Source: a virus. Taken from it: DNA of 46,145 bases. Location: the IMG/VR virus record IMGVR_UViG_3300037087_000773; one strand, written 5' to 3'. Positions 1 through 46,145 of this stretch are shown here, one piece after another; positions within the stretch are counted from its first letter, which is position 1, and the number at the start of each line of letters is the position of its first letter. The notes beneath the pieces were generated by a model. That model was not told where the DNA came from and searched no databases. It saw nothing but the letters and a program-made list of their open reading frames with translations. The position numbers and the translations under genes are program-made.

Positions 1-8715: not shown

Positions 8716-10632
8716 ATGTTAGATTCTATAAGTTTTCAAAATAATGGTTGCCGTTTTAATTATCTTTGGATGGGCGAAAATGGTTTAAATTTAACAGTTT
8801 ATATAATAGATGGATATACAAAATTAATCTATCATAGAGGACAGATGAACACGGCTTACAATTGTGGTTATTATATGGAAACTTCTGTTGATGTAAAACA
8901 TAAAATATTCGCAATATATGATGATTCCGAAAAAGATTTTATATTTAAAATTGAAAATAATTACGGTAGTATTGATTTAAGCGAAATTGATTATAAAGGA
9001 TATTTTAAAAATATAGGTAAGGATATTCCAAGTGATTCAGAATATAAAAATGTTTTAATACCGTTATATGAATTATTTATAGGTAAAACATATGAACACG
9101 ATAGATGTAAAATTAATTCAGGTGATGTTGTTTTTGATATAGGGGCCAATATAGGTGTTTTTACATATCATGCTTTATATAGTGGATGTAAGAAATGTTA
9201 TGTGTTTGAACCAGTTTATAAGTTGACAGACCTAATAGAAAAAAGACTTCAAGATGTTGTATACACCGGCCAAGTTGTGATAGAAACAGCAGCTATTAGT
9301 AGTCAGGATGGTATAGACGAAGAATTTTATATTAGTGAGGGTGGAATTACCTCTTGTTTAGTAAAAAATAACGATTCTATTTTTTATGATGAAAAAATCG
9401 GATTATACCGTCGCCTAACTGTTCCAAATAATGACTTTTATAATAAAGTATATGTACGAACCATTAATATTATGAATTACATAAAACAAAACAATATTGG
9501 AAAAATTGATATGTTGAAATGTGATTGTGAGGGAGGTGAATACGATATGATTGATAGTCTTGATAATGATTATTTATCAAATAACATCGAAAAAATGATA
9601 ATAGAATATCATTATCATTGGAAAGACAAATCAAGATATCATAAGATGTTGGATAAATTAACTCAATGTGGTTTTCAATATACCAACAATAGGGGTGAAG
9701 AATTCGAAAATTTTGATGATGGTATTGTATTCCTTTGGAAAAAAACCAAATTTGGTGAAAATAGATTTCATGTTTACTATGATGATAAAAATAGAATAAA
9801 TATATCAACTTATATGAAAAATTTAGATGCTAAAGTTTCAATATTTGTTGGTGATGAATTGGTTCAATCAACCAAAACATTTTTTAATTTCAATGAATTC
9901 TGGTACAACACAGGTAGGAATATGAATAATCTTGATAATATAAGGGTAGAAATAAAAGATCAAAAAGATAATATAATTTATAAATCATTTCTAAACACTC
10001 AGGAAAAATATTACGGAGAATTCGAAACTGACAGATATATCAGAAATAATTTCTTTCCAGACTTATCATACAAAGGTATAATGGTAGAAGTTGGGGCCGG
10101 TCCACCTGAATTTTATAGTATGTCCAAACACTTCAGAGATAATGGGTGGAGATGTATTTGTGTAGATCCGAATCCGAAATTTGTTCAAGAACACAAACAA
10201 TTGAATAATGAGATATACGAAATAGCCTGTTCATTCGAAGAAAAAGAATCCACCTTTAAAATTGCTCTTCCTAATTGGATTGAAAAAATAGAAAATGAAT
10301 GGGATAAAAATCAAGGGATTAGTTTTTCAGCCTTAGATATAAAATATCCGTTAGATAATGATTTTAGAATCGAAGAAATTCCAGTTAAAGTTAAAAAATT
10401 AGATTCGTTATTGGAAGAATTAAATATTGAAAAAATTGATTTTTTATCTGTGGATACAGAGGGTTGGGAAATAGAAGTGATGAAAGGATTTGATGTGGAT
10501 AAATATCAGCCAAAGGTTATACTTTTAGAAAATGTTTTGCATTTAAAATCATATGAAGAATATATGTCTGAAAGGGGATATGAATTAGAATATATAATAC
10601 GATATAATTATATTTTTATAAAAAAGAATTAA
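8716..10632 (+). CDS. protein with two tandem FkbM-family methyltransferase domains (638 aa)
   Basis: Domain 1: VVFDIGANIGVFTYHAL...CYVFEP...IDMLKCDCEGGEYDMI. Domain 2: MVEVGAGPPEFYSM...CVDPNPKF...IDFLSVDTEGWEIEVMKGF. Both match the FkbM pattern (G-A-N-x-G...E-P...D-x-L-K-x-D-x-E-G-x-E). Confidence 0.7.
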   Translation: MLDSISFQNNGCRFNYLWMGENGLNLTVYIIDGYTKLIYHRGQMNTAYNCGYYMETSVDVKHKIFAIYDDSEKDFIFKIENNYGSIDLSEIDYKGYFKNIGKDIPSDSEYKNVLIPLYELFIGKTYEHDRCKINSGDVVFDIGANIGVFTYHALYSGCKKCYVFEPVYKLTDLIEKRLQDVVYTGQVVIETAAISSQDGIDEEFYISEGGITSCLVKNNDSIFYDEKIGLYRRLTVPNNDFYNKVYVRTINIMNYIKQNNIGKIDMLKCDCEGGEYDMIDSLDNDYLSNNIEKMIIEYHYHWKDKSRYHKMLDKLTQCGFQYTNNRGEEFENFDDGIVFLWKKTKFGENRFHVYYDDKNRINISTYMKNLDAKVSIFVGDELVQSTKTFFNFNEFWYNTGRNMNNLDNIRVEIKDQKDNIIYKSFLNTQEKYYGEFETDRYIRNNFFPDLSYKGIMVEVGAGPPEFYSMSKHFRDNGWRCICVDPNPKFVQEHKQLNNEIYEIACSFEEKESTFKIALPNWIEKIENEWDKNQGISFSALDIKYPLDNDFRIEEIPVKVKKLDSLLEELNIEKIDFLSVDTEGWEIEVMKGFDVDKYQPKVILLENVLHLKSYEEYMSERGYELEYIIRYNYIFIKKN

Positions 10633-10634
10633 AT

Positions 10635-10883
10635 ATGGATACATTCGGTAATTTAATAGATAAACTTACAATTGTCAATCTGAAAATCTGGAATTATGAG
10701 GATATTAAACGAGATTCCAAGGATGATAAAGAAATAGCTGATGCTACCAAAAAAACTAATATACTGAATCAACAAAGAAATGACTTAATTCAGGAAATAG
10801 ATGAAATGTTGATAAATGCTTCTAAAGGAAAAATCAACTTCAAAAATTATAAACAAGGAGAAACAAAAAAATATGGCAAGTAA
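10635..10883 (+). CDS. hypothetical small protein (82 aa)
   Basis: ORF starting 2 nt after the stop of the previous gene. Charged and K-rich. Confidence 0.35.
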   Translation: MDTFGNLIDKLTIVNLKIWNYEDIKRDSKDDKEIADATKKTNILNQQRNDLIQEIDEMLINASKGKINFKNYKQGETKKYGK

Positions 10884-11664
10884 TCTGGTTATTGGAAACA
10901 CTTCTCAATTATCATATTTCTTCCCAGAAGATTATGTCAAGATATCTTCCAGAAATATTGATATGTATTACTTGAAAAATAATTATTGGGATTCAGTTTA
11001 TATAACATTTGCTGAACAAAGAATTCATTCAAATGATGTAAATTATATAACCCCCAATTATTTTTTAACAACAGACATCATAGAAAATCTCACTCTTAAT
11101 TCAAATAAAATTGTAGTTTATACCACTTGTGAACTCTGGAATAATTATGTTGGAAAAGTATCTATTGATGATCCGATTAATTATACCTATTTTAATGATT
11201 ATTGTGATTCAAAATCAATGTTAATGAAACTTATTCAATTCAATAGAAACTCTGGAAAATGGGAAAATGTAATTATGATCCACCCATTCAATTTCAATTC
11301 GACATACAGAAAACAAGAATTTTTATTTGGAAAAATATTTGATTCCATAATCAATGAAAAGAAAATCGAAATCGGTGATACTTATTTTTATAAAGATATA
11401 GTTCACACTAAATATATGGTTGAAAGATCTATTAAATCCACCTCTGATGAAATGGTTGGAAGTGGTAGATTAACCTTTCTCAACGATTTCATCAGGGATT
11501 TATATTATCATTTCGATATGGACTATGATTTCTGGGTAAAAGAAAATTTAGATAAATCATCCCCAGATAGAATGTTTTATCCTAAACAAAAAAACATATA
11601 TACATATACTATGTTATTGAATGATACGAGGAAAGATATATGGGATATTAAAAGAAAAAAATAA
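10873..11664 (+). CDS. hypothetical protein (263 aa), possibly a nucleotide-sugar-modifying enzyme
   Basis: The ATG at 10873 (MASNLVIGNTSQL...) is preferred over the in-frame upstream ATG at 10816, which overlaps the previous ORF. The N-terminus resembles a Rossmann-like start, but no SDR catalytic motif could be confirmed. Confidence 0.5.
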   Translation: MASNLVIGNTSQLSYFFPEDYVKISSRNIDMYYLKNNYWDSVYITFAEQRIHSNDVNYITPNYFLTTDIIENLTLNSNKIVVYTTCELWNNYVGKVSIDDPINYTYFNDYCDSKSMLMKLIQFNRNSGKWENVIMIHPFNFNSTYRKQEFLFGKIFDSIINEKKIEIGDTYFYKDIVHTKYMVERSIKSTSDEMVGSGRLTFLNDFIRDLYYHFDMDYDFWVKENLDKSSPDRMFYPKQKNIYTYTMLLNDTRKDIWDIKRKK

Positions 11665-11665
11665 T

Positions 11666-12028
11666 TTACTTCTCTTTCTCTTCTTCTGGATCACATTCAC
11701 ACTCACAATCACATTCATCCTTTTTTATTCCAAATAATTCATTAATAGTAGTATCTTTTGTTAAAGATTCTAATGCTTCCATTACTTGTGATCTGTTTTG
11801 AATTGGAAGTTCTTCTAATACTTCATAAACACCGTCATTATTAAACTCTTTTTTTTGAATCCATAGAATTTTTTCATTAAACATATCCAAATAAAAAGTG
11901 TTTTTCACAGTCGATTTGAAAAGTATTTTATAACAAGTTTTTGTGGATTCCAAACATTCGATTTCACGAATTATTGTTTTTTTATCATTCTCATGAATCA
12001 ACACCAAATAATTTCTTCCTTTTTCCAT
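11666..12028 (-). CDS. hypothetical protein with acidic Cys/Glu-rich tail (120 aa)
   Basis: C-terminus DECDCECECDPEEEKEK. The start is 2 nt downstream of the stop of the GT gene. Confidence 0.4.
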   Translation of the reverse strand: MEKGRNYLVLIHENDKKTIIREIECLESTKTCYKILFKSTVKNTFYLDMFNEKILWIQKKEFNNDGVYEVLEELPIQNRSQVMEALESLTKDTTINELFGIKKDECDCECECDPEEEKEK

Positions 12029-12032
12029 ATAT

Positions 12033-13004
12033 TTATTTATTTTTTAACCTTTTAAAATCAGGTAATATGTATTGATATATTTCATTTAATTTTAAAGCTA
12101 TATTTGACCAATCAAAATCAATACCTGTTTGACGAGCCTTTACTCTATAATCCTCATAATTATTTATTACATCCTTCACTCCCTCTAAAACTGATTGATT
12201 ATCTAACTTTACTTCTCTCAGACCATTTATTTTCTTTCGATTGGAATAAGTACCAACTACTGGTAATCCACATGATAGAGCCTCTGCAATTGTTAAATTC
12301 GGTAAAGCTGTTTCCACCTCGGAAACATTCATGAATATGGTATGTTCATTTAATGTTTTTATAAGTTCATCCTCAGTTAAATTATCCAAAATGGTTAATT
12401 TGGAATAATCCTTATATTGTGGATAAGCATCGAAAAACCAATAATTTTTTTCAGGGCCAGCTATCGTTATCGGAAGATCCAAATCAATAGCTGCCTGAAT
12501 GGCAAATCGGAAACCCTTTCTATCCACTGGTTGATCTTTTGCTGTACATATAAGTTTGTGAGATTCGACTTTATTATTATGAAATGGTTTATATTTATCT
12601 GAATCCACTCCATGAGAAACATAAAACATTTTATTTCTAAATTCTTTATAAAATTCCATCATCAAATCACAATGTTGAATGACTAAAACAGCATTCTCCA
12701 TCGCCTTTTTATTACTCTCATAAATCCAACTTCCAACACCATCAATATAAGGTGTGGTATCATCGGGGGCAAAGATATAAGGTATCCCTCTTTCGTGTAA
12801 ATGATGTCCCTGATTGTGAACACAAGTATAAACGATATCAAACCTATCGAAATTATAATAGTCGGATAGGACATATTCTACGGTATGGCCCATTTTTTCA
12901 AATTGTATTCTGTAATTATGTAAATATTTTTCGATAGCACCCCAACCAACAGGTGGGATGGGAAGTAATCCCGGAGATAAAAGAGCTATATTTAATTTTT
13001 CCAT
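12033..13004 (-). CDS. glycosyltransferase, GT-B fold (GT1/GT4-like)
   Basis: N-terminus IALLSPGLLPIPPVGWGAIEKYLHNY...GHTV is the typical GT4 N-terminal signature. The C-terminal IAEALSCGLPVVGT matches the EAMAxGxPVVAT motif. Confidence 0.65.
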   Translation of the reverse strand: MEKLNIALLSPGLLPIPPVGWGAIEKYLHNYRIQFEKMGHTVEYVLSDYYNFDRFDIVYTCVHNQGHHLHERGIPYIFAPDDTTPYIDGVGSWIYESNKKAMENAVLVIQHCDLMMEFYKEFRNKMFYVSHGVDSDKYKPFHNNKVESHKLICTAKDQPVDRKGFRFAIQAAIDLDLPITIAGPEKNYWFFDAYPQYKDYSKLTILDNLTEDELIKTLNEHTIFMNVSEVETALPNLTIAEALSCGLPVVGTYSNRKKINGLREVKLDNQSVLEGVKDVINNYEDYRVKARQTGIDFDWSNIALKLNEIYQYILPDFKRLKNK

Positions 13005-13036
13005 TTAATTAATTAATTTATATTTTATATAATAAG

Positions 13037-13058
13037 AATTAATTGGGGCCAATTAATT
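13037..13058. promoter_or_regulatory. palindromic hairpin AATTAATTG-GGGC-CAATTAATT (9-bp stem, 4-nt loop)
   Basis: Read directly from the sequence at 13037-13058. It lies between two co-directional minus-strand genes, 3 nt after the stop of 13061..13501 and 33 nt before the GT start. It contains GGGGCCAAT, a one-mismatch reverse complement of the ATTGACCCC motif described below. Confidence 0.45.
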
Positions 13059-13060
13059 TA

Positions 13061-13501
13061 TTATTTTTGTTCTGGTGATGTTAAATTCCATGATTTGTCA
13101 CCACCATTTTCAACGCTGTCATTTTCAACAGGCTCCCACACTGTTTTACCAAATTTGAGTACCTGTTTTACTTCATTCTTTCGTTCCATTTTATCAAATC
13201 TACTATCCACTTTAGAAAGAACTCCCTTTATTTCTTCTTCAAGAGAAGAATAAAGATTATTTACTGCAGTCGATATACCATCATCAATTTTTGCATCAAT
13301 CCTTTTGATTTGATCGTCATATCTTGTAAGAATTTCACCTACATTGGATGTCAAAGAGTTATTCACAGCTTCGACCATCTCTGCATTTTCTTTTGACAAT
13401 TTCTTCGTTTTCCAAGAAGTTACCGATAACCATACTAAAAGTATGACTACACCAACCCCTAACAATGTGAATAAAACTGTCAATAAAATTGTTTGTATCA
13501 T
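13061..13501 (-). CDS. membrane-anchored coiled-coil protein (146 aa)
   Basis: N-terminal transmembrane segment ILLTVLFTLLGVGVVILLVWLSV, followed by a charged helical region. Confidence 0.45.
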   Translation of the reverse strand: MIQTILLTVLFTLLGVGVVILLVWLSVTSWKTKKLSKENAEMVEAVNNSLTSNVGEILTRYDDQIKRIDAKIDDGISTAVNNLYSSLEEEIKGVLSKVDSRFDKMERKNEVKQVLKFGKTVWEPVENDSVENGGDKSWNLTSPEQK

Positions 13502-13521
13502 AATTGTTTTTTATTGTTTTT

Positions 13522-13533
13522 TGAATTGACCCC
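13522..13533 (+). promoter_or_regulatory. GC-rich 12-mer TGAATTGACCCC in a divergent intergenic region
   Basis: This copy sits in the 144-nt divergent region between 13061..13501(-) and the 1615-aa gene (+). A second copy, TGGATTGACCCC, lies at 24987-24998 in the other divergent region heading glycan cluster II. Confidence 0.4.
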
Positions 13534-13645
13534 AATCAACTCATTTTTGAACTGAATAACTTTTCTATATAAAGTATCAAAAACAATTTGTTTTAACAAA
13601 CTTTAATGATTTTTATACCATATAATGAAAAAATCAAATTAATCA

Positions 13646-16600
13646 ATGAATCAGATTGATGATATTATCAAAAGTAGTAATTCCCAAGCCGGTCAAGATG
13701 TATTTGCTTATTATATATGTGACACGAACAATGGATATTTTATTGATATTGGATCTGGAACTCCAATCGGTATGAATAACACATATTTATTAGAAAAAAA
13801 CGGATGGAATGGATTAAACTTTGATTTTTGGGATAATAGAAAATCATATGAGGAATCCAGACGAACACCTTACATTATGGAAGATGTAAATAAAATAAAT
13901 ATGTCGAATTTTTTAGAAAAAATGAATTCTCCAAAAGTCGTAGATTATTTATCAATAGACATAGATGAAAATACTGATTATTTTCTATCTAATAATTTTC
14001 CTACTGATTACGAATTCAAAGTCATCACATTTGAACATAATTTATATCTCGATGGAGATTCATTGAAAAACAAATCAAAAAATTTCTTCATAGAACACGG
14101 ATATACTTTATTATGTGAAAATGTTGCACTCAGTTTCACATCCAAATATGATGTTTTTGAAGATTGGTACATCAATGAAAAATATATTGATATTAAGAAA
14201 TTCGAATTTTTGAAATCTTGTGGTTTACACTTTACTGAAATAATAAACAAAATAAAAGAACATGAATTGAATAATATAAAAATTTGTCTTTATACCATGT
14301 GTATAAATGAAGAAGAATTCCTGCCATTTTTCTTGGATTATTACACAAATTATGTCGGGGTGGATAAAATAGTTATTTATGATGGTGGTTCAACAGATAA
14401 ATCACATAGTATAATAAATAGTTATCCGAATACGGAATTAATACTGGAGCATGATGATAAAACTGATTCCTTCAGAGATCTTAGGATATGGAATGAAGAA
14501 TGGAAAAAATGTCGTAATGATTATGATTGGATGATTGTATGTACACCAGATGAATTCTTATATCATCCAGATTTAAGGAATAAATTAATCGAATATAAAA
14601 AAAATGGAATTACCATCCCAAATGTAGAGGGATTTGATATGATATCTTTGAATCATCCTAATTATGATAAAGGAAATTATTTACCAAACCAAATAAAAAG
14701 AGGAATAAAAGATTCAACATTCTTAAACAAAAATATCATATTCAATCCAAAAGAGATTGATATTAATTATCATGTCGGTTGTCATGGTTGTAATCCCACT
14801 GGAAATATCAAATTCAGTGAAGAATATGATTTCAAATTACTTCATTATAAATGGATATCTTATGATTTTCTAATGAGAGATTCTAAAAGAAAATATGAAA
14901 GATTATCTGATAAAATGTTAGAAACAGGGGCTGGTGGACATTATAAAGTCTTTATTCAAAAAACATATGAAGAATATGTTCAAAGATATAATCAAACGAT
15001 ACAGGTTCTTGAAGAAGAAAAAGATATAAATCTTTTTTGGCATTGTTATCTCATTAATAATTGGGTGAAAATATTCAAAAATCAATTAAATAAAATTGTA
15101 GATAGTGGATTATATGAAAAACTTAATACCATTCATTTACATTATTTTGGAAAACCAGAAGAAGTTAAAATTTTATCAGAACTAATTTCAAGATATGATA
15201 AAATAAAGTCTTATGAAATAGAAGATAATTTTTATGAATATCCGACAATAAAACATATTCATAAATTTTCATCTGTAAACAATTCGTATGTTGGTTATAT
15301 TCATTTAAAAGGTGTCTGGAGTTCCATGAATAAAGAAAAAAATATTGAGGCTATAAATAGTTGGAGAAAATGTTTAGAATATTTCAACATAGAAAAATGG
15401 GATAACTGTATATCTAAGATAAATGAGGGTTATGAAGTGGTAGGGGCTTTATATAATTACAATGAAAAAGATCCCTTATTTAGTGGAAATTTTTGGTGGA
15501 CTACAACAGATTATATCAAAAAATTAAAATATCCTCAATATGATCCTTCAAAAAATCCATATCCAATGGATGATGGTACTTGGTGTAGGGTAGAATGTGA
15601 GAAATGGATAAATACAATACCGAATAAATTTTACAATTTTTATATACCAAAAGATTATGGTTTTTATCAAGTACCGATAGACGAAAATGATTATAAGGAT
15701 AAAAAGACAATAAATCATATTTATGAAAATATAGAGGGATGGTTTGATTTCGAAAAAATTTATTCTGATATGGTTAATAGATTTCCAAATGGATCTCATT
15801 TTGTTGAAATAGGTTCTTGGTTAGGAAAATCCACTTCTTATATGGGAGCTGAAATATCTAATTCGGGAAAAAAGATAAAATTCGATTCTATTGACACATG
15901 GGAGGGATCAAAAGGAAGTTGGGATGAACAAGTCCAGAATGACACAATAAATAATTTGAATATATCTTTATATCAAAAATTCTTAGAAAATGTAAGACCA
16001 GTTAAAGATTATATTAATCCAATCCAAGGATGGTCATATGATGTTGTTAATAGATATGAGGATAAATCCCTTGATTTTGTTTTTATCGATGGTGCTCATG
16101 ATTACGAATCTGTTAAAAAAGATATAAATGATTGGTATCCGAAAGTAAAAGATAATGGTGTTATAGCGGGTCATGATTATAATATTCACGATTGGCCGGG
16201 GGTCGTTCAAGCGGTAAATGAATTTTTTAATGAGGGAAATGTCTCAAGTGTCAAAAAAGATACTTGGTCTTGGATTGTAGATAAAAAAGAATTCGAAGAT
16301 TCGAAACAAAAAAATCATAAAATATCAATCATTATTCCGACATATAATCGTCCTGATATTTTAACAGAATGTATAAATTCAGTTTTAAAACAAAATTATG
16401 AAAATTTAGAAATACTTATTTGCCATGATGGTTTTTTTTCTGAATTTTATTGTTATGATTATAAGACCACAGACAAGAGAATATTCTATTACAATACAGA
16501 CAATCAATACAACAATCTGGGGGCGGCACAAAGAAATATGATGATATCAAAAGTAACTGGTGATTATATTCTTTTTTTAGATGATGATAATATTCTTTAT

Positions 16601-18493
16601 GATGGATATTTACAAAAGATGATAGAACAAATTGACAAAAATACAGGGATGGTTGTTTGTCGTATTCATTTTAATGATAAAGAATGGCTGAATTTAATAT
16701 TACCCCCTGATGATAGATTGATACCAGCCAAAATAGATCATCTTTCTATCCTCTTTAAAAGTGATATAGCAAAGAAATTTACATGGGATAATGATTGGGG
16801 TCAAGATCATCGTTTTATAAATAATTGTGAAAGATTATGTAATGAAAAAGGATTTGAAATAAAATATATTCCAAATATTCTTGCCAATCATCGTTATTTA
16901 AAAAGAGAGAATAGAATTGACGAATTATTAAAAGAAAAAAGATTAGAACAATATGATGATGATAATGGTGTAAATAGATTATTTGGATTAAAAAACATGA
17001 TAGATGAAAATCTAAACAAAGAATCTATAATATGTGAAGTAGGATCGTTTGATGGTAAATCCTCTGAATTGTTTGCACTATTAACTAAAAAGGTTTATTG
17101 TGTTGATCCTTGGGTTTTATATTCTCAGATAGATGATGAATCTATGATTAAATCCGAAGAAAAATTTGATAAATTATTGAATAAGTATAACAATATAATT
17201 AAAATAAAAAATTACAGTATAGAAGCCTCGAAAACATTTGAAAATGAATTTTTGGATTGTGTTTATATTGATGGTAATCATGATTATGAACCAGTTAAAC
17301 AAGATATCTTACATTGGATTCCAAAAATAAAAAGGGGAGGGTTCATAAGTGGACACGATTATCATTTTGAGGGAGTAAGAAAATCTCTAAATGAATTATT
17401 TCAAAATATTCCGATAAAAGTTTATTCCGACCAAAGTTGGGTTGTAAAAATAAATGATTATAGAAAGGGTGAAAAACCACATAAAGAAGTAGTCATTATG
17501 ACATCTCACCCAAACTATAAAATGTCAGAAGATATAACTAAACTGGCCATTAATTCTTTTGATAATAAAGATGTGATATTATCTGTACATTGTCCAGTAT
17601 CCATAGAATTACAAAATAAAGTAAAATATTTATTATATGATAAAAATAATCCCTTAATTCGTCATGATTATTATAATCAAAGTTGGTTTGAAACGACTGA
17701 ATATTATTCATTGATTAAACTTCATTATAATGATAATGATTTTCAACACGCTTTGGCTGTTTATATTAATTATTACAATGGTATAATGTATGCTAAATCA
17801 TTGGGTTATACGACAGCTATTTGTACCAATTTTGATATAGTTTTCAGTAAAGAAGATCTGAAAATAGTTGACGAAAAAATTAGTGAAATGTATCAATCTG
17901 GAAAAAAATCATTCTTTATGACATCAAATCCGAGTGAGGGAATACATTATAAAACAATTTTCTTTATAACAGATGTGGATTTCTTTTTGAATAATTTTAA
18001 ATATGTAACCAATGAGAAAGATTATAACAAACTAACCAGAGAAGTAGGATCTGAAACAAATTGTTTAGAGAATTTTTTCTATGAAACTTTAAAAAATTCA
18101 GATAAATTATTACTTCAACAAATAGAAGAAAAGGAATTATTTTCAAAAAGTAAGGTGAATATGTTCTCAAATATAGAATATTTCACTATTCTCCCACTGA
18201 GAGATGATAATGAACATTTTGTTATTTGGTTTAGTTCAGCAAATTCGATTGATAATAGGTCTATTGGAATCCATGTCCTAAAAGGAAGGGAAGCTATTTT
18301 TAGCCACAGTGGAAATATCAGTAAGGATTATAAATTCTATAAGGAAATAAAATTCGAGAAGGACTGTAATTATGAAGTAATATGTAATGTATATTACGAT
18401 GATATGGTAAATCAGAAAACAATTACCGTCAATAACGATGTTTTCTATAACAAATTAAAAGATTACGGAGATTTCTGGAAGAAATCAGTATAA
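13646..18493 (+). CDS. 1615-aa multidomain glycan-tailoring enzyme (FkbM-MT / GT-A / unknown / class-I MT / GT2 / class-I MT / unknown)
   Basis: Around aa 10-190, FkbM-like (AGQDVFAYYI...GYFIDIGSGTPIGMNNTYLLEKNGWNGLNFD). Around aa 205-330, GT-A domain (ICLYTMCINEEEFLPFFLDYYTNYVGVDKIVIYDGGSTD). Around aa 700-870, class-I SAM methyltransferase of Methyltransf_24 type (HFVEIGSWLGKST...DFVFIDGAHDYESVKKDINDWYPKVKDNGVIAGHDY). Around aa 890-1100, GT2 (ISIIIPTYNRPDILTECINSVLKQNYENLEIL...FLDDDN). Around aa 1130-1250, a second Methyltransf_24 domain (ICEVGSFDGKS...CVYIDGNHDYEPVKQDILHWIPKIKRGGFISGHDY). The aa 440-690 region and the C-terminal roughly 330 aa are unassigned. Confidence 0.8.
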   Translation: MNQIDDIIKSSNSQAGQDVFAYYICDTNNGYFIDIGSGTPIGMNNTYLLEKNGWNGLNFDFWDNRKSYEESRRTPYIMEDVNKINMSNFLEKMNSPKVVDYLSIDIDENTDYFLSNNFPTDYEFKVITFEHNLYLDGDSLKNKSKNFFIEHGYTLLCENVALSFTSKYDVFEDWYINEKYIDIKKFEFLKSCGLHFTEIINKIKEHELNNIKICLYTMCINEEEFLPFFLDYYTNYVGVDKIVIYDGGSTDKSHSIINSYPNTELILEHDDKTDSFRDLRIWNEEWKKCRNDYDWMIVCTPDEFLYHPDLRNKLIEYKKNGITIPNVEGFDMISLNHPNYDKGNYLPNQIKRGIKDSTFLNKNIIFNPKEIDINYHVGCHGCNPTGNIKFSEEYDFKLLHYKWISYDFLMRDSKRKYERLSDKMLETGAGGHYKVFIQKTYEEYVQRYNQTIQVLEEEKDINLFWHCYLINNWVKIFKNQLNKIVDSGLYEKLNTIHLHYFGKPEEVKILSELISRYDKIKSYEIEDNFYEYPTIKHIHKFSSVNNSYVGYIHLKGVWSSMNKEKNIEAINSWRKCLEYFNIEKWDNCISKINEGYEVVGALYNYNEKDPLFSGNFWWTTTDYIKKLKYPQYDPSKNPYPMDDGTWCRVECEKWINTIPNKFYNFYIPKDYGFYQVPIDENDYKDKKTINHIYENIEGWFDFEKIYSDMVNRFPNGSHFVEIGSWLGKSTSYMGAEISNSGKKIKFDSIDTWEGSKGSWDEQVQNDTINNLNISLYQKFLENVRPVKDYINPIQGWSYDVVNRYEDKSLDFVFIDGAHDYESVKKDINDWYPKVKDNGVIAGHDYNIHDWPGVVQAVNEFFNEGNVSSVKKDTWSWIVDKKEFEDSKQKNHKISIIIPTYNRPDILTECINSVLKQNYENLEILICHDGFFSEFYCYDYKTTDKRIFYYNTDNQYNNLGAAQRNMMISKVTGDYILFLDDDNILYDGYLQKMIEQIDKNTGMVVCRIHFNDKEWLNLILPPDDRLIPAKIDHLSILFKSDIAKKFTWDNDWGQDHRFINNCERLCNEKGFEIKYIPNILANHRYLKRENRIDELLKEKRLEQYDDDNGVNRLFGLKNMIDENLNKESIICEVGSFDGKSSELFALLTKKVYCVDPWVLYSQIDDESMIKSEEKFDKLLNKYNNIIKIKNYSIEASKTFENEFLDCVYIDGNHDYEPVKQDILHWIPKIKRGGFISGHDYHFEGVRKSLNELFQNIPIKVYSDQSWVVKINDYRKGEKPHKEVVIMTSHPNYKMSEDITKLAINSFDNKDVILSVHCPVSIELQNKVKYLLYDKNNPLIRHDYYNQSWFETTEYYSLIKLHYNDNDFQHALAVYINYYNGIMYAKSLGYTTAICTNFDIVFSKEDLKIVDEKISEMYQSGKKSFFMTSNPSEGIHYKTIFFITDVDFFLNNFKYVTNEKDYNKLTREVGSETNCLENFFYETLKNSDKLLLQQIEEKELFSKSKVNMFSNIEYFTILPLRDDNEHFVIWFSSANSIDNRSIGIHVLKGREAIFSHSGNISKDYKFYKEIKFEKDCNYEVICNVYYDDMVNQKTITVNNDVFYNKLKDYGDFWKKSV

Positions 18494-18754
18494 TACCTCT
18501 TTTAATTCCGTAATCGAATAATCACTTTCTTTTCCAATAATCTTGATGTCTTTCACATCAGATGGAAAAGGAAGTAAGGTTTCATAGGAATTGAAATTTG
18601 CTGGATCATTTCCGTATTTAAATCCACCGAACAAATTCAAACCTATTTTGAAAGTCCTGAGGTTGTTTTTGAAAATATCTTTCTTGGTGACATTCAAAAG
18701 AATATAACAACCTTTCTTTCCTTTCACTTTAACAATGTCCAATTCATTTAACAT
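18485..18754 (-). CDS. hypothetical protein (89 aa)
   Basis: ORF convergent with the 1615-aa gene and overlapping its end by 9 nt. No motif recognised. Confidence 0.35.
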   Translation of the reverse strand: MLNELDIVKVKGKKGCYILLNVTKKDIFKNNLRTFKIGLNLFGGFKYGNDPANFNSYETLLPFPSDVKDIKIIGKESDYSITELKEVLY

Positions 18755-18823
18755 ACTGTTTCAGGTTTAAGAATACAAAGATATGACAACTTTTCAGATA
18801 AAAAAATTAATATATAAGAAAAA

Positions 18824-19351
18824 ATGAATAATCCAATTATGAAACCACTTAAAAAATTCGAACAGTTTGTGAATGAAGATGTATTGAAAGAAGCCCCAGC
18901 TTCTGTTCAAATGAAATATAATAATTATACTGAACTCGAACAAAAAGCTGTAGCTAAAAGAATTCTTTCAAAAGACAATTCGTTTTCTCCGTATGAAGCT
19001 GAACAATGGGCAAAAAATTATGATTTTTTAAAACAAGAATACGGTGAAGATTACGATTCCGTGGCAGATGAAATAATAAAGGATAGAAACAAGGAAAGAG
19101 AAGAAAAAATGAAAAATCCTATCTTATTAAAGGTTGTTGATGGTATCAACTCTGGTAAATTAAAAATTCTAAGGGGTGGTGAAAAAATGTATGGAAATAT
19201 AAAATTATCCATTACCGAATTAGTTTGGGCTCGTAACTTTGAAGATGGTTTCGACATCGATGTGTATGATGGTAAATTTGGTAGTCATGTTGGTTCAATC
19301 TCTTTGACGGCATCCACCGATTGGAAACCAAAAATAACAGAAGCTTTTTAA
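18824..19351 (+). CDS. small protein with N-terminal KKFEQFVNE leader (T4 capsid-targeting-sequence-like)
   Basis: MNNPIMKPLKKFEQFVNEDV... A second Met at 18839 would place the leader at residue 1. V-N-E fits the (I/L/V)-x-E pattern. Confidence 0.5.
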   Translation: MNNPIMKPLKKFEQFVNEDVLKEAPASVQMKYNNYTELEQKAVAKRILSKDNSFSPYEAEQWAKNYDFLKQEYGEDYDSVADEIIKDRNKEREEKMKNPILLKVVDGINSGKLKILRGGEKMYGNIKLSITELVWARNFEDGFDIDVYDGKFGSHVGSISLTASTDWKPKITEAF

Positions 19352-19353
19352 TT

Positions 19354-19653
19354 ATGAAATCACTTAAAAAATTCGAACAGTTTATAAATGAGATGAAAAC
19401 CAATCTATATTATGCACATATTGATGAGTTATACAAAGAAATAGAAAAAGATGAATATCTTCTATATGAATATCAGTCCTATGTTAGAGTAAATGATTTT
19501 GATGGTTTAAAAACATTCGTTGATAAAAATTTCGGATATTCTGAACAACAGTTTGAATACCTAAAAATGAAATTCGAGAAAGATGTAATCGAATACAAAA
19601 AGGATGATGAATCTGAAACAAAATCATTTAAACAAGAACACAATTTAGATTAA
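19354..19653 (+). CDS. small protein with N-terminal KKFEQFINE leader
   Basis: The ATG at 19354 lies 2 nt after the upstream stop: MKSLKKFEQFINEMKTN... The ORF track's start at 19321 is a TTG and is rejected. The body is unrelated to that of the upstream gene. Confidence 0.5.
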   Translation: MKSLKKFEQFINEMKTNLYYAHIDELYKEIEKDEYLLYEYQSYVRVNDFDGLKTFVDKNFGYSEQQFEYLKMKFEKDVIEYKKDDESETKSFKQEHNLD

Positions 19654-19830
19654 ATGATAACACAATTCGAAAAATATATTCTTGAGGATAATCAATTTTT
19701 GAATTCCATAAAAATTGTTTATGAAGATGATTTAAAATCAAATTCAATAATAACAATAAGGGCATTTCATGAGAAAGAAGAAGTAGGTTCAGTAATATTA
19801 GAAGAATGTATGGGGTTAACCAACTGCTAA
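19654..19830 (+). pseudogene. N-terminal fragment of a GNAT acetyltransferase (58 aa) truncated at the left end of the TnpB element
   Basis: MITQFEKYILEDNQFLNSIKIVYEDDLKSNSIITIRAFHEKEEVGSVILEE resembles GNAT beta2-beta3. It ends at TAA 19828-19830, immediately before the left inverted repeat. Confidence 0.4.
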
Positions 19831-21230
19831 TAAAAATCTAACATTATCTACAAGAAATTACCAAAACTTACAAGTAAAAATAAATATGGAAAAAATCGGT
19901 ATTTTTAATTAATATATAGTATTTATAAGAAAGGGAATAAAACACCACCTTTTTTGTAATCTATGTTGAAAGCAATTAAAATACGATTATATCCAACGAA
20001 AACTCAAACAAGTTACATTAACCGCTTGTGTGGTTCATATCGTAAAGTATATAATATGTGTCTGGAAAAGAAGATAAACGCTTATAACAATGATAAAACC
20101 AGTTTAGGACTAACTGAACTTGGTCATTATTTTCATAACGAACTGACCAAGACAGAAGCGTTTTCATACCTGAATGAACATAACACCAAAGTGCTGAAAC
20201 AATCTGTCATAAATTTGTTAGATAGTTACAAACGATTCTTTGTTAACAACACAGGTTTCCCAAAATATAAATCCAAACACGATAATCAATCAGCCAGATT
20301 TCCGATTGAAGGTATATCAAAGTATAATATTTATTCAGATAACCGTGTAACGCTTGGTAAGTCATTGAAGAAAGTTAAATTTGAATGCTCAGACAGAGAT
20401 AAAACATATCTAACCAATTATAAAGATAAAATAAAGTCAGCAACACTATCCAGAACTAAATCTGATAAATATTTTCTTTCTATTTTGATTGAAAATATTA
20501 TAGAACCGATGGTAAATCCGACCAATGATATCATAGGTGTTGATGTTGGCATCAAGGATTTTATGGTTTGTTCAGATGGTCAGGTATTTGATAACTTGAA
20601 ATTAAAACGAAATAATGAAAAGACATTGGTTAAACTTCAACGCCAGTTATCGAAAAAAGTTGTTGGGAGTCATAATAGATATAAAGCCAAGGTAAAACTT
20701 GCAAGAAAATATGAAAAATTAAATAATAAGAAAATAAATTACATACATAACATTACAACTCAATTAGTTCGTGAGAACCAAACGATTGTTATTGAAGATT
20801 TGAATGTTAAAGGTATGATGAAAAACCATTGTTTGGCAAAGTCAATTCAAGACCTTTCAATTAATGAAACATTTAGACAATTAAAGTATAAATGTGAATG
20901 GTATGGAAGAGATTTGGTAGTGATAGATAGATGGTTTCCAAGTAGTAAACTATGTTCAAACTGTGGATATAAGTATAAAAACTTATCATTAAAAGAAAGA
21001 GATTGGGTGTGCCCTGATTGTGGTACACACCATTCAAGGGATTTCAACGCAGCGACAAACATAGTTAACGAAGGAAAGAGATTGATAGGTAGCCGTTCTA
21101 CCGAATTTACGCTTGCGGAGTATCCGCTTATGGATGACAAGGGAGTAATCCCCCTAAAAAGTAATGATACGATGAAACAAGAAGAATCAAATTTAACAAG
21201 GTTGTAGATTTTGTTAGATTTATTTTAACG
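19826..21230 (+). mobile_element. IS605/IS607-type (TnpB/Fanzor-like) element inserted into a GNAT gene
   Basis: Imperfect terminal inverted repeat: AAATCTAACA at 19834-19843 is reverse-complemented by TGTTAGATTT at 21212-21221. About 20 of 25 flanking positions match as an extended inverted repeat. The only ORF inside is tnpB. The GNAT reading frame stops just before the left repeat and resumes right after 21228. Confidence 0.55.
19963..21207 (+). CDS. tnpB: TnpB / OrfB RNA-guided-endonuclease-like transposon protein (414 aa)
   Basis: N-terminus IKIRLYPTKTQTSYINRLCGSYRKVYN (OrfB_IS605 N-terminal). RuvC-I IGVDVGIKDF. RuvC-II TIVIEDLNVKGM. Zinc finger CSNCGYKY...CPDCG. RuvC-III HSRDFNAATNI. 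All catalytic residues are present. Confidence 0.85.
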   Translation: MLKAIKIRLYPTKTQTSYINRLCGSYRKVYNMCLEKKINAYNNDKTSLGLTELGHYFHNELTKTEAFSYLNEHNTKVLKQSVINLLDSYKRFFVNNTGFPKYKSKHDNQSARFPIEGISKYNIYSDNRVTLGKSLKKVKFECSDRDKTYLTNYKDKIKSATLSRTKSDKYFLSILIENIIEPMVNPTNDIIGVDVGIKDFMVCSDGQVFDNLKLKRNNEKTLVKLQRQLSKKVVGSHNRYKAKVKLARKYEKLNNKKINYIHNITTQLVRENQTIVIEDLNVKGMMKNHCLAKSIQDLSINETFRQLKYKCEWYGRDLVVIDRWFPSSKLCSNCGYKYKNLSLKERDWVCPDCGTHHSRDFNAATNIVNEGKRLIGSRSTEFTLAEYPLMDDKGVIPLKSNDTMKQEESNLTRL

Positions 21231-21534
21231 GTCTTATTGGTATTTTGAAGATGATTTTTCAGAAGATGAATACAATGAATTATTTCCAGATGACCAATTC
21301 ATGAAAATACAACACTTAGAAATAAAACACAAGAAAAGTGGATTGGCTCGAAAATTAATGTTATTAGCCATTGAGAAATGCAAAGAATTAGGATTCAATA
21401 AAATTTATTTAAATGCCTCACCAATTGGACAAGAGGGATTGGAAATAACTGATTTGGTTTGGTTTTATAAAGGTTTCGGTTTTAAAGAGATACTAAATCA
21501 GGGACATAATGTTCAAATGTTATTGAATGTCTGA
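21229..21534 (+). pseudogene. C-terminal fragment of a GNAT acetyltransferase (frame open from 21229; first ATG at 21301)
   Basis: ...HLEIKHKKSGLARKLMLLAIEKCKELGFNKIYLNASP...FYKGFGFKE contains GNAT motif A (R/Q-x-x-G-x-A, acetyl-CoA binding) and the C-terminal beta strands. The frame is open for 24 codons upstream of the first ATG with no Met, which is consistent with a split gene. Confidence 0.55.
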
Positions 21535-22029
21535 CTTCAATAAAAAAGAAATTACATTTTGTAAAGGGGATTGTAACGATTTGATTATTTCCACTATTTT
21601 ATCATTTTTATTTTCATATTTAAAATCCATGTAAAATAGCGTACCACTTGGTGCATTTAATGGTTCACCAAAAGATTTGGTGAACTCCTTTTTCATATCT
21701 TCCAACTTCTGGTAATCTGTATCTACCTCATTAAAGATATCTTCTAATATCTTTTTTCTTTTCTCATTGGTATATTTTTCTTCATCTAATTCGTCTAATA
21801 AATCCAATCCCATTGTTTGTGCTGCTATTTTCATAGCGATTGGAAGAAGTATACCATCGAAAGAAGATGTAACACCAGATGGTGTAGAATCATCATTCTC
21901 TATTTTTTCTTCGATAGATTCAGCATATTCTGATAACCATTTCTTTTTCTCTTTATCTTGAATATTTAAAGAATTGATAATTGGTGCCCATTTTTTATAA
22001 AGGGATTCCTTATCTGGAGATTCGAACAT
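21520..22029 (-). CDS. hypothetical acidic protein (169 aa), last gene of the minus-strand accessory operon
   Basis: Intact ORF convergent with the GNAT fragment. No motif recognised. Confidence 0.45.
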   Translation of the reverse strand: MFESPDKESLYKKWAPIINSLNIQDKEKKKWLSEYAESIEEKIENDDSTPSGVTSSFDGILLPIAMKIAAQTMGLDLLDELDEEKYTNEKRKKILEDIFNEVDTDYQKLEDMKKEFTKSFGEPLNAPSGTLFYMDFKYENKNDKIVEIIKSLQSPLQNVISFLLKSDIQ

Positions 22030-22164
22030 TTAATCATTCAATAATTTTTTGAGATTTTTCAATCTTTTTTCATTTATTTTCATAGATTCTAACATGATGA
22101 TTTCATTTTCAAACCACACTATTTCTTCCTCTAATGTATCCTGAGATTTTTCTTCCTCTGTCAT
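22030..22164 (-). CDS. small ORF (44 aa) not in the ORF track
   Basis: Read directly from the sequence. It reads MTEEEKSQDTLEEEIVWFENEIIMLESMKINEKRLKNLKKLLND. The ATG overlaps the upstream stop as ATGA (22161-22164), and the TAA is directly followed by the next gene's ATG. Confidence 0.3.
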   Translation of the reverse strand: MTEEEKSQDTLEEEIVWFENEIIMLESMKINEKRLKNLKKLLND

Positions 22165-22631
22165 ATCAATATTCCTTTCAGTTTATATTCTCTCATTCTA
22201 TTGATAAATTCTTCATATGTATATTTTTCGGAAGAATCAACTTCGAATTTAAAATCAACACTATTTACATCTGATGTGAGATCCCAAAAATGTTTTTCAA
22301 CCGTTTTTAATCTGTTTTTAAAATACTCCATAATATTACGCCTATCACTCCAGATTAAATTTTCATACCAGACATCATTTCCACATGGACAATCCCAAAT
22401 AACAACATTATTCCCCATATCCATATAATATATACAACCATAATCAGATTCGATATATTTTTCTGGTTGTTCATCAGATAGTTTTTTCAGTCTTTCATAT
22501 TCACCATCTTCATAATCACCATGAGATTTAGCTGGATCACAAAAATATACACGACCACACATACACTCTTGACTTACGAATGATCCCCCACCTAACATGG
22601 AATTTCTAAAATCCTCAGATACTTCCATCAT
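22161..22631 (-). CDS. hypothetical Cys-rich protein (156 aa)
   Basis: Cys clusters (CMCGRVYFC...GCIYY...WDCPCG) suggest metal binding. Both neighbours overlap it by ATGA. Confidence 0.45.
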   Translation of the reverse strand: MMEVSEDFRNSMLGGGSFVSQECMCGRVYFCDPAKSHGDYEDGEYERLKKLSDEQPEKYIESDYGCIYYMDMGNNVVIWDCPCGNDVWYENLIWSDRRNIMEYFKNRLKTVEKHFWDLTSDVNSVDFKFEVDSSEKYTYEEFINRMREYKLKGILI

Positions 22632-22768
22632 CCATTGAGTTTTTTAGAGTTAATACGAATTTTTCCATTTTCATCAATTATCCAATACTTTTTCTTTTTT
22701 GGAAAATTATCCACAAATTTTTTGATTTGGTTCAAGTCCGATGACACACTTACTTCTTTTTTCATCAT
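22628..22768 (-). CDS. small ORF (46 aa) not in the ORF track
   Basis: Read directly from the sequence. It reads MMKKEVSVSSDLNQIKKFVDNFPKKKKYWIIDENGKIRINSKKLNG. It starts 1 nt after the nusG stop and overlaps the next gene's start by ATGA. Confidence 0.3.
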   Translation of the reverse strand: MMKKEVSVSSDLNQIKKFVDNFPKKKKYWIIDENGKIRINSKKLNG

Positions 22769-22769
22769 A

Positions 22770-23309
22770 TTATCCCTTTCTAAGTTGATTAAATTCTAAT
22801 GTCAATGGAGTTTTTCTACCAAATATTTTTACTGATACAGTAATTCTTCTTTTTTCCTCATTAATTTCATCAACAGTAGCATTGAAATTAGCGAAAGGAC
22901 CATCTGAAATAGTAACATTTTCCCCAATAACAAAAGGTATTTTAACTGAATCTGGACTTTCATTCATTTCATCAAGTTTCCCTAATATTCTCGCCACTTC
23001 AACATCTCTTAAAGGTTCTGGTGTACCACCCTTTGGTCCAAGAAAATGAAGAGCCCCAGTAATACTTTTTAAAATTCCTGTGAATTCACCACACATTTCG
23101 GCCTCTAAGAGGATATATCCCGGAAAATAGTTAACTTCACGAGTAACTTTCTTTCCATTTTTCACATAAAATTCCTTATGAGTAGGTATCACAATTTGAG
23201 ATACCTTATCTTTAAGCCCGTATTTTTCTATTTCACTTTCAAATTGTTTCTTAACTCTTTTTTCCCATCCACTATTTGAACGGATTACATACCATCTCAT
23301 ATTTGACAT
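22770..23309 (-). CDS. nusG: transcription termination/antitermination factor NusG (bacterial type, 179 aa)
   Basis: NGN domain: RWYVIRSNSGWEKRVKKQFESEIEKYGLKDKVSQIVIPTHKEF...VNYFPGYILLEA. The E. coli equivalent is RWYVVQAFSGFEGRV...VMVPTEEV...RKFFPGYVLV. KOW motif: FVIGENVTISDGPFANFNATVDEINEEKRRITVSVKIFGRKTPLTLEFNQL (E. coli [51 protein letters not shown]). It is not in the canonical secE-nusG-rplK context. Confidence 0.85.
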   Translation of the reverse strand: MSNMRWYVIRSNSGWEKRVKKQFESEIEKYGLKDKVSQIVIPTHKEFYVKNGKKVTREVNYFPGYILLEAEMCGEFTGILKSITGALHFLGPKGGTPEPLRDVEVARILGKLDEMNESPDSVKIPFVIGENVTISDGPFANFNATVDEINEEKRRITVSVKIFGRKTPLTLEFNQLRKG

Positions 23310-23327
23310 ATTTATAAATATTATTTT

Positions 23328-23756
23328 TTAATCTTCTTCTGCCATATAACAATTTTCATTATGATTTATGAAATTAATAACTGGTAAAAATAAATCCATA
23401 TTATTCATTTCATGTGGATAAAACCATCCAATATCTGAAAATTTATTTGGTTCATTTATTATTGGTTCACCATCCAGATAATAAGCAGACATCCAAATAG
23501 TCACATAATGTTCGTTCTCTTTTTCGAAAAAATCATTTGTTATTCCAACAAATAATGGTTTGGATATAACGATATTATCACCAGCTTCTTCTTTAAATTC
23601 TCTCATTGCACAATTATCAATACTTTCTCCGAATTCGATCTTACCTCCCGGTGGACACCATGTATTCGTACCCAATACACCAGTTCTTTTTAATAAAAGA
23701 TATTTACCATCTCTTTCTACATTAACGGCAACTCCAACTCTAACTACTTTATCCAT
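23328..23756 (-). CDS. NUDIX hydrolase (142 aa)
   Basis: Nudix box GGKIEFGESIDNCAMREFKEEAG (G-x5-E-x7-R-E-x2-E-E-x-G). Confidence 0.75.
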   Translation of the reverse strand: MDKVVRVGVAVNVERDGKYLLLKRTGVLGTNTWCPPGGKIEFGESIDNCAMREFKEEAGDNIVISKPLFVGITNDFFEKENEHYVTIWMSAYYLDGEPIINEPNKFSDIGWFYPHEMNNMDLFLPVINFINHNENCYMAEED

Positions 23757-24448
23757 ATTATTTTTTTTAATACATTTTCTTTTATTTTACCATATAGTTC
23801 ATCATCTTTTATTCTTATAAATTGGCATTTCAACGATTCTTCTATAATTTTTTGTCTTTTGATATCTTTATTTTTTAAATTTCCAAATACATCATAATGA
23901 TGTCTTTCATCCACTTCTAAACAAATATTAAGTTCTTTAACATATCCATCTACAGAATACGCCTTTACTTTAAATTGTCTTATTATTTTATAATTAATGA
24001 AATTTTCGATATAATCTAATATTTTAATTTCGTTTACTCCAATGCGTATATAACCAAGTTTTTCACATTTTTCTATCAAAAATTTTCTTCTTTTCTCTTG
24101 TACTTCTGGATCAAACAAAGGATTATTTTTCTTCATTCTTTCACTCTGATCAAAATTTTGTTTCCCCTTCCAATATTTAGGATTATCATTCCCTGTTAAT
24201 TTACCTTTTCTGTTTTTAGATATTTTCTCTCTAACCTCCGATCTTTTGGCTGGATTTTTATCACCCATCTTCGTTATTCTTATCTTATTTCCTATTTCCT
24301 GTGACTTTTCAGATCCAAAAACCTCAACAAAAGTTTTTCCTTTTAATTTAGATGGATGTCCCTTCTTCCCACGACCATTATGACCATTAATATAAGTATT
24401 ACCCGATTTTACTTCTTTACCACAACCACAGTCACATAAATTATTCAT
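23744..24448 (-). CDS. free-standing homing-endonuclease-like protein (N-terminal Cys cluster, NUMOD3 repeats, C-terminal PD-(D/E)xK/EDxHD-like nuclease)
   Basis: N-terminus CDCGCGKEV...NGHNGRGKKGH. It carries repeated NUMOD3-like units (GDKNPAKRSEVREKISKNRKGK; KGKTFVEVFGSEKSQEIGNKI). The C-terminal YSVDGYVKELNICLEVDERHHYDVFGNLKNKDIKRQKIIEESLKCQFIRI resembles Vsr/DUF559-type and EDxHD (I-Bth0305I-like) nucleases. It overlaps the NUDIX gene by 13 nt. Confidence 0.55.
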   Translation of the reverse strand: MNNLCDCGCGKEVKSGNTYINGHNGRGKKGHPSKLKGKTFVEVFGSEKSQEIGNKIRITKMGDKNPAKRSEVREKISKNRKGKLTGNDNPKYWKGKQNFDQSERMKKNNPLFDPEVQEKRRKFLIEKCEKLGYIRIGVNEIKILDYIENFINYKIIRQFKVKAYSVDGYVKELNICLEVDERHHYDVFGNLKNKDIKRQKIIEESLKCQFIRIKDDELYGKIKENVLKKIIWIK

Positions 24449-24468
24449 TTTTAATATATTATTTACTA

Positions 24469-24927
24469 TTATATATTAAAAGTTAACCCATTTTTTAACT
24501 TTTCAAATAATTCTTCTATACTAAAACAGACATTTCCACCATTACACATACAAAAAGCATACATTATATCCCACCTTTCGGGTTCTTCATCAAATAAAAC
24601 GAAACATTTTTTTCCACATCCAACCATATAACCTAATTCCAAATGACAAGATTTCCCAGCTGGCATTACCAAAATAGCTATATCACTTCTATCCAAATGA
24701 CTTTTATCAAATTCGAAAATATGTTTACCAGCCCATCCATTTAAAGCTTGTTTATAGGTACTATTTTTTGTTTTTTCGTATTTTCTCCAAAATTCATCAG
24801 CTTCTGGTCCGGGAGAAAACCAATCATCAAATACTTCAAATCCTATTTCTCTCAATTGATTTCCAATAATAGGAATATTTTCATTTCTTAATGATCCTAT
24901 TAAATAAATACATGGTGTTTTCTTCAT
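24469..24927 (-). CDS. nucleoside 2-deoxyribosyltransferase-like protein (152 aa)
   Basis: N-terminus IYLIGSLRNENIPIIGNQLREIGFEV (IYLAGPF-type). The conserved acidic core is DIAILVMPAGKSCHLELGYMVGCGKKCFVLF (compare DSGTAFEIGYAYALGKPV). Confidence 0.55.
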   Translation of the reverse strand: MKKTPCIYLIGSLRNENIPIIGNQLREIGFEVFDDWFSPGPEADEFWRKYEKTKNSTYKQALNGWAGKHIFEFDKSHLDRSDIAILVMPAGKSCHLELGYMVGCGKKCFVLFDEEPERWDIMYAFCMCNGGNVCFSIEELFEKLKNGLTFNI

Positions 24928-24986
24928 TAATTCTAAATTATTTTCTGTTTATATGAATCCGTATCTAAATTGTTTATCTTTTTAGT

Positions 24987-24998
24987 TGGATTGACCCC
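24987..24998 (+). promoter_or_regulatory. GC-rich 12-mer TGGATTGACCCC in the divergent intergenic region heading glycan cluster II
   Basis: This is the second copy, sharing 11 of 12 positions with 13522-13533. It lies 34 nt upstream of the 25032 ATG and 60 nt upstream of the 24927 start on the other strand. Confidence 0.4.
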
Positions 24999-25031
24999 GT
25001 TTTCTCCAATATATAAGAATAAAAAACCAAC

Positions 25032-26399
25032 ATGATTAAATTAATTGTATTTGATTTAGATGGGGTTTTAGTATCTACAAAAGAACTTCATTACTTTTCC
25101 CTGAATAGGTCTTTATGTGATATTGATTCTAAATATGAAATTGGTTTAAATGAACACTATGAAATGTATGATGGACTACCGACAATGAGGAAACTAAAAA
25201 TGTTAACTCAATATAAAGATTTACCATCGGAATTATATGACCAGATAAATAGGAATAAACAAAAATACACATTTGATCTTATCAGAGAAACCATCAAAAA
25301 AGATGAAAGACTTATAGAGTTATTGAAAAAGCTAAAGAGTGAAAATTTCAAAATTTATGTCGCATCAAATTCAATTCGTGAAACAACTAAACTTTTATTA
25401 TATTACACTGGTTTATTAGAATATGTTGACTTCTATATATCAAATGAAGATGTAAAAAATCCCAAACCAAATTCAGAAATGTACTTACATTGTATGATTG
25501 ATGCTGGGGTTAATCCAGATGAAACATTAATTGTCGAAGATTCTCCAAGAGGTATCGAATCGGCCAGAAACGCTAAAAGTCATATATTGATAGTCCAGAA
25601 TCCAGAAGATTTGACATATGAAAAAATACACCATTCCATGATACATGATAATAAACCAGTAAAATTAAAACTATCTAACTTTAATATTTTAATTCCAATG
25701 GCTGGGGCTGGAACAAGATTTCAAAAAGCCGGGTTCACTTTTCCTAAACCATTAATTGAAGTCAATGGAAAACCAATGATACAAGTTGTAATTGACAATT
25801 TGGGATTTGAAGCCAATTATATTTATGTGGTTCGTAAAGAACATTATGAAAAATTTAATCTCAAGAATTTCTTGAACTTAATAACTCCAAATTGTAAAAT
25901 AATTCAAGTGGATGAATTAACTGAAGGAGCGGCTTGTACAACCTTGTTAGCTAAAGAATATATAAATAACGACAATCCATTAATTATAGCCAATTCCGAT
26001 CAGTTTTTAGAATGGAATCCGATGGATTTTTATTATAAAATGATTGAAACTAAATCAGATGGTGGAATTGTAACATTTCGTTCAACTCACCCAAAATGGT
26101 CATTTGCGAAAATAAATGAATTCGGAAATGTTGTTGAAGTGGCCGAAAAAAACCCGATTAGTGATATTGCCACCGTTGGTGTTTATTATTATAAAAAAGG
26201 TTCTGAGTATGTCAAATATGCCGAACAAATGATAAGTAAAAACATAAGAGTAAACAATGAATTCTATGTCTGCCCAATATACAATGAATATATTGGTGAT
26301 GGTAAAAAAATTAGAACACATGATATAGATAAAATGTGGGGTATAGGTACACCCGAAGATCTCGAATACTTCATAAACAATTATAATCAAAAAAAATAA
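25032..26399 (+). CDS. bifunctional HAD-superfamily hydrolase/phosphomutase-like (N-terminal) plus sugar-phosphate nucleotidyltransferase (C-terminal)
   Basis: N-terminus IKLIVFDLDGVLVST (DxDG motif I)...LIVEDSPRGIESARNA (HAD-IA). C-terminus ILIPMAGAGTRFQKAGFTFPKPLIEVNGKPMIQ (NTP_transferase G-x-G-T-R signature)...IANSDQF. Confidence 0.75.
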   Translation: MIKLIVFDLDGVLVSTKELHYFSLNRSLCDIDSKYEIGLNEHYEMYDGLPTMRKLKMLTQYKDLPSELYDQINRNKQKYTFDLIRETIKKDERLIELLKKLKSENFKIYVASNSIRETTKLLLYYTGLLEYVDFYISNEDVKNPKPNSEMYLHCMIDAGVNPDETLIVEDSPRGIESARNAKSHILIVQNPEDLTYEKIHHSMIHDNKPVKLKLSNFNILIPMAGAGTRFQKAGFTFPKPLIEVNGKPMIQVVIDNLGFEANYIYVVRKEHYEKFNLKNFLNLITPNCKIIQVDELTEGAACTTLLAKEYINNDNPLIIANSDQFLEWNPMDFYYKMIETKSDGGIVTFRSTHPKWSFAKINEFGNVVEVAEKNPISDIATVGVYYYKKGSEYVKYAEQMISKNIRVNNEFYVCPIYNEYIGDGKKIRTHDIDKMWGIGTPEDLEYFINNYNQKK

Positions 26400-26406
26400 A
26401 AAACAC

Positions 26407-26646
26407 ATGAAAACATTAAAAAATGAATTGAATTTAAAAGGAATTAAAAATTGGAGTTTAATATTTGGAGGATCTGATCCAGATATAAAACCAACAATCT
26501 TATTAAGATTTAATGATGATAGAATTGAATCTTTACTTCTTAATAAAGAAGAAATAAAAAAAATAAAAAATTCAAAAGAAGGAGAATTCCAAAAGGAAGT
26601 AGAAAAAATCATATTGAATAAATTGCAAAAATCCGAATTAGAATAA
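26407..26646 (+). CDS. hypothetical small protein (79 aa)
   Basis: ORF within the operon, starting 7 nt after the upstream stop. K/E-rich. Confidence 0.35.
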   Translation: MKTLKNELNLKGIKNWSLIFGGSDPDIKPTILLRFNDDRIESLLLNKEEIKKIKNSKEGEFQKEVEKIILNKLQKSELE

Positions 26647-27314
26647 TGAAAGTAGCTCTCCTTTTAACTGGTTATTTAAGAAAATATAAAGAATGTTTCA
26701 ATAGTTTATATCAAAATTTATTATCCAAATATGATATAGATATTTATTGTTCGACTTGGAATAAACAAGAAAATGGAATCATAATTGACGAAAAATATTT
26801 CGATATTTATAATCCAAAAAAAATCATCATAATTGATGTTGATGAATATAATAAAATCAAACCAATATTCAAAAAATTACAAAGAGAAAACGATGTTTTT
26901 GATATTGATCAAAGAGCTAAATGGCATGGTGAATATTGGGTTAATAGATTAATGGATCAATGGTATATAGTGAAGAAATCTTTTGAATCCATAGAGAATT
27001 CAGAACAATATGATAAATTTTTCAGACTTCGTTATGATGTTTTATTGAATAATTTTATTTTATTAGATAACGACCATCTAACAATTCCACGAGATGAATC
27101 TTTTGTGTGGGATTATAGTGATCACATGGCTTATGGAAATTATGATGCTATGTATAAATATTGTCATTTTTATGACCATATTTTCAAACTTTATGAAAAA
27201 TATAATATAGATGTATCACACGCGGTTAATATGCTGAAATTCTACATGGGTGAATATGAACCAAAAGTTGAAACAACAGTAGATGTTAATCTCGTGTATA
27301 AAATAAACAAATAA
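26646..27314 (+). CDS. hypothetical protein (222 aa), weakly paralogous to 30102..30896
   Basis: VALLLTGYLR...IYCSTWNKQENG versus the 30102 gene's VIFRGSVLYAG...VIVSTWKGQEEH. The similarity is low. Confidence 0.45.
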   Translation: MKVALLLTGYLRKYKECFNSLYQNLLSKYDIDIYCSTWNKQENGIIIDEKYFDIYNPKKIIIIDVDEYNKIKPIFKKLQRENDVFDIDQRAKWHGEYWVNRLMDQWYIVKKSFESIENSEQYDKFFRLRYDVLLNNFILLDNDHLTIPRDESFVWDYSDHMAYGNYDAMYKYCHFYDHIFKLYEKYNIDVSHAVNMLKFYMGEYEPKVETTVDVNLVYKINK

Positions 27315-27316
27315 CG

Positions 27317-28444
27317 ATGAACATATTAATACCAATGGCCGGTTTAAGTACCAGATTTCTTAACGAGGGTATAAAAACACCTAAACCATTAATTAAAGTA
27401 AATGGAAAGACACTCATTGAACATTCTGTTAGTTCATTAAATATTCATGGACATTATATATTTATTACTCGTAAATATGAAAATCCACAAGATAATATCG
27501 ATTTATCAGAAGAACTAAAAAGATTAGTTCCTAATTGTTTGGAAATTTGTTTAGACAAACCAACCAGAGGAGCCACCGAAACCTGTTTAATGGCCGAACA
27601 ATGGATTAATACTGATGAAGAACTCATAATAACAAATTGTGATCAAATAACAAATTGGAAATCTGGTGATTTTTTAAAAAATATCGGTCAATATTCAGAT
27701 TTTCCAGATGATTATCCTTTTCCAGATGGTGGTTGTGTAGTAACATATACTTCTGATAATCCAAAAAACAGTTTTGCTATTGTTGAAAATGGGCAAGTAA
27801 CACAAATTGTTGAAAAAAAGGTCGTATCTAATATAGCCCTTATCGGTGTTCATTATTGGAAAAAAGGAAAATATTTTGTCGAATCGGCAAAACAACTCTT
27901 AGAAAGTTTTGAAAAAACTGGAGTACCCGAATGTTATATTTCCGAAACTTATAATTTTCTTATTAAAAAGGGACTCAGAATTACAAATTATCATGTCAAA
28001 GAAAATCAATATATTTCCCTTGGTACACCCTATGATTTAATGATTTATGAATCAAAAATAAAGGAATATTTCACTGATAAACCAAAAACCATTTTCATTG
28101 ATTTAGATGGAACAATAATTCATCATCTTCATAGATTTAGTGATGTCGTGAAAGAAGAACCAACTTTGTTAGAGGGGGTTATTGAAAAAATAAATGAATG
28201 GGATTCACATGGTCATAGAATCATTTTTGTAACCGCAAGAAAAGAATCAGCAAGAGAGATGACTGAAAATCAATTGAGAAAACTCGGTTTATGTTGGGAT
28301 CAATTAATAATGGGTGTGTCTAATGGAATCAGAGTGATGATTAATGATAAATTAGACGAAGATAATCCAGATCGTACAATATCAATTAATTTGAAAACCA
28401 ATAGTGGATTTAAAAATATAAAGTGGGGTGATTACGGATTATGA
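27317..28444 (+). CDS. bifunctional sugar-phosphate nucleotidyltransferase (N-terminal) plus HAD-like phosphatase (C-terminal)
   Basis: N-terminus MNILIPMAGLSTRFLNEGIKTPKPLIKVNGKTLIEH (NTP_transferase). C-terminus TIFIDLDGTIIHH...IIFVTARKESAREMTENQLRKLG...MINDKLDED (HAD motifs I-IV). The domain order is the reverse of the 25032 gene. Confidence 0.75.
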   Translation: MNILIPMAGLSTRFLNEGIKTPKPLIKVNGKTLIEHSVSSLNIHGHYIFITRKYENPQDNIDLSEELKRLVPNCLEICLDKPTRGATETCLMAEQWINTDEELIITNCDQITNWKSGDFLKNIGQYSDFPDDYPFPDGGCVVTYTSDNPKNSFAIVENGQVTQIVEKKVVSNIALIGVHYWKKGKYFVESAKQLLESFEKTGVPECYISETYNFLIKKGLRITNYHVKENQYISLGTPYDLMIYESKIKEYFTDKPKTIFIDLDGTIIHHLHRFSDVVKEEPTLLEGVIEKINEWDSHGHRIIFVTARKESAREMTENQLRKLGLCWDQLIMGVSNGIRVMINDKLDEDNPDRTISINLKTNSGFKNIKWGDYGL

Positions 28445-29403
28445 AATTATACAGAATCGAAGATATGAAAGGTGGTTGGTTCGTTGGTAATTTTGAACCA
28501 ACCATTTTTAAAACAAAAGAATGTGAAGTATCTTATAAAGTCCACAAGAAAGGTGAAATTTGGGATATTCATTATCATGATGTTTGTACAGAGATAAATC
28601 TACTCATAAGAGGTGAGATGATAATGCAAAATAAAACTTTAAAGCCGGGAGATATATTTGTTCTCGAACCATTTGAAATAGCAGATCCGACATTCTTAGA
28701 AGATTGTGAAATTATATGTGTTAAAGTTCCATCAATAAATGACAAAATATCTGTGATTAAAAAGGAAATCACACAGGTAAAAGAATCCACGCAAAGAACA
28801 GAAATGGACTTCAGAGAATTGATAAAACCAAAGGGATGCACTTTTATTCAAATTGGTTCTAATGATGGAATTAAAAATGAAAATTGCGGTTTTAGAGAAG
28901 AAGTTTTAGAACATGAACATAATGTTATAATGATAGAACCAATTCCTTCTTTTTTTAATCAATTAAAATTAAATTATAAAAATAGTAAATCTCATATACA
29001 ATTTGAAAATTGTGCAATAACTGAAAGTAATCAAGAAAAAAGCATTTATCTCAATGATGAAGAAAGTTCTTTTTGTGTGATTAAAGATAGAGACCCGAAT
29101 AATTTTTTAAAAGTAAAATGTAAAACAATTCACGATATTATAAAAGAATATAACATAACACATATAGATGGTTTATTTATTGATGCCGAAGGTTATGAAT
29201 ATTTGATATTAAAAAATTTATTTGAAAAAAAGAACATCCCGAATATAAATTTCATAAGATACGAATTTGTACTTAGTGAAAATATTAATGGATTAGATGA
29301 ACTATTAGTAAACAATGGATTTAGAATATTCAAGGATTCAACTGAAGGTGGAGATAAAATCGCTGTTAATAATAAATTAATACAAAAATTAAAAATAATA
29401 TAA
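28441..29403 (+). CDS. cupin-domain (N-terminal) plus FkbM-family methyltransferase (C-terminal) fusion
   Basis: Cupin: GGWFVGNFEP...HKKGEIWDIHYHDVCTEINLLIRGEMIM...KPGDIFVLEP. FkbM: CTFIQIGSNDGIKNE...IMIEPIPSFF...IDGLFIDAEGYEYLILKNL. It overlaps the upstream gene by ATGA. Confidence 0.65.
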   Translation: MKLYRIEDMKGGWFVGNFEPTIFKTKECEVSYKVHKKGEIWDIHYHDVCTEINLLIRGEMIMQNKTLKPGDIFVLEPFEIADPTFLEDCEIICVKVPSINDKISVIKKEITQVKESTQRTEMDFRELIKPKGCTFIQIGSNDGIKNENCGFREEVLEHEHNVIMIEPIPSFFNQLKLNYKNSKSHIQFENCAITESNQEKSIYLNDEESSFCVIKDRDPNNFLKVKCKTIHDIIKEYNITHIDGLFIDAEGYEYLILKNLFEKKNIPNINFIRYEFVLSENINGLDELLVNNGFRIFKDSTEGGDKIAVNNKLIQKLKII

Positions 29404-29409
29404 AAAAAT

Positions 29410-30102
29410 ATGTTTGGACAATTATCAACCCATGTGGGGAAAAGAGTTAATTTCGTTATAAATAAGATGGACTTATCCAATATAAAGGAAATATTAGACA
29501 TCGGATCATGGCATTTAAATCAAAGTCATGAATTTCATGATATTTTTCCTGATGCGAATGTAAATGCATTTGAACCAGTACCAGATTCATATCAACTTTG
29601 TTTAAATAACAATCGTTGTCCAGATAAAATATCTGTTCACAATTTGGCATTAACCGATTTTAATGGTGAAACTAATTTTTATCCAGTAGATCCTGTTAAA
29701 AGTTCAGATCCAAATGTGGGAGCTTCATCACTACTGAAATTCATGGATGGTTTAAATGGTAGTTTCTTTAACCAGAACTGGATTCAAAATGAGATTATTG
29801 TTAAATGTTCAACTTTGGATAATTGGTGTCAAACTTATGGAAAAAAAATAGATATAATTTGGATAGATGTTCAAGGAGCCGAACTTAAAGTTTTCAAAGG
29901 GGCAGACAATACATTGAATGATGTGAAAATAATATTTACTGAAGTTGGACTTAAACCTTATTATGTAGGACATAGTTTAAAAAATGAAATTGATGAATAT
30001 CTAATAAGTAAGGGATTTGTAGAATTAACCGAATCTTTTGAATTGAACGGGTTTGATTACGAAGCAAATACTATATATTGTAAAAAGGAATTTTTATTGT
30101 AA
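29410..30102 (+). CDS. FkbM-family methyltransferase (230 aa)
   Basis: ILDIGSWHLNQSHEF...VNAFEPVPDSY...IDIIWIDVQGAELKVFKGA. Confidence 0.7.
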   Translation: MFGQLSTHVGKRVNFVINKMDLSNIKEILDIGSWHLNQSHEFHDIFPDANVNAFEPVPDSYQLCLNNNRCPDKISVHNLALTDFNGETNFYPVDPVKSSDPNVGASSLLKFMDGLNGSFFNQNWIQNEIIVKCSTLDNWCQTYGKKIDIIWIDVQGAELKVFKGADNTLNDVKIIFTEVGLKPYYVGHSLKNEIDEYLISKGFVELTESFELNGFDYEANTIYCKKEFLL

Positions 30103-30896
30103 TGAAGAAATCTGTCATTTTTAGGGGTAGTGTTTTATATGCCGGTGCTGCAAGTCGAGATATTCCAAAAAATTATCTGAAAGAATCTGTAATTAAATTA
30201 AGAGAATGGTTTGATGGGGAAGTCATTGTTTCAACTTGGAAAGGTCAGGAAGAACATTTAAAAGGAATTGACGGGATAGATAAAGTCGTACTTACTGATG
30301 ATCCCGGTCCGGGACCAGTTCAACACATAAAAAGACAAACATTATCTTATATAAATGGAATAAAGGAATCAACTGGAGATTTATTAATGGTTACACGAAC
30401 TGATATTTCTCATGAAGTAGATCCCTTCCCATATTTATTTGAATTAAAACAAAATGATGGTGCTTTTAGAGTATTTGATGAAAGAATAATAACTGGAAAT
30501 ATGATGACCATCTATCCAGATGGCCCAGAATATCCAAGTCATTTTAGAATTTGTGATTGGTTTCAAATTGGAAAAAGAGAAGATATTTTCAAATGGGGTG
30601 ATATTTTTGGATTAATAAACAATGATATCATTATTGGTAATCCCTGTACGGAACAAATTTGGTCTTTATCTGTATTGAAAAAATACTATGATGATTCAAT
30701 AGACTATCACAACATCGAACCAATAAAAAAATACGCTTGGGATTATTTACTTAATAATTTCAGAATCTTAGACATGAAATCTACCTTGAAAGCTCTAAAT
30801 CATAATTGGAATTTTCAACCTGAATACCTCCCATGTTATATAACAGAAAAAATGTATAATGATGTGTACATTTCAAAATATAAGGAACTAAAATGA
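30102..30896 (+). CDS. hypothetical protein (264 aa)
   Basis: Intact ORF with a 1-nt overlap (TAATG) with the upstream gene. It is weakly similar to 26646..27314. Confidence 0.45.
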   Translation: MKKSVIFRGSVLYAGAASRDIPKNYLKESVIKLREWFDGEVIVSTWKGQEEHLKGIDGIDKVVLTDDPGPGPVQHIKRQTLSYINGIKESTGDLLMVTRTDISHEVDPFPYLFELKQNDGAFRVFDERIITGNMMTIYPDGPEYPSHFRICDWFQIGKREDIFKWGDIFGLINNDIIIGNPCTEQIWSLSVLKKYYDDSIDYHNIEPIKKYAWDYLLNNFRILDMKSTLKALNHNWNFQPEYLPCYITEKMYNDVYISKYKELK

Positions 30897-31822
30897 AAGA
30901 TATACTATTTTTTAACTTCGATTGGGTGCCGAACTCGACCTATATTTTTAAATCATTTGAAAATTGTGGGTATTCATGTGATTGGGTAAATGAACAGTCA
31001 GTGTATGGATTTGTTCCAACAACAGAATATAAAATGATGATTGTTTATTTACATGAAAGGAATTATGCGGTTAATCCTATTTTAGTTCATCCTCTTTTAA
31101 AAAATACATTCATGGTTCAACATGATGATACTGATTTTGAAAATGTACAACAATACTATGTTCGTAAACCAGATATGATAATGCAAAGGGAACTCACCCC
31201 AGATACAGTAAATCCTTATGATTGTCCAGTTTATCCACATCATTTTCCAATTTATACGATTTACAAAGAGGGAATAATTAAAGACATTGACATATCTTTT
31301 ATAGGAACGCCCACAAATGGTAGAAGATTAAGTTTTATTGAACATATTATTAGATTATCAAAGAATGAATTGAAACATTTGAAATGGTATATACTTTATG
31401 AACAAAATAGACAAAGAGATAATTATGTAAATATTGTAAATAGAACCAAAATAGGGTTGAATTATCCGGGGAACTCATATGATACATGGAGAAATTGGGA
31501 ACAAGCAAGTGCGAAAGTTGCGACCATTCAACCGAAATTAAAAGTATTATCCTGTTCTGAGGGTCATATGCCTTATAATGATTATTTGGAAATAAAACTT
31601 GATCATTCTGATCTGGAAGAAAAGATTAATTATTTACTGGAAAATGAAAGATATAAAGAATTAGCTGAGAAATCATTTAATTCATATAACAATTTTCACA
31701 CCCCAGAAAAATGCTTCGAAAAATATTATGAAATGATAATGCGACACGCCCCCGAATCATTGGAAAGAAAACCGATTATTCCATTATCAGCTGAACCATT
31801 TTATAGAAATGTACATAAATAA
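30893..31822 (+). CDS. hypothetical protein (309 aa), possibly a glycan-processing enzyme
   Basis: ATGA overlap with the upstream gene. No confident motif. Confidence 0.45.
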   Translation: MKDILFFNFDWVPNSTYIFKSFENCGYSCDWVNEQSVYGFVPTTEYKMMIVYLHERNYAVNPILVHPLLKNTFMVQHDDTDFENVQQYYVRKPDMIMQRELTPDTVNPYDCPVYPHHFPIYTIYKEGIIKDIDISFIGTPTNGRRLSFIEHIIRLSKNELKHLKWYILYEQNRQRDNYVNIVNRTKIGLNYPGNSYDTWRNWEQASAKVATIQPKLKVLSCSEGHMPYNDYLEIKLDHSDLEEKINYLLENERYKELAEKSFNSYNNFHTPEKCFEKYYEMIMRHAPESLERKPIIPLSAEPFYRNVHK

Positions 31823-31825
31823 AAT

Positions 31826-32035
31826 ATGGAATGTACAATAAAAAAATTGACAGATAATAAAATACCGGGTGTAAATTACCTGATAAGATATCGTGATGGT
31901 AAATATGATAGAACTTTATGGGTTGATACCTTTGATATTGACGAAATTAAAAAAAATTTCTCTAATCTTCCTGATGAAGTTATGTCAGGTATTATAAACT
32001 TAGACAGAAAAATAAAATTGGACGATATATTATGA
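31826..32035 (+). CDS. hypothetical small protein (69 aa)
   Basis: ORF within the operon, with ATGA overlap with the downstream gene. Confidence 0.3.
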   Translation: MECTIKKLTDNKIPGVNYLIRYRDGKYDRTLWVDTFDIDEIKKNFSNLPDEVMSGIINLDRKIKLDDIL

Positions 32036-32484
32036 AATTAATATCACACCGAGGAAATATAAATGGTAAAATTCCAGAAAGAGAGAATTCCCCAGATTAC
32101 ATTTTAGAAGCCTTACAAAAAGGATTTGATGTAGAAGTTGATATTTGGTGGACATGGAAGAATGAATCTTTTGGATGGTATACTGGACATGATGAACCAA
32201 CATATCCAATCATTCTATTTGACTTCTATAAATATTTTAATAGATTGTGGTTTCATTGCAAAAATTTAGATGCTTTATATAAGCTAACTGTATATGACTT
32301 TGAATGTTTTTGGCATCAAAATGATGATTTTACTTTAACCTCAAAAAATCATATATGGACATTTCCGGGGAAACCATTAAGTGAACATTCCGTTTGTGTT
32401 CTACCAGAACAAACTGATCTCTTAAAAGACTATAGCAATTGTTACGGAATATGTAGTGATTACATAGAAGAATATAAGGATTAA
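32032..32484 (+). CDS. short glycerophosphodiester-phosphodiesterase (GDPD)-like protein (150 aa)
   Basis: N-terminus LISHRGNINGKIPERENSPDYILEALQKGFDVEVDIW resembles the GDPD motif block (HRG...EN(T/S)...E-x-D). It is much shorter than canonical GDPDs. Confidence 0.4.
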   Translation: MKLISHRGNINGKIPERENSPDYILEALQKGFDVEVDIWWTWKNESFGWYTGHDEPTYPIILFDFYKYFNRLWFHCKNLDALYKLTVYDFECFWHQNDDFTLTSKNHIWTFPGKPLSEHSVCVLPEQTDLLKDYSNCYGICSDYIEEYKD

Positions 32485-32544
32485 TATTTTTTTATTTCGG
32501 ATATTTATCGTACCTTTGTACTGTCAATCTAAAATCATATCATT

Positions 32545-34653
32545 ATGTCAAAGGAATTAGATAAATATCATCAGAATGAAATTATAAAGTCAACAATCGA
32601 AAAAGAATTAGGAACAGATGGTTTGGCGGTTGGTGATATATTTATAAATCCATCATCTTCAACTATTGCTGTAAAAATCACCAGTATCACATTCAAAGAT
32701 AATAAATATCAAAATCAAGATCCGGCTTATAAAGTAATAATCGGTTATAAAGAAACCGCCAATTATGAATTGACCGATTGGGAAGAAGAAAAACATGAAG
32801 ATTTCTATAACTTTAATTATTTTCATGTTAAAAATTCAATAAGAGTTAAATGTGGTGAAGATATTTCCCAATACTTAGATAAGGCCAAAAAGGTTATGTC
32901 TGGTGAACTCAGTATTGAAACATTAAATGATGATAATACTGATAATAGTCTTAACAGTGAAACATCCATTATTTCAAAAGATTCCAAAACTAATCTCACA
33001 ACGATTCAAAATAGTCTCGAAGAAAAAAAGAAAAATGCTGAATTAATTCAGGCCTTTGTTTCGATTGAAATGGAAAAAAAGAAAAGAGAACTTGAACAGG
33101 TGAGACAAAAGTTAAATGGAGTGATTGAGGTTTTCAAGAAGAAAATAAGTAAAATAATGAGAGTTATCACTACCATTGAATTATATCTTGGTATTGATGA
33201 AGAATTATTTCAAATTCAAGAGGGGGAATTGGCTCCGAAAGAAACTCCAATATCATTCCGTCAGGCTGTTCTTTATATGGACGAAGAAATTGGTCATTGG
33301 AAAAATGGTGGATTGGATTTTACCAACATTGATTGGTTTGATCAATGGCTTGTGAAAGATGAAAATTTTAAGAAATTGTTACCTGAAGAAAAAGGGTTGG
33401 TAGTTTTTAGACCAAGAAGATATGATAAGGATTATGGTAGTGATCCTCACTATAATGCTTCCATGAATCAGGAAAACAAATACAGAACCTATCTTCTTAT
33501 CAGAAACGGAGAATGTCTTTACAGGGTTTATACTGAAAATATTGTAATTCTTCCAAGATTATTTCCTAAACGAGATGAACTACAAAAACTAATGGAAGAA
33601 ATTCAGAAAGAAAACCTGAGATCATGGGATGAAGAAAAAAAGAAGGATAATATTGATGATCTTGTTCATCAATATAAAAAAAGAGCCATACTTTTACAGG
33701 GTCTTGTTGACAGGACTGATGTGTTTCACCCATTACCAGTTGATAAAATCAACATCTTTGATATGTCAAATCTGGAAGGTAAAGTAAATTTCATTTATGA
33801 CGATGAAGCAACATTACCATCTGGTAGATTATCTTTCTGGGATTGGCACAAAGAAATAAACAGTAAAATTGGAAAAGGTAGTAGGGTTTTGATTACTGGA
33901 TTTGATGGGAAAAATGATGAGGTGAAAGATAGAATTTATTATTATACCACCAATTATGTAAGTCCTCCTTCAGTTGGTATTTATGAAGTTGAGGAATATC
34001 TACATAAAGGCACCAAATCTATGAAAAGATCCGACTTTGAAAATCTCAAAGTGGAATGGGATAAAAGAGGAATCAAATATGAAATAACTAATGTCCGTGA
34101 AAAAGTATATCACATAAATTACCAAGAGAGTTCTTTTCCACATAAAGAAAAGCCGGGTTATGTTCCAATTTATGAAGATGAAGTTACGGTAAGGAGCACC
34201 TACATTCATTTAACTATCCTTTATAATCCCGGTGATACGGTTTATGGTCCTTGGGGGACATATGATCCTCATGACCGTAAAAAAAGGATTCGTTTGAGAA
34301 TATATCCAACGGATGATTTCGTTCTGAATTATGACCAAATAAGTCTTGAGGATATCAATTTTTATCTTACGAGTAGAGTTGATAGACCGAATTATTTAAA
34401 AATGTTACCACTTCTTGATGATGTCAAAAACTGGCGTATCGAAGAATTAGAAAATGAAAAGAATTTCGCGAAAATGGTCTACGCTCAAGTGTACCAGAAA
34501 TTGAAGAAACAAACTGAAGAATATATTTATCAGAAGATTTTAGAAGCTATTGATTGGTGGAAATTCAAGAATATGTGGAAAAGACCAATTGATAAAGATG
34601 ATACCAAAGCATTAAGAATGATTACAAACAGAATACTAAATAAGAAAAATTAA
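32545..34653 (+). CDS. hypothetical large protein (702 aa)
   Basis: Long intact ORF after a 60-nt gap. It has a central coiled-coil (EEKKKNAELIQAFVSIEMEKKKRELEQVRQKL). No domain recognised. Confidence 0.5.
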   Translation: MSKELDKYHQNEIIKSTIEKELGTDGLAVGDIFINPSSSTIAVKITSITFKDNKYQNQDPAYKVIIGYKETANYELTDWEEEKHEDFYNFNYFHVKNSIRVKCGEDISQYLDKAKKVMSGELSIETLNDDNTDNSLNSETSIISKDSKTNLTTIQNSLEEKKKNAELIQAFVSIEMEKKKRELEQVRQKLNGVIEVFKKKISKIMRVITTIELYLGIDEELFQIQEGELAPKETPISFRQAVLYMDEEIGHWKNGGLDFTNIDWFDQWLVKDENFKKLLPEEKGLVVFRPRRYDKDYGSDPHYNASMNQENKYRTYLLIRNGECLYRVYTENIVILPRLFPKRDELQKLMEEIQKENLRSWDEEKKKDNIDDLVHQYKKRAILLQGLVDRTDVFHPLPVDKINIFDMSNLEGKVNFIYDDEATLPSGRLSFWDWHKEINSKIGKGSRVLITGFDGKNDEVKDRIYYYTTNYVSPPSVGIYEVEEYLHKGTKSMKRSDFENLKVEWDKRGIKYEITNVREKVYHINYQESSFPHKEKPGYVPIYEDEVTVRSTYIHLTILYNPGDTVYGPWGTYDPHDRKKRIRLRIYPTDDFVLNYDQISLEDINFYLTSRVDRPNYLKMLPLLDDVKNWRIEELENEKNFAKMVYAQVYQKLKKQTEEYIYQKILEAIDWWKFKNMWKRPIDKDDTKALRMITNRILNKKN

Positions 34654-34671
34654 TTTTAAAAATTTAAAGCC

Positions 34672-35247
34672 ATGACAGACAATCACAAAAAGATTATAAA
34701 AGAATTCTTTGATAATAGCTCGTGCTACGGGAATCCTCATTGGGTTTGGGTGTATACTCAAATAAAAGGATTCGGTAAAATAAAAGTCCTTTATAATAAG
34801 GGTGAATTCGGCCAAATCAAAATTGGTGGAGTTGGTAAGATGCTTATTGAAGAACTTGCCGACTATAAACTTGATATACTGACATCTTGGATGCAAGATC
34901 AGCTTGATTTTCTAAATGAGATCAAGCAAATGCCTTTTATCAAGGAACTCAAAAATTTAAATGAAATTAATTTCGATTTATATGATACCAAAACCACTCG
35001 TTTGCGTATTACTTTTACTCACTTTCCATTGGAAAAAAGTGCTAAGAAGCAAACAGGGTTATTAAAAGCGACACTAAAATCTCAGGGTTATGGTGTTGGT
35101 CAAGAGTTTGGTGATATTTATATGGTCAAATACCATACGAATTATAGTCAGATGAATTTGTTCAAACGAATTCTATATAATTTCAAACTTGGTATTGCAC
35201 ACGATATTGTACGACCTAATTCATGTTTCAGTCCAATTCTTTCTTGA
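34672..35247 (+). CDS. hypothetical protein (191 aa)
   Basis: Intact ORF whose 3' end overlaps the convergent minus-strand gene by 27 nt. Confidence 0.45.
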   Translation: MTDNHKKIIKEFFDNSSCYGNPHWVWVYTQIKGFGKIKVLYNKGEFGQIKIGGVGKMLIEELADYKLDILTSWMQDQLDFLNEIKQMPFIKELKNLNEINFDLYDTKTTRLRITFTHFPLEKSAKKQTGLLKATLKSQGYGVGQEFGDIYMVKYHTNYSQMNLFKRILYNFKLGIAHDIVRPNSCFSPILS

Positions 35248-35901
35248 AGATGAATATAAATTATAATCCTGTTTCCTATTTAGATGATAAAATAGTTGTT
35301 CCGATTTGATATTAATACTATCCGCTATTAATTTAAAAGTACTGTCAATACAATGTAATTCTTTGGCGTTTTCGATTAAATAGCAATAATCAAATATATT
35401 GTTTGTCAAACTCCTATTTGGTCTTATTATCGGAATGTTTTTATTTCTTACTTCAGTAATATCGTTGATTACATAATTTCTATCAGCATCGTCATGAATT
35501 AATACATACTCGTTCTCAATAACATTGAATCTTTTAAACAATTCCATTTCCTTATAGTTGTCTCGTTCAATATAAAAATCAGTCCATCTTTTCGTGAAGT
35601 CCAAATTTGACCCCATATAAAACGATCTGTCGAATTTATAATTGAATACATCCAATTTATGAAAACCAACTCTCAAAACATTGCTTTTGTTTGCTATGGA
35701 TTGTTCTACATCATTATCATTAAATATTTTCAAATATTCAATGTTTTTTAGATCTCTGAACATGAAACTGACGGATTCGAAATTATGATGCTTAACAAAA
35801 AGAAAAATTTTGTCATGTGATTTTGAATAATTTCTAACAATGGCATTACAAATTATATGATCACCCAATCCCAAATGATGATAAATGTACAATTCATTCA
35901 T
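35221..35901 (-). CDS. hypothetical protein (226 aa), possibly a glycosyltransferase
   Basis: It is the last gene of the minus-strand glycosyltransferase operon. The N-terminal LYIYHHLGLGDHIICNAI is faintly like GT9/GT-B N-termini, but this is not convincing. Confidence 0.45.
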   Translation of the reverse strand: MNELYIYHHLGLGDHIICNAIVRNYSKSHDKIFLFVKHHNFESVSFMFRDLKNIEYLKIFNDNDVEQSIANKSNVLRVGFHKLDVFNYKFDRSFYMGSNLDFTKRWTDFYIERDNYKEMELFKRFNVIENEYVLIHDDADRNYVINDITEVRNKNIPIIRPNRSLTNNIFDYCYLIENAKELHCIDSTFKLIADSINIKSEQLFYHLNRKQDYNLYSSSRKNWTET

Positions 35902-36599
35902 TAATATCCTAATTCTTTTCTATTTATCCAAAGAGTATATTGTTCTTTCCTATTATCATTTTCATCATAAATTTCCCCAATAAAACGATGATCTTCCATT
36001 TTTGTTGGAAATGGTTTTGAATATGGATACCTATCAAAACAGGAATCATGACAAATGACATCTCCCTCTTTTACAAACCTCTCGTATACGAATTGATTTA
36101 AAAATGGGGTATCAATGTATTTATTGTATAAAACAGTATTTATTGGATTTGTATTACTAACATACAAAATAATATCCTTTTTTAAATTTAAATCCTCAGA
36201 TACGACCAATCCGAATAAACCGGCATACATTTGAACTCCATGATGTGGGTGGTCTCTCATTATATGTAATGTTTTACCAGATTCGATCCATTCATCAACC
36301 GCGTGTTTTTCCCTCATGGATAATCTACTGTCACCATCTCTACTGATAAATCTTTCCACATCTTCTTTCGGTGTGAATCTCCAAAGAACTCCGGGGCCGG
36401 GAAAATTTGTCATATCAAATAATTCACAATTATCAAATTGCCTATATTTTTCTATTATATCACTTGGTACGGAATTATTGTAATAAACATAAACTTTCCA
36501 ATCTGGATAAATAATCTTAGCCAATTCCAAGTTTTTCAAGACCCCAATAGTATACATTGGTTGATTTCCATAAATACTAAAGCTAATTACTTTCTTCAT
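35901..36599 (-). CDS. hypothetical protein (232 aa), possibly a glycosyltransferase
   Basis: N-terminus MKKVISFSIYGNQPMYTIGVLKNLELAKIIYPDWKVYVYYN resembles the start of small GT-A enzymes. The ATG was verified at 36597-36599, preceded on its own strand by the AGGAAT repeat. Confidence 0.45.
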   Translation of the reverse strand: MKKVISFSIYGNQPMYTIGVLKNLELAKIIYPDWKVYVYYNNSVPSDIIEKYRQFDNCELFDMTNFPGPGVLWRFTPKEDVERFISRDGDSRLSMREKHAVDEWIESGKTLHIMRDHPHHGVQMYAGLFGLVVSEDLNLKKDIILYVSNTNPINTVLYNKYIDTPFLNQFVYERFVKEGDVICHDSCFDRYPYSKPFPTKMEDHRFIGEIYDENDNRKEQYTLWINRKELGY

Positions 36600-36620
36600 T
36601 CCTATTCCTATTCCTATTCT
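36598..36620 (-). repeat. (AGGAAT)x3 hexamer tandem repeat abutting a start codon
   Basis: The plus strand reads ATTCCTATTCCTATTCCTATTCT. The minus strand reads AGAATAGGAATAGGAATAGGAATG, with the final ATG being the start of 35901..36599. These AGGA elements are the only SD-like sequences seen upstream of any gene in the window. Confidence 0.6.
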
Positions 36621-37322
36621 TTATTTTAAATATTCTACCGATGGTGGTATATTTTTTGTCCTATAAATGTTTTTATTATTTTCCAGAATCATATATCCAT
36701 AATTATTATCATCTGGATTGGTTCTTTTTTCAACGACAGAACGATTCACGGAATTTATTTCCATTACTCTTACACCTAATAATGTTTTTCTTTTCAACCC
36801 AAATTGCATACATCTTTCTGTCATATCACTATCACACCAATAATATTGAAATTGTGAATCATACATTCCAATTTTTCTAAAAACATCTTTTTTATATATC
36901 CCGAAATTCATACAACCATCAAATAATATCTGTGAATTTTTAAACACACTGTTTTTATCCACCGCGAATTGTTCCAGTGAACCTCTTGTCCAAGGAAACA
37001 CATAATAATCAGAATCATCTATTTCTTGTATGATATCATCCCAATCATTACACAAAAGAACATCATCATTCCATTGAGCTATTAATTCATAAGAGGCATT
37101 CTTTATACCCAAATTCATATAATGCGGATAACTGCTTCTACCACCTACCTCAATTAATTTGATTCTGGGGTGATTTAAGAGCTTCAGGTACTCGATTGTA
37201 CCATCAGTGGAGCCACCGTCCACTAAAATCAGCTCGACCTTTTCTGAGCTCCCTACGGTGTTATTTATGATATGACTTAATAACACCAATCTATTTAATG
37301 TTCCAGTAACTACACTTATCAT
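36621..37322 (-). CDS. glycosyltransferase family 2 (GT-A fold)
   Basis: MISVVTGTLNRLVLLSHIIN...VELILVDGGSTDGTIEYL...QWNDDVLL. It overlaps the upstream gene by ATGA. Confidence 0.65.
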   Translation of the reverse strand: MISVVTGTLNRLVLLSHIINNTVGSSEKVELILVDGGSTDGTIEYLKLLNHPRIKLIEVGGRSSYPHYMNLGIKNASYELIAQWNDDVLLCNDWDDIIQEIDDSDYYVFPWTRGSLEQFAVDKNSVFKNSQILFDGCMNFGIYKKDVFRKIGMYDSQFQYYWCDSDMTERCMQFGLKRKTLLGVRVMEINSVNRSVVEKRTNPDDNNYGYMILENNKNIYRTKNIPPSVEYLK

Positions 37323-37972
37323 AATATACTTTTTATTTTTCCTTTATCAATTTCTTTCTCAACCATCCTATCTCTTTGACTCATAGATTTAATCATATTA
37401 TCATTTTTCTCAGGAACTTGTTTTATTTCGTGAAGATCTCTATGAAGAATCGTAATGGGAACTCTCTCCCATATTCCAAGTTCATTGGCTATCATTAACA
37501 AATATCCATCATAGGATGGACATCCCGTTATTCTTCCTACTGTTTCATAATATTTTCTTGATATATAAGGAAAATAATAATCACCAATATCACCAACTCT
37601 ACCCTCACACGGTTGATGTCTTAATATCCAAGGTTTTTGAGGATCATAATTTTCTAAATATTTATCCCAATTTTTGGTTTTCATTATTGTATCATCGTTT
37701 AATGGTTGAAGCCAATCACCAGTTGCTAATTTGGCCATATCATTTATAAAATTATGAATTTCACCATAACCCAGACCCCTTTCTGAAATAATAATTTTCA
37801 AATTTTGCCAATAAGGTAAATCGTTTAATTTTGAAATTATTTCATCACCAAAATCCAATTTTATTAAAACTTCGATGTCATTAGAACCAGTAGAATTTTC
37901 GAATATAGATTCTATACAAGTTACTAATAAATTATATCCATTTATACTTGGAATTAAAATACTTACTTTCAT
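37319..37972 (-). CDS. GT-A-fold glycosyltransferase-like protein (217 aa)
   Basis: VSILIPSINGYNLLVTCIESIFENS...DIEVLIKLD...WLQPLNDD has the GT2-like N-terminal beta-alpha-beta arrangement and a DxD-like element. Confidence 0.5.
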   Translation of the reverse strand: MKVSILIPSINGYNLLVTCIESIFENSTGSNDIEVLIKLDFGDEIISKLNDLPYWQNLKIIISERGLGYGEIHNFINDMAKLATGDWLQPLNDDTIMKTKNWDKYLENYDPQKPWILRHQPCEGRVGDIGDYYFPYISRKYYETVGRITGCPSYDGYLLMIANELGIWERVPITILHRDLHEIKQVPEKNDNMIKSMSQRDRMVEKEIDKGKIKSIL

Positions 37973-37976
37973 ATAT

Positions 37977-40376
37977 TTATTTTCTTTTTATAAAACTTCC
38001 TCTATAAGAAAATGGTCTCCCATATACTTCGAAATGTTCATTGAGAAATGATATATTATCTCCACTTGTAACTGAACTATCAAAGACCATATTTCCATTA
38101 AATGAAATTACGAATGGAACATTATTTTTCATATATTCTTCACATATTTCTTTCGGTGATTTTGTTGCTGGTTGTTCAACTGGTAATATATCTATTTTCT
38201 TCTTTGGTATATCAGGTAATTGAACTGTCTCTTTAAATCTGGAATTTAATATTGTATAATTCATATCCTTCGTTGTAATATCGGATCTGGTATCTAATAA
38301 TTTCACAAAAAATGGTAAAAACACATAAGCATAAATTTTTGGAAACAATGATTCAATATAAACATCGATTGGTTTTTCTTCTTTTTTACAAGCATCAATA
38401 ATTTTTTGAAACAATCCGTTTTTATTATTCAATATCATAGCAAAGCATCCAGTTGATCTCCAGACTCTATAAATCATAAATCTTACCTGAACAATCGGTG
38501 TTAATAAGGGTGGTATGTCAGAACCCAGATACATTATTTCCCAATCTTCAGGAACAGTATTCATATAATATTCGAATCTACTCTCGAAATCATCACAAAA
38601 AATAACATCATCCTCGAATATTGCTATTTTATTATATTCTTTTTCTATGGCATCTTGTAAAATACTTATATGTGACCTAAGACATCCGATTTCACATTTT
38701 CTCTGGTCATTACCTTCTACCTTTAATTTTTGACCATCAATCCCATTTATAATTTGATATGAACCCAATTTAATTCTACTAAATTGATCAACTATATGAT
38801 TCAGTTTATCTTTTCTTTTAGGAAGATTTATACAATACACATTATCTACAAATCTATCCAAAGCATTATTTTTGATCCTAAGTCTTGGTTTAAATTTTTG
38901 ATATTCAGGACTTTTATAATCTAAGAAATTCACAATGTTTTTGAAGTATTTATTAACCAATTCATACGAAAAAGGTTTTTTATTTTCACTTATATCGGAA
39001 ACAGTATTTATTGTCTTGACGAAAAATGGAGAGAAAATATATATGTTAAAATCTCCCAACATTTTACAATAATATTCGTCAATGGGTTCACTTTCCGATT
39101 CGGTCAGTTCAATAATTTTTTGAAATAATCCACTTTTATTATTTAATATCATGGCAAAAGCCCCATAAACTCCGTTCACTTTATTTATAAAAGGTTTCAT
39201 TTCAAGACCCTGATTAAAATGTGCACCACCAAGATACATTATATCCCAATCACTGGGTACGGCCGCGGCGTAGTATTCAAATCTTTTTTCAAAATCATCA
39301 CAAAATATAATATCATCTTCAAATATAGCTATTCTATCATATCCGTTTTTTAAAGACTCTTTTATAACACCAACATGACTTCTTAAACAAGCTACTTGTG
39401 ATGATCTTACATCTTCTCCCATCTTTTTTCCATCAATGGCATCAAATCTTTTAAATGTTATATTGAATTTATCAAATTCTTTCGTAATATGTTCTAATCT
39501 GTCTTTCCTTCTTTCTAAATTTATAACCCAAGAACAATCAACAAATTTATTTAAAATTGATTTTCCATTCCCATTATTTGGTTTTGAAACGACTTTCGGT
39601 AAAGAAGAATTTGGAACAAATTTATATGGTTCTTTTAGTCTGTTTTTTTCTATTTCTTGATAATCATAATTCTTTTCAGATAAATGATAATGATAAACCT
39701 TAATATCTTTTGATGGATTTAATACCTCATATCCATTTTTTTCGAATTCGTGAGCGAGAACATTATCACAACTTGGAGTCCCCATTTTAAAATCACAATT
39801 TAAATCATTTATTTCACCTAAAAAAGCCCAAGCACTCTGACTGAATTCAACATCAAAATGTTCCGATTTAAATGGGACTAAACTCACTATATTCCAAGTT
39901 GAAAGACAATATACTGTACCAAATTTAATGTTATTCAAAATCAATTCAATATTATCACCATCAAAATAACAATCAGAATTCAATAATATGTTCAAATCGC
40001 TATTTTTTGTATTAAAATTAATAATATTAAACATATCCCTGAAAGTTGGTTGTAAATTGATCATATTGATTTTTACAATTTTTTTATCCAACTTTTCAGA
40101 ATATTCATCAGAACACACTAAAAATATTTTGTCTATCTTCTTATTTGAAATCAATTTATTCAAACAATATTGTATTTCCTTATTTCTTTTTTCTGTTTTA
40201 GATTCGAAATAATTAAAATACACATTCACTTTTGATTTTTCATGAGTATGTTTTTCTGGTAATATGATTCTATTTTCTTCTTTTAAATAATATCCATCCC
40301 CATGACTATCATTAAAAAATATTGAACCATTATCAAATAGATAATAAGATGTATCTTTATTGGTTGATTTATTCAT
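37977..40376 (-). CDS. multidomain glycosyltransferase with two tandem GT25 (LgtB/Lic2A-type) domains (799 aa)
   Basis: Repeat 1: CSWVINLERRKDRLEHITKEF...FKRFDAIDG...ACLRSHVGVIKESLKNGYDRIAIFEDDIIFCDDFEKRF...DWDIMYLGG. Repeat 2: VYCINLPKRKDKLNHIVDQF...INGIDG...GCLRSHISILQDAIEKEYNKIAIFEDDVIFCDDFESRF...DWEIMYLG. Both align to Neisseria LgtB (ISL...ERR.HI...F.FFDA...ACFMSH..LW...IAVFEDDV). The N-terminal roughly 270 aa are unassigned. Confidence 0.75.
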   Translation of the reverse strand: MNKSTNKDTSYYLFDNGSIFFNDSHGDGYYLKEENRIILPEKHTHEKSKVNVYFNYFESKTEKRNKEIQYCLNKLISNKKIDKIFLVCSDEYSEKLDKKIVKINMINLQPTFRDMFNIINFNTKNSDLNILLNSDCYFDGDNIELILNNIKFGTVYCLSTWNIVSLVPFKSEHFDVEFSQSAWAFLGEINDLNCDFKMGTPSCDNVLAHEFEKNGYEVLNPSKDIKVYHYHLSEKNYDYQEIEKNRLKEPYKFVPNSSLPKVVSKPNNGNGKSILNKFVDCSWVINLERRKDRLEHITKEFDKFNITFKRFDAIDGKKMGEDVRSSQVACLRSHVGVIKESLKNGYDRIAIFEDDIIFCDDFEKRFEYYAAAVPSDWDIMYLGGAHFNQGLEMKPFINKVNGVYGAFAMILNNKSGLFQKIIELTESESEPIDEYYCKMLGDFNIYIFSPFFVKTINTVSDISENKKPFSYELVNKYFKNIVNFLDYKSPEYQKFKPRLRIKNNALDRFVDNVYCINLPKRKDKLNHIVDQFSRIKLGSYQIINGIDGQKLKVEGNDQRKCEIGCLRSHISILQDAIEKEYNKIAIFEDDVIFCDDFESRFEYYMNTVPEDWEIMYLGSDIPPLLTPIVQVRFMIYRVWRSTGCFAMILNNKNGLFQKIIDACKKEEKPIDVYIESLFPKIYAYVFLPFFVKLLDTRSDITTKDMNYTILNSRFKETVQLPDIPKKKIDILPVEQPATKSPKEICEEYMKNNVPFVISFNGNMVFDSSVTSGDNISFLNEHFEVYGRPFSYRGSFIKRK

Positions 40377-41214
40377 AATAATCTTTCAAATAATTTTCAA
40401 ACATATAATCTTCAGCGATTAGATATTTCTTAGCTAACTCGAAATTTTCCTTAACACTCTCCAATTTATCTTTATACATATTCAAACTAATACTGTTTAA
40501 AATATATTTCATTTCGTGTATATCATTGAAACATATCATTCCATTTGGATTAAAAAATTTCCATATAGACGGACATCCCCAATAAATAGGAATCGTTCCT
40601 GTCATAAAGCAATCGATTAATTTCTCAGTAAAATAATAATCTTGTTTGGTGTTTTCAATAACCATAGAAAAGGCGTAATCTTTCAGTCCATATATTTTGT
40701 TTGGTAAAGGAAAATATCCCCTACCAAAAGTATCAATATTATTTTTAAACAATGTTACTATTTGATGTCTTAGTGCCTGTCCTGTTGTATATTTCTTATC
40801 AGAAAAGATAGCCGACAATAATTTGGTTTTATCATAAATCATTTGGTCTTTTGGTAATATCCAGCACCCAGCTGTTGGTGAAAATTTAAAAATAGGACTC
40901 TGATCAAGATGTTCTTTATTATTAGTGAGAATGAAATCAAAATTTCTATAATTATCAGATTTTGAAATCCACTCATGCTGTGGTTTGGTTATAGCTGGAG
41001 ATTCTAACATCCAACCCACTCTAACTTTTGGCCAAGTTAACTCTCCTTTTTCATTTCTGAGAAAAATATGATCCAATGAAGTATCAGTATAAACCGCCAA
41101 TTTATCATCTCTGGTTATTGGTGTTCTATCCCATGTAATATATTTTGATTCTTGATTATCCGTACTATATTTAGCATGTACGAAATGAAGATCAACTAAC
41201 TTAATGTTGTGCAT
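40369..41214 (-). CDS. alpha-1,3/4-fucosyltransferase, GT10 (Helicobacter FutA-like)
   Basis: YAFSMVIENTKQDYYFTEKLIDCFMTGTIPIYWGCPSIWKFFNPNGMICFNDI matches H. pylori FutA YKFSLCFENSQGYGYVTEKIIDAYFSHTIPIYWGSPSVAKDFNPKSFVNVHDF almost motif-for-motif. Confidence 0.8.
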   Translation of the reverse strand: MHNIKLVDLHFVHAKYSTDNQESKYITWDRTPITRDDKLAVYTDTSLDHIFLRNEKGELTWPKVRVGWMLESPAITKPQHEWISKSDNYRNFDFILTNNKEHLDQSPIFKFSPTAGCWILPKDQMIYDKTKLLSAIFSDKKYTTGQALRHQIVTLFKNNIDTFGRGYFPLPNKIYGLKDYAFSMVIENTKQDYYFTEKLIDCFMTGTIPIYWGCPSIWKFFNPNGMICFNDIHEMKYILNSISLNMYKDKLESVKENFELAKKYLIAEDYMFENYLKDYYE

Positions 41215-41303
41215 AAAAATCTTGTTTGTTTTTATATATTGTGGATAGTGATGTCAAAACCAATCACAATAATTAATATATAGTTAAAAAGAAACAAAAA
41301 GTT

Positions 41304-42275
41304 ATGTCTAAAATAAAAAATTTCAAAGAATTTTTGAAAGAAGAAGTATATGTTCAACCACAACCGGCTGTTCAACAGACACAACCACCTGTTCAAAATT
41401 CTGTTCAACCAACTCAATCTCAACCAGAAGCTAAGAAATTAGATCCAACAAAAGTGAACAAGAAGATTGATTTTACCTACTTAAACAAAGATGCTAATGT
41501 AGATAAAATAAGACAAATTTGTGAAACAGCTAAAAGTCCTGAAAATTTGAATTATATTTTCGGGGTTGTTGTTGGACCAGAATTTGTTTCGGAAACAAAA
41601 AAATATTTGGAAGATAGTGGAATAAAGACAATAACTGTCATTTCTTATCCTGATGGAGATGATAAGAATTCAATAAAAATGAAAGCATTACAAAAAGCTA
41701 TTTCAGAAGGTGCCGAAGAAGTTAATGTTGTTATGGATTATAAAAAATTAACAGATGCATTAATCGAGACTGATAAGGAAAAACAAGAAAAGATGATACA
41801 AACTATCCAAACAGACATAAGATCTTTGGTGGAGTATTGTAAAGAAAGAAGTACAATAATAAAAATAATCATTGAAATGGAAGCTTTGTCTGATACTAAA
41901 ACCATTTCAAAGGCCGTTGAAATTTGTAAAAAAACAAATGTTGATTTCATAACAACATCAACTGGTATGTATACAAGAAATACTAATTATACTTTCGAAA
42001 AGAAAATGAAAGATGTAACTGAAGTAATTGTACCTATGATTGAAGGAATGGATGATATAAATATAAATGTTTGTGGTGGAGTAAATGGAAGTGACAAATT
42101 AATGTTGTGTTTAAGTAATAATAAAATTCAAAGAATTTCAAGTTCCATGACGCCACAAACCTTACTAAATAAACAATCTCCACCACCACAAACTCAAATA
42201 CAATCACCTGATTCACCAGCTCAAACAACACAATCTCAGCCTATACAACCACAATCTCAACCACCTCAACAATAA
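41304..42275 (+). CDS. protein with N-terminal KNFKEFLKEE leader and P/Q-rich low-complexity termini (323 aa)
   Basis: MSKIKNFKEFLKEEVYVQPQPAVQQTQPPVQNSVQPTQSQPE... The C-terminus is QSPPPQTQIQSPDSPAQTTQSQPIQPQSQPPQQ. Confidence 0.5.
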   Translation: MSKIKNFKEFLKEEVYVQPQPAVQQTQPPVQNSVQPTQSQPEAKKLDPTKVNKKIDFTYLNKDANVDKIRQICETAKSPENLNYIFGVVVGPEFVSETKKYLEDSGIKTITVISYPDGDDKNSIKMKALQKAISEGAEEVNVVMDYKKLTDALIETDKEKQEKMIQTIQTDIRSLVEYCKERSTIIKIIIEMEALSDTKTISKAVEICKKTNVDFITTSTGMYTRNTNYTFEKKMKDVTEVIVPMIEGMDDININVCGGVNGSDKLMLCLSNNKIQRISSSMTPQTLLNKQSPPPQTQIQSPDSPAQTTQSQPIQPQSQPPQQ

Positions 42276-42286
42276 AGCACAAAAAA

Positions 42287-42314
42287 ACCCAGAAAAATCT
42301 GGGTTTTTGTTTTT
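42287..42314. terminator. bidirectional intrinsic-terminator-like hairpin
   Basis: ACCCAGA-AAAA-TCTGGGT (7-bp stem, 42287-42304), preceded by an A-run (42281-42287) and followed by TTTTGTTTTT. It sits between the convergent genes 41304..42275(+) and 42313..42783(-). Confidence 0.6.
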
Positions 42315-42783
42315 ACATAGTTGGTAAAAGATATCCAAATTCCTGATATATATCTTTACAAAGTTGAATTAATTTTTCTCTGTGCTCTTTTTCAGTATCA
42401 CTCAATTTACCTGCGATTGTATCCATATTTTTATAACAATCTTGTAATTCCTCGTAAGTATTCTCGAACCTGCAATGGCTCATGTTCGTTTCATTAATAA
42501 CACTTTCACTGACCTCAATTGATGGGAATTCTTTTTTTACGGCTCTTTTAACAGAATTTTTCAATGAGTCTAAATCACCATCATACCAAGGTGGTACACT
42601 TTTATATTGTTCAACTCTTGCTAATGCGTTTCTTCCTTGACCCAAATCATTTATTGTGAAATGGTCTTTCTTTACACCTTTCACCTCTTTTACTTTTGGA
42701 TGTTCAGCTGGAAAAATACATTTTCCCCTGTTCCTATATTTAGGAATCCTTTTTTCATTTACAAATTCATTAAATTTTTTCAT
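42313..42783 (-). CDS. small protein with N-terminal MKKFNEFVNE leader (156 aa)
   Basis: MKKFNEFVNEKRIPK... Its C-terminal region (EKEHREKLIQLCKDIYQEF) is paralogous to the next gene (EREYYYKLVDLCREFL). Confidence 0.5.
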   Translation of the reverse strand: MKKFNEFVNEKRIPKYRNRGKCIFPAEHPKVKEVKGVKKDHFTINDLGQGRNALARVEQYKSVPPWYDGDLDSLKNSVKRAVKKEFPSIEVSESVINETNMSHCRFENTYEELQDCYKNMDTIAGKLSDTEKEHREKLIQLCKDIYQEFGYLLPTM

Positions 42784-42791
42784 TTTATCAA

Positions 42792-43061
42792 TTATAATTT
42801 TAAAGATGGATGTGATCTTGTAGCTAAAAACTCTCTACAAAGATCCACTAACTTATAATAATATTCTCGTTCTCTTTTTGATAAATCAACACCAGTTCCA
42901 CTCAAATTTTTGAATGATTTTTTCGAATCATCAATTCCATTTGACATGATATCAAAACAATCCGATAATTTATTATAAGCTTCTTCGAAACCAACATTCA
43001 ATCCGTATTTATCACCACTCAGATTGAGTTCTTCATTAATAAATTCATTAAACTTTTTCAT
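42792..43061 (-). CDS. small protein with N-terminal MKKFNEFINE leader (89 aa)
   Basis: MKKFNEFINEELNLSG... It is a paralog of 42313..42783. Confidence 0.5.
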   Translation of the reverse strand: MKKFNEFINEELNLSGDKYGLNVGFEEAYNKLSDCFDIMSNGIDDSKKSFKNLSGTGVDLSKREREYYYKLVDLCREFLATRSHPSLKL

Positions 43062-43389
43062 TTAATCTTTTCTTTAATTGTTCAATCTGTTCATTAAGTT
43101 TAGTAAAATTAAAAGGACCAGCAACTAAGATTGTTTTAATACTTTCCAGAGTTACAATTTCTTCTTTCATTTTTTCTTTCTGAACAAAATTGTATAATTT
43201 ATCAGTGAGTTCATCAACACCAGTTAAGGATATCTCAGCATCTTCAATTTGGGACATTTTTTCACCACTTGGTTCAATATTGGCTTTTACTGTTTCCTTA
43301 ATCAATGAATAAATTTCCTGTTTTGTTTTATCAAAGAACTTTACTGGTTCTTGAACAGATTCATTTTGTCTATCTGTGAATTTTTCCAT
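43048..43389 (-). CDS. small coiled-coil protein with a degenerate leader (MEKFTDRQNE)
   Basis: K-F-x4-N-E spacing matches the KFNEFINE leader. It overlaps the next gene by 14 nt. Confidence 0.45.
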   Translation of the reverse strand: MEKFTDRQNESVQEPVKFFDKTKQEIYSLIKETVKANIEPSGEKMSQIEDAEISLTGVDELTDKLYNFVQKEKMKEEIVTLESIKTILVAGPFNFTKLNEQIEQLKKRLNEKV

Positions 43390-43408
43390 TAGATTTTTTA
43401 GTTATTTT

Positions 43409-43702
43409 TTATGCTTTCGGACCAGTTTCAGAACTTTTTTCTTCTGTCTTTTTCTTTTCCTTTTTCTCTTTCTTTATAACACAATTTTCAACCATGTGGT
43501 ATATTTTCTGAAGTCTTTTTTTACCACATTTCTTTATGTTTTCTTCAATAAACTTTATCTGTCCGGCTGAATCACCTTCCAAATGATGTTCTAAAACAGC
43601 AAATCCACCAACTTCTGTTCTTTTGGTTGATTTTTGCTTTGGCTGTAAATTCTGATATTCAGTGAATTTCAATAAATTTTGTAATTTACTATCTTTTGCC
43701 AT
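43409..43702 (-). CDS. hypothetical basic protein (97 aa)
   Basis: The ATG was verified at 43700-43702. The tail is Lys-rich (KKEKKEKKKTEEK). It has a partial leader-like LLKFTEYQNL at residues 10-19. Confidence 0.4.
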   Translation of the reverse strand: MAKDSKLQNLLKFTEYQNLQPKQKSTKRTEVGGFAVLEHHLEGDSAGQIKFIEENIKKCGKKRLQKIYHMVENCVIKKEKKEKKKTEEKSSETGPKA

Positions 43703-43753
43703 TGTATTCGTGATTATTTTTTATGTATATATTAATATTAAAAATTCATTTTA

Positions 43754-44341
43754 TTAATTGTATGAGGCTAAATCATTAGCCATTTCTTCTGCACAATCAA
43801 AATCAGAGGGTGAATCATATTCATCCCATCTATAAGAATCATTATCCATTAATCTTTTGGATAAATAATTCCTCAATTTTTTATCTGATTGTACTTGATC
43901 CAGTGCCATATCCATCAATTCACTATGATTATAGGGTTCGCCATTTCTATCATCCAATCCTGAGGTCGCTATACTTTGACATATTTCCTTGTATTCTTTT
44001 TCGGATATCATTTTTTCTTTTGATAACTTGGGTGTTTTTACTGGTTTCGTTTTTTCCTTATATTCATTCTTCAATTTTGCTGGCATAATGTATTCATAAT
44101 GTCTTGGATTATCTAATACGATTTCTCTTACCCCATTTCCATCACATTGTTTTAAAGTTGGTGTTTTTCCCGGTGTAATTACCACAAAATCATATTCTTC
44201 TTTCCAAGATGGATGTTTCAATGTTACAACCTCATCCTTTGTATACTCATAATCTTTAATTATATCGTCATTTACTTTATAATCATATTCAAATTTCTTT
44301 AATTCGAATATAAAACTTTGATAATCTTTTATATTTTTCAT
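43754..44341 (-). CDS. hypothetical protein (195 aa)
   Basis: Intact ORF with LKKFEYDY near the N-terminus. No domain recognised. Confidence 0.45.
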   Translation of the reverse strand: MKNIKDYQSFIFELKKFEYDYKVNDDIIKDYEYTKDEVVTLKHPSWKEEYDFVVITPGKTPTLKQCDGNGVREIVLDNPRHYEYIMPAKLKNEYKEKTKPVKTPKLSKEKMISEKEYKEICQSIATSGLDDRNGEPYNHSELMDMALDQVQSDKKLRNYLSKRLMDNDSYRWDEYDSPSDFDCAEEMANDLASYN

Positions 44342-44353
44342 GTAAATATATAT

Positions 44354-45109
44354 TTATTTTTTAAATTCATTTCCTAATTTCAAAGCTTCTTCCTCGGTCA
44401 TGTTTACCATATCATTCTTTGTTAGTTTATCAGGTCTTTTACTCCATTCCACCTTAGCTGCTATATTATGGGCATTATCATACTTCATCCCTTTCTCTTT
44501 CATTAATGTTCTTTCAACATACTCATGTATGAGGACAAATGGGATTTCCTTATCTTTCAATCCATCTTCAATCCAAATTTCATTATTAGGAATCCATTTA
44601 TAAACATAGCCGTGCCCGCCCTCCATAAAATCCGTCTTATATTTATCTCTAACCATTTCTGCATCAACCAGCCAAACCGTCAAATCATCATCTTTTATTT
44701 TACAATATTCTTTCTTATAAATTTTTTCATGACCTTTTTCATCCGTCTTTTCTGGATTCTTATCTCTTTCTTCTCTATATTTCTTATCCATTTTTTCGGC
44801 TTTATGATAAGCATCCCACTTTTCCATCCCATTATCAATCAACTTTAACTTATACAATTCGATATGAATTAGAATATTTCTTTCATCTGTTTTAACATCA
44901 TCCTCAATCCAGATCTCATTTTTTGGAATAAGATTAGGAAAATATGGATATGATGACGATAATCCGAATTCTTCATCACCTTTCGTTAAATCTCTCACTT
45001 TCTCTCCATTTACTGTATAAACTTTATATTTACCGTATTGTTCCACAAGTTCTTTTCCAACATCCTCATTTTTCTTTTCATTAATAAATTCAACAAAGGT
45101 CTTGATCAT
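44354..45109 (-). CDS. protein with N-terminal MIKTFVEFINE leader and an internal tandem-duplicated domain
   Basis: The ORF-track start at 45148 is a TTG. The first ATG is at 45109 and gives MIKTFVEFINEKKNEDV. Two repeats are present: NLIPKNEIWIEDDVKTDERNILIHIELY...GMEKWDAYHKA and KWIPNNEIWIEDGLKDKEIPFVLIHEYV...GMKYDNAHNIA. Confidence 0.5.
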   Translation of the reverse strand: MIKTFVEFINEKKNEDVGKELVEQYGKYKVYTVNGEKVRDLTKGDEEFGLSSSYPYFPNLIPKNEIWIEDDVKTDERNILIHIELYKLKLIDNGMEKWDAYHKAEKMDKKYREERDKNPEKTDEKGHEKIYKKEYCKIKDDDLTVWLVDAEMVRDKYKTDFMEGGHGYVYKWIPNNEIWIEDGLKDKEIPFVLIHEYVERTLMKEKGMKYDNAHNIAAKVEWSKRPDKLTKNDMVNMTEEEALKLGNEFKK

Positions 45110-45204
45110 GTAGTAATTTTTTCTTTTATATATTAATTTTTTGACCAAAAGAAAACCCAGTGGCGAGCTATGACCGAAGTCACAACAGGTCCTAAGCTGT
45201 TTCT

Positions 45205-45478
45205 TTATTTTACGATAAGTAATTCAAATTCTTTCCAGTTTTGAATACCATGTGAATCATTAGAAATTAATATTTTTCTATCTCCATTCTTTTTCCAATC
45301 ATTATTTGTATATACACAACTATCAGGATTTGATATAAATTTCAATTCCATCAGATGTTAATCTGGCATATAATTTAGTACCAGCTTTTTGTATCACTAC
45401 TAAATTATCATAAACATTAACATCATCAAATTTGTTTGAATATTCTTCGTTTAATTTAAATTCATTTAAATGTTTCAT
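45205..45478 (-). pseudogene. frameshifted leader-family gene (MKHLNEFKLNEE...)
   Basis: Read directly from the sequence. Segment 1 (45326..45478) reads MKHLNEFKLNEEYSNKFDDVNVYDNLVVIQKAGTKLYARLTSDGIEIYIKS*. Segment 2 is in the +1 frame (45205..45333) and reads SNPDSCVYTNNDWKKNGDRKILISNDSHGIQNWKEFELLIVK*. The frame break is near ATCAAATCC (about 45323-45333). Confidence 0.35.
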
Positions 45479-45488
45479 CGTAAAAATA

Positions 45489-46142
45489 TTATTTTTTCAT
45501 CTCGGATAAACATAACAAAATAGCTTGCTTTGTTCCGTCAATAACATATTCATATAATCCTCTTACTCCTTGATTTTTAGTAAAAAAACCATCTTTAACT
45601 AAAAATTTATCTATATCTTCCTTATGTTTCAAATAGAAATCGAAAATATCTTCATCTTGAATCAATCCCTCTAAGGTAACAGTCTTTTCTGTTTTCTTGG
45701 GTGGGGTGGAGTTCTCATTAACCCAATCAGTAATAAAATCATTAGTGTCAACATTCTGTGTTTGTGATGATTTTTTAACTAACTCCATTAAATCATTTTT
45801 CAATACTTGAAATTCTATGGCCTCGTCAATTTGATTGATATTAAATGAATATAAATATGTCTGAATCATGTTATATAGCATATCCATATTATAGTAAGCT
45901 TCATCTACTGATTTCTCAATGCCATCTCTATCTGTAATTTTATCCTTTGTTATGATATAATACTTATCACCATTAAATGTGAAATCAACAATATATCCAT
46001 CTTTTGTTTCTGTTATAGAATTGAAATATTCATTTTGACTAACTTCGTTGTTATAAGTAAAATCTTTAATTTCTCTGGCCAAATTATGAAGATCATTCAT
46101 AGAATGATAAGTTGATTTTTCTAAAAATTTTTTATAAGTCAA
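45489..46142 (-). CDS. hypothetical protein with a leader-like N-terminus (MTYKKFLEK), 217 aa
   Basis: Intact ORF starting 3 nt from the window end. K-K-F-L-E-K resembles the leader with an L-x-E element. Confidence 0.45.
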   Translation of the reverse strand: MTYKKFLEKSTYHSMNDLHNLAREIKDFTYNNEVSQNEYFNSITETKDGYIVDFTFNGDKYYIITKDKITDRDGIEKSVDEAYYNMDMLYNMIQTYLYSFNINQIDEAIEFQVLKNDLMELVKKSSQTQNVDTNDFITDWVNENSTPPKKTEKTVTLEGLIQDEDIFDFYLKHKEDIDKFLVKDGFFTKNQGVRGLYEYVIDGTKQAILLCLSEMKK

Positions 46143-46145
46143 TAT

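Follow-up and report, generated by a model that had tools for sequence, protein, structure and literature searches.

The window, a stretch of viral DNA of 46,145 nucleotides (IMG/VR record IMGVR_UViG_3300037087_000773), carries a gene for a 1615-residue protein in which methyltransferase (MT) and glycosyltransferase (GT) modules follow one another in the order MT-GT-GT-MT-GT-MT-GT, giving four GT and three MT modules (Table 1). The gene is embedded in a glycan island with at least 12 GT and at least 9 MT domains plus sugar-nucleotide enzymes in 46 kb. Given the composition of the window (28% GC, with stops making up about 8% of random triplets), the computed chance of an open frame of 1615 codons is about 1e-61, and the pattern GC1>GC2>GC3 is maintained along nearly the entire ORF, with the last 15-codon bin as the sole exception. 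No TM-like segment was found in the protein (maximum Kyte-Doolittle 19-mer score 0.89), which is predicted from its sequence to be soluble. Promoter and terminator scans of the flanks of the gene gave no surplus relative to shuffles.

Table 1. Modules of the 1615-residue protein and genes of the surrounding island (positions in the window)
Feature	Residues	Position	Strand	Basis or remark
GDP-mannose 4,6-dehydratase (GMD), 6-deoxyhexose donor source		4699..5724	-	Pfam E 3e-134
NDP-sugar C-methyltransferase		7439-8698	+	Pfam Methyltransf_14 E 3e-44
638-aa protein, two FkbM stretches		8716-10632	+	Pfam Methyltransf_21 E 6e-35
Whole ORF		13646..18493	+	1615 aa, ATG start, uninterrupted; predicted soluble seven-module glycan synthase
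Module 1, divergent FkbM-like SAM methyltransferase	1-195	13646..14230	+	Profile against FkbM domains
Module 2, GT-A glycosyltransferase (Glyco_tranf_2_4, GT92-like)	205-440	14258..14965	+	Pfam
Module 3, DUF8361 (PF27674), GT-A fold without DXD	451-695	14996..15730	+	Likely A064R-D2-like glycosyltransferase
Module 4, Methyltransf_24/TylF-like O-methyltransferase	701-880	15746..16285	+	Pfam
Module 5, GT2-family GT-A glycosyltransferase	890-1100	16313..16945	+	Pfam, PDB
Module 6, second Methyltransf_24 O-methyltransferase	1111-1275	16976..17470	+	Pfam
Module 7a, undescribed GT-A-like domain (nucleotide-diphospho-sugar transferase fold)	1281-1500	17486..18145	+	
Module 7b, beta-sandwich tail of module 7	1510-1615	18173..18490	+	
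NusG/KOW paralogue, conserved with island		22770..23309	-	Pfam NusG E 7e-18
Co-directional run: HAD+nucleotidyltransferase fusions, two FkbM methyltransferases, WavE-like, GT1-like glycosyltransferase		25032..31822	+	Pfam
Two small GT2 genes, 799-aa protein with two GT25 stretches, GT10-like fucosyltransferase		36621..41214	-	Pfam

Module architecture and integrity of the protein

The original prediction described one genuine polypeptide with chained MT and GT modules, a view borne out by the uninterrupted ORF and its Pfam domains; Glyco_tranf_2_4, Glycos_transf_2 and two copies of Methyltransf_24 were matched at the boundaries that it had proposed. In module 2, residues 221–311 match Glyco_tranf_2_4 (PF13704; 47.8–51.2 bits, E 2e-13, cut-off 27.5), with a weak PF01697 match as well. 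Conservation across 32 copies of this module extends to D246 and to D302-E303, the motif being T-P-D302-E303 rather than a canonical DXD (D-x-D-E). Module 5, of the non-processive type and free of a TM region, matches Glycos_transf_2 (PF00535) over residues 894–1016 (97–104 bits, E 2e-27, cut-off 23.3) and PDB 5hea (E 8.5e-14); its D928 and the DXD motif D979-D980-D981 are conserved in 33 copies.

Two of the MT modules are related to each other. Residues 720–845 of module 4 match Methyltransf_24 (PF13578; 81.3 bits, E 1e-22, Pfam cut-off 26.3) and TylF (31.2 bits, E 2e-7, cut-off 23), and at least 93% of the 40 copies compared retain each of E721, G723, G727, D750, D810, D815, H818, and H843-D844. 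Residues ~1131–1239 of module 6 match Methyltransf_24 with 56.3 bits (E 7e-15, cut-off 26.3), and the two modules align motif for motif (EVGSFDGKS, VDPW, IDGNHDY, and GHDY). Alignment and hhalign led us to reject the idea that all domains of the protein are mutual paralogues, except for these two copies.

Module 1 had been described as FkbM-like. Residues 1–200 have no direct Pfam match even at E ≤ 10 (cut-off for PF05050, Methyltransf_21 or FkbM, 22.7 bits). The likeness stands at the level of the family, which includes 521 stand-alone homologues of ~200 residues each: PF05050 is matched by 19 of 36 sampled members (best E 3e-7), and the family profile aligns with true FkbM domains by hhalign (96.8%, E 3e-10, 119 columns), pairing FIDIGSG of module 1 with VEVGAG of FkbM, and IDYLSIDIDE with IDFLSVDTEG. 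On these profiles, module 1 would be classed as FkbM-like, not as a Pfam FkbM member.

Some 30 multi-module homologues contain the same modules in differing order and copy number. The lineage recombines its modules, with variation in order, in copy number, and in the tailoring module (methyl versus acyl). The proposal that each MT follows a GT does not agree with the observed order, and the relatives permute that order freely. Searches with tblastn matched the protein to Mycobacterium and Synechococcus phage genes through its MT and GT modules.

Whether the ORF is an artefact of assembly or frameshift correction, fusing adjacent genes, was considered solely since a seven-domain protein is unusual and the window probably of metagenomic origin. 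No positive support for this turned up, and we regard it as hardly conceivable, because all six junctions recur in homologues assembled independently from ENA, JGI, and Logan data: modules 1-2 (N1-GTA) in P0026, modules 2-3 (GTA-U1) in at least seven proteins, modules 3-4 (U1-MT) and 4-5 (MT-GT2) in P0004, P0007, and P0010, modules 5-6 (GT2-MT) in P0013, and modules 6-7 (MT-U2) in P0002, P0004, and P0011. Moreover, LR756501, from a manually curated complete-genome set, encodes a 1756-residue homologue in a single frame, and the codon-position GC pattern is uniform along the ORF. The SAM-binding residues, loss of which would have spoken against the methyltransferase assignments, are kept across module copies, as are DXD-type residues (32–40 copies compared for each module).

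Modules 3 and 7 and a probable relation of module 3 to chlorovirus A064R

Residues 440–700 and 1290–1615 gave nothing significant in searches of Pfam, NCBIfam, and PDB (phmmer and hmmsearch, including family profiles), in keeping with their earlier description as unassigned, there being no match in the searched Pfam copy or PDB sequences. The suggestion that they represent new glycan-tailoring folds does not hold: structure prediction and fold matches give both residues 451–695 and 1281–1500 a Rossmann-like α/β/α nucleotide-diphospho-sugar transferase fold, i.e. that of GT-A glycosyltransferases. Structure prediction alone resolved these modules, where sequence searches did not; hhalign of modules 3 and 7 (U1 and U2) against the other modules was weak, as was the profile likeness to GT2. 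The assignment of module 3 to DUF8361 derives from precomputed PF27674 matches in homologues, located between their GT-A and GT2 modules; residues 450–695 align at 40–70% identity with the region so annotated. When the DUF8361 segment was used by itself in a word-indexed search for homologues, only two fragments were recovered, and module copies were taken from full-length matches instead. DUF8361 is present at a minimum of 207 loci in IMG/VR, with homologues in Bacteroidota, Saccharibacteria, and others, and no relative of the C-terminal module was found across 185,579 GTDB species genomes. Modules 3 and 7 are each also encoded as separate proteins in glycan loci; in Flavobacterium, for example, a lone DUF8361 homologue sits in a polysaccharide cluster with GT genes on either side.

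Neither module has the metal-binding DXD after the fourth strand. In module 3 this position is occupied by H553-L-K555-G, and in module 7 by N-F-D1397, with E-x-D in remote homologues. The missing DXD does not exclude activity, because metal-independent GT-A enzymes exist, domain 2 (D2) of A064R among them. It is nevertheless conceivable that some modules are catalytically dead, especially DUF8361 or the C-terminal GT-A-like module, with fewer than four sugars added; DUF8361 and module 7 would then serve in carbohydrate or acceptor binding, as scaffolds, or as sugar-phosphate nucleotidyltransferases. The altered DXD positions and the weak profile similarity to GT2 are compatible with this proposal. 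We consider it rather improbable, given that active-site-type polar residues are strictly conserved across remote homologues of both modules (DUF8361: H, D, H-x-K, and R; module 7: N, D, and E), that both modules stand alone in glycan loci, and that A064R-D2, the likely homologue of DUF8361, shows glycosyltransferase activity without requiring a cation (PMC9614988). Since the GT-A fold matches for modules 3 and 7 include sugar-nucleotidyltransferases too, one of the two could on the predicted structures be a nucleotidyltransferase or non-catalytic.

The original prediction named A064R of PBCV-1 as a conceptual analogue, and the relationship seems to be closer than that, in that residues 450–695 appear to be homologous to A064R-D2 (residues 213–438 of A064R). 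Comparison of the module 3 model with BFVD gave matches at about E 1e-16 and 22–25% identity, including the 638-residue M1IF74 (E 2e-16), a putative A064R orthologue by its length and chlorovirus-style accession. A viral protein in another IMG/VR locus (L071) combines an A064R-D1-like domain, for which the only PDB match is weak (2p6w_A, E 0.003), with a domain of DUF8361 type that shares 32% identity with module 3 of the window protein; it was the sole such protein found, and no true A064R orthologue was detected in IMG/VR. A064R (638 residues) comprises a β-L-rhamnosyltransferase with GT-A fold (D1), an α-L-rhamnosyltransferase (D2), and a 2-O-methyltransferase (D3), of which D2 is inverting, cation independent, and the representative of a new GT family (PMC9614988). 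The cation independence of D2 fits the absence of a DXD in the DUF8361 module, which is likely to be a metal-independent, A064R-D2-like glycosyltransferase. The two proteins are also alike in being virus-encoded, soluble single polypeptides that fuse GT and SAM-methyltransferase modules, presumably acting in sequence on a single glycan. In contrast, A064R is an algal virus enzyme of three modules (GT-GT-MT), whereas the window protein has seven and comes from a bacteriophage, its other GT modules being of the GT2, Glyco_tranf_2_4, and undescribed GT-A-like types. The comparison ran via M1IF74 and L071 and does not establish orthology of A064R D1 or D3 to modules of the window protein. No RmlABCD/UGD-type L-rhamnose genes were seen in the island, where a GDP-6-deoxyhexose route (GMD) is present.

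The glycan island and its phage setting

Gene content places the window in a huge bacteriophage whose relatives include LR756501, a 735-kb genome from a manually curated complete-genome set; the LR756501 lineage corresponds to the Mahaphage clade (PMC7162821). LR756501 encodes its 1756-residue homologue in a syntenic glycan island, in which at least six neighbouring genes are 56–78% identical to those of the window, including the gene adjoining the homologue (GMD, 74.5%) and the NusG-like gene (56%). A vault-like neighbour is 68.8% identical to its LR756501 counterpart over 98% of its length. Copies of the NusG-like gene at 52–56% identity lie near homologous genes in three related loci (L001, L004, and L006). 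The 46-kb window contains no structural or terminase gene and no tRNAs, and its placement in the LR756501 lineage comes from shared genes and synteny. The full genome is probably much larger than the window, >400 kb by the measure of its relatives, and Bacteroidetes hosts are predicted for phages >634 kb (PMC7162821).

The giant-virus setting implied by the original prediction does not hold, the strongest matches being huge phage genomes. An origin in Mimiviridae, suggested by the 28% GC and by analogy, was rejected on these matches; the mimivirus early-promoter octamer AAAATTGA is also not enriched (15 observed versus 21 expected). The NusG match, a weak GINS/Sld5 match, and the vault protein hinted at an archaeal or cellular source; this was likewise rejected, as no relative of the C-terminal module was found in the GTDB genomes and the vault-like and NusG-like genes also occur in LR756501. 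Megablast of positions 1–25000 against 50,697 phage records gave no match, indicating a new genome rather than a deposited phage.

Several conserved, unannotated ORFs of the island (6267-7394, 10816-11664, 4187-4618, 32545-34653, and others) obtained no function from PHROGs or PDB searches. An ORF at 24469-24927 has a weak match to nucleoside 2-deoxyribosyltransferases. The window and six related phage loci contain no candidate phosphoglycosyltransferase, flippase, polymerase, ligase, or ABC permease, and no polytopic membrane ORF in ~173 kb; the same scan of bacterial DUF8361 loci detected 17 polytopic ORFs in ~104 kb.

Proposed function, acceptor, and significance

The 1615-residue protein probably acts in the cytoplasm as a soluble, polyfunctional glycan synthase of this LR756501-related huge phage, and its product, judging from the modules, would most likely be a methylated oligo- or polysaccharide. 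An assembly line making a methylated oligosaccharide, as originally suggested, is plausible. The analysis shows which domains are present, their folds and conserved motifs, the origin of the window in a phage, its synteny with relatives, and the shuffling of modules; the activity, donor sugars, product, and acceptor of the synthase we infer as follows. Neighbouring genes (GDP-mannose 4,6-dehydratase, sugar C-methyltransferase, HAD-nucleotidyltransferase fusions) would supply nucleotide sugars; a single acceptor would receive up to four sugars successively, and the synthase would O-methylate up to three positions, in the manner of a larger A064R. Exchange of modules by recombination would diversify the glycan.

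We tentatively favour phage-encoded (virion) proteins as the acceptor, over a host lipid-linked surface polysaccharide, because the phage islands encode no proteins for membrane export, polymerisation, or priming. With only 46 kb of a probably >400-kb genome visible, genes for export may be located outside the window. It is possible, if somewhat doubtful, that the same chemistry acts on host undecaprenyl-linked or LPS/capsule glycans, rewriting the Bacteroidota surface (e.g. to block superinfection) with the priming and export machinery of the host, as in ABC-transporter-dependent O-antigen synthesis (WbdA/WbdD). NusG paralogues such as RfaH and UpxY accompany bacterial polysaccharide operons. 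Together with the GT25, WavE-like, and GT10-like families, which commonly serve to decorate LPS/LOS and are typical of bacterial LPS/capsule loci, the NusG paralogue that travels with the island favours such a host-surface target, as does the location of bacterial DUF8361 homologues in surface-polysaccharide clusters. Jumbo-phage glycan clusters have been interpreted likewise (PMC7824862), and cell-surface-directed proteins have been reported in huge phages (PMC7162821). Against a host-surface acceptor stand the missing priming, flippase, polymerase, ligase, and permease candidates and the lack of polytopic ORFs, in a scan that readily detects them at bacterial loci. Furthermore, a pathway of >40 kb far exceeds the known seroconversion modules in size.

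Modification of phage DNA, in which the enzyme would glycosylate and methylate the DNA to yield hypermodified bases that evade restriction, is very unlikely. Work cited in PMC12619734 describes glycosyltransferases with which phages hypermodify DNA, and the weakly matching 2-deoxyribosyltransferase-like ORF (24469-24927) would suit such a role, but the sugar O-methyltransferase families (TylF/Methyltransf_24 and FkbM), the GT2 and GT92-like families, a pathway to 6-deoxyhexose and C-methyl sugars, and the large number of further GTs all point to a complex glycan.

Other known systems resemble the proposed synthase in part. A111/114R of PBCV-1 (860 residues) has three GT domains (PMC7826918), and is likened here by description as several GTs in a single polypeptide building a viral glycan core; unlike the window protein, it has no MT modules. 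The Pasteurella heparosan synthase PmHS2 (PDB 8viw) and the E. coli K4 chondroitin polymerase K4CP (PDB 2z86), which are among the top structural/sequence neighbours of modules 3, 5, and 7 at ~7–11% identity, are single soluble or peripheral proteins in which GT-A domains in tandem add alternating sugars, but they consist of two domains, lack methyltransferases, and are known to polymerise. In E. coli O9a, the multi-domain mannosyltransferase WbdA and the kinase/methyltransferase terminator WbdD produce an ABC-transporter-dependent O-antigen. This system also combines cytoplasmic multi-domain GTs with SAM methylation of the glycan; however, its GTs are of GT4 (GT-B) families, its methyltransferase is a separate protein, and it depends on Wzm/Wzt export, which was not seen in the phage loci searched. 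Virion glycosylation operons of mycobacteriophages (Freeman et al. 2023, as cited in PMC12619734) and polysaccharide clusters of jumbo cyanophages (PMC7824862) likewise comprise phage GT (and MT) genes making glycans on virions or host surfaces. Their genes are separate and small, with ~32% identity over single modules, in contrast to the shuffled seven-module megaenzyme. Virus-encoded, host-independent glycan synthesis has been elucidated mainly in giant eukaryotic viruses (chloroviruses and mimiviruses), with small-scale examples in mycobacteriophages.

A broader scenario, which we regard as speculative and on balance unlikely, is that huge phages of the LR756501 lineage possess an autonomous, giant-virus-like glycosylation in which recombining megaenzymes of up to ~2300 residues assemble complex methylated glycans directly onto proteins of the virion while still in the cytoplasm of the host, with module shuffling generating antigenic or adsorption diversity, and with DUF8361 and the C-terminal GT-A/β-sandwich module as uncatalogued GT families. 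The present analysis points to glycan islands of at least 40 kb in the largest bacteriophages, centred on a recombining GT/MT megaenzyme, one module of which probably shares ancestry with the orphan rhamnosyltransferase domain of A064R. If confirmed, these relationships would link phage and giant-virus glycobiology, give DUF8361 a function and define a further GT-A family, and provide natural ‘plug-and-play’ module sets for glycoengineering of methylated 6-deoxyhexose glycans.

Architecture of the large protein

The 1615-residue protein is translated from a single ATG-initiated ORF in a window of 27–34% GC, where ORFs are tightly packed on both strands. Stop codons are calculated to make up ~8% of random triplets at the window's composition, giving an open frame of 1615 codons a chance of ~1e-61, and GC1 > GC2 > GC3 holds along nearly the entire ORF, the exception being the last 15-codon bin. 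Hydropathy-type analysis indicates a soluble protein. The positions given in the original prediction for a Glyco_tranf_2_4, a Glycos_transf_2, and two Methyltransf_24 domains agree with Pfam, all well over the curated cut-offs; residues 1–200, 440–700, and 1290–1615 have no sequence match in Pfam, NCBIfam, or the PDB.

For the two formerly unassigned modules, DUF8361 and the C-terminal U2, copies were cut from full-length homologues and aligned, and structures were predicted. The first (pLDDT 85.7, pTM 0.86) has a predicted GT-A fold, corresponds to Pfam DUF8361 (PF27674) by annotation on the same module in homologues, and carries at the DXD position an invariant H-x-K-G, within YFHLKGV. U2 has 288 homologues in 1.84 billion representative proteins, stand-alone forms of 320–340 residues among them, none of which belongs to a Pfam family or has a relative among PDB sequences. 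In 55 remote U2 homologues, invariance is limited to N, D, and E, with the D at the DXD position (E-x-D in remote members, N-F-D in the window protein). U2 is nearly always the last module and the best conserved of the seven, and forms a separate 343-residue gene in two IMG/VR loci. Judged by the predicted structures, both are divergent GT-A-type modules and not the new folds that had been envisaged, so the order of the protein reads MT-GT-GT-MT-GT-MT-GT.

The N-terminal module, N1, had been called FkbM-like. On its own the segment is not recognized by the Pfam model, but its family (521 homologues, mainly stand-alone and ~200 residues long) supports the label as one of remote homology: 19 of 36 aligned members match PF05050 (FkbM; best E 3e-7), and the family profile aligns with true FkbM domains from neighboring genes in the window and from homologues at 96.8% probability (E 3e-10), in an alignment that includes both the glycine loop and IDxLxxDxEG. 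By fold and by conserved residues, four of the seven modules are of glycosyltransferase type and three of SAM-methyltransferase type.

A full-length search retrieved 30 metagenomic proteins of 900–2300 residues, in which the order and copy number of the seven modules vary and some of which add a hexapeptide acyltransferase, Methyltransf_11, GT92, or canonical FkbM domain. The best homologue changes from module to module, which indicates module-level recombination. The protein is neither short of SAM-binding residues nor a fusion artifact, the two weaknesses foreseen at the outset: catalytic-type residues are kept across 32–40 copies per module, and each junction is found again in at least one independent assembly.

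Modules of the large protein, neighboring genes, and related loci (P00xx, full-length metagenomic homologues; L001, L004, and L006, related phage loci; L071–L090, other IMG/VR loci)
Feature	Position	Match or description	Closest counterpart (identity)	Junction with next module found in
Large gene	13646-18493 (+)	1615 aa		
N1	aa 1-195	FkbM-like	P0026 (61%)	P0026
GTA	aa 205-440	Glyco_tranf_2_4, aa 221-311; weak GT92	P0026 (75%)	many proteins
DUF8361	aa 451-695	GT-A-type (predicted)	P0023 (70%)	P0004, P0007, P0010
MT1	aa 701-880	Methyltransf_24, aa 720-845; TylF	P0006 (74%)	P0004, P0007, P0010
GT2	aa 890-1100	Glycos_transf_2, aa 894-1016	P0001 (70%)	P0013
MT2	aa 1111-1275	Methyltransf_24, aa ~1131-1239	P0015 (65%)	P0002, P0004, P0011
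U2	aa 1281-1615	GT-A-like + β-sandwich (predicted)	P0002 (80%)	
Vault-like protein, partial	1-2424 (-), off window end	807 aa; MVP_shoulder E 6e-26, Vault_3 E 2e-11, weak Band_7	LR756501 (68.8% over 98% of length); 462-kb LR756500 (49.6%)	
Conserved ORF	2804-3313 (-)			
Conserved ORF	4187-4618 (-)		LR756501 (78%)	
Conserved ORF	6267-7394 (-)		LR756501, two copies flanking the large gene (59%)	
Conserved ORF	10816-11664 (+)	L001 counterpart: weak GDP_Man_Dehyd (SDR)	LR756501 (64%)	
Divergent upstream neighbor	13061-13501 (-)	146 aa; N-terminal hydrophobic segment; weak coiled-coil or phasin-like matches		
TnpB/OrfB_IS605-type gene	19963-21207 (+)	HTH_OrfB_IS605, OrfB_IS605, Cas12f1-like TNB		
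NusG/KOW paralogue	22770-23309 (-)		LR756501 (56%)	
NusG/KOW copy, L001	8023-8565			
NusG/KOW copy, L004	~16211-16744			
NusG/KOW copy, L006 (LR756501)	~21334-21867			
ORF between island halves	23744-24448 (-)	DUF559/REase-like endonuclease fold		
ORF between island halves	24469-24927 (-)	weak nucleoside 2-deoxyribosyltransferase-like		
HAD+nucleotidyltransferase fusion	25032-26399 (+)			
HAD+nucleotidyltransferase fusion	27317-28444 (+)	domain order opposite to the other fusion		
GDP-mannose 4,6-dehydratase			LR756501 (74.5%)	
L071	3377-4990	DUF8361-like fused to A064R-D1-like GT		
L090	699-2336	DUF8361-like; probable A064R-D1-like fusion, from N-terminal resemblance to L071		
L078	3386-4693	DUF8361-like fused to Methyltransf_24-like domain		
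L077	2966-4615	DUF8361-like fused to another GT		

DUF8361 and chlorovirus A064R

Comparison of the DUF8361 model with predicted viral structures using Foldseek gave matches at E ~1e-16 and 22–25% identity to small uncultured tailed-phage proteins, Klosneuvirus and Harvfovirus glycosyltransferases, and two chlorovirus-style accessions, one of which (M1IF74) is 638 residues long. A064R, the GT-GT-MT protein of chlorovirus PBCV-1, has 638 residues; according to a review on giant-virus glycans, its domain 2 (residues 213–438) is an inverting α-L-rhamnosyltransferase that does not need a cation, lacks annotated homologues, and is proposed to represent a new GT family (PMC9614988). In the 538-residue IMG/VR viral protein L071, an N-terminal domain whose only PDB match is A064R-D1 (2p6w_A, E 0.003) accompanies a DUF8361-like domain that shares 32% identity with the module in the window. 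The Foldseek matches, the length of M1IF74, and the L071 fusion make homology of the DUF8361 module to A064R-D2 likely. At least 207 IMG/VR loci contain a DUF8361-like domain; they include phage contigs and giant-virus MAG contigs alike, and most of the proteins are stand-alone, with 210–430 residues. A stand-alone homologue in Flavobacterium myungsuense lies between GT4 and GT2 genes and adjoins sugar dehydratase, aminotransferase, and epimerase genes.

The glycan island and its phage lineage

Most of the 46-kb window is taken up by an island of glycan-biosynthesis genes. It encodes a GDP-mannose 4,6-dehydratase, a TylCIII-type sugar C-methyltransferase, and a DeoC-type aldolase; FkbM sequences occur as two stretches of one protein and as two further methyltransferases. 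Also encoded are a WavE-like protein, two GT1-like proteins, two small proteins of the GT2 type, a GT10-like fucosyltransferase, and a 799-residue protein in which GT25 stretches occur twice. The two HAD/nucleotidyltransferase fusions, each joining a HAD phosphatase to a sugar-phosphate nucleotidyltransferase, suggest a dedicated route from sugar phosphate to NDP-sugar, possibly for a heptose or another unusual sugar. Four ORFs conserved beside homologous large genes in LR756501 and other loci (57–78% identity), all without a Pfam, PHROG, or PDB match, are likely undescribed components of the glycan pathway. A NusG/KOW paralogue accompanies the island here and in three related phage loci (52–56% identity), and by analogy may be an RfaH/UpxY-like anti-terminator for long glycan operons. 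The TnpB-type gene lies 1.5 kb downstream of the large gene; LR756501 has no counterpart at that position, so the TnpB-type gene may have been inserted recently. More speculatively, the 146-residue upstream neighbor could be a membrane-anchored partner.

A tblastn search of phage genomes identified a homologue of the large protein (~52% identity) in LR756501/LR756503, recorded as "uncultured phage" (735,411 bp), where it is a single ORF of 1756 residues with counterparts of several window genes nearby. Among the phages reported by Al-Shayeb et al. (2020), this genome is the largest; it falls within the Mahaphage clade, and its predicted hosts are Bacteroidetes (PMC7162821). Its identities to LR756501 and LR756500 mark the vault-like protein of the window as a homologue of the vault shell that is conserved among huge phages. 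Positions 1–25000 of the window have no megablast match among 50,697 phage records and, on sequence similarity, the window is a new relative of the LR756501 lineage. Relatives of U2 are absent from the 185,579 GTDB species genomes searched. A mimivirus origin was also considered and rejected: the mimivirus promoter octamer is not enriched in the window, and the strongest matches are to huge phages.

Proposed activity and acceptor

The enzyme would add up to four sugars in sequence, probably including 6-deoxyhexoses made via the GDP-mannose route, and O-methylate up to three positions, with both activities taking place in the cytoplasm on a single acceptor. Such a mode of action would resemble that of A064R, or of the tandem GT-A polymerases PmHS2 and K4CP. 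Relatives permute the domains, so the order of reactions need not follow their order along the chain.

Hydropathy scanning of the window and six related phage loci (~173 kb) turned up no ORF for a polytopic membrane protein, compared with 17 in nine 12-kb bacterial DUF8361 loci; the phage islands therefore seem to be without export, polymerase, and priming proteins. Because priming, flippase, polymerase, and ABC-transporter genes are absent in all phage loci examined, we tentatively favor phage-encoded virion proteins as the acceptor, for which chloroviruses and mycobacteriophages provide precedents. The same absence weighs against a strong rival, in which a host surface polysaccharide is remodeled with host machinery; this reading, somewhat doubtful yet quite conceivable, draws on the LPS-type GT families in the island, the NusG paralogue with its analogy to RfaH/UpxY, and published readings of jumbo-phage clusters (PMC7824862).

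No paper describing these proteins was found among open-access texts. Neither polyfunctional GT/MT enzymes nor phage glycan clusters are novel as kinds; what appears to be new is the scale, with four GT and three MT modules in one chain, the presence of such a protein in the lineage of the largest phage known, and the combinatorial shuffling of modules. Recognition of DUF8361 as a probable A064R-D2-type glycosyltransferase likewise appears new, as does U2, which appears to represent a further uncatalogued GT-A-plus-β-sandwich family.

What the first reader, a model, noticed from the sequence alone, without database searches (positions are those of the whole stretch)
18824..19830. Second mini-cluster of leader-tagged genes directly abutting a transposon-disrupted GNAT
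Two back-to-back genes (18824 and 19354) start with (MKPL/MKSL)KKFEQF[VI]NE, yet their bodies are unrelated. This shows the leader is a portable module.

The adjacent GNAT fragment (19654) begins MITQFEKYILED, which also has F-E-K-Y-I-L-E (I-L-E). Before its disruption it may have been a packaged acetyltransferase, analogous to the packaged ADP-ribosyltransferase Alt of T4.
Basis: inference. Interest (0 to 1): 0.6.

Follow-up and report, generated by a model that had tools for sequence, protein, structure and literature searches.

The report
T4-like capsid-targeting leaders in huge phage
Two neighbouring, unrelated genes of a roughly 736-kb uncultured phage start with the same 13-residue tag, which closely matches the signal phage T4 uses to load proteins into its head, and the adjacent acetyltransferase gene, split by a mobile element, carries a weaker version of that tag.

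Summary
ORF A (true start 18839, not 18824) and ORF B (19354) begin MKPLKKFEQFVNE and MKSLKKFEQFINE. Their bodies show no similarity.

The tag belongs to a family of at least 13 N-terminal leaders in this genome. A PSSM built from those leaders ranks the T4 capsid-targeting sequences of IPII and IPIII (MKTYQEFIAE) as its top hits in 100 kb of T4, with IPI lower down. It also finds 18 leader-bearing N-termini in the related 634-kb phage LR745206, against 1.6 expected after shuffling.

LR745206 has a T4-type head module:
- a gp20 portal;
- a gp23 capsid protein;
- a gp21-like protease fused to 10 to 11 repeats of YSEY[IL]AE.

The ORF A domain occurs elsewhere without the leader, so the leader is a portable module.

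The GNAT gene is split precisely by a 1,416-bp TnpB-only IS. Its start, MITQFEKYILED, scores poorly on the PSSM. Three other lines still support a leader:
- it matches MITKFENFINED on an unrelated protein of the same genome;
- it lies outside the predicted fold;
- GNAT orthologues in two other phages share N-termini with unrelated neighbours.

Packaging and cleavage are inferred, not shown. This is a new member of a known kind.

The parts
18808..18822 (+). Promoter-like motif TAATATATAAG about 30 nt upstream of ORF A
   Evidence: The motif is conserved in L002. AATATATA lies 13-32 nt upstream of many first genes of gene runs. Its function is inferred.
18839..18877 (+). Leader of ORF A, MKPLKKFEQFVNE (13 codons)
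   Evidence: The leader is invariant or changed at one residue in P0001-P0003 and P0005 while the bodies diverge. The six differences from the L002 orthologue are all synonymous.
18839..19351 (+). ORF A, 170 aa: leader, disordered linker, helical domain, then a small beta domain of unknown function
   Evidence: AF2 gives pLDDT 71, with residues 1-30 below 50. There is no Pfam or fold match. The beta domain is widespread without the leader.
19354..19392 (+). Leader of ORF B, MKSLKKFEQFINE
   Evidence: 35 of 39 nt match the ORF A leader, including the rarer codons CTT, TTC and CAG, plus 4 identical nt upstream.
19354..19653 (+). ORF B, 99 aa, an orphan protein unrelated to ORF A
   Evidence: The only database hit is itself. 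There is no BLASTP similarity to ORF A. It is called as 99 aa in L063 and L064.
19654..19686 (+). GNAT N-terminal appendage MITQFEKYILE, a divergent 'MIT-type' leader
   Evidence: 3.2 bits; 8 of 12 identical to MITKFENFINED; outside the fold.
19654..19815 (+). GNAT gene, 5' part (54 codons). The ORF then runs on for 4 IS-derived codons to a stop at 19830.
19816..21231 (+). TnpB-only IS200/IS605-family element, 1,416 bp, ends uncertain by 2-3 nt
   Evidence: Removing it restores a collinear GNAT ORF (EECMG-S-YWYFEDD), matching the intact orthologue L067. A hairpin at 21189-21221 lies near the right end. The same insertion is present in all 6 contigs that carry this TnpB.
19963..21207 (+). tnpB, 414 aa
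   Evidence: Pfam: HTH_OrfB_IS605 9e-13, OrfB_IS605 2e-22, Cas12f1-like_TNB 1e-22.
21232..21534 (+). GNAT gene, 3' part, carrying the acetyl-CoA-binding region
21520..22029 (-). 169-aa paralogue of the N-terminal region of a gp23-type major capsid protein
   Evidence: phmmer gives 1.4e-10 against the LR745206 capsid protein. tblastn hits only Mahaphage genomes. There is a weak phrog_138 hit.
3336..3794 (-). Leader-tagged gene, MKMIKAYNDFIKE
   Evidence: 16.5 bits.
3804..4187 (-). 127-aa protein with 3 degenerate copies of the protease-scaffold repeat (YSNYIKE, YQEYLAN, YNDFIVQ)
   Evidence: BLASTP gives 6e-11 against the repeat array of LR745206 198546-200669.
4187..4618 (-). Leader-tagged gene, MKKVYEDLIKE
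   Evidence: 12.6 bits.
41304..42275 (+). Leader-tagged DeoC-family aldolase: MSKIKNFKEFLKEE followed by a P/Q-rich linker
   Evidence: DeoC 4.7e-9; 15.1 bits.
42313..42783 (-). Leader-tagged gene, MKKFNEFVNE
   Evidence: 20.2 bits.
42792..43061 (-). Leader-tagged gene, MKKFNEFINE. It aligns residue for residue with the T4 CTS MKTYQEFIAE.
   Evidence: (20.9 bits).
43754..44341 (-). Leader-tagged gene, MKNIKDYQSFIFE
   Evidence: 14.3 bits.
44354..45109 (-). Leader-tagged gene, MIKTFVEFINE (251 aa from the inner Met)
   Evidence: called as 251 aa; 19.5 bits.

Best explanation
The window comes from an uncultured huge phage. Its proteins occur on a 736,551-bp contig, and its relatives are the 634-735-kb 'Mahaphage' genomes.

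ORF A and ORF B are unrelated cargo genes. Each is fused to a 13-residue N-terminal leader of the type [FY]-x-x-[FL]-[IVL]-x-E.

The leader most likely works like the T4 capsid-targeting sequence (CTS).
1. It tethers the protein to the scaffolding core of the prohead. That core is itself built of repeats of a similar motif.
2. A gp21-like prohead protease removes the leader after the Glu.
3. The mature protein stays in the head and enters the host with the DNA.

The leader DNA is nearly identical between neighbouring genes. New cargo genes therefore seem to acquire it by copying or recombination.

The GNAT acetyltransferase downstream carries a divergent 'MIT-type' leader. It was probably such a cargo before a TnpB-only IS split it between strands beta3 and beta4.

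Shown here: the leader family, its match to the T4 CTS, its portability, the T4-type head module in a relative, and the precise IS insertion. Inferred: targeting, cleavage and injection.
For: **Family and N-terminal restriction.**

**Selection acts on the protein.** The ORF A leader differs from its L002 orthologue at 6 sites, all synonymous.

**Match to the T4 CTS.**
- The T4 core YQEFIAE scores 12.8 bits on a PSSM built only from this phage's leaders. Only 1 of 13,228 internal 7-mers scores as high.
- Run on T4 positions 50-150 kb, that PSSM puts ipII and ipIII on top and also finds ipI at 8.7 bits.
- The T4 CTS sequence is given in PMC8442874. In PMC9026906, residues 4 and 7 govern targeting and residues 8 and 10 govern processing. 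These are the positions conserved here.

**T4-type head module in relative LR745206.**
- Portal_T4, 3e-57.
- Gp23, 2e-26.
- A 707-aa protein matching phrog_207 (head maturation protease, 4e-30), with weak matches to Peptidase_S77 and to T4 gp21. It carries 10-11 tandem YSEY[IL]AE repeats.

**Head-related genes inside the window.** One ORF carries the scaffold repeat and another is a paralogue of the capsid-protein N-terminus.

**Portability.**

**The leader lies outside the folded domains.**

**GNAT.**

**Cargo in LR745206 looks like counter-defence enzymes.** A 2H/Acb1-like phosphoesterase with an exonuclease domain, an RNA ligase 1, a SMODS-associated NUDIX and a DHH protein carry the leader.
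Against: - No virion proteome or cleavage data exist for this or any related huge phage.
- The protease, scaffold and capsid genes of the window's own genome could not be retrieved. They were seen only in a relative that shares about 30-40% protein identity.
- The scaffold repeats score low on the leader PSSM (about 1-2 bits), so that resemblance is at the level of pattern only.
- Some tagged proteins (DeoC aldolase, RNA ligase) are not known to be packaged in T4.
- The leader is made almost entirely of AT-rich codons, as expected if 5' coding regions are selected for expression.
- The GNAT core scores only 3.2 bits.
- One gene caller starts ORF B at the inner Met, without the leader.
Confidence: 0.6

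Rival explanations
1. The leader is an expression module. It would be an unstructured, AT-rich 5' coding stretch that boosts translation initiation and is copied between genes, with no role in protein targeting.
For: - The leader consists of K, F, N, E and I codons, nearly all A/T.
- It occurs on metabolic and repair enzymes.
- MKKFNEFxNE starts unrelated proteins in viral contigs of 21-44% GC.
Against: - The residue order matters, not only the composition. Shuffling residues 2-17 abolishes the signal: 18 observed against 1.6 expected in LR745206.
- Orthologous leaders differ only at synonymous sites.
- The four positions shown to be functional in the T4 CTS are the conserved ones.
Confidence: 0.15
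2. The shared leader is mainly a DNA-level recombination handle or duplication scar that lets gene cassettes move. Any protein function is secondary.
For: - The ORF A and ORF B leaders match at 35 of 39 nt and share rare codons.
- In L023 the GNAT orthologue and its unrelated upstream neighbour share near-identical leader DNA.
- ORF B and the GNAT are absent from syntenic L002.
Against: - This does not explain amino-acid conservation across orthologues that differ at synonymous sites.
- It does not explain conservation across distant phages and T4.
- It is compatible with, rather than an alternative to, a targeting role.
Confidence: 0.15
3. The GNAT N-terminus only looks like a leader by chance. 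It is an ordinary N-terminal extension of this GNAT family, and the enzyme acted in the cytoplasm.
For: - The core FEKYILE scores 3.2 bits. About 0.34% of internal 7-mers score as high, which gives roughly 2 chance hits among 55 N-termini.
- Distant orthologues start MKLTxLYxExLE or otherwise.
Against: - It matches MITKFENFINED of the same genome at 8 of 12 residues.
- In L025 the start MITx[FY] is shared by the GNAT, a 485-aa protein and an ART-PolyVal protein. In L023 the leader is shared with the upstream neighbour.
- The appendage is unstructured.
- 14 of 16 orthologues have [ILV]-x-E before strand beta1, against 29% of background ORFs. The orthologues are not independent of one another.
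Confidence: 0.4

Closest known systems
[quoted passage not shown]
   Same: - An N-terminal tag of 10-13 residues on otherwise unrelated proteins.
- An aromatic residue at the equivalents of T4 positions 4 and 7, I/L/V at 8 and Glu at 10.
- MKKFNEFINE aligns with the T4 CTS without gaps.
- MKTFKEFVNE, found just left of the window, shares 7 residues with IPI.
- Tagged genes sit in variable clusters.
- The clade has T4-type portal, protease and capsid genes.
   Different: - The host is a roughly 736-kb Mahaphage-clade phage, predicted to infect Bacteroidetes.
- There are many more tagged genes: at least 13 in about 64 kb.
- The cargo includes sizeable enzymes rather than small basic proteins.
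- The leaders of ORF A and ORF B have 3 extra N-terminal residues.
- Nothing has been shown experimentally.
T4 Alt, the packaged ADP-ribosyltransferase
   Same: It is an enzyme with a short N-terminal propeptide ending in I-x-E (MELITE in T4), carried in the head and injected. In relative L025 an ART-PolyVal protein carries the same MIT-type start as the GNAT orthologue.
   Different: The gene here is a GNAT acetyltransferase, not an ADP-ribosyltransferase. It is disrupted, and its packaging is only inferred.
Propeptide-bearing head and ejection proteins of giant phages phiKZ, 201phi2-1 and SPN3US
   Same: Large phages load many proteins into the head and trim them after Glu with a gp21-related protease (PMC9026906).
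   Different: Those phages use long propeptides with multiple cleavage sites, not a short conserved N-terminal tag.
IS200/IS605-family TnpB-only elements (IS1341-like)
   Same: The TnpB domain architecture, the small size, a hairpin near the right end, and a precise insertion.
   Different: - There is no TnpA.
- The element sits inside a huge-phage gene.
- It carries the phage's AATATATA promoter-like motif upstream of tnpB.

Membership tests
T4-type capsid-targeting sequence (CTS) | A short N-terminal tag (about 10-19 aa) shared by otherwise unrelated proteins | tested here: met
   ORF A and ORF B bodies give no BLASTP hit.
T4-type capsid-targeting sequence (CTS) | Aromatic residues at the equivalents of T4 positions 4 and 7 (targeting), and I/L plus Glu at positions 8 and 10 (processing) | tested here: met
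   PSSM results. The functional positions come from PMC9026906. The GNAT meets the pattern but scores low.
T4-type capsid-targeting sequence (CTS) | The genome encodes a gp21-type prohead protease, a scaffold core and a gp23-type capsid protein | tested here: inconclusive
   Met in relative LR745206. The window's own genome yielded only a scaffold-repeat ORF and a paralogue of the capsid-protein N-terminus. The rest of the 736-kb contig could not be fetched.
T4-type capsid-targeting sequence (CTS) | The tag is cleaved after Glu and the mature protein is present in virions | not testable with these tools
   This needs proteomics or biochemistry.
GNAT acetyltransferase | GNAT fold and acetyl-CoA-binding region | tested here: met
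   - Orthologues carry PF00583 and PF13673.
- The AF2 model of P0006 has pLDDT 85.
- Foldseek hits include Naa60, PaiA and other GNATs at about 1e-6.
- The profile hits Naa30 at 9e-7.
GNAT acetyltransferase | An intact reading frame | tested here: not met
   The gene is split at 19815/21232 by the IS.
IS200/IS605 family | TnpB with HTH, OrfB_IS605 (RuvC) and zinc-ribbon domains | tested here: met
IS200/IS605 family | A TnpA Y1 transposase (autonomous element) | tested here: not met
   tnpB is the only sizeable same-strand ORF between 19816 and 21231. The element is therefore non-autonomous.
IS200/IS605 family | A right-end-derived guide RNA (omega RNA) | not tested
   The Rfam gathering-threshold scan of the window found nothing. 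No dedicated model was built.

The most novel reading that the evidence does not exclude
The largest known phages (Mahaphage clade) use a T4-CTS-like tag that is itself one unit of the tandem repeat in their protease-scaffold fusion protein. With it they load dozens of enzymes into the head for co-injection. Candidate cargo includes an Acb1-like phosphoesterase with an exonuclease domain, an RNA ligase, a SMODS-associated NUDIX, a DHH protein, ADP-ribosyltransferases and this GNAT. The near-identical leader DNA doubles as a recombination handle, so cargo cassettes are swapped rapidly. If so, the injected proteome of uncultured huge phages could be read directly from sequence.
Probability: 0.35. 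Interest if true: 0.75.

Novelty: new member of a known kind. Interest (0 to 1): 0.55.

Why it matters
If the leader is a capsid-targeting signal, a simple sequence motif would predict which proteins uncultured huge phages carry in their heads and inject. That includes likely counter-defence enzymes, and no virions would be needed to find them.

It would also extend the T4 CTS mechanism, known from about 170-kb phages, to the largest phage genomes. It suggests how the tag may work, by mimicking the scaffold repeat, and how cargo sets turn over, by recombination at the leader.

The searched literature holds no description of such leaders in huge phages.

Tried and rejected
- **DNA search of the phage collection (18400-21700).** Only the TnpB matched, at about 65% identity.
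- **Pfam and PHROGs on ORF A, ORF B and most leader genes.** Nothing useful. The only hit was a weak match of ORF A to a scaffolding PHROG, E 0.0076, which I did not rely on.
- **Exact leader pattern KKFEQFxNE in IMG/VR.** It gave only internal chance hits in a nucleotidyltransferase. The full leader pattern in JGI metagenome contigs gave no hits.
- **ORF B.** No homologues were found.
- **ORF A.** The profile against PDB and a Foldseek search against viral structures gave nothing significant.
- **ORF 21520 against PDB.** No capsid hit. The link to the capsid protein came from phmmer against LR745206 instead.
- **T4 late promoter TATAAATA.** It is not associated with gene starts in the window.
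- **AATATATA motif.** It precedes leader and non-leader genes alike, so it is not evidence of co-regulation.
- **GNAT family in deposited phage genomes.** No match.
- **Rfam.** No hits in the window.
- **Orthologues of ORF A, ORF B or the GNAT in LR745206.** None were found.
- **The idea that within-genome leaders are more alike than orthologous leaders.** The raw counts are 35 and 33 of 39 nt, too close to decide. The shared rare codons are only suggestive.

Full report
**What is in the sequence**

The window is 28.8% G+C. ORF A was listed from 18824 (MNNPIMKPLKKFEQFVNE...). ORF B starts at 19354 (MKSLKKFEQFINE...), 2 nt after the stop of ORF A. A 58-codon ORF at 19654 (MITQFEKYILED...) follows directly.

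The true start of ORF A is 18839. The 81%-identical orthologue in L002 has no in-frame MNNPI, and database gene calls begin at MKPL.

ORF 19963-21207 is a TnpB: HTH_OrfB_IS605, OrfB_IS605 and Cas12f1-like_TNB, with E-values from 1e-13 to 1e-22. ORF 21301-21534 gives weak GNAT hits.

**Is the leader more than chance?**

- A loose regex for the core, [FY]x[EQDSKN][FLY][IVL]xE, hits 13 times in 55 ORFs (14,687 aa). Ten of the hits lie at the very N-terminus.
- The same genome continues in L043 and L046, which are 99.9-100% identical to the window. They add MKNISSFNEFTNE, MKYLKLFEDFISE, MITKFENFINED and MKTFKEFVNE.
- I built a PSSM from 13 cores, leaving out the GNAT. True members score 12.6-21 bits and the next N-terminus scores 4.9.
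- With residues 2-17 of each protein shuffled, which controls for N-terminal composition, the window gives 9 hits against 0.13 expected. That count is circular, because the PSSM was trained on these sequences.
- The independent 634-kb genome LR745206 gives 18 against 1.6, with a maximum of 8 in 200 shuffles.
- The ORF A leader differs from its L002 orthologue at 6 sites, all synonymous, so selection acts on the peptide.

**Are the bodies unrelated, and is the leader portable?**

BLASTP of leader-stripped proteins finds nothing between ORF A and ORF B. Almost nothing links the other tagged proteins either. ORF B has no homologue other than itself.

Orthologues of ORF A keep the leader (13/13, 12/13 and 12/13 residues) while the sequence after it diverges or is replaced.

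A profile search of 1.8 billion representatives gave two results.
- The C-terminal beta domain of ORF A occurs in dozens of 60-100-aa proteins that have no leader.
- Full-length relatives carry leader variants: MKTKFNQFNES, MKHLKNYKDYKVNE, MKYLKKFENFSLNE.

The syntenic relative L002 has ORF A but lacks ORF B, the GNAT and the IS.

The ORF A and ORF B leaders match at 35 of 39 nt, and the 4 nt upstream also match. They share the rarer codons CTT, TTC and CAG. This suggests the ORF B leader was copied from, or converted by, that of ORF A.

**What the leader resembles**

The T4 capsid-targeting sequence is MKTYQEFIAE (PMC8442874). T4 internal proteins share only this tag (PMC3012670). Residues 4 and 7 govern targeting, and residues 8 and 10 govern processing (PMC9026906).

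- MKKFNEFINE (42792-43061) aligns with the T4 tag residue for residue.
- The T4 core scores 12.8 bits on the PSSM built from this phage. Only 1 of 13,228 internal 7-mers scores as high.
- As a positive control I ran the PSSM on T4 positions 50-150 kb. The top hits are the N-termini of ipII and ipIII, and ipI (MKTFKEF...) is also found at 8.7 bits.

**Does the clade have T4-type head assembly?**

The window's proteins occur on contigs of up to 736,551 bp. ORF 21520-22029 hits only the 462-735-kb genomes of Al-Shayeb et al.. Their four largest complete genomes (634-735 kb) fall in the Mahaphage clade, predicted to infect Bacteroidetes (PMC7162821).

I fetched all of LR745206. It encodes:
- a gp20 portal (3e-57);
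- a gp23 capsid protein (2e-26);
- between them, a 707-aa protein whose N-terminal 265 residues match phrog_207, head maturation protease (4e-30). It matches Peptidase_S77 and T4 gp21 weakly. The protease domain is followed by 10-11 tandem 14-residue repeats, NIAYSEY[IL]AENLDK.

Each repeat contains Y-x-E-Y-[IL]-A-E, the pattern of the T4 CTS. The repeats score low on the leader PSSM, so this link is a pattern-level inference.

The window holds two related pieces:
- ORF 3804-4187 carries three degenerate copies of this repeat (6e-11);
- ORF 21520-22029 is a paralogue of the capsid protein's N-terminal region (1.4e-10).

A closer relative, L001, carries T4 gp13 and a small protease-like ORF followed by a repeat ORF.

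**The GNAT and the IS**

Joining 19654-19815 to 21232-21534 gives a 154-aa GNAT. It is collinear with intact orthologues of 45-71% identity. The junction reads EECMG-S-YWYFEDD, against EENIDAYWYFEDD in P0006.

The element spans 19816-21231 (1,416 bp). It has no TnpA and has a hairpin across the tnpB stop codon. It sits at the same place in all six contigs that carry this TnpB.

The AF2 model of P0006 has pLDDT 85 and matches GNAT structures. Residues 1-11 are unstructured and strand beta1 starts at residue 17.

Evidence that MITQFEKYILED is a leader is mixed.

Against:
- the PSSM score is 3.2 bits;
- distant orthologues start differently.

For:
- it matches MITKFENFINED at 8 of 12 residues (28 of 36 nt). 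That sequence starts an unrelated protein encoded just beyond the window;
- in L025 the GNAT orthologue (MITKYFLFE) shares its start with a 485-aa protein (MITKFQIFE) and an ART-PolyVal protein (MITEFKIYE);
- in L023 the orthologue (KSLKQLLRENLE) shares near-identical leader DNA with its unrelated upstream neighbour;
- 14 of 16 orthologues have [ILV]-x-E before strand beta1, against 29% of background ORFs. The orthologues are not independent.

**Mechanism and verdict**

The best reading is as follows. These are T4-CTS-type leaders that tether cargo to the scaffold core. A gp21-like protease removes them after the Glu, and the cargo stays in the head for injection.

Tagged proteins in LR745206 include an Acb1-like 2H phosphoesterase with an exonuclease domain, an RNA ligase 1, a SMODS-associated NUDIX and a DHH protein. 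This fits a counter-defence cargo, but it is also what makes the expression-module rival worth keeping.

Targeting, cleavage and injection are inferred. The kind of system is known from T4, and its occurrence in the largest phages is not described in the searched literature. I rate it a new member of a known kind, of moderate interest.

Noticed in passing
window 1-2424 (-): An 807-aa protein matches the major vault protein shoulder domain (6e-26) and the Vault_3 repeat (2e-11). This eukaryote-type vault protein homologue sits in a huge phage genome, and the same protein occurs on 14 contigs.
   Followed up: partly
window 21520-22029 (-): A 169-aa protein is homologous to the N-terminal region of the gp23-type capsid protein (KKWxPI..., LLPxAMKIAAQTxGLDL). 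It may be a capsid-protein decoy or a head-internal protein. An orthologue is present in L002.
   Followed up: partly
window 3804-4187 (-): A 127-aa protein carries three degenerate copies of the 14-aa repeat found in the LR745206 protease-scaffold protein. It lies between two leader-tagged genes.
   Followed up: partly
L054 2546-4669 (LR745206 198546-200669): A protease-scaffold fusion carries 10-11 near-perfect tandem repeats NIAYSEY[IL]AENLDK, followed by a very acidic tract. Each repeat contains a T4-type I/L-A-E cleavage motif.
   Followed up: partly
window 18809, 19911, 25008, 41275, 45134(-), 43733(-), 41240(-), 24477(-), 4649(-): The motif (T)TAATATATA(A/G) lies 24-32 nt upstream of the start codon of most of these genes (13 nt for 43754-44341, 52 nt for tnpB, which lies inside the IS). 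It also precedes the intact GNAT orthologue in L067. It looks like a phage promoter.
   Followed up: partly
window 19816-21231: The TnpB-only IS is present in all 6 contigs that carry this TnpB, from several samples. The sequence next to the right end (TCTTATTGG...) would be the guide target if TnpB homes into intact GNAT alleles.
   Followed up: partly
window 13646-18493 (+): A 1,615-aa protein combines two GT2 glycosyltransferase domains and two Methyltransf_24 domains. It is embedded in a roughly 40-kb stretch of sugar-modification genes, including a GDP-mannose dehydratase, FkbM and C-methyltransferases, and GT10 and GT25 enzymes.
   Followed up: no
window 22770-23309 (-): A phage-encoded NusG/KOW transcription factor lies next to a NUDIX hydrolase. 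The pair is conserved in L002.
   Followed up: no
L043 3934-4218, 7207-7404, 8852-9007; LR745206 208377-208791: A second family of N-termini, MKH[IL]K.F.(L)NE, occurs on very small proteins of 51-94 aa. It is related to, but distinct from, the main leader.
   Followed up: no
L022 2930-4777 and LR745206 105634-107625: A DHH-family phosphoesterase of 615-663 aa carries the leader in two unrelated viral contigs (MKKFNEFINEEVG and MISKYNQFINEEVG). This suggests a conserved tagged cargo.
   Followed up: no

Follow-up and report, generated by a model that had tools for sequence, protein, structure and literature searches.

A probable IS607-family transposon carrying only TnpB interrupts an acetyltransferase gene in a huge phage-like genome

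The window examined here, by which we mean the whole stretch of 46,145 nucleotides of viral DNA analyzed (IMG/VR record IMGVR_UViG_3300037087_000773), holds two pieces of a GNAT acetyltransferase gene on either side of an intact tnpB gene. This arrangement raises the question of what kind of element parted the two pieces, how precisely it did so, and whether it can still move. A sequence-only reading of the window had proposed that a TnpB-only element with inverted repeats at its ends interrupts a GNAT gene; that proposal agrees with the uninterrupted state of the gene in 8 of 8 homologues, and every sequence feature it listed was located where it had been placed.

RESULTS

A precise insertion divides a GNAT gene

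The two parts of the host gene are as follows.

19654..19815, + strand: GNAT 5′ fragment, codons 1 to 54 (...VILEECMG); ORF colinear with 8 intact homologues
21232..21534, + strand: GNAT 3′ fragment, codons 55 to 154 plus stop (SYWYFEDDF...KSGLARKLM...); no start of its own before 21301

Joining 19654-19815 to 21232-21534, with removal of 1416 bp, restored a 154-aa protein, and the restored (empty) junction reads GAATGTATGGGGTCTTATTGGTA. The reconstructed protein aligned end to end with eight single-ORF homologues of 144 to 244 aa (36 to 72% identity; alignment A1), free of gaps at the junction, where ...EECMG/SYWYFEDDF stands opposite ...EENID/AYWYFEDDF in a homologue; all 33 columns invariant among the eight were kept in the split gene. 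At the DNA level, the empty site of one locus (L043) was likewise colinear with the GNAT junction of the window. Precomputed Pfam GNAT domains were present in seven of the eight homologues. The N-terminal piece alone had no Pfam match, and the C-terminal piece alone matched the GNAT families PF00583 and PF13673 below threshold in both cases; the assignment of the split gene to GNAT therefore comes from the full-length homologues and not from the single pieces. By this comparison, the reconstructed host gene is predicted to encode the full-length GNAT fold, including motif A.

The 3′ frame is open from 21229, directly after a TAA at 21226-21228, and its first ATG lies at 21301, as had been noted before. 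The previously described 58-aa N-terminal piece (19654-19830) does exist as an ORF but is not purely GNAT, since its closing codons, LTNC plus stop (19816-19830), are element sequence. A naturally split GNAT, in which the two pieces would be separate genes, was rejected: all eight homologues are single ORFs without independent starts. We conclude that the GNAT gene was cut in two by a precise 1416-bp insertion (19816-21231). The span first proposed for the element, 19831-21228, thus needs revision, the true ends lying 15 to 17 nt further left and 3 to 4 nt further right.

The empty-site comparison that had been suggested was successful in part: uninterrupted homologues were found and the ends were set by sister copies (see below), whereas a same-lineage empty site was not found. 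No intact allele above 71% identity was present in a protein search of a 5.8-billion-cluster collection, and relatives of the window GNAT were not found in IMG/VR. An exact 23-mer across the restored junction had no match in the metagenome_contigs collection; because a control 23-mer across the occupied junction was also unmatched there, that collection lacks this genome and its empty-site negative is uninformative.

The element ends carry GG cores and subterminal inverted repeats

The ends of the element were set by comparison with seven sister copies at different sites, in which similarity begins at GGGTTAACC/GGGTAC and ends at ...AACGGT. This places a GG at 19814-19815 on the left and a GG at 21230-21231 on the right, and defines the following features.

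19813-19815: putative GGG TAM, the last three G of the GNAT 5′ fragment; left core at 19814-19815
19816..19962, + strand: left end (LE), noncoding, 147 nt; sister-copy homology from GGGTTAACC
19823-19853: subterminal inverted-repeat arm of the LE; ATCTA occurs twice at a spacing of 10 bp (19836-40 and 19846-50)
19900-19929: candidate tnpB promoter, an AT-rich block common to the sister copies
21202..21232, + strand: inverted-repeat arm of the right end (RE); TAGAT occurs twice at a spacing of 10 bp (21205-09 and 21215-19), and the arm also includes the TAG stop of tnpB and, at 21230-21231, the right GG crossover core
21233..21252, + strand: predicted guide-encoding flank, 20 nt, CTTATTGGTATTTTGAAGAT, directly 3′ of the scaffold and right-flanking nucleotide

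The perfect 10-bp repeat reported earlier (AAATCTAACA at 19834-19843, TGTTAGATTT at 21212-21221) indeed lies within a larger imperfect one, which measures 31 nt and is 81% complementary (19823-19853 with 21202-21232). A 20-mer from this repeat, TTGTAGATTTTGTTAGATTT, occurred with at most three mismatches at two places only in the 46 kb, both at the element ends (chance expectation, 0.06; 0 of 100 shuffles gave two). The inverted repeat recurs at every sister copy with both ends, so that its absence from other copies, which would have spoken against the proposal, was not observed; it covaries within each copy and measures 13 to 21 nt in the sister copies, for a subterminal range of 13 to 31 nt across the whole family.

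The flanks were equally regular. All seven independent insertions had a G in front of the left GG, with the host genome at 28% GC, and a purine as the base preceding the left GGG. On the right, the GG was followed by T in the window, as it was in each of the 41 distinct GG-type copies listed. The same GG rule held in loci L001, L002, L003, and L009 and in a mini element of L001, and it reopened frames across the sister insertions in L002, L003, and the L001 mini element. The element has GG at both junctions, with a seamless insertion and no target-site duplication, and a fixed right-flanking T whose membership in the guide RNA scaffold is predicted; by comparison among copies, it would also have a G-rich TAM made up of left flank and core. 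These features correspond to the rules described for IS607 elements, namely, GG crossover, GGG TAM, and a fixed right-flanking nucleotide in the scaffold (PMC10711439). The guide position follows the rule from the same study (scaffold and right-flanking nucleotide, then guide), and its 20-nt size was inferred from PMC11061315. The predicted guide-encoding stretch is part of the sequence coding for YWYFEDD, an invariant GNAT motif, and occurs once in the window.

The inverted repeats had previously been called typical of IS607. This does not hold, since inverted repeats are said to be missing from IS607 elements (bioRxiv 10.1101/2023.11.20.567912) and a 31-nt subterminal repeat is present here; short inverted motifs of 6 to 7 bp are nonetheless reported in IS607 ends in the same source, and the mismatch therefore appears to be a difference of degree. 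A scan of the element for sigma-70 promoters and terminators gave no excess of sites over shuffles.

These junctions also bear on whether the insertion might leave the GNAT gene functional. An IStron, or self-splicing element, would remove itself as RNA from the GNAT transcript, and IS607-family IStrons that split genes do exist; the length of the insertion is a multiple of 3, and LE and RE could pair over 31 nt in a read-through transcript. Sister insertions, however, include lengths of 1418 and 1450 nt, which are not multiples of 3, the left junction bases vary (G, A, or C before GGG), where a 5′ splice site would call for U, stop codons occur directly after the junction, and the noncoding LE extends for only 147 nt. 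No group I or group II intron match was found at the Rfam gathering threshold or at E ≤ 10, so the group I ribozyme expected at the 5′ end of an IStron was absent and membership was rejected. We consider self-splicing hardly credible. The CboIStron of Clostridium botulinum (bioRxiv 10.1101/2023.11.20.567912) nevertheless resembles the window element in its IS607 ends of about 40 to 60 bp with short inverted motifs and in its insertion inside genes. In CboIStron a 5′ group I intron splices the element out of mRNA; because no intron is detectable in the window element, the window GNAT is probably simply broken.

TnpB is intact and of the prokaryotic type

The coding content of the element is a single gene.

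19963..21207, + strand: tnpB, 414 aa, intact; Pfam, PHROG, PDB, and NCBIfam matches

That TnpB is the only ORF of the element was borne out, no other sizeable ORF being present (longest, 97 aa, antisense). The protein matched the Pfam families HTH_OrfB_IS605, OrfB_IS605, and Cas12f1-like_TNB, PHROG 506 (1.5e-113), and the NCBIfam model guided_TnpB (303.9 bits; cut-off, 100). A phmmer search of the PDB returned ISDra2 TnpB (2e-59) and ISFba1 TnpB (PDB 8iaz; 3e-44). In alignment with ISDra2 TnpB (PDB 8exa/8h1j), its best-characterized sequence relative, the catalytic residues D194/E278/D360 and the cysteines C331/C334/C350/C353 line up, which upholds the claim that the RuvC and zinc-finger residues are intact; domain order, catalytic triad, and zinc finger are shared. 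From its domains (HTH/WED-REC, RuvC D-E-D, and a CxxC...CxxC zinc finger), TnpB is predicted to be an RNA-guided nuclease. Residue K79 aligns with Q80 of ISDra2, a position equated with the G-reading K83 of ISFba1 (PMC11061315).

The element had been labeled Fanzor/IS605-IS607-like, a label of which the IS607 part is retained here and the Fanzor and classic IS605 parts are not. A Fanzor2 carried by a eukaryotic giant virus would share with the window element an IS607-type vehicle, a large viral genome, and a TnpB-like nuclease (PMC3627910, PMC10711439), and Fanzor2s are carried by IS607-like elements in giant viruses; the host genome is AT-rich, at 28% GC, and of great size, its contig reaching 736 kb, and it encodes glycosylation genes and a major-vault-protein-like gene. 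The RuvC motifs, however, are GVDVGIKD (D-V-G) in RuvC-I and a glutamate at the canonical IEDLN, the signature of TnpB under the definition of PMC10711439, and the Fanzor signatures (DPG and the alternative glutamate) are absent. The surroundings also look phage-like: a NusG in the window matches a phage antiterminator PHROG (5e-32), an S1-domain protein is present, and genes are tightly packed and overlapping. The nearest TnpB relatives, at last, are those of Lak megaphages (48% aa), other large viral contigs, and Bacteroidales metagenome-assembled genome (MAG) contigs (56%), that is, prokaryotic or phage. With motifs and context bacterial or phage, Fanzor membership was rejected, and a eukaryotic giant virus as host is very improbable; the host genome looks like that of a huge phage. 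No GenBank phage gave a megablast match to the window, and protein matches to GenBank phages were remote only.

A structured guide RNA overlaps the 3′ end of tnpB

A check for covariation in an omegaRNA (reRNA) at the tnpB 3′ end, proposed in the sequence-only reading, yielded strong covariation and a pseudoknot at 21085-21232. The parts of the RNA are listed below.

21085..21232, + strand: omegaRNA scaffold, about 148 nt; alignments A3 and A4, covariation, pseudoknot
21088-21102: nexus hairpin
21112-21183: RAGATH-18-like core
about 21189-21222: terminal hairpin
21093-21096 with 21228-21231: pseudoknot
21232: 3′ boundary, the fixed right-flanking T

RNAalifold predicted 22 pairs, 12 of them compensatory. 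Paired cells made up 95.8% and 95.1% in the two alignments (A3 and A4) versus 31 to 61% in slid controls, with a covariation score of 0.432 (slid controls, ≤0.151); on 84 sequences, the score was 0.369 (slid controls, ≤0.111). The pseudoknot pair at columns 10-240, which is not part of the model, was CG in 63 sequences, AU in 13, and UA in 1. Model R1 scored 145 bits at the window omegaRNA, a value to be read with the window sequence itself in the R1 seed, and at least 120 stretches of viral-contig DNA contained a match to the motif CCGAAWTTACGCTTGNGGA. The last 40 or so codons of tnpB overlap the scaffold. Together, the alignments show a structured omegaRNA with a pseudoknot at the tnpB 3′ end and RE, for which a flank-derived guide is predicted.

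The core of this RNA resembles RAGATH-18 (Rfam RF03064). The window scored 26.9 bits (gathering threshold, 44.9) with full model coverage (E = 0.003 when 231 nt were searched and 0.027 when 2 kb were). Helices 2 and 3 of the omegaRNA correspond to the RAGATH-18 consensus, with agreement in both outer helices and in the GGA...GAUGAA loop. None of 15 sister loci scanned reached the gathering threshold. We therefore describe the core as RAGATH-18-like by sequence and fold but, given the subthreshold score, do not file it as a member of RF03064. G-rich TAMs (AGGAG or GAGGG) are reported for RAGATH-18-type TnpBs (PMC11061315). ISFba1, from the same study, has a RAGATH-18-derived reRNA and shares a G-rich TAM as well as TnpB homology with the window element, whose own guide-RNA core lines up with the RAGATH-18 helices and internal loop; relative to ISFba1, the central 40 or so nt differ in the window, the scaffold is about 148 nt rather than 187 nt, and tnpB reads through the whole scaffold, whereas the ISFba1 reRNA reportedly has no overlap with the coding sequence.

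Relatives carry serine recombinases

No TnpA homologue was found in the element or anywhere in the 46-kb window, and mobility of the element would therefore depend on an unseen partner. Among relatives, a 63% identical TnpB at locus L008 directly follows a protein with MerR-HTH and resolvase domains that scored 178.6 bits against the NCBIfam model for IS607 family transposases (transpos_IS607; cut-off, 110). The left end of L008 was not located by eye and its right end lies beyond the stretch covered. TnpA(Ser) homologues stood 1.4 to 2 kb upstream of the same omegaRNA in L134, L143, and L103, and further homologues were present in contigs L077 and L119.

The main competing family is IS200/IS605, under which the element would move as single-stranded DNA by a Y1 (HUH) TnpA, inserting 3′ of GGG(T), and no serine recombinase would be involved. 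The TnpB sequence is nearer to this family, scoring 353 bits against the NCBIfam model IS200_TnpB versus 183 bits against IS607_TnpB (under the cut-off in both cases) and matching ISDra2 more closely than ISFba1. As in ISDra2, moreover, the omegaRNA overlaps the tnpB 3′ end and contains a pseudoknot. The left-flank motif alone cannot tell the two families apart, because GGT occurs at both junctions. ISDra2, however, has a Y1 transposase, single-stranded DNA intermediates, hairpin ends, and a TTGAT TAM, whereas the window element has a G-rich flank, serine recombinase partners in its relatives, and no LE subterminal hairpin (as DNA, its first 87 nt have a minimum free energy of −0.3 kcal/mol, and 186 of 200 shuffles folded more stably). 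In close relatives and in further carriers of the omegaRNA the neighbor is an IS607-type TnpA(Ser), and a fixed right-flanking base and a core of the RAGATH-18 kind have been described as features of IS607. With a Y1 probe, no Y1 transposase was found in the window or beside close relatives; Y1 matches lay mainly beside TnpBs of only 28 to 34% identity, the exceptions being L047 (4.4 kb from an omegaRNA copy) and L083 (a weak partial match). Lacking both Y1 partner and LE hairpin, the element was not assigned to IS200/IS605, and we regard that affiliation as unlikely.

Together, these results suggest that the element is very probably a nonautonomous, TnpB-only IS607-family transposon inserted in the GNAT gene of a huge phage-like genome. 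The IS607 assignment follows from the GG cores, the GGG flank, the fixed right-flanking base, the TnpA(Ser) of relatives, and the type of omegaRNA. A serine-recombinase TnpA within the element, an IS607 feature, is absent here and present in relatives such as L008, so the window copy is filed as a nonautonomous derivative and not as a complete IS607 element. ISXfa1, an IS607 element of Xylella fastidiosa (PMC10711439), is similar in having GG at both ends, a GGG TAM, a fixed right-flanking nucleotide in the scaffold, a reRNA of about 150 nt extending past the right end, and a pseudoknot of the 5′ hairpin loop with the 3′ end of the scaffold. ISXfa1 carries its own TnpA(Ser) and resides in a bacterial chromosome, whereas the window element lacks TnpA, has clear subterminal inverted repeats, and lies in a huge phage-like genome. 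Overall, the element is clearly an ordinary member of the known IS607 family, with no new mechanism.

Against this reading stand a TnpB nearer to the IS200_TnpB model and to ISDra2, a subthreshold RAGATH-18 score, the inverted repeats, the missing TnpA, and the missing empty-site allele.

DISCUSSION

Drawing on the known biology of the IS607 family, we infer the following course of events. A serine-recombinase TnpA supplied in trans would have inserted the element from a double-stranded circle, crossing over its GG with the target GG in ATGG-GG-TCTTAT without target duplication. The inverted TAGAT motif pairs in both ends are likely TnpA binding sites, and an excised circle would carry the junction ...TTTTAACGG joined to TTAACCAAC.... 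Transcription of the omegaRNA through RE would copy its 3′ terminal 20 or so nt from the GNAT flank given above as the predicted guide, and TnpB-omegaRNA may then cut element-free GNAT alleles at the GGG TAM followed by T and target. Repair of the break from an occupied copy would keep or spread the element ("cut-and-copy" homing), and in this respect we liken it to CboIStron, whose TnpB-omegaRNA homes to the empty donor joint. GNAT would be inactive while the element is in place and would be restored by precise TnpA excision.

It is plausible that the element is recent and still active, because neither the GNAT pieces nor TnpB show decay. Alternatively, an element of the same type could be a stranded relic, immobile without TnpA and fixed in one phage lineage, in which the role left to TnpB-omegaRNA would be no more than protecting the occupied site or cutting related phages. 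The missing TnpA and the missing intact allele are consistent with this alternative, as is the occurrence of the exact TnpB, which is encoded by six contigs in one genomic context only; in the two contigs read at the DNA level, 21 kb showed no difference from the window. Against it, the omegaRNA pairs and both ends are as free of decay as the coding sequences, sister copies at 88% nucleotide identity occupy other sites in other genomes, and many viral contigs hold two to three or more copies, autonomous TnpA-bearing copies among them. The TnpA search, moreover, covered the 46-kb window of a 736-kb genome. We regard a stranded relic as appreciably possible but less likely than not.

The nonautonomous IS607-type element described here offers a cleanly resolved example of its kind, with ends, cores, likely TAM, guide, and guide-RNA fold placed to the base, in one of the largest phage-like genomes on record (contig up to 736 kb). 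Large viral contigs carry members of the family in abundance, frequently several per genome, and these could inform how RNA-guided transposons spread among phages; they also provide compact TnpB/omegaRNA pairs with G-rich TAMs. More tentatively, and with the balance tilted against it, there may be an IS607/TnpB lineage specialized on huge Bacteroidales phages, multiplying inside megaphage genomes and from one to another through RNA-guided homing during coinfection, and giving rise to guide-RNA-only mini elements, some of them in phage tRNA genes, where they would supply a replacement tRNA 3′ half. If this is true, TnpB would be a phage-to-phage gene-drive or competition device and not just part of a strayed bacterial insertion sequence. 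Among GenBank phages, the closest TnpB copies are unannotated ones in the Lak megaphages of Prevotella (MK250015-MK250029), at two to five places per genome and 48% amino acid identity over 98% of the protein; these copies, too, lie in huge AT-rich phage genomes.

A TnpB element interrupts the GNAT gene

The sequence-only reading had proposed a GNAT acetyltransferase gene split by a TnpB element. We checked the window for open reading frames (ORFs) and found those it had described, including the frame that is open from 21229 and has no ATG before 21301. The parts of the locus, as placed by the present analysis, are as follows:

19654-19830, 58-aa ORF, N-terminal GNAT piece
19816-21231, inserted DNA, 1416 bp
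19963-21207, 414-aa ORF, tnpB
21085-21232, conserved scaffold of the guide RNA (omegaRNA)
21233-21252, predicted guide within the GNAT flank

The insertion is real and well resolved. Sister copies in IMG/VR encode TnpB proteins 72 to 90% identical to that of the window and lie at other genomic sites. The nucleotide match to these copies begins at window 19811-19813 (GGGTTAACC...) and ends at 21232 (...TTTTAACGGT). In every sister copy compared, the left junction was GG preceded by at least one further G, and the right junction was GG followed by T. The element span was therefore defined by treating GG as the core common to both junctions. Removal of the element leaves the target ...GAA TGT ATG GGG TCT TAT TGG..., translated as ...EECMG-SYWYFEDDF. 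Given these match limits, the GG core, and the restored target, the last four codons of the N-terminal piece (LTNC) and its stop belong to the element.

The reconstructed protein (154 aa) was aligned with eight uninterrupted homologues of 144 to 244 aa (36 to 72% identity; alignment A1), seven of which carry precomputed GNAT Pfam domains. There were no gaps across the junction, where the window is also colinear in its DNA with L043, the nearest homologue. A natural two-gene arrangement was rejected, since all eight homologues are single genes that align through the junction. The window protein retains 33/33 columns invariant among the eight homologues, indicating that the GNAT fragments have not decayed. 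No empty-site allele of the window lineage was found by protein search or by an IMG/VR search for GNAT relatives. A metagenome scan returned 0 matches to the restored junction and likewise 0 to the occupied junction used as a control, so the first of these zeros carries no weight.

The element is an IS607-family derivative encoding an intact nuclease

The 414-aa ORF carries three Pfam domains of TnpB and matches both ISDra2 TnpB (2e-59, 370 residues aligned) and the IS607 enzyme ISFba1 (8iaz, 3e-44). Its RuvC and zinc-finger residues, previously read as intact, are indeed so (D194, E278, D360, and both CxxC pairs). The accompanying Fanzor label was rejected because the RuvC signatures are of the TnpB type. 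The tnpB stop (21205-21207) is the sole TAG among 25 long ORFs checked (TAA, 19; TGA, 5). TAG suppression has been reported for some megaphages; if the host phage suppresses TAG, TnpB would gain six residues and the stop would move to the TAA at 21226-21228.

One point speaks against IS607: on NCBIfam, the IS200-type model scored above the IS607-type model for this TnpB, both below their cut-offs. Other observations favour it. At L008, a related locus, a TnpB 63% identical to that of the window is preceded by a protein of 204 aa that combines a MerR-type HTH with a resolvase domain and passes the NCBIfam "IS607 family transposase" model. At three other loci (L134, L143, and L103), tnpB and the same guide RNA are preceded by a homologue of this TnpA. 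A homologue was found in L077 and L119 as well. A probe for Y1 (HUH-type) transposases matched mainly at loci whose TnpB is only 28 to 34% identical, with two exceptions: in L047 a match at a distance of 4.4 kb to an omegaRNA copy, and in L083 a weak, partial match. No hairpin was found in the left end of the element. The GG cores, GGG left flank, and fixed right-flanking base follow the published IS607 rules and are the same as in ISXfa1 (PMC10711439). Because no TnpA is encoded in the element or elsewhere in the 46-kb window, we conclude that the window copy of this IS607-family element is non-autonomous. It is a further member of an already known IS607/TnpB kind, with two minor peculiarities: its subterminal inverted repeats are clear, and its tnpB coding sequence runs through the entire guide scaffold, in which it differs from ISFba1.

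IS607 ends have been described as being without inverted repeats (bioRxiv 10.1101/2023.11.20.567912), a second point against the assignment. In the window, the 10-bp perfect inverted repeat noticed earlier is part of a longer repeat of 31 nt with 81% complementarity (19823-19853 and 21202-21232). Allowing up to three mismatches, the 20-mer TTGTAGATTTTGTTAGATTT occurs in the 46 kb only at these two ends (0.06 expected by chance). Wherever a sister copy has both ends, it shows a subterminal repeat of its own (a perfect 17-mer in L002, 18/21 in L009, 17/18 in a mini element), which co-varies between the two ends of that copy. The window repeat is asymmetric, reaching the very end at the right and beginning 9 nt inward of GG at the left. 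Both arms contain a pair of TAGAT motifs spaced 10 bp apart, paralleling the short inverted motifs that an IS607 IStron has within its functional ends of 40-60 bp (bioRxiv 10.1101/2023.11.20.567912). The TAGAT motifs are likely TnpA binding sites.

The guide RNA fold is tied to the recombination core

Across copies, conservation of the scaffold region far exceeds that of ordinary coding sequence, and at least 120 stretches of DNA on viral contigs contain a match to a 19-nt motif drawn from the region. A covariance check, suggested in the sequence-only reading, supported an omegaRNA: RNAalifold on 39 distinct sequences gave 22 pairs, 12 with compensatory changes. Paired cells amounted to 95.8%, versus 34 to 61% with partners slid, and the covariation score was 0.432, versus at most 0.151 in slid controls. 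A covariance model (R1) found 84 copies, some outside the seed; among the latter were tnpB-less mini elements and a copy on a Bacteroidales MAG contig (L168).

The 84-copy alignment (A4) supports a pseudoknot between the first-hairpin loop (21093-21096) and the four bases that close the scaffold at its 3' end (21228-21231), a signal independent of the model, from which the pseudoknot was left out. One of its pairs, columns 10-240 (window 21094 and 21230), is C-G in 63 copies, A-U in 13, and U-A in 1. The crossover dinucleotide, which varies across the family (GG, TG, AG, GA, GT), begins at column 240. RNA fold and recombination core therefore co-vary, and the DNA recombination core is tied to the RNA pseudoknot across the family.

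RAGATH-18 is a motif known to accompany IS607 TnpBs (PMC11061315). The Rfam model aligned in its entirety to 21112-21183 and scored 26.9 bits, under the 44.9-bit threshold, which none of the sister loci scanned reached. Because its outer helices and internal loop correspond in position to omegaRNA helices 2 and 3 but the score is below threshold, the core is RAGATH-18-like rather than a curated member.

Onto the demonstrated anatomy, ends, RNA fold, and intact nuclease can be mapped a mechanism drawn from the established biology of the IS607/TnpB family. The serine recombinase TnpA(Ser), acting in trans, would move the element as a double-stranded circle via GG crossover. The omegaRNA would carry ~20 nt of GNAT flank, a stretch that occurs once in the window and overlies codons of the invariant YWYFEDD motif. 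TnpB-omegaRNA would then cut element-free alleles with a GGG target-adjacent motif (TAM), and repair from an occupied copy would put the element back. In the nearest intact allele (L043), the target is matched and GGG is absent.

Genome context and related copies

The largest reported phage genomes are ~735 kb. Over 21 kb, the window shares an identical sequence with contigs of other samples, and a neighbouring gene was found on a contig of about that size (736,551 bp; ENA ERZ27254251 k141_203136), so that the window belongs to a contig of up to this length. No GenBank phage was nearly identical to the window. A huge phage is indicated by the nearest TnpBs in GenBank phages, which are those of Lak megaphages (48%), by TnpB relatives on Bacteroidales MAG contigs (56%), by S1-domain, DnaJ, and PolB-like genes nearby, and by a NusG-like gene, listed here with other features:

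1-2424, minus strand, 807-aa protein with major-vault-protein repeat and shoulder domains (Pfam 6e-26, 2e-11)
7439-18493 and 25032-42275, large sugar-nucleotide/glycan gene clusters
22770-23309, minus strand, full-length NusG-like gene (NGN + KOW; phage 'transcription antiterminator' PHROG, 5e-32)

Since neither a capsid nor a terminase hallmark gene was seen, assignment of the host genome to a huge phage is probable, not proven. The vault-type gene is unusual in a phage-like genome. The glycan clusters encode GDP-mannose dehydratase, FkbM- and TylF-type methyltransferases, GT2/GT10/GT25 glycosyltransferases, WavE, and a 1615-aa multi-domain methyltransferase-glycosyltransferase, which suggests that the virus synthesizes glycans of its own.

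Genes are likewise interrupted by sister elements at L002 (3840-3870 with 5300-5340) and L003 (3840-3870 with 5345-5400). The GG rule restores the frames ...NLEDG|VLTVTIPK... and ...IEAIKG|ELSDILWYI..., respectively, which resemble small heat-shock-protein and MazG-type motifs. A 368-bp mini element of this family at L001:818-1185 consists of left end, omegaRNA scaffold (R1, 79.7 bits), and right end, without tnpB. It interrupts a further ORF, whose two parts join in frame (598-837 + 1164-1481, ...EPDEG|CLSFINNV...), and the truncated upstream ORF has an element-derived GLTNC tail, as in the window GNAT piece.

Further tnpB-less omegaRNA copies lie in phage tRNA arrays (L140:385-650 and L140:3162-3470; also L147 and L149), 17 nt past a complete tRNA-Lys and, in a second case, after tRNA-Phe. 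A second tRNA 3' fragment (TCTTGGGTTCGAGTCC...) stands directly past the right end. The element seems to have inserted at GG before the T-arm and to have brought along a replacement 3' half for the tRNA, in which case its guide would be directed at the T-arm of the uninterrupted tRNA gene. Among large viral contigs (100-550 kb), many have two to four omegaRNA copies of this family (e.g., IMG/VR 3300014039_000307, 3300008522_000006, and 3300050014_000823), and the elements thus appear to multiply inside huge phage genomes.

What the first reader, a model, noticed from the sequence alone, without database searches (positions are those of the whole stretch)
21520..24927. Bona fide bacterial-type NusG encoded inside an accessory operon with NUDIX, a homing endonuclease and a deoxyribosyltransferase-like gene
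The NusG here aligns to E. coli NusG across both NGN and KOW domains, far better than specialised paralogs such as RfaH or UpxY do. However, it is not in the universal secE-nusG-rplKA neighbourhood. Instead it sits mid-operon between small ORFs that overlap by ATGA, 3' of a NUDIX hydrolase. A mobile-element, phage or virus-borne nusG is rare. It could serve processive transcription of the very long glycan and leader-protein operons, which ties in with the 12-mer above.
Basis: partly seen in the sequence, partly recalled or inferred. Interest (0 to 1): 0.7.

Follow-up and report, generated by a model that had tools for sequence, protein, structure and literature searches.

The report
Huge-phage copy of bacterial NusG
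The window carries a complete, canonical bacterial-type NusG transcription elongation factor that belongs to a roughly 0.74-Mb huge bacteriophage, was captured from its Flavobacteria-like hosts, and is kept under selection inside the phage's sugar-coat (glycan) gene island.

Summary
Window 22770-23309 (-) encodes a 179-aa protein that passes NCBI's NusG equivalog cut-off (161.8 vs 135.7 bits). It aligns end to end with E. coli NusG and scores far lower on the LoaP, UpxY and RfaH models.

It has no secE/rplKA/rpoBC neighbours. By contrast, 76 of 76 cellular relatives with enough flank have rplK directly downstream.

The replicon is not a bacterium. The exact protein lies on a 736,551-bp contig. 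The window is syntenic (24 ORFs, 30-87% aa identity) with LR756501.1, the curated 735-kb "Mahaphage".

NusG homologues occur once in each of the four >630-kb phage genomes. The window's lineage is well supported (NJ bootstrap 100), lies nearest freshwater Flavobacteriales NusG (52-55%), and shows dN/dS of about 0.1-0.3. In 7 of 7 contexts of this lineage it sits inside a glycan-biosynthesis island.

The NDT-like gene, DUF559 nuclease and TnpB are window-specific insertions.

The Rho/S10-contact loop (IFGR) and FPGY are retained. A few invariant NGN residues have changed.

Most likely it is a general elongation and coupling factor acting on host RNA polymerase for phage transcription. A dedicated UpxY-like or anti-Rho role is possible but unproven. 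I rate it a new member of a known kind, of moderate interest.

The parts
22770..23309 (-). nusG: 179-aa canonical NusG (NGN + KOW), phage-borne and of Flavobacteriales-type origin
   Evidence: TIGR00922 161.8 bits, above the 135.7 cut-off. Pfam NGN + KOW. E. coli NusG in PDB, E 1.6e-35 over the full length. AF2 model and Foldseek hits. PHROG 6386 'transcription antiterminator', E 5e-32. dN/dS 0.08-0.35 against relatives.
23328..23756 (-). Small MutT-like NUDIX hydrolase, 18 nt upstream of nusG. The adjacency is conserved in relative L014 (60% id).
   Evidence: PF00293, E 8.7e-18. PHROG 1198. No NCBIfam equivalog reached its cut-off. Orthologue directly upstream of NusG in L014.
23744..24448 (-). 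DUF559/Vsr-like nuclease, a putative selfish (homing-type) endonuclease. It is a window-specific insertion with its own ATATATAA box 20 nt upstream.
   Evidence: PF04480, 22.8 bits against a 20.6 cut-off. PHROG 12434 'HNH endonuclease', partial, E 1.8e-5. No homologue in L011, L012 or L014. Motif at 24476(-).
24469..24927 (-). Nucleoside 2-deoxyribosyltransferase-like gene, first gene of the string. It is window-specific at this position.
   Evidence: PHROG 12607, E 4.2e-18. Pfam PF05014 at 22.7 bits, below its 28.8 cut-off. No homologue near NusG in relatives.
22628..22768 (-). 46-aa ORF directly after nusG (junction TAAtATG). Function unknown.
   Evidence: Called as a gene on independent contigs.
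22161..22631 (-). 156-aa Cys-rich protein (invariant C23, C25, C31, C81, C83), probably metal-binding. The family is restricted to this phage group. It follows NusG in L014 as well.
   Evidence: 13 clusters only. Alignment A1. L014 orthologue at 63% id. The AF2 model was too poor to use, pLDDT 59.
22030..22164 (-). 44-aa ORF, ATGA-overlapped with the 156-aa gene.
21520..22029 (-). 169-aa protein homologous to the N-terminal roughly 200 aa of the gp23-like major capsid protein of the related phage LR756501. This is a phage hallmark signal inside the window.
   Evidence: BLASTP against LR 76415-78166, 30% over 198 aa, E 1.7e-14. That 583-aa protein matches Pfam Gp23 at E 1.8e-25 and PHROG 138 'major head protein'. 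The L014 orthologue hits Gp23 at E 1.7e-6.
24928..25031 (.). Divergent intergenic region heading the nusG-containing string and the opposite HAD/NTP-transferase glycan operon. It carries promoter-like boxes: CATATAAA at 24955(-), AATATATAA at 25008(+), TTGACCCC at 24991(+).
   Evidence: These are motifs only; function is inferred.
19963..21207 (+). TnpB / IS605 OrfB insertion next to the string. It is not part of the NusG module and is absent at this position in relatives.
   Evidence: PF07282, PF01385 and PF12323. Contexts.

Best explanation
The gene is a host-derived, full-function NusG carried by a roughly 0.74-Mb Mahaphage-type huge phage of freshwater Bacteroidota (Flavobacteriales-like) hosts.

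Shown:
- It is a canonical NGN+KOW NusG.
- It is phage-borne.
- It forms an old, vertically inherited phage lineage under purifying selection.
- In that lineage it always lies inside the glycan-biosynthesis island.
- The one complete related phage genome has a single nusG and no detectable RpoB, RpoC or sigma-70.

Inferred mechanism:
- During infection the phage protein loads through its NGN domain onto the beta' clamp helices and beta gate loop of the host multisubunit RNA polymerase. There it acts as a general anti-backtracking, processivity factor on the very AT-rich phage DNA with its long operons.
- Its KOW domain keeps the conserved I-F-G-R loop, so it can still bridge to ribosomal protein S10 and/or Rho.
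- The phage thereby keeps up or re-tunes NusG supply once host gene expression is shut down. This parallels the translation factors and ribosomal proteins that huge phages also carry.
- Its placement in the glycan island most likely reflects co-expression with those long operons, not sequence-specific recruitment.
For: - Identity.
- Phage replicon, contig and synteny: the exact protein and its neighbour lie on a 736,551-bp contig. 24 window ORFs have homologues in LR756501.1, with a syntenic glycan island at LR 294-338 kb.
- Phage replicon, hallmark and literature: LR756501 carries a gp23-like major capsid protein. It is the published 735-kb phage with predicted Bacteroidetes hosts (PMC7162821).
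- Not a sequenced bacterium: no GTDB species genome holds this gene. The nearest cellular NusGs are at 52-55% (Crocinitomicaceae, Cryomorphaceae and other Flavobacteriales MAGs).
- Context contrast: 76 of 76 cellular loci have rplK within 600 bp downstream of nusG, against 0 of 8 phage-type loci.
- Phage lineage: NJ bootstrap is 98 for clade A, 100 for A+B, and 96 for all phage NusGs plus Flavobacteriales. dN/dS is 0.08-0.35.
- Related complete genome: one nusG. phmmer and tblastn with E. coli queries find no SecE, L11, L1, L10, RpoB, RpoC or RpoD; only L7/L12 is found.
- Retained functional motifs: FPGY, and I164-F165-G166-R167 at 95-100%. That loop is the validated Rho contact (PMC7593976).
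- Generality: NusG in LR756502 and LR745206 sits among topoisomerase II and FEN genes, not glycan genes.
- Host-type signals: A-rich, Shine-Dalgarno-poor leaders, with an SD-like 4-mer at only 6 of 51 genes.
Against: - No experiment or expression data support the mechanism.
- The full 736-kb contig could not be read, so a phage-encoded RNA polymerase or a second nusG in this particular replicon is not excluded.
- Divergent phiKZ-like RNA polymerases and phage-type sigma factors would escape the E. coli-query searches of LR756501.
- Several otherwise invariant NGN residues are replaced in the phage lineage (E. coli E47 to H/R, V49 to E, H81 to G, V89 to A, G91 to H/S), as is KOW G146 to A. This hints at altered rather than purely housekeeping behaviour.
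- The 7-of-7 glycan-island location is not explained by a purely general role.
Confidence: 0.6

Rival explanations
1. Dedicated glycan-island antiterminator. The phage NusG works like UpxY/RfaH/LoaP-type specialised paralogues and is needed specifically to read through the long glycan operons, which include 1,615-2,228-aa glycosyltransferase/methyltransferase genes. It would be recruited by a cis element or by local co-expression.
For: - In all 7 contexts examined for clades A+B (window, L012, L014, L116, L117, L118, LR756501), NusG lies inside a sugar-nucleotide/glycosyltransferase cluster, although its immediate neighbours differ.
- In L116 it overlaps the upstream epimerase gene by 13 nt.
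- Bacteroidota hosts use NusG paralogues (UpxY) for polysaccharide loci (PMC7819879).
- The lineage carries specific NGN substitutions.
Against: - It scores as the housekeeping equivalog. UpxY, LoaP and RfaH models are all far below their cut-offs.
- It keeps the Rho-contact loop, which RfaH lost early in its evolution.
- It is never the first gene behind a long leader.
- In the window it is convergent with the giant glycosyltransferase gene and in a separate short string.
- Clade C megaphage NusGs are not in glycan clusters.
- No shared recruitment motif was found.
- A glycan island of at least 45 kb could retain the gene by simple local linkage.
Confidence: 0.2
2. Rho decoy, or protection of foreign DNA from silencing. 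The phage NusG displaces host NusG on RNA polymerase but does not productively activate Rho, or it sequesters Rho. This would protect the C-poor, AT-rich phage transcripts from NusG-assisted Rho termination.
For: - Sense strands are C-poor (G/C = 1.52; GC about 28%). In E. coli this is the class of RNA for which Rho needs NusG (PMC7819879).
- Clade A has an Ala at the position of E. coli G146, which is invariant in the bacteria sampled. From memory, E. coli G146D is a Rho-defective nusG allele.
- NGN substitutions could tighten RNA polymerase binding.
Against: - The I-F-G-R Rho-contact loop is 95-100% conserved, whereas RfaH-type Rho exclusion replaced it.
- Clade B keeps G146.
- Nothing is known here about NusG-Rho interplay in Flavobacteriales.
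- No evidence of stronger RNA polymerase binding was obtained.
Confidence: 0.12
3. Housekeeping nusG of an unrecognised low-GC bacterium or symbiont with scrambled gene order, or a bacterial fragment mis-assembled into the contig.
For: The protein passes the bacterial equivalog threshold. Some 'phage' database records with nusG are really bacterial DNA; for example, MaAM05 carries tRNA-secE-nusG-rplKA and ilvD.
Against: - The same arrangement is found on at least 19 independent contigs from several samples and assemblers.
- It is syntenic with a manually curated circular phage genome.
- A paralogue of the capsid-protein N-terminal region lies in the same gene string.
- There is no match in 185,579 species genomes.
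- No translation or RNA polymerase genes lie within 46 kb.
- GC content and leader style are uniform across the window.
Confidence: 0.03

Closest known systems
Bacterial housekeeping NusG (TIGR00922; E. coli NusG, Flavobacteriales NusG)
   Same: - Same two-domain NGN+KOW architecture and length.
- Passes the equivalog cut-off.
- 35% identical to E. coli NusG and 52-55% to Flavobacteriales NusG.
- FPGY and the I-F-G-R Rho/S10 loop are retained.
- The predicted fold matches NusG structures.
   Different: - Encoded by a phage, outside secE-nusG-rplKA-rpoBC.
- Long branch in the tree.
- Substitutions at otherwise invariant sites: E47H/R, V49E, H81G, V89A, G91H/S, G146A.
NusG genes of the other >630-kb 'Mahaphage' genomes (LR756501/3, LR756502, LR745206, LR756504) and PHROG 6386
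   Same: - One nusG per genome.
- LR756501's copy (56% id) is in the same glycan island with shared neighbours.
- All group with Flavobacteriales NusG.
- These genes are annotated as NusG in the supplementary GenBank files of PMC7162821.
   Different: - The window's phage is a distinct lineage, with no megablast match.
- Its immediate neighbours differ (NUDIX, nuclease, NDT-like).
- Clade C copies are only 35-40% identical and sit in replication-gene contexts.
UpxY family (Bacteroides capsular-polysaccharide NusG paralogues)
   Same: It is a NusG-family gene embedded in a polysaccharide/glycan biosynthesis locus of a Bacteroidota-associated genome. Long operons are the presumed beneficiaries.
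   Different: - The UpxY model scores 55.8 against a cut-off of 100.
- It is not the first gene after a long 5' leader.
- It keeps the general-NusG KOW loop.
- No UpxZ-like partner was identified.
RfaH and plasmid-borne NusG-SP (tra-operon residents)
   Same: A mobile element carries its own NusG-family factor. The logic is a resident processivity factor for long, foreign, AT-rich operons (PMC7593976).
   Different: - RfaH models are far below their cut-offs.
- The Rho loop is not replaced.
- The KOW domain is predicted as a beta-barrel, and there is no evidence of autoinhibition or an ops-like site.
Cyanophage S-CRM01 nusG (HQ615693.1) and other annotated isolate-phage NusG homologues
   Same: A phage genome annotated with a NusG antitermination factor.
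   Different: These are only 27-29% identical to the window's protein, come from unrelated phages and hosts, and represent independent acquisitions.

Membership tests
NusG (general bacterial, TIGR00922) | Full-length match above the curated equivalog cut-off | tested here: met
   161.8 bits against a 135.7 cut-off, E 1.3e-47, model positions 1-171 of 172.
NusG (general bacterial, TIGR00922) | N-terminal NGN domain plus a single C-terminal KOW domain | tested here: met
   PF02357 at residues 4-109, E 7.5e-18. PF00467 at residues 129-158, 23.9 bits against a 22.3 cut-off. The AF2 model shows an alpha/beta NGN and a five-strand KOW barrel. Foldseek top hits are NusG.
NusG (general bacterial, TIGR00922) | KOW loop I164-F165-G166 (E. 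coli numbering), which contacts Rho and distinguishes NusG from RfaH | tested here: met
   I162-F163-G164-R165 in the window protein, 95-100% conserved across the phage lineage. The loop's role is taken from PMC7593976.
NusG (general bacterial, TIGR00922) | Genomic context secE-nusG-rplK-rplA(-rpoBC) | tested here: not met
   None of these genes is in the window or within 10 kb in the 7 related phage loci. 76 of 76 cellular loci have rplK within 600 bp downstream. This is a property of cellular loci, not of the protein family.
NusG (general bacterial, TIGR00922) | Binds the RNA polymerase beta' clamp helices and beta gate loop and reduces pausing and backtracking | not testable with these tools
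   Inferred only from homology. Substitutions at E. coli positions 47, 49, 81, 89 and 91 make this worth testing.
UpxY (NF033644) | Match above the family cut-off | tested here: not met
   55.8 bits against a cut-off of 100.
UpxY (NF033644) | Located in a polysaccharide biosynthesis locus | tested here: met
   7 of 7 contexts in clades A+B.
UpxY (NF033644) | First gene of the locus, downstream of a long 5' leader in which it prevents termination | tested here: not met
   It is the fourth gene of its string in the window and mid-operon or at the 3' end in relatives.
RfaH (TIGR01955 / NF006534) | Match above the cut-off, loss of the Rho loop, and ops-dependent recruitment | tested here: not met
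   36.8 bits (cut-off 144.5) and 27.9 bits (cut-off 124). The IFG loop is retained. An ops-like element was not searched for systematically.
LoaP (NF033641) | Match above the cut-off | tested here: not met
   82.0 bits against a cut-off of 125.
Mahaphage-type huge phage (replicon assignment) | Gene content and synteny shared with a curated member, plus a phage structural hallmark | tested here: met
   24 window ORFs match LR756501.1 at 30-87% aa identity, with collinear blocks. LR756501 has a gp23-like major capsid protein, and window ORF 21520-22029 is a paralogue of its N-terminal region. The carrying contig is 736,551 bp. A phylogeny of terminase or capsid genes from this replicon was not possible.

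The most novel reading that the evidence does not exclude
The megaphage NusG lineage is a sub-functionalised factor. It would out-compete host NusG on the host RNA polymerase and shield the phage's C-poor, AT-rich transcripts, above all the very long glycan-island operons, from NusG/Rho-mediated silencing of foreign DNA. That would make it a phage-borne functional analogue of RfaH/UpxY that evolved from a housekeeping NusG without losing the canonical sequence signature.
Probability: 0.2. Interest if true: 0.75.

Novelty: new member of a known kind. Interest (0 to 1): 0.45.

Why it matters
NusG is the only transcription factor conserved across all cellular life. It is normally locked into the ribosomal-protein and RNA-polymerase gene neighbourhood.

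A long-lived, selected NusG lineage inside the largest known phage genomes shows that these phages bring part of the host's transcription-elongation and coupling machinery, and not only translation factors.

It gives a concrete, clonable protein for several questions. How do huge AT-rich phage genomes get transcribed by host polymerase? Do they evade Rho silencing? Does the 'resident NusG for long glycan operons' logic of Bacteroidota (UpxY) have a viral counterpart?

In the open-access library searched, no paper mentions NusG together with huge or jumbo phages. The gene is annotated in public data but appears to be undiscussed.

Tried and rejected
- Megablast of window 15-35 kb against the phage collection: no match. 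The relationship to LR756501 shows only at the protein level.
- IMG/VR scan with NusG peptide patterns: nothing confirmed.
- Rfam and tRNA scans of the window: nothing.
- Bacteroidota -7 box TAnnTTTG: not enriched, 62 observed against about 76 expected.
- Sigma-70-type promoter and terminator scans: at background level.
- AF2 of the 156-aa Cys-rich neighbour: pLDDT 59, too poor for a fold search. An Spt4-like partner idea therefore stays untested and unlikely.
- Pfam and PHROG on the small neighbours of NusG in relatives: uninformative.
- Residue-level mapping of the lineage-specific substitutions onto the RNA polymerase interface: the papers I could read gave no residue lists, and PMC3142557 is not held. 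By alignment, E. coli H81 lines up with RfaH T67. That this lies in RfaH's 'HTT' gate-loop motif is from memory only.
- Literature searches for phage-encoded NusG: nothing relevant.
- Rejected: a giant eukaryotic virus, because of overlapping ATGA junctions, a T4-type capsid relative, and phage synteny.
- Rejected as a comparator: the 'Microcystis phage MaAM05' nusG, because that record looks bacterial.

Full report
**What is there**

The window (46,145 bp, about 28% GC) is densely packed with genes. The ORF at 22770-23309 on the minus strand encodes 179 aa. It has an NGN domain (PF02357, E 7.5e-18) and a KOW motif (PF00467, above its cut-off).

Against NCBIfam it reaches 161.8 bits on TIGR00922, the equivalog model for housekeeping NusG, whose cut-off is 135.7. 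The specialised paralogue models fall far short: LoaP 82.0 (cut-off 125), UpxY 55.8 (cut-off 100), RfaH 36.8 (cut-off 144.5). phmmer against PDB sequences aligns residues 4-178 with E. coli NusG 7-180 with a single one-residue gap (E 1.6e-35).

An AlphaFold2 model built on 30 relatives (pLDDT 82.3) shows the NGN alpha/beta fold, a disordered linker and a beta-barrel KOW. Its best Foldseek matches are general NusGs in elongation, antitermination and expressome complexes. RfaH appears only at ranks 25 and 33.

**The gene string**

On the minus strand the order is as follows:

| Coordinates | Gene | Junction with the previous gene |
|---|---|---|
| 24469-24927 | NDT-like | first gene |
| 23744-24448 | DUF559 nuclease | 20-nt gap |
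| 23328-23756 | NUDIX | 13-nt overlap |
| 22770-23309 | nusG | 18-nt gap |
| 22628-22768 | 46-aa ORF | TAAtATG |
| 22161-22631 | 156-aa ORF | ATGA overlap |
| 22030-22164 | 44-aa ORF | ATGA overlap |
| 21520-22029 | 169-aa ORF | TAAATG |

The NUDIX domain is clear (E 8.7e-18), but no NCBIfam equivalog is reached, so its substrate is unknown. The NDT-like call rests on PHROG 12607 (E 4e-18). The nuclease has a DUF559/Vsr-type domain plus a partial PHROG 'HNH endonuclease' match.

**What replicon this is**

- The identical NusG protein is on at least 19 contigs from several JGI, ENA and Logan samples. The longest is 736,551 bp. The neighbouring 156-aa protein is on a contig of the same length.
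- The best match in the phage collection is LR756501.1/LR756503.1, at 56% NusG identity. This is the 735,411-bp manually curated circular phage of Al-Shayeb et al. 2020. It belongs to the 'Mahaphage' clade, whose >634-kb members were predicted to infect Bacteroidetes (PMC7162821).
- I fetched that genome in full. 24 window ORFs have homologues in it at 30-87% amino-acid identity. Collinear blocks fall in its glycan island (LR 294-338 kb). The window's major-vault-protein-like ORF has a 69% match.
- LR756501 encodes a T4 gp23-like major capsid protein (Pfam Gp23, E 1.8e-25; PHROG 138). The last gene of the NusG string, window 21520-22029, is a paralogue of that protein's N-terminal roughly 200 residues (E 1.7e-14).
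- A scan of one genome per 185,579 prokaryotic species found no copy of the window's gene. The nearest cellular NusGs are 52-55% identical and come from freshwater Crocinitomicaceae, Cryomorphaceae and other Flavobacteriales MAGs.
- Only 6 of 51 window genes have a Shine-Dalgarno-like 4-mer, and leaders are A-rich. This is the Bacteroidota style.

The replicon is therefore a huge phage of Bacteroidota.

**Context control**

Using E. coli SecE, L11, L1, L10, L7/L12, RpoB and RpoC as tblastn queries, all 76 cellular loci with at least 1.2 kb downstream have rplK within 600 bp of nusG, usually followed by rplA-(rplJ)-rplL-rpoB-rpoC. None of the 8 phage-type loci (window, L001, L002, L012, L014, L095-L097) has any of these genes. 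Separate searches of the whole LR756501 genome gave the same negative result around its nusG.

In the complete LR756501 genome there is exactly one nusG. phmmer and tblastn find no SecE, L11, L1, L10, RpoB, RpoC or RpoD; only an L7/L12 gene is found. Very divergent phage polymerases or sigma factors would not be seen by these searches.

**Evolution**

About 20 further protein clusters at 66-84% identity form the window's own clade, A. LR756501 plus three clusters form clade B.

| Grouping | NJ bootstrap (100 replicates) |
|---|---|
| Clade A | 98 |
| Clade B | 100 |
| A+B | 100 |
| Flavobacteriales NusG | 86 |
| All phage NusGs plus Flavobacteriales, excluding the other bacteria sampled | 96 |
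| Clade C (LR756502, LR745206, LR756504; 35-40% id) | 89 |
| A+B+C as a single clade | 41 (unresolved) |

Pairwise dN/dS among seven phage genes is 0.08-0.35, with synonymous sites saturated. The gene is old in these phages and is under purifying selection.

**Neighbourhood conservation**

In all seven clade A+B contexts NusG lies inside a glycan or sugar-nucleotide cluster. It is typically near a conserved giant multidomain glycosyltransferase/methyltransferase (1,615-2,228 aa, DUF8361), a C-methyltransferase, epimerases or DegT aminotransferases. The contexts are the window, L012, L014, L116, L117, L118 and LR756501.

Its immediate neighbours vary:
- NUDIX upstream in the window and L014.
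- An epimerase upstream in L116 (13-nt overlap) and L117.
- Unknown small ORFs in L012 and LR756501.

The NDT-like gene, the DUF559 nuclease and the nearby TnpB (19963-21207) have no counterpart at this position in relatives. They are window-specific insertions. The nuclease even has its own ATATATAA box 20 nt upstream.

In clade C phages the gene sits next to topoisomerase II and 5'-3' exonuclease genes (LR756502, LR745206), or near a GT2 and a rhomboid gene (LR756504).

**Functional residues**

Column-by-column comparison shows that the phage lineage retains the following:
- W9/Y10.
- P45/T46.
- The FPGY motif.
- The DGPF motif.
- The I164-F165-G166-R167 loop (E. coli numbering), at 95-100%.

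That loop is the experimentally validated Rho contact, and RfaH replaced it early in its divergence (PMC7593976).

The lineage has fixed changes at positions invariant in the bacteria sampled:

| E. coli position | Change in the phage lineage |
|---|---|
| E47 | H (clade A) / R (clade B) |
| V49 | E |
| H81 | G (clade A only) |
| V89 | A |
| G91 | H / S |
| G146 | A (clade A only) |

By alignment, H81 corresponds to RfaH T67. From memory, that is part of RfaH's HTT motif, which contacts the beta gate loop. I could not verify this in a readable paper.

**How it most likely works**

Shown: this is a canonical NusG, phage-encoded, selected, and linked to the glycan island. No RNA polymerase of the cellular type was detected in the one complete related genome.

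Inferred, from the established biology of NusG (PMC7819879):
- The NGN domain binds the host polymerase's clamp helices and gate loop and suppresses backtracking.
- The KOW domain tethers S10 (the ribosome) or Rho.
- A phage with 0.7 Mb of 28%-GC DNA and very long operons would benefit from keeping NusG stoichiometric with polymerase after host shut-off. This is analogous to the translation factors and ribosomal proteins discussed for huge phages (PMC7162821).

I put 0.6 on this general-factor model.

**Rivals**

- A glycan-island-dedicated, UpxY/RfaH-like role (0.2). The 7-of-7 location favours it. Against it are the family scores, the retained Rho loop, the position within operons, the clade C contexts and the lack of any recruitment motif.
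- A Rho-decoy or foreign-DNA-protection role (0.12). It is suggested by C-poor sense strands (G/C 1.52) and by G146A. The conserved IFGR loop argues against it.
- A bacterial origin or mis-assembly (0.03).

**Known or new**

JGI already names this protein NusG. The supplementary GenBank files of Al-Shayeb et al. annotate a NusG in at least one curated huge phage. PHROG 6386 collects phage 'transcription antiterminators'. Cyanophage S-CRM01 carries an annotated nusG.

No paper in the searchable library mentions NusG together with huge or jumbo phages, and nothing relevant turned up for cyanophages. The main text of the huge-phage paper does not mention it.

It is therefore a new member of a known kind: a phage-borne copy of a host transcription factor. 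Two features appear undescribed. It is present in all four >630-kb phage genomes, and it has stable residence in the glycan island of one lineage. I rate interest as moderate, at 0.45.

Noticed in passing
window 1-2424 (-), ORF runs off the window start: A protein of more than 807 aa has Major Vault Protein shoulder (E 6e-26) and MVP repeat domains plus a weak SPFH/Band-7 hit. It is 69% identical to LR756501 17179-19608. This is a vault-like protein conserved in huge phages.
   Followed up: partly
window 19963-21207 (+): A complete TnpB / IS605 OrfB (HTH + OrfB + Cas12f-like TNB) lies between the NusG string and the giant glycosyltransferase gene. It is present on all contigs of this phage but absent at this spot in relatives L012 and L014. 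No TnpA was seen, and omega-RNA and element ends were not examined.
   Followed up: partly
window 2766(-), 4648(-), 18810(+), 19912(+), 24476(-), 25009(+), 41239(-), 41276(+): The motif ATATATA[AG] occurs 21 times in the window. 7 of these lie in the 4.9% non-coding DNA, each 6-43 nt upstream of and oriented towards a start codon. One more lies 20 nt upstream of the DUF559 nuclease gene. It is a candidate phage promoter or -10-like box. The Bacteroidota TAnnTTTG box is not enriched.
   Followed up: partly
window 13526 and 24991 (+): The G+C-rich octamer TTGACCCC occurs in two divergent intergenic regions: 13502-13645, and 24928-25031, the region that heads the NusG string. It may be an operator or a -35-like element.
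   Followed up: no
window 21520-22029 (-): This 169-aa protein is a paralogue of the N-terminal roughly 200 residues of the gp23-like major capsid protein of LR756501 (E 1.7e-14). Orthologues follow NusG in L012 and L014. It is possibly a prohead-targeted or scaffold-interacting 'leader' protein.
   Followed up: partly
window 18824-19351 and 19321-19653 (+): Two adjacent small ORFs share an N-terminal motif, MKxLKKFEQFxNE. They form a small paralogous family with a common leader and have no family hits.
   Followed up: no
window 13646-18493 (+): A 1,615-aa multidomain protein has 2x GT2, 2x Methyltransf_24/TylF and DUF8361. Orthologues of 1,755-2,228 aa are always close to NusG in relatives. 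It is a conserved giant glycan-modifying enzyme of this phage group.
   Followed up: partly
window 22161-22631 (-): A 156-aa protein family has five invariant cysteines (C23, C25, C31, C81, C83). Only 13 clusters are found in 5.8 billion proteins, all metagenomic. The AF2 model was poor (pLDDT 59).
   Followed up: partly
window 21301-21534 (+): A 77-aa ORF has weak GNAT acetyltransferase similarity covering only the C-terminal part of the domain. It overlaps the 3' end of the 169-aa gene and is probably a gene remnant.
   Followed up: no
whole window: Sense strands are strongly C-poor (G/C = 1.52), and GC skew flips with gene orientation, reaching -0.40 over the NusG string. Leaders are A-rich, and only 6 of 51 genes have a Shine-Dalgarno-like 4-mer.
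   Followed up: partly
L098 (MW495066.1, 'Microcystis phage MaAM05', 32338-44859): This record, deposited as a phage genome, carries tRNA-Trp-secE-nusG-rplK-rplA together with ilvD, kdgK, kdgA and trxB. The stretch looks like bacterial chromosomal DNA, so it is not a valid example of a phage nusG.
   Followed up: no
L095/L096 (LR756502.1, LR745206.1), around locus position 10000: In these 634-642-kb phages, NusG is the last of a co-directional run that includes a type II topoisomerase (GyrB-like) and a 5'-3' exonuclease. LR745206 also has a SpoVR-like gene just downstream on the opposite strand.
   Followed up: no

What the first reader, a model, noticed from the sequence alone, without database searches (positions are those of the whole stretch)
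23744..24448. Free-standing homing endonuclease with NUMOD3 repeats and an EDxHD/Vsr-like nuclease, wedged between operon genes
The domain combination comprises an N-terminal Cys cluster, at least two NUMOD3-like DNA-binding units, and a C-terminal PD-(D/E)xK nuclease with an E-V-D-E-R-H-H core. This combination is characteristic of phage free-standing homing endonucleases (I-Bth0305I type). Its 13-nt overlap with the NUDIX gene and the 20-nt gap to the upstream gene fit an intergenic homing-endonuclease-gene insertion. This supports a phage-like or mobile character for this block.
Basis: partly seen in the sequence, partly recalled or inferred. Interest (0 to 1): 0.5.

Follow-up and report, generated by a model that had tools for sequence, protein, structure and literature searches.

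The report
Homing-type nuclease gene tied to one neighbour
This is an intact gene for a selfish, site-specific DNA-cutting enzyme of a kind common in phages; its only unusual trait is that it always sits directly after one conserved nucleotide-metabolism gene, and in this genome the two genes seem to have arrived together.

Summary
The ORF at 23744-24448 (minus strand, 234 aa) is real, and the 20-nt gap and 13-nt overlap are as described.

- **Domains.** The C-terminal 100 aa form a Vsr-like PD-(D/E)xK nuclease. Pfam DUF559 scores above its cutoff, fold matches include I-Bth0305I, AbaSI, NGO0050 and Vsr, and all catalytic residues are invariant. The N-terminus has an invariant C-x-C-G-C...H cluster. 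The middle region is a diverged NUMOD3-type DNA-binding region: Pfam does not call it here, but it does in 26 of 44 wider relatives.
In all 11 independent contexts of this subfamily, the gene starts -8 to +29 nt from the stop of a nucleoside-deoxyribosyltransferase-like (NDT-like) gene. The downstream genes all differ. Only 1 of 27 viral NDT-like loci carries the nuclease gene, and none of 164 loci of more distant nuclease relatives has an NDT-like gene nearby. Relatives of this genome that keep NUDIX-NusG lack both genes.
- **Verdict.** It is most likely a free-standing homing endonuclease whose home is the 3' end of the NDT-like gene, acquired here as a two-gene block rather than wedged into an operon. 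No cleavage or recent mobility is shown. It is an ordinary kind of element and a new member of it.

The parts
23744..24448 (-). Whole endonuclease ORF (234 aa plus stop)
   Evidence: ORF list. Homologues reach E 1e-84. An identical protein occurs on 15 contigs from several samples, and a gene of the same block lies on a contig of 736 kb.
24377..24436 (-). N-terminal Cys/His cluster (aa 5-24, C-x-C-G-C-G...I-N-G-H-N), presumed zinc knuckle
   Evidence: C5, C7, G8, C9, G22, H23 and N24 are invariant in the subfamily alignment. The same motif heads the wider family consensus. The AF2 model is of low confidence here, so zinc binding is inferred.
24056..24364 (-). Helical, basic repeat region (aa 29-131), a diverged NUMOD3-type DNA-binding module
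   Evidence: Pfam NUMOD3 is not called. aa 49-96 is 56% identical to the NUMOD3-bearing region of GIY-YIG protein P0020. PHROG 12434 'HNH endonuclease' matches aa 46-109. 26 of 44 wider relatives are NUMOD3-positive. The family profile hits the I-TevI DNA-binding domain 1i3j at E 0.03. The model shows a string of helices.
23747..24046 (-). C-terminal Vsr-like PD-(D/E)xK nuclease domain (aa 135-234). Catalytic candidates are E140, D167, E178/D180/E181, H183/H184, D195 and R198
   Evidence: DUF559 scores above its cutoff. 15 of 17 members hit DUF559 and 13 of 17 hit PvuRts1I-like_N. Profile alignments to PvuRts1I and AbaSI place the residues on the catalytic D61, E72, D74, E75, H77 and H78 of AbaSI (PMC4081097). 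Foldseek finds 3r3p, 4par, 3hrl and 1vsr. pLDDT is about 90.
24449..24468 (.). 20-nt spacer between the NDT-like gene stop and the endonuclease start
   Evidence: Sequence. In other lineages the same junction is -8 to +29 nt, and a 1-nt stop/start overlap occurs in four of the eight lineages measured.
24469..24927 (-). NDT-like gene (152 aa): constant left-hand partner and probable home or target gene
   Evidence: PHROG 12607 'nucleoside deoxyribosyltransferase', E 4e-18. Pfam Nuc_deoxyrib_tr is sub-threshold. More than 3000 homologous clusters exist. The gene lies immediately upstream of the endonuclease gene in all 11 subfamily contexts.
24928..25009 (.). Block-specific upstream intergenic stretch; left border of the lineage-specific two-gene block
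   Evidence: DNA homology to relative L055 runs across window 26401..25010 and resumes at 23756. The right border is therefore 23757-23783, but that junction is A/T-rich and only weakly alignable.

Best explanation
The ORF encodes an intact free-standing homing-type endonuclease. Its N-terminal zinc-type knuckle and a string of NUMOD3-type basic helices would bind a long DNA site. Its C-terminal Vsr-like PD-(D/E)xK domain would cut DNA with Mg2+, using D167, E181 (with E178 and D180), H184 and D195.

This subfamily's home is the 3' flank of a conserved phage NDT-like gene. The inferred mechanism is as follows. During co-infection the enzyme cuts NDT-like alleles that lack the endonuclease gene. 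The break is repaired from the allele that carries it, which copies the endonuclease gene, and flanking NDT-like sequence by co-conversion, into the recipient.

In this genome the NDT-like gene and the endonuclease gene form one lineage-specific block, about 23757-25009. The block lies between the divergently transcribed HAD/nucleotidyltransferase gene and the NUDIX-NusG genes, and was probably acquired as a unit.

Shown here: the anatomy, the conserved catalytic residues, the fixed position, the patchy distribution, the empty sites, and the joint absence in relatives. Inferred: zinc binding, site-specific cleavage, the target lying in or next to the NDT-like gene, and homing.
For: Domains:
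- DUF559 scores above its cutoff.
- Profiles match PvuRts1I and AbaSI across the catalytic core.
- Foldseek finds I-Bth0305I, AbaSI, NGO0050 and Vsr. 91 viral models match at E<=1e-3, including ones named homing endonuclease, NUMOD3 and DUF559.
- D167, E178 and E181 are invariant and E140, D180, H184, D195 and R198 nearly invariant over 44 homologues of 30-59% identity.
- The DNA-binding module is shared with a GIY-YIG enzyme at 56% identity. NUMOD3 is present in 26 of 44 wider relatives.

Position:
- In the eight contexts measured base by base, the endonuclease gene starts -8 to +29 nt from the stop of the NDT-like gene. Three further contexts from the metagenome scan show the same adjacency.
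- Nothing downstream is shared between these contexts.

Patchiness:
- 1 of 27 viral NDT-like loci carries the gene.
- There are more than 3000 NDT-like clusters against about 16 endonuclease clusters.
- Endonuclease-positive and endonuclease-negative alleles are interleaved in the NDT-like tree.

Filled versus empty sites:
- L013 has NDT-isochorismatase with a 12-nt gap. L042 has NDT-endonuclease-87aa-isochorismatase, and L004 is similar.
- L019/L020 compare the same way with L024, where 79% DNA homology stops within 9 nt of the NDT-like stop.

Specificity: none of 88 plus 76 loci of more distant nuclease relatives has an NDT-like gene nearby.

Window lineage: L053, L055, the P0144 contig and L228 keep NUDIX, mostly with NusG, but have neither gene next to it.
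Against: - No recent mobility is visible. Endonuclease copies in different contexts are only 54-76% identical, and their divergence tracks that of the NDT-like gene (r = 0.56). This also fits long vertical co-inheritance with repeated loss.
- No amino-acid or nucleotide position in the NDT-like gene separates linked from unlinked alleles. The best Fisher p is 0.009 over 459 columns, so no immunity or target signature was found.
- No decayed endonuclease remnants were found at empty sites.
- Downstream flanks differ between genomes, so a simple two-armed homologous repair is not obviously available.
- Stop/start overlaps look like an operon partner.
- Neither cleavage activity nor a target site is known.
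Confidence: 0.65

Rival explanations
1. The NDT-like gene and the nuclease gene are a two-gene selfish cassette that moves as a unit. The endonuclease mobilises its neighbour, by long co-conversion tracts or illegitimate insertion, into genomes that lack either gene. It would not simply home into pre-existing NDT-like genes.
For: Relatives of this genome lack both genes at the NUDIX locus, and the lineage-specific DNA equals the two genes. The NDT-like gene is 65-77% identical across otherwise unrelated phage contexts. The tails of the two ORFs resemble each other more than 98% or more of control ORF ends in 6 of 8 loci.
Against: At least 95% of NDT-like genes occur without the endonuclease in equally varied contexts, so the NDT-like gene spreads without it. 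The tail resemblance shows no cognate specificity and is weak at DNA level. Contigs of the relatives are short, so an NDT-like gene elsewhere in those genomes is not excluded.
Confidence: 0.17
2. The nuclease is a domesticated working partner of the NDT-like enzyme and is not mobile. For example, it might degrade host or competitor DNA to feed nucleotide salvage, or exclude related phages.
For: The genes are tightly coupled, with stop/start overlaps. The pair persists down to about 55% identity with catalytic residues kept. NDT-like genes sit among nucleotide and NAD-salvage genes. The nuclease core resembles that of modification-dependent restriction enzymes.
Against: The partner is dispensable for the great majority of NDT-like genes. 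The long modular DNA-binding region is typical of site-specific homing enzymes and is shared with a GIY-YIG homing-type enzyme. There is no SRA-like or other modified-base reader. No PADLOC system hit goes beyond the nuclease core.
Confidence: 0.13
3. It is a decaying, inactive relic of an old insertion.
For: No recent transfers are seen. The NUMOD3 units have drifted below Pfam detection.
Against: The ORF is intact. The catalytic residues, the Cys/His cluster and 66 other columns are invariant across 13 subfamily members of 55-64% identity. An identical protein occurs on 15 contigs.
Confidence: 0.05

Closest known systems
EDxHD / Vsr-like homing endonucleases (I-Bth0305I; the free-standing phage Hef enzymes were placed in this family by Taylor et al. 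2011, PMC3239194)
   Same: The domain order is the same: the DNA-binding region is N-terminal and the Vsr-like nuclease is C-terminal. The composite E...D...H...D residues have similar spacing: E140-D167-H184-D195 here against E170-D196-H213-D222. The fold matches 3r3p (TM 0.66 on the target). It lives in a phage and, like Hef, is free-standing.
   Different: I-Bth0305I is intron-encoded and uses two NUMOD2/HTH motifs. This protein has a Cys/His knuckle plus NUMOD3-type repeats. Family profiles do not reach the I-Bth0305I sequence at E<=10. The core here is E-x-D-E-x-H-H, as in PvuRts1I and AbaSI.
DUF559 (PF04480) phage and bacterial Vsr-like nucleases; NGO0050 (3hrl)
   Same: This is the best curated sequence family. 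The window protein scores above the cutoff, and 30 of 44 wider relatives match. The fold match has TM 0.64.
   Different: DUF559 names only the nuclease domain and says nothing about function. The N-terminal DNA-binding modules and the linkage to the NDT-like gene are extra.
PvuRts1I / AbaSI N-terminal cleavage domain
   Same: These are the best solved-structure sequence matches. The catalytic D and E-x-D-E-x-H-H residues are shared (PMC4081097). PADLOC mREase_II matches over the same core.
   Different: Those enzymes read 5hmC with a C-terminal SRA-like domain, which this protein lacks. The nuclease here is C-terminal and preceded by homing-type DNA-binding modules.
I-TevI and Seg-type GIY-YIG free-standing endonucleases of T4-like phages
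   Same: They share a modular zinc finger plus NUMOD3 minor-groove helix DNA-binding region (1i3j hit; 56% identity to a GIY-YIG/NUMOD3 protein). They share the free-standing lifestyle next to a conserved nucleotide-metabolism gene.
   Different: The nuclease class differs (GIY-YIG against Vsr-like), and the domain order is reversed.

Membership tests
Vsr-like PD-(D/E)xK nucleases (Pfam DUF559) | Sequence match to the curated family model above its cutoff | tested here: met
   PF04480 scores 22.8 bits against a 20.6-bit cutoff over aa 149-230. 15 of 17 close relatives and 30 of 44 wider relatives match.
Vsr-like PD-(D/E)xK nucleases (Pfam DUF559) | Vsr-type alpha/beta fold | tested here: met
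   The AF2 model has pLDDT of about 90 over aa 140-215. Foldseek finds 3r3p, 4par, 3hrl, 1vsr and 1cw0 at probability 0.96-1.0 and E 3e-3 to 4e-2.
Vsr-like PD-(D/E)xK nucleases (Pfam DUF559) | Conserved metal-binding and catalytic acidic residues and His | tested here: met
   D167, E178 and E181 are invariant, and E140, D180, H184, D195 and R198 are at least 90% conserved, over 44 sequences. They align to AbaSI D61, E72, D74, E75, H77 and H78, and to the PvuRts1I core (PMC4081097).
EDxHD homing endonucleases (I-Bth0305I type) | Composite E, D, H, D catalytic residues | tested here: met
   E140, D167, H184 and D195 are present with spacings of 27, 17 and 11, against 26, 17 and 9 in I-Bth0305I (PMC3239194). 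The mapping runs through the AbaSI/Vsr correspondence, not through a direct superposition.
EDxHD homing endonucleases (I-Bth0305I type) | Detectable sequence homology to I-Bth0305I | tested here: not met
   Profiles of 17 and 44 sequences find no 3r3p sequence match at E<=10. Only a fold-level match exists.
EDxHD homing endonucleases (I-Bth0305I type) | N-terminal NUMOD-type DNA-binding region (NUMOD2/HTH in I-Bth0305I) | tested here: inconclusive
   An N-terminal DNA-binding region is present, but it is of the zinc-knuckle plus NUMOD3 type, not NUMOD2.
EDxHD homing endonucleases (I-Bth0305I type) | Site-specific double-strand cleavage next to the insertion site | not testable with these tools
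   This needs enzyme assays.
NUMOD3 (PF07460) | Match to the NUMOD3 model | tested here: not met
   There is no hit in the window protein, its fragments or the 15 close relatives at E<=1 to 10. Indirect support comes from P0017 (E 9e-16) and 26 of 44 wider relatives, 56% identity to the NUMOD3 region of P0020, and I-TevI 1i3j at E 0.03.
PvuRts1I-type modification-dependent restriction enzymes | SRA-like modified-cytosine-binding domain joined to the Vsr-like nuclease | tested here: not met
   Only the nuclease core matches. The rest of the 234-aa protein is the Cys/His cluster and the NUMOD3-type repeats.
Free-standing homing endonuclease genes (functional class) | Patchy presence at one fixed position beside a conserved gene, with empty-site alleles | tested here: met
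   11 of 11 contexts lie directly 3' of the NDT-like gene. 1 of 27 viral NDT-like loci carries the gene. Filled and empty pairs were found.
Free-standing homing endonuclease genes (functional class) | Signs of recent horizontal movement (near-identical copies in different backgrounds) | tested here: not met
   The highest identity between contexts is 75.7%.
Free-standing homing endonuclease genes (functional class) | Cleavage of the endonuclease-free allele and biased inheritance | not testable with these tools
   This needs biochemistry and phage crosses.

The most novel reading that the evidence does not exclude
The endonuclease gene and the NDT-like gene together form a self-contained mobile cassette. 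The endonuclease would use the NDT-like gene both as landing pad and as cargo. The NDT-like C-terminal tail repeated at the end of the endonuclease ORF would be a relic of insertion inside the 3' end of the NDT-like gene, and would serve as a built-in right-hand homology arm. This would let the element enter any genome that has the NDT-like gene, whatever lies downstream. It would also help explain why a 65-77% conserved NDT-like gene is scattered through unrelated phage genomes.
Probability: 0.12. Interest if true: 0.6.

Novelty: new member of a known kind. Interest (0 to 1): 0.3.

Why it matters
- It adds a well-delimited subfamily, with a named home gene, to the Vsr-like branch of phage homing endonucleases. 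This architecture is common in metagenomes (6501 representative clusters at E<=1e-3), but very few members have a known target.
- The strict pairing with one conserved gene gives a concrete substrate for finding the recognition site. It could yield a new long-site nuclease.
- For annotation of this genome, it shows that the NDT-like gene and the endonuclease gene are an accessory block inserted at a variable junction. They are not part of the NUDIX-NusG unit.

Tried and rejected
1. **Immunity or target signature in the NDT-like gene.** No amino-acid column separates linked from unlinked alleles, and the best nucleotide column has p = 0.009 over 459 columns. Inconclusive.
2. **Decayed endonuclease remnants at empty sites.** None at E<=5.
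3. **A scar at the right junction.** The 'LKKII' shared by the endonuclease tail and the C-terminus of the gene preceding NUDIX in L055 lies in A/T-rich, poorly alignable DNA. Not used.
4. **Tail duplication between the NDT-like and endonuclease ORFs.** It is significant against control ORF ends in 6 of 8 loci. It shows no cognate specificity and only marginal DNA similarity, and the tail helix lies within the DUF559 match. Left as unexplained.
5. **A 19-nt inverted repeat near the borders of the block (23807-23825 / 25006-25024).** One arm encodes the conserved QFIRIK strand and the other lies in a stretch shared with L055. Judged to be chance.
6. **Defence-system membership.** PADLOC gives only nuclease-core similarity to mREase_II and nothing for the NDT-like protein.
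7. **Direct Pfam NUMOD3 call, including on fragments and a consensus.** Negative.
8. **Identity of the window in the phage collection.** No megablast match. There are no tRNAs. Promoter-like sites are at the chance level and no terminators were found.
9. **Single-protein scans of viral contigs.** Scans with the endonuclease and NusG proteins found nothing, and the NUDIX scan found only distant relatives.
10. **The T4-like phage hit H2.** It is a 145-aa nuclease-only protein in the frd/td/nrd region. Not pursued as Hef.
Full report
**1. Observation**

The ORF is real. It runs 23744..24448 on the minus strand, starts with ATG and encodes 234 aa. A 152-aa gene ends 20 nt upstream of it (24469..24927). 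A NUDIX gene (23328..23756) begins 13 nt before its stop.

The N-terminus reads MNNLCDCGCG...INGHN. Basic repeats such as GDKNPAKRSEVREKISKNRKGK follow. The core LEVDERHH lies at aa 177-184.

The protein is not an orphan. About 16 metagenomic proteins are 55-64% identical over the full length. A profile of the family finds 6501 representative clusters at E<=1e-3 and 58 at E<=1e-30.

**2. Domains**

*Nuclease.*
- Pfam DUF559 matches aa 149-230 at 22.8 bits, above its 20.6-bit cutoff. 15 of 17 relatives hit DUF559 and 13 of 17 hit PvuRts1I-like_N.
- Family profiles searched against PDB sequences find only PvuRts1I and AbaSI for this region. Those alignments put D167 on AbaSI D61 and E178-x-D180-E181-x-H183-H184 on E72-x-D74-E75-x-H77-H78.
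- D61A and E75A abolish AbaSI activity (PMC4081097).
- The AlphaFold model has pLDDT of about 90 over aa 140-215.
- Foldseek returns the I-Bth0305I catalytic domain 3r3p (TM 0.66 on the target), AbaSI, the DUF559 protein NGO0050, Vsr, and RAP-domain mitoribosomal proteins.
- Over 44 homologues of 30-59% identity, D167, E178 and E181 are invariant. E140, D180, H184, D195 and R198 are at least 90% conserved.
- The composite E140...D167...H184...D195 has nearly the same spacing as E170, D196, H213 and D222 of I-Bth0305I (PMC3239194).

*DNA-binding part.*
- C5, C7, C9 and H23 are invariant in the subfamily. Zinc binding is inferred, because the model is poor in this region.
- Pfam NUMOD3 does not match this protein, fragments of it, or any close relative.
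- Three indirect lines nevertheless support a diverged NUMOD3-type region. aa 49-96 is 56% identical to the NUMOD3-bearing segment of a GIY-YIG endonuclease. 26 of 44 wider relatives that align over the full length are NUMOD3-positive, with best E 1e-23. The family profile's second-best PDB hit is the I-TevI DNA-binding domain 1i3j, over its zinc-finger and minor-groove-helix segment (E 0.03).
- Sharing one DNA-binding module between GIY-YIG and Vsr-like nucleases is typical of homing endonucleases.
- The viral structure library gives 91 matches at E<=1e-3. Among them are proteins named homing endonuclease, 'Nuclease associated modular domain 3', C2H2 zinc finger and DUF559.

**3.

*Fixed position.*
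- I looked at every context I could obtain for the close subfamily. These are the window, L001, L004, L006, L024, L039, L041 and L042, plus L148, L149 and L150 from the metagenome scan. L151 seems to repeat the L004 lineage.
- In all 11 contexts the endonuclease gene lies directly after a homologue of the window's 152-aa gene, which is 63-69% identical.
- In the eight contexts measured base by base, its start is -8 to +29 nt from that gene's stop, and four lineages have a 1-nt stop/start overlap.
- Nothing else is shared. The downstream genes all differ, and NUDIX and NusG are absent from those loci.

*The partner gene.*
- It is a nucleoside-2-deoxyribosyltransferase-like gene: PHROG 12607 at E 4e-18, with Pfam Nuc_deoxyrib_tr sub-threshold.
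- It belongs to a very large and very conserved phage family of more than 3000 clusters, the best 120 of which are 64-79% identical.

*Patchy distribution.*
- Only 1 of 27 viral loci with this NDT-like gene carries the endonuclease gene.
- In a neighbour-joining tree of the NDT-like proteins, linked and unlinked alleles are interleaved. The window's allele groups with the unlinked L012, L018 and L022.
- Conversely, none of 88 viral or genomic loci and none of 76 metagenomic loci that encode more distant relatives of the nuclease has an NDT-like gene nearby.
- The pairing is therefore specific to this subfamily.

**4. Filled and empty sites**

- L013 has dCMP deaminase, the NDT-like gene and isochorismatase, with a 12-nt gap after the NDT-like gene.
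- L042 has NDT, endonuclease, an 87-aa ORF and isochorismatase.
- L004 has dCMP deaminase, NDT, endonuclease, further genes and isochorismatase.
- L019 and L020 have the NDT-like gene followed by a small gene. In L024 that small gene lies behind the endonuclease gene and two small ORFs.
- DNA homology between L024 and L019 (79%) stops within 9 nt of the NDT-like stop codon.
- The left breakpoint is thus the very 3' end of the NDT-like gene.

**5. This genome**

- The exact protein lies on 15 contigs from several samples, one of them a 222-kb scaffold. Genes of the same block lie on a contig of 736 kb.
- The window is a glycosyltransferase-rich, 28% GC region with phage-type NusG (PHROG 6386) and a TnpB gene.
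- Relatives that keep NUDIX-NusG have neither the NDT-like gene nor the endonuclease gene within the stretches recovered. These are L055 (HAD/nucleotidyltransferase 91% identical, NusG 75%), L053, the P0144 contig and L228.
- DNA homology between the window and L055 covers 26401..25010 and resumes at 23756, the NUDIX start codon.
- The lineage-specific DNA is therefore about 23757-25009, which is exactly the two genes and their 82-nt leader.
- The slot upstream of NUDIX is variable. It holds a glycosyltransferase plus a 278-aa gene in L055, and TnpB plus an epimerase in the P0144 contig.
- So the gene is not an insertion between two operon genes. The upstream gene came, or stays, with it.

**6. 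Mechanism**

Best supported (confidence 0.65): this is a free-standing homing endonuclease whose home is the 3' flank of the NDT-like gene.

- Long-site recognition would be by the zinc knuckle and the NUMOD3-type helices.
- Cleavage would be Mg-dependent, by the Vsr-like domain.
- The enzyme would cut endonuclease-free alleles during co-infection. Recombinational repair would then copy the gene in.
- By analogy with other free-standing phage enzymes, the cut may lie some distance inside the conserved neighbour. The most conserved 24-nt stretches of the NDT-like gene start near nt 84-90 and nt 118. This is a prediction only.

Weak points:
- Copies in different contexts are only 54-76% identical, and their divergence partly tracks that of the NDT-like gene (r = 0.56).
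- No allele-specific signature was found.
- No remnants were found at empty sites.
- The downstream flanks differ between genomes.

Rivals:
- A two-gene cassette that moves as a unit (0.17).
- A domesticated working partner of the NDT-like enzyme (0.13).
- A dead relic (0.05). The last is contradicted by strong conservation of all functional residues.

**7. Comparison with what is known**

- The protein works like the EDxHD/Vsr-like homing enzymes (I-Bth0305I and the free-standing Hef) and like NUMOD3-bearing Seg and I-TevI enzymes.
- As to membership, it is a DUF559/Vsr-like nuclease by sequence, fold and residues.
- It is not demonstrably a sequence relative of I-Bth0305I, because the family profiles do not reach that protein.
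- It carries NUMOD3-type rather than NUMOD2 modules.
- It is not a PvuRts1I-type restriction enzyme, because it has no SRA-like domain.
- A literature search found no description of a homing endonuclease tied to a deoxyribosyltransferase-like gene. The held library does not cover all journals.

**8. Verdict**

This is an ordinary kind of element, correctly spotted. The modestly new points are the strict pairing with one conserved gene and the joint presence or absence of the pair in this lineage. Interest is 0.3, and it is a new member of a known kind.

Noticed in passing
window 24469-24927; loci L012-L037: The NDT-like gene is unusually conserved (64-79% aa identity among the best 120 of more than 3000 clusters), yet it sits in unrelated phage contexts. 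Its neighbours are often NAD-salvage or nucleotide genes: isochorismatase/nicotinamidase-like, NAD synthase, NAPRTase, dCMP deaminase, MazG-like and DUF4406-like. Its real substrate is unknown.
   Followed up: partly
L001, L004, L006, L024, L041 (3' ends of both ORFs); window 23744-23800 and 24469-24520: The last 10-14 residues of the endonuclease ORFs (...EELKxxLxKLK*) resemble the C-terminal tail of the adjacent NDT-like ORF. In L001 the two ends share 15 identical nt. The resemblance beats 98% or more of control ORF ends in 6 of 8 loci, but it has no cognate specificity and only weak DNA similarity.
   Followed up: partly
window 19963-21207 (+): An intact TnpB (IS200/IS605 OrfB, Cas12f-like TNB domain, 414 aa) lies 2.5 kb from the endonuclease gene. 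A 41%-identical TnpB lies just 3' of the NDT-like gene in L020/L021. Another lies in the variable slot upstream of NUDIX in the P0144 relative. Element ends and any guide RNA were not examined.
   Followed up: no
window 1-2424 (-): A protein of at least 807 aa carries major-vault-protein shoulder and repeat domains (PF11978 E 6e-26, PF17795 E 2e-11). This is unusual in a phage-like, glycosyltransferase-rich region.
   Followed up: no
window 4699-18493 and 25032-41214: There is a dense set of sugar-modification genes: GDP-mannose 4,6-dehydratase, C-methyltransferase, FkbM methyltransferases, several glycosyltransferase families, two HAD-nucleotidyltransferase fusions, and a 1615-aa multi-domain glycosyltransferase/methyltransferase. 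The gene order is rearranged relative to L053 and L055.
   Followed up: partly
window 22770-23756 (-); L053, L055, L229: A NUDIX plus bacterial-type NusG (PHROG 6386 'transcription antiterminator') gene pair is conserved across relatives, while everything upstream of NUDIX varies.
   Followed up: partly
window 23807-23825 and 25006-25024: A 19-nt inverted repeat (18 of 19 complementary) lies near the two borders of the NDT-endonuclease block. One arm encodes the conserved QFIRIK strand of the nuclease, so it is probably chance.
   Followed up: partly
L015-L017, about 800 nt 3' of the NDT-like gene; L012, 15 nt 3' of it: Other mobile-looking genes sit near the 3' flank of endonuclease-free NDT-like genes. 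One is a 202-aa ORF with a GIY-YIG-like N-terminus (L015-L017). Another is a 273-aa minus-strand ORF with a Cys-rich, transposase-like N-terminus (L012). Neither was scanned against family models.
   Followed up: no
L055 5180-6016: The 278-aa protein that precedes NUDIX in this relative ends with a tandem duplication (YSYELLLKKTIEDIKE / YSYELLLKKIIEDIKE).
   Followed up: no

Follow-up and report, generated by a model that had tools for sequence, protein, structure and literature searches.

A viral genome known from metagenome assemblies carries a compact six-gene operon, for which our analysis suggests as many as eight soluble glycosyltransferase modules, some of them presumed. Their probable product is a fucose-containing glycan assembled in the course of infection. 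The best explanation, to which we assign a probability of roughly 40%, is that this is one operon in a glycan island of ~45 kb in a huge phage of ~736 kb, and that its enzymes might build a fucosylated glycan on a glycolipid of the host envelope. The order of the genes, the family or fold of six modules, the conserved catalytic residues, and the linkage of viral GT10 genes with GT25, GMD, and GMER-like genes are directly established. Throughout, the window denotes the whole stretch of 46,145 nucleotides that was analysed.

The carrier phage and its glycan island

The exact proteins of the window are encoded on a 736,551-bp contig of a phage that is known from metagenome assemblies alone. Sixteen open reading frames (ORFs) of the window have homologues with 31–78% identity (15 of them with at least 35%) in a similar order at 292–342 kb of the genome LR756501. 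The shared genes include those for GMD, a C-methyltransferase, NusG, and DeoC and, from the operon, those for GT10, the X-GT25 protein, one of the two GT2 enzymes, the 232-aa protein, and the 226-aa protein. LR756501 is a curated and circularised 735-kb huge phage of the "Mahaphage" type with predicted replication in Bacteroidetes (PMC7162821). Borrowed from this relative at ~50% protein identity, the host of the window phage is probably also a member of the Bacteroidetes.

The window might instead derive from a low-GC bacterial or symbiont chromosome, in which case the operon would be an ordinary cellular LPS or capsule locus. The window carries NusG, TnpB, and housekeeping-like genes, and some relatives come from contigs assigned to metagenome-assembled genomes of Saccharibacteria, Gracilibacteria, or Gammaproteobacteria, as could be expected from a cellular origin. 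Nor was a phage hallmark gene found within the window when 20 window proteins, including those of the operon and its neighbours, were compared with PHROG, which returned glycosyltransferases, a single family without assigned function, and a match to a head protease that was not significant. Against a cellular origin stands the synteny with the curated, circularised phage LR756501. Moreover, more than 550 IMG/VR contigs carry the closest relatives of the GT10 protein, at 40–57% identity; matches in isolate bacterial genomes do not exceed 30–36%. Most window ORFs are ORFans, and the window contains neither ribosomal nor tRNA genes. We consider a cellular chromosome hardly credible.

Beyond the operon, the island encodes a C-methyltransferase, four FkbM-type methyltransferases, two fusions of HAD and nucleotidyltransferase domains, a GT4-like protein, WavE (30102–30896), and a 1615-aa protein that combines GT2-type and methyltransferase domains. 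Among the ORFs of the 46-kb window, none has more than one hydrophobic segment, from which we conclude that Wzx, Wzy, WecA, WbaP, and ABC transporters are absent from the window. The cluster belongs to the already known class of jumbo- and huge-phage glycan clusters, in which a large phage genome carries many transferases together with NDP-sugar, HAD, nucleotidyltransferase, and methyltransferase genes.

Six tightly packed genes and their modules

The operon span given by the initial annotation, 35221–41214, coincides at both edges with exactly six ATG-started ORFs, all on the minus strand and tightly packed. Beginning with the GT10 gene (40369–41214, 281 aa), they encode the X-GT25-GT25 protein (37977–40376, 799 aa), a first small GT2 (37319–37972, 217 aa), a second small GT2 (36621–37322, 233 aa), a 232-aa protein (35901–36599), and a GT9-like GT-B protein (35221–35901, 226 aa), with spacings in this order of −8, 4, −4, 21, and −1 nt. 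We infer that the six genes are co-transcribed as one operon. The 89-bp intergenic region between the GT10 gene and a divergent DeoC-like gene on the plus strand (41215–41303) is the presumed promoter region because no other non-coding gap of appreciable size precedes the six genes; a scan for the sigma-70 consensus performed no better than on shuffled sequences, with 59 occurrences found versus 54 expected.

The 799-aa protein had been described as a tandem GT25 enzyme with two complete domains. Both domains are indeed present, but the description was incomplete, having missed a third, N-terminal domain of ~270 residues. The protein scored 108.7 bits against Pfam PF01755 (cut-off 24) in two stretches, and the FEDD (DXD) motif occurs in each: domain a spans residues 277–497 (38886–39548, minus strand) and domain b residues 508–735 (38172–38855, minus strand), followed by a C-terminal tail of 64 residues (37980–38171, minus strand). 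The two domains are 44% identical over 218 residues. In a domain-wise phylogeny, the check put forward with the initial annotation, they fall into separate paralogue clades; domain a groups with the single GT25 domain of the LR756501 protein P0131, domain b with proteins bearing type b alone, and the relatives in the tree contain type a alone, type b alone, or both. The best PDB match of domain b is the GT25 domain of human COLGALT1 (E 6e-7), and the GT25-like Mimivirus R655 is a weak match among the others. GT25 members transfer Gal or Glc to very different acceptors, from the heptose of LOS to the hydroxylysine of collagen. The window domains share PF01755 and the DXD (FEDD) motif with COLGALT1, likewise a two-domain enzyme, and with LgtB, Lic2A, and LpsA of Neisseria/Haemophilus, but differ from them in that the chain contains two diverged paralogues behind a third domain.

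This third domain, which we call the X domain (residues 1–270; 39567–40376, minus strand), has conserved NSDC, SQDAW, GCDN, and YHYH motifs. It has no Pfam match above the family cut-off (best Stealth_CR2, E 0.027) and no sequence relative in the PDB. It behaves as a separable unit, at times duplicated, in multi-glycosyltransferase proteins beside GT47, Nucleotid_trans, and GT25 domains, and a homologue in Synechococcus phage S-SKS1 adjoins a nucleotide-sugar epimerase. We presume the X domain to be an additional glycosyltransferase module.

The earlier enzyme calls held for GT10, the tandem GT25, and the two GT2 proteins; the last two ORFs, on the other hand, are neither GT2 nor GT-A by any test that we ran. 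The 217-aa protein matches the GT-A family GT2 in Pfam (PF00535, 27.9 bits versus a cut-off of 23.3) and PHROG 14945, "glycosyltransferase" (5e-7), and has no orthologue in the LR756501 cluster, where its sole match, at 31%, is to another GT2. The 233-aa GT-A protein of GT2 (PF00535, 35.3 bits versus 23.3; PDB 6p61, "Glycosyltransferase", E 5e-4) has an orthologue in the corresponding position of LR756501, with 52% identity. The 232-aa protein, found to have no match in Pfam, NCBIfam, PHROG, or PDB sequences, belongs to a family with 319 relatives at E≤0.001 and invariant R-D-x-D-S-R and H-x-x-R-D-H-x-x-H motifs, and its orthologue in LR756501 is 56% identical. This DxD-type protein is presumably a glycosyltransferase as well. 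Natural fusions of its family with the family of the 226-aa protein exist in P0394 and P0273.

For the 226-aa protein, the former GT-A label does not agree with the predicted fold, which is a compact GT-B resembling GT9 (heptosyltransferase). Its closest solved folds include TibC, a cytoplasmic protein heptosyltransferase. The likeness to the GT9 heptosyltransferases WaaC, WaaF, and TibC is one of fold, as the protein is ~100 residues shorter and shares 8–13% identity with them; it matched neither Pfam, even at E≤10, nor NCBIfam, which leaves it outside GT9 by sequence, and a profile of 26 sequences retrieved no PDB sequence match. Three families associated with the operon thus have no Pfam coverage, namely those of the X domain, the 232-aa DxD-type protein, and the 226-aa GT9-like protein.

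A probable fucosyltransferase and its likely donor supply

The 281-aa protein is probably a GDP-L-fucose-dependent alpha-1,3/4-fucosyltransferase. It matches Pfam PF00852 with 30.0 bits (gathering score 23.9) over residues 128–242, the C-terminal domain of GT10. The match to H. pylori FutA over the catalytic block reported in the initial annotation was reproduced: the H. pylori fucosyltransferase HpFucT was retrieved with E 3.5e-12 from the single sequence (phmmer) and 3e-14 from a profile, and residues 169–241 align with residues 221–293 of the HpFucT chain with ~38% identity over 73 residues, covering N240, Y246, E249, and K250 of HpFucT. The PDB sequence matches at E<1e-6 are GT10 enzymes exclusively; further PDB matches are FucTA/FUT11, mango FucT13, and FUT9. 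An AF2 model (pLDDT 93.7, pTM 0.89) has a compact GT-B fold, for which Foldseek ranks 1–10 are occupied by HpFucT in apo, GDP, and GDP-fucose forms, Arabidopsis FUT11, and human FUT9. HpFucT/FutA (PDB 2NZW, 2NZY, 5ZOI) is therefore the best match by both sequence and structure, with a common GT-B fold and FxxxxENxxxxxYxTEK block.

The donor-binding and catalytic residues, whose loss would have spoken against the initial annotation, are kept. The alpha-1,3-fucosyltransferase motif FxxxFENxxxxxYxTEK with its donor-binding Asn, Tyr, Glu, and Lys is present (FSMVIENTKQDYYFTEK aligned to FNLCFENTQGYGYVTEK), and 31 family members show no variation at E71, R149, N188, E197, and K198 and almost none at Y194. 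In a profile alignment, the WxLESP of the family falls on "MNLESP" of FUT9, its Glu being E71; we take the conserved "(L)ESP" Glu of GT10 to be the catalytic general base, E95 in HpFucT. R149 (GQALRHQI), which lies where FUT9 has "EHARVKYY", is a tentative candidate for the counterpart of the donor-phosphate-binding R195 in HpFucT; HMMER placed a 3-residue gap there, and the two Arg residues are offset by two columns.

The enzyme that opens the route to GDP-fucose and other GDP-6-deoxyhexoses is encoded in the same glycan island, 35 kb away from the operon. The gmd gene that had been noted at position 4699 (4699–5724, minus strand) was confirmed as GDP-mannose 4,6-dehydratase (GMD) by an NCBIfam equivalog (498 bits versus the 415 cut-off) and by Pfam (3.4e-134). 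The window lacks an obvious GMER, as had also been noted: tblastn with E. coli Fcl gave nothing at E≤10, and GMD is the sole Epimerase-family Pfam match among window ORFs of at least 100 aa. A GMER was not found within 10 kb beyond either end of the window either. In LR756501, the GMD is 74.5% identical to that of the window, an Fcl homologue shares 51.6% identity with the E. coli protein, and a GT10 is encoded ~40 kb from the GMD.

We surveyed 80 IMG/VR loci with a relative of the window GT10, counting GT25 and GMD genes within a neighbourhood of 8 kb. A GT25 gene lies within this distance and on the same strand in 30 of the 80 loci, and GMD in 27 (30 without the filter for identity and length). 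Near the GT10 gene, 29 of the 80 loci have a full-length Fcl-like gene, and 19 have GMD plus an Fcl-like gene. In the metagenomic protein P0171, GT10 and GT25 are fused in one chain. The linkage to GT25, GMD, and GMER-like genes, together with this natural fusion, supports a working fucosylation module, in which GT10 and GT25 appear to act together, as had been supposed. From the genomic association with GMD and Fcl-like genes, a fucose donor is plausible.

The operon had been labelled as host-mimicry type, with GT25 and GT10 as the toolkit for Lewis-x-like Gal-beta-1,4-[Fuc-alpha-1,3]-GlcNAc epitopes. H. pylori, the model for such mimicry through its LPS, uses a GT25-type beta-1,4-galactosyltransferase together with a GT10 fucosyltransferase, and the HpFucT catalytic block of the window GT10 and its recurrent association with GT25, up to fusion, recall this pair. 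Despite this resemblance, the label found no support. The carrier is a huge bacteriophage, related to one with a predicted Bacteroidetes host, so that an animal host as the object of mimicry is missing; which acceptor and linkage GT10 and GT25 enzymes use is not deducible from family membership, so that LacNAc synthesis is not predicted; and no GlcNAc transferase was identified among the enzymes. Overall identity between the GT10 model and HpFucT amounts to just ~18–20% in a structural alignment. Tracts suited to phase variation are absent from 35221–41303, with no G/C run of at least 6 and no A/T run of at least 9. The window GT10 also lacks the C-terminal region of HpFucT, the alignment ending near residue 325 in chains of 371 and 420 aa. 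In HpFucT, the C-terminal extension consists of heptad repeats and membrane-anchor helices. With its 281 residues, the window enzyme thus contrasts with the crystallised constructs of 371–420 aa in having neither this extension nor a homopolymer tract. Related GT10/GT25/GT2 clusters in cultured cyanophages, for which the authors suggest modification of the host surface, further weaken the mimicry reading, which we regard as very unlikely.

Possible acceptors of the glycan

We infer the donors, the order of action, and the target of the operon enzymes as follows. The transferases would add sugars stepwise to a single acceptor in the cytoplasm of the infected cell. The GT25 modules would attach beta-linked hexoses (Gal or Glc), and GT10 would then transfer L-fucose in alpha linkage, or else a close relative among the GDP-6-deoxyhexoses, using a GDP-sugar produced via the phage GMD. 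The epimerase/reductase step would fall to the host or to a gene in another part of the phage genome. Other genes of the island might provide NDP-sugars through the HAD phosphatase-nucleotidyltransferase fusions, and the product might be methylated by the FkbM-family and C-methyltransferases. The favoured acceptor is a host glycolipid of the lipid-A-core/LOS type at the inner face of the membrane, which, once exported by host machinery, could alter the cell surface and thereby block superinfection or re-adsorption. Assembly of the LPS core or LOS requires only soluble or peripheral transferases besides the host MsbA and Lpt, and GT25, GT9, and WavE are families best known from this assembly. 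To our knowledge, no experiment links phage clusters of this kind to a changed host surface. For the clusters of jumbo cyanophages, host-surface modification has likewise been proposed as a hypothesis (PMC7824862, PMC12801897).

Soluble transferases and methyltransferases without export genes may suit the glycosylation of virion proteins equally well. The enzymes would then build a fucosylated, methylated oligosaccharide on capsid, tail, or fibre proteins in the cytoplasm, either shielding the particle or helping it to attach. Chloroviruses and mimiviruses possess self-sufficient glycosylation machinery, and mycobacteriophages glycosylate capsid and tail tube. All transferases of the 46-kb island are soluble, and it contains no initiating phosphoglycosyl transferase, flippase, polymerase, or transporter. 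TibC, among the nearest folds of the 226-aa protein, acts on protein, and the weak GT25-type match R655 comes from Mimivirus. The 799-aa and 1615-aa multi-domain enzymes resemble A064R and A111/114R of chloroviruses (PMC9614988), and virion glycosylation of phages is described as documented in the work cited as Freeman 2023 in PMC12619734. Yet the PHROG comparison of the 20 window proteins placed no structural gene next to the operon, the virion hypothesis comes without a known acceptor protein or sequon, and GT25, GT9, and WavE are classically glycolipid enzymes. We hold a virion target to be possible but doubtful. In its fullest form, the huge phage would glycosylate its own virion with an autonomous, giant-virus-like machine comprising its own nucleotide sugars, soluble multi-domain transferases, a GT10-GT25-GMD-GMER module, and the three Pfam-less families, which we think rather unlikely.

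The likeness to chloroviruses concerns architecture, with no sequence relationship claimed: several transferase modules reside on one soluble viral polypeptide, and nucleotide sugars are produced by the virus itself. For A111/114R, domains that transfer Gal, Xyl, and Fuc are predicted within a single protein (PMC9614988). The window island additionally places methyltransferase modules on such a chain. The two differ in their hosts, that of the window phage being a bacterium, and in chloroviruses the target is the capsid glycoprotein.

The transferases could also act on DNA by glycosylating modified bases of the phage genome as a defence against restriction, as in T-even phages and other viruses. 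Multi-sugar glycans placed on DNA by phage transferases are known according to PMC12619734 (citing Pyle 2024), and the authors who described the S-SCSM2R cluster raised this possibility for it (PMC12801897). Genes of nucleotide metabolism, namely NUDIX, a weak deoxyribosyltransferase match, and DeoC, lie near the operon. A set of as many as eight transferase modules, combined with GMD, NDP-sugar enzymes, and several methyltransferases for sugars, however, points to a complex oligosaccharide; the Pfam matches of the window include no hydroxymethylase or other base-modifying enzyme, and no DNA glucosyltransferase appears among the Pfam, PHROG, and PDB matches of the operon proteins. None of the T4-type DNA glucosyltransferases is known to fall within GT10, GT25, or GT9. 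Hypermodification of DNA is a very improbable purpose of the operon.

A glycan on the host envelope, our preferred reading, is the function suggested for the closest described clusters. The LPS/capsule-type islands of the jumbo cyanophages P-SSM2, S-SSM7, S-SKS1, S-SRM01, and S-SCSM2R contain transferases, GMD, GMER, HAD phosphatases, nucleotidyltransferases, and methyltransferases (PMC7824862), and the S-SCSM2R cluster encodes a 267-aa GT10, a 269-aa GT25, and GT2 and GT11 enzymes (PMC12801897). Apart from GMER, the window island has the same gene categories, an X-domain homologue occurs in S-SKS1, and the function is hypothetical in both. The GT10 proteins of S-SCSM2R, S-T4, S-SM2, S-SSM7, and S-SRM01 are 32–39% identical to that of the window. 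In contrast to these clusters, the window phage represents another lineage (736 kb, Mahaphage-type, probably with a Bacteroidetes host) at low identity; some of its transferases are joined in one protein of three modules, and the cluster includes three Pfam-less families; and S-SCSM2R has the wcaG RNA motif, whereas the window is without this or any other Rfam element.

In summary, the operon is a further, unsurprising example of the glycan clusters already known from large phages. Glycan-building islands recur in large phages, and the lineage of the largest phages has a conserved ~45-kb island of this kind in common. The compact GT10 family is common in viral contigs, with more than 550 IMG/VR loci, and its recurrent tie to GT25, GMD, and GMER-like genes makes it a small, defined module. 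If the target is the virion, autonomous glycosylation in the style of giant viruses, so far described for eukaryotic giant viruses and for mycobacteriophages, would also be a trait of the largest known phages. If the target is the host envelope, the operon would represent a lytic-phage counterpart of seroconversion.

Operon layout and the GT10 enzyme

The interval 35221-41214, as delimited in the initial annotation, comprises six ATG-started ORFs on the minus strand. From the upstream end, they encode a 281-aa GT10 protein (40369-41214), a 799-aa protein with an N-terminal X domain and two GT25 domains (37977-40376), two GT2 proteins of 217 aa (37319-37972) and 233 aa (36621-37322), a 232-aa protein of a motif-defined family (35901-36599), and a 226-aa protein with a predicted GT9-like fold (35221-35901). 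Successive genes are spaced by -8, +4, -4, +21, and -1 nt, no terminator-like site was found on the operon strand within the region, and 89 bp separate the first gene from a divergent DeoC-like gene. This compact layout suggests that the six genes are likely co-transcribed. A scan for consensus promoters and terminators in the operon gave nothing above the shuffled-sequence expectation, and the G+C content of the operon region (28%) is similar to that of the remaining window. In all six cases, the 25 nt upstream of the start codon (within 35221-41239) are rich in A/T and a full AGGAGG Shine-Dalgarno sequence is missing, which would weakly fit a Bacteroidetes-type host. The divergent DeoC-like aldolase gene (41304-42275, plus strand) scores 113.5 against TIGR00126, just below the cut-off of 117.3, and its product has low-complexity, proline- and glutamine-rich tails at both ends. 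A bidirectional terminator-like hairpin with an 11-bp stem (42283-42308) lies directly 3' of it.

Residues 128-242 of the 281-aa protein match the Pfam GT10 family PF00852 with 30.0 bits (curated threshold, 23.9). A sequence search of the PDB returned H. pylori alpha-1,3-fucosyltransferase (HpFucT) at the top (2NZW, E 3.5e-12; 5ZOI), followed by Arabidopsis FucTA/FUT11 and then mango FucT13. With a profile built from 31 family sequences, human FUT9 was gained and the HpFucT match was lengthened to residues 221-325. The block FSMVIENTKQDYYFTEKLIDCFMTGTIPIYWG aligned with HpFucT FNLCFENTQGYGYVTEKIIDAYFSHTIPIYWG, thereby providing equivalents of HpFucT N240, Y246, E249, and K250; across the family, N188, E197, and K198 are invariant and Y194 is nearly so. 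E71 is also invariant; it lies in a WMLESP motif that pairs with MNLESP of FUT9 in the profile alignment, and we take its glutamate to be the general base. The invariant R149 is located near the expected position of the donor-binding arginine, with an offset of two columns in the HMMER alignment. In the N-terminal (acceptor) half, sequence similarity to solved GT10 enzymes is slight, and FUT9 alone aligns with it, weakly. AlphaFold gave a confident model (pLDDT 93.7), whose nearest solved structures are HpFucT, including its GDP-fucose complex, FUT11, and FUT9. Judged from these motifs and the model, the 281-aa protein is a compact GT10 member that appears catalytically competent; it lacks the C-terminal part of HpFucT. 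Its gene contains no homopolymer tract. The fucosyltransferase of Bacteroidetes O-glycosylation (PMC8698959) was considered as a source of the GT10 and rejected because that family is GT2-type.

The three-module GT25 protein and its companions

The initial annotation described the 799-aa protein as two complete GT25 domains. Both domains are indeed present, at residues 277-497 and 508-735 (PF01755, 108.7 bits in two stretches), but the architecture consists of three modules rather than two, as residues 1-270 form the separate X domain. The two GT25 domains, a and b, are 44% identical and both keep the FEDD motif. Among solved structures, human COLGALT1 comes closest through its GT25 domain (E 6e-7), and bacterial GT25 proteins and Mimivirus R655 match more weakly. 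Neighbour-joining analysis of the GT25 domains from 46 related proteins put copies a and b into two separate clades. Some relatives possess type a alone (P0131 of phage LR756501 is one), others type b alone (P0124-P0127 and P0135). The separate clades and single-type relatives indicate that the tandem joins two old paralogues and is not a fresh duplication. Two GT25 domains in one protein are uncommon, as had been proposed, yet not unique, for both types occur in four protein clusters: P0121, which is the window protein, P0122, P0123, and P0128.

The X domain carries invariant NSDC, SQDAW-type, GCDN, and H-x-H motifs. It gave only sub-threshold noise against Pfam (E<=10), and PDB profile searches with it and with the 232-aa protein found no significant match, returning one insignificant CRISPR-associated protein. 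The domain is modular: three related proteins (P0134, P0137, and P0130) carry it twice, and in relatives of 1100-1380 aa it follows GT47 (exostosin) and Nucleotid_trans domains. Synechococcus phage S-SKS1 carries an X-domain homologue.

The genes at 37319-37972 and 36621-37322 encode small GT2 enzymes, as the initial annotation had it, whereas its GT-A assignment for 35221-35901 did not survive structure prediction: the confident model of the 226-aa protein (pLDDT 94.2) has the predicted fold of a short GT9-like GT-B protein. This family has 1722 representatives at 50% clustering and lacks Pfam coverage. At least 319 metagenomic proteins make up the family of the 232-aa protein, in which R-D-x-D-S-R and H-x-x-R-D-H-x-x-H motifs are invariant; no relatives were found in Pfam (to E<=10), NCBIfam, PHROG, or the PDB, and from motifs and context we would guess that it is a transferase. 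The genes for the 232-aa and 226-aa proteins are adjacent in the window with a 1-nt overlap. Natural fusions of the two families (P0394, 457 aa; P0273, 390 aa) argue that they act together. Relatives of the 226-aa protein are also fused to GT47, to TPR, to a HAD phosphatase, and to a region weakly resembling methyltransferases. When the alignments of the X domain, the 232-aa and 226-aa families, GT10, and GT25 were compared profile against profile, no pair reached a probability of 1%.

Genome of origin and the fucose donor

Identical GT10 and GMD proteins are encoded on a contig of 736,551 bp (ERZ27254251 k141_203136) and, in another sample, on a scaffold of 222 kb. Relatives of the window are visible at the protein level only: megablast of 30000-46145 against GenBank phages gave no nucleotide match, and 16 window ORFs have homologues with 31-78% identity (15 at >=35%) in similar order at 292-342 kb of LR756501, a region of 30% G+C. 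LR756501 (735 kb) is the "uncultured phage" reported by Al-Shayeb et al. (2020) (PMC7162821), where the largest genomes belong to the Mahaphage clade and Bacteroidetes are predicted as replication hosts. No phage hallmark gene was found in the window, and PHROG searches with ten further ORFs gave one family of unknown function; the case for a viral origin therefore rests on synteny with LR756501 and on where the GT10 family occurs. GT10 relatives are found on more than 550 IMG/VR loci, the best 80 at 38-57% identity, and those in cultured bacteria, mostly Rhodobacteraceae, reach 30-36% at most; the few closer "bacterial" matches are short MAG contigs. A cellular origin of the window is highly improbable because it is syntenic with a curated phage genome. 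Among "bacterial" sequences, the relatives closest to the GT10 and X-domain proteins lie on CPR-binned contigs (L008, L010, L011, and L023 from Saccharibacteria MAGs, and P0134 from "Candidatus Gracilibacteria bacterium"), which may be mis-binned phage contigs or a hint of other hosts. Neither Rfam elements nor tRNA genes were detected in the window.

The gmd gene (4699-5724) encodes a genuine GMD (498 bits; equivalog cut-off, 415), and tblastn with E. coli Fcl detected no GMER in the window, both as initially annotated. The Fcl query recovered cyanophage genes annotated "GDP-L-fucose synthase", which validates it well enough. No epimerase was found in the 10 kb beyond either window end. LR756501 has the same arrangement of GMD and GT10, its GMD orthologue (74.5% identity) at 296.5 kb lying about 40 kb from the GT10 at 336.7 kb, and a gene at 702 kb encodes a homologue of E. 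coli Fcl with 51.6% identity. A metagenome scan with this Fcl gave 80 loci, none above 64% identity apart from L173 (93%) and none bearing the Ga03348xx-type name of the source's JGI contigs. Within 8 kb of the GT10 gene in the best 80 of the more than 550 viral loci, GMD is present in 27, a full-length Fcl-like gene in 29, both in 19, and both together with GT25 in 10. The combination of a missing pathway and a degenerate fucosyltransferase, which according to the initial annotation would refute its reading, was not found.

A same-strand GT25 gene occurs within 8 kb of GT10 in 30 of these 80 loci, mostly at less than 1.5 kb, and P0171 is a single 1398-aa protein with GT10 and GT25 domains. 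The linkage and the fusion indicate that GT10-GT25 is a conserved viral module. The pairing underlying the proposed Lewis-x toolkit is thereby supported, but Lewis-x itself has no specific support, and mimicry of this epitope is very unlikely. The acceptors onto which GT25 enzymes transfer Gal or Glc range from LOS heptose to collagen hydroxylysine.

The glycan island and its possible targets

The entire window is a glycan island. The gmd gene lies near an NDP-hexose C-methyltransferase-like gene (7439-8698; Methyltransf_14, 3e-44; 77% identical in LR756501) and a gene for a 638-aa FkbM-domain protein (8716-10632), the group spanning 4699-10632; we suggest that GDP-4-keto-6-deoxymannose may be an intermediate not of fucose alone but also of a 6-deoxyhexose that is C-methylated or modified in some other way. 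Two more FkbM-type methyltransferase genes (28441-29403 and 29410-30102), a GT4-like gene (12033-13004), two fusions of HAD phosphatase with sugar-1-phosphate nucleotidyltransferase (25032-26399 and 27317-28444), and WavE (30102-30896) follow. A 1615-aa protein (13646-18493, plus strand) combines Glyco_tranf_2_4, two Methyltransf_24 stretches, a TylF-like region, and GT2, recalling the architecture of chlorovirus A064R; it is partly kept in LR756501 (51% identity over 486 aa).

Other genes of the window include a vault-protein-like gene (1-2424, minus strand), whose full 807-aa version (L168, 13301-15724) matches MVP_shoulder (6e-26), Vault_3 (2e-11), and weakly Band_7/SPFH, with no match in a PHROG search. 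A TnpB/IS605 OrfB-type protein with an HTH (19963-21207, plus strand; OrfB_IS605, 2e-22; Cas12f1-like TNB, 1e-22) lies within the island, as does a NusG-like transcription factor with KOW (22770-23309, minus strand; NusG, 7.5e-18; LR756501 orthologue 56% identical).

Throughout the 46 kb, no ORF has more than one hydrophobic segment, so the window lacks a flippase, polymerase, initiating phosphoglycosyl transferase, or transporter. Lipid-A-core or LOS assembly requires soluble transferases and host export only, and the classic families of this pathway include GT25, GT9-like, and WavE. For these reasons, we slightly favour a host lipid-A-core or LOS-type glycolipid as the target, with a probability of roughly 0.4. 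A hetero-oligosaccharide would be assembled sequentially in the cytoplasm, GT10 would add fucose or a related GDP-6-deoxyhexose, and the product might be methylated by other island genes. Direct glycosylation of virion proteins, a somewhat less likely target, fits the same data almost as well as the host glycolipid. Chlorovirus capsids are glycosylated by soluble multi-domain transferases (PMC9614988), and virion glycosylation is known in mycobacteriophages, as cited in PMC12619734.

GT10 relatives with 32-39% identity are found in cultured T4-like cyanophages (S-T4, S-SM2, S-SSM7, S-SRM01, and S-SCSM2R). In S-SCSM2R, the "glycosyltransferase family 10 protein" neighbours epimerase, GT11, GT1, and GT2 genes; in this cluster a wcaG RNA motif (L253, 3942-4039) is annotated ahead of the sugar genes, and Rfam detected no counterpart in the window. 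Its 13 transferases include GT10 and GT25, for which the authors suggested host-surface modification or DNA protection (PMC12801897). DNA glycosylation by the present operon has no specific support and is very unlikely. According to Iyer et al. (PMC7824862), "LPS/capsular polysaccharide" clusters with paralogous transferases, nucleotidyltransferases, HAD phosphatases, and O-methyltransferases are a jumbo-phage feature, proposed to block the attachment of rival phages. Our literature search returned no paper combining "fucosyltransferase" and "jumbo phage". The operon thus belongs to an already known kind of phage glycan cluster, and what sets it apart is modest: its place in a huge-phage lineage, the X-GT25a-GT25b fusion, and three accompanying families that Pfam does not cover.
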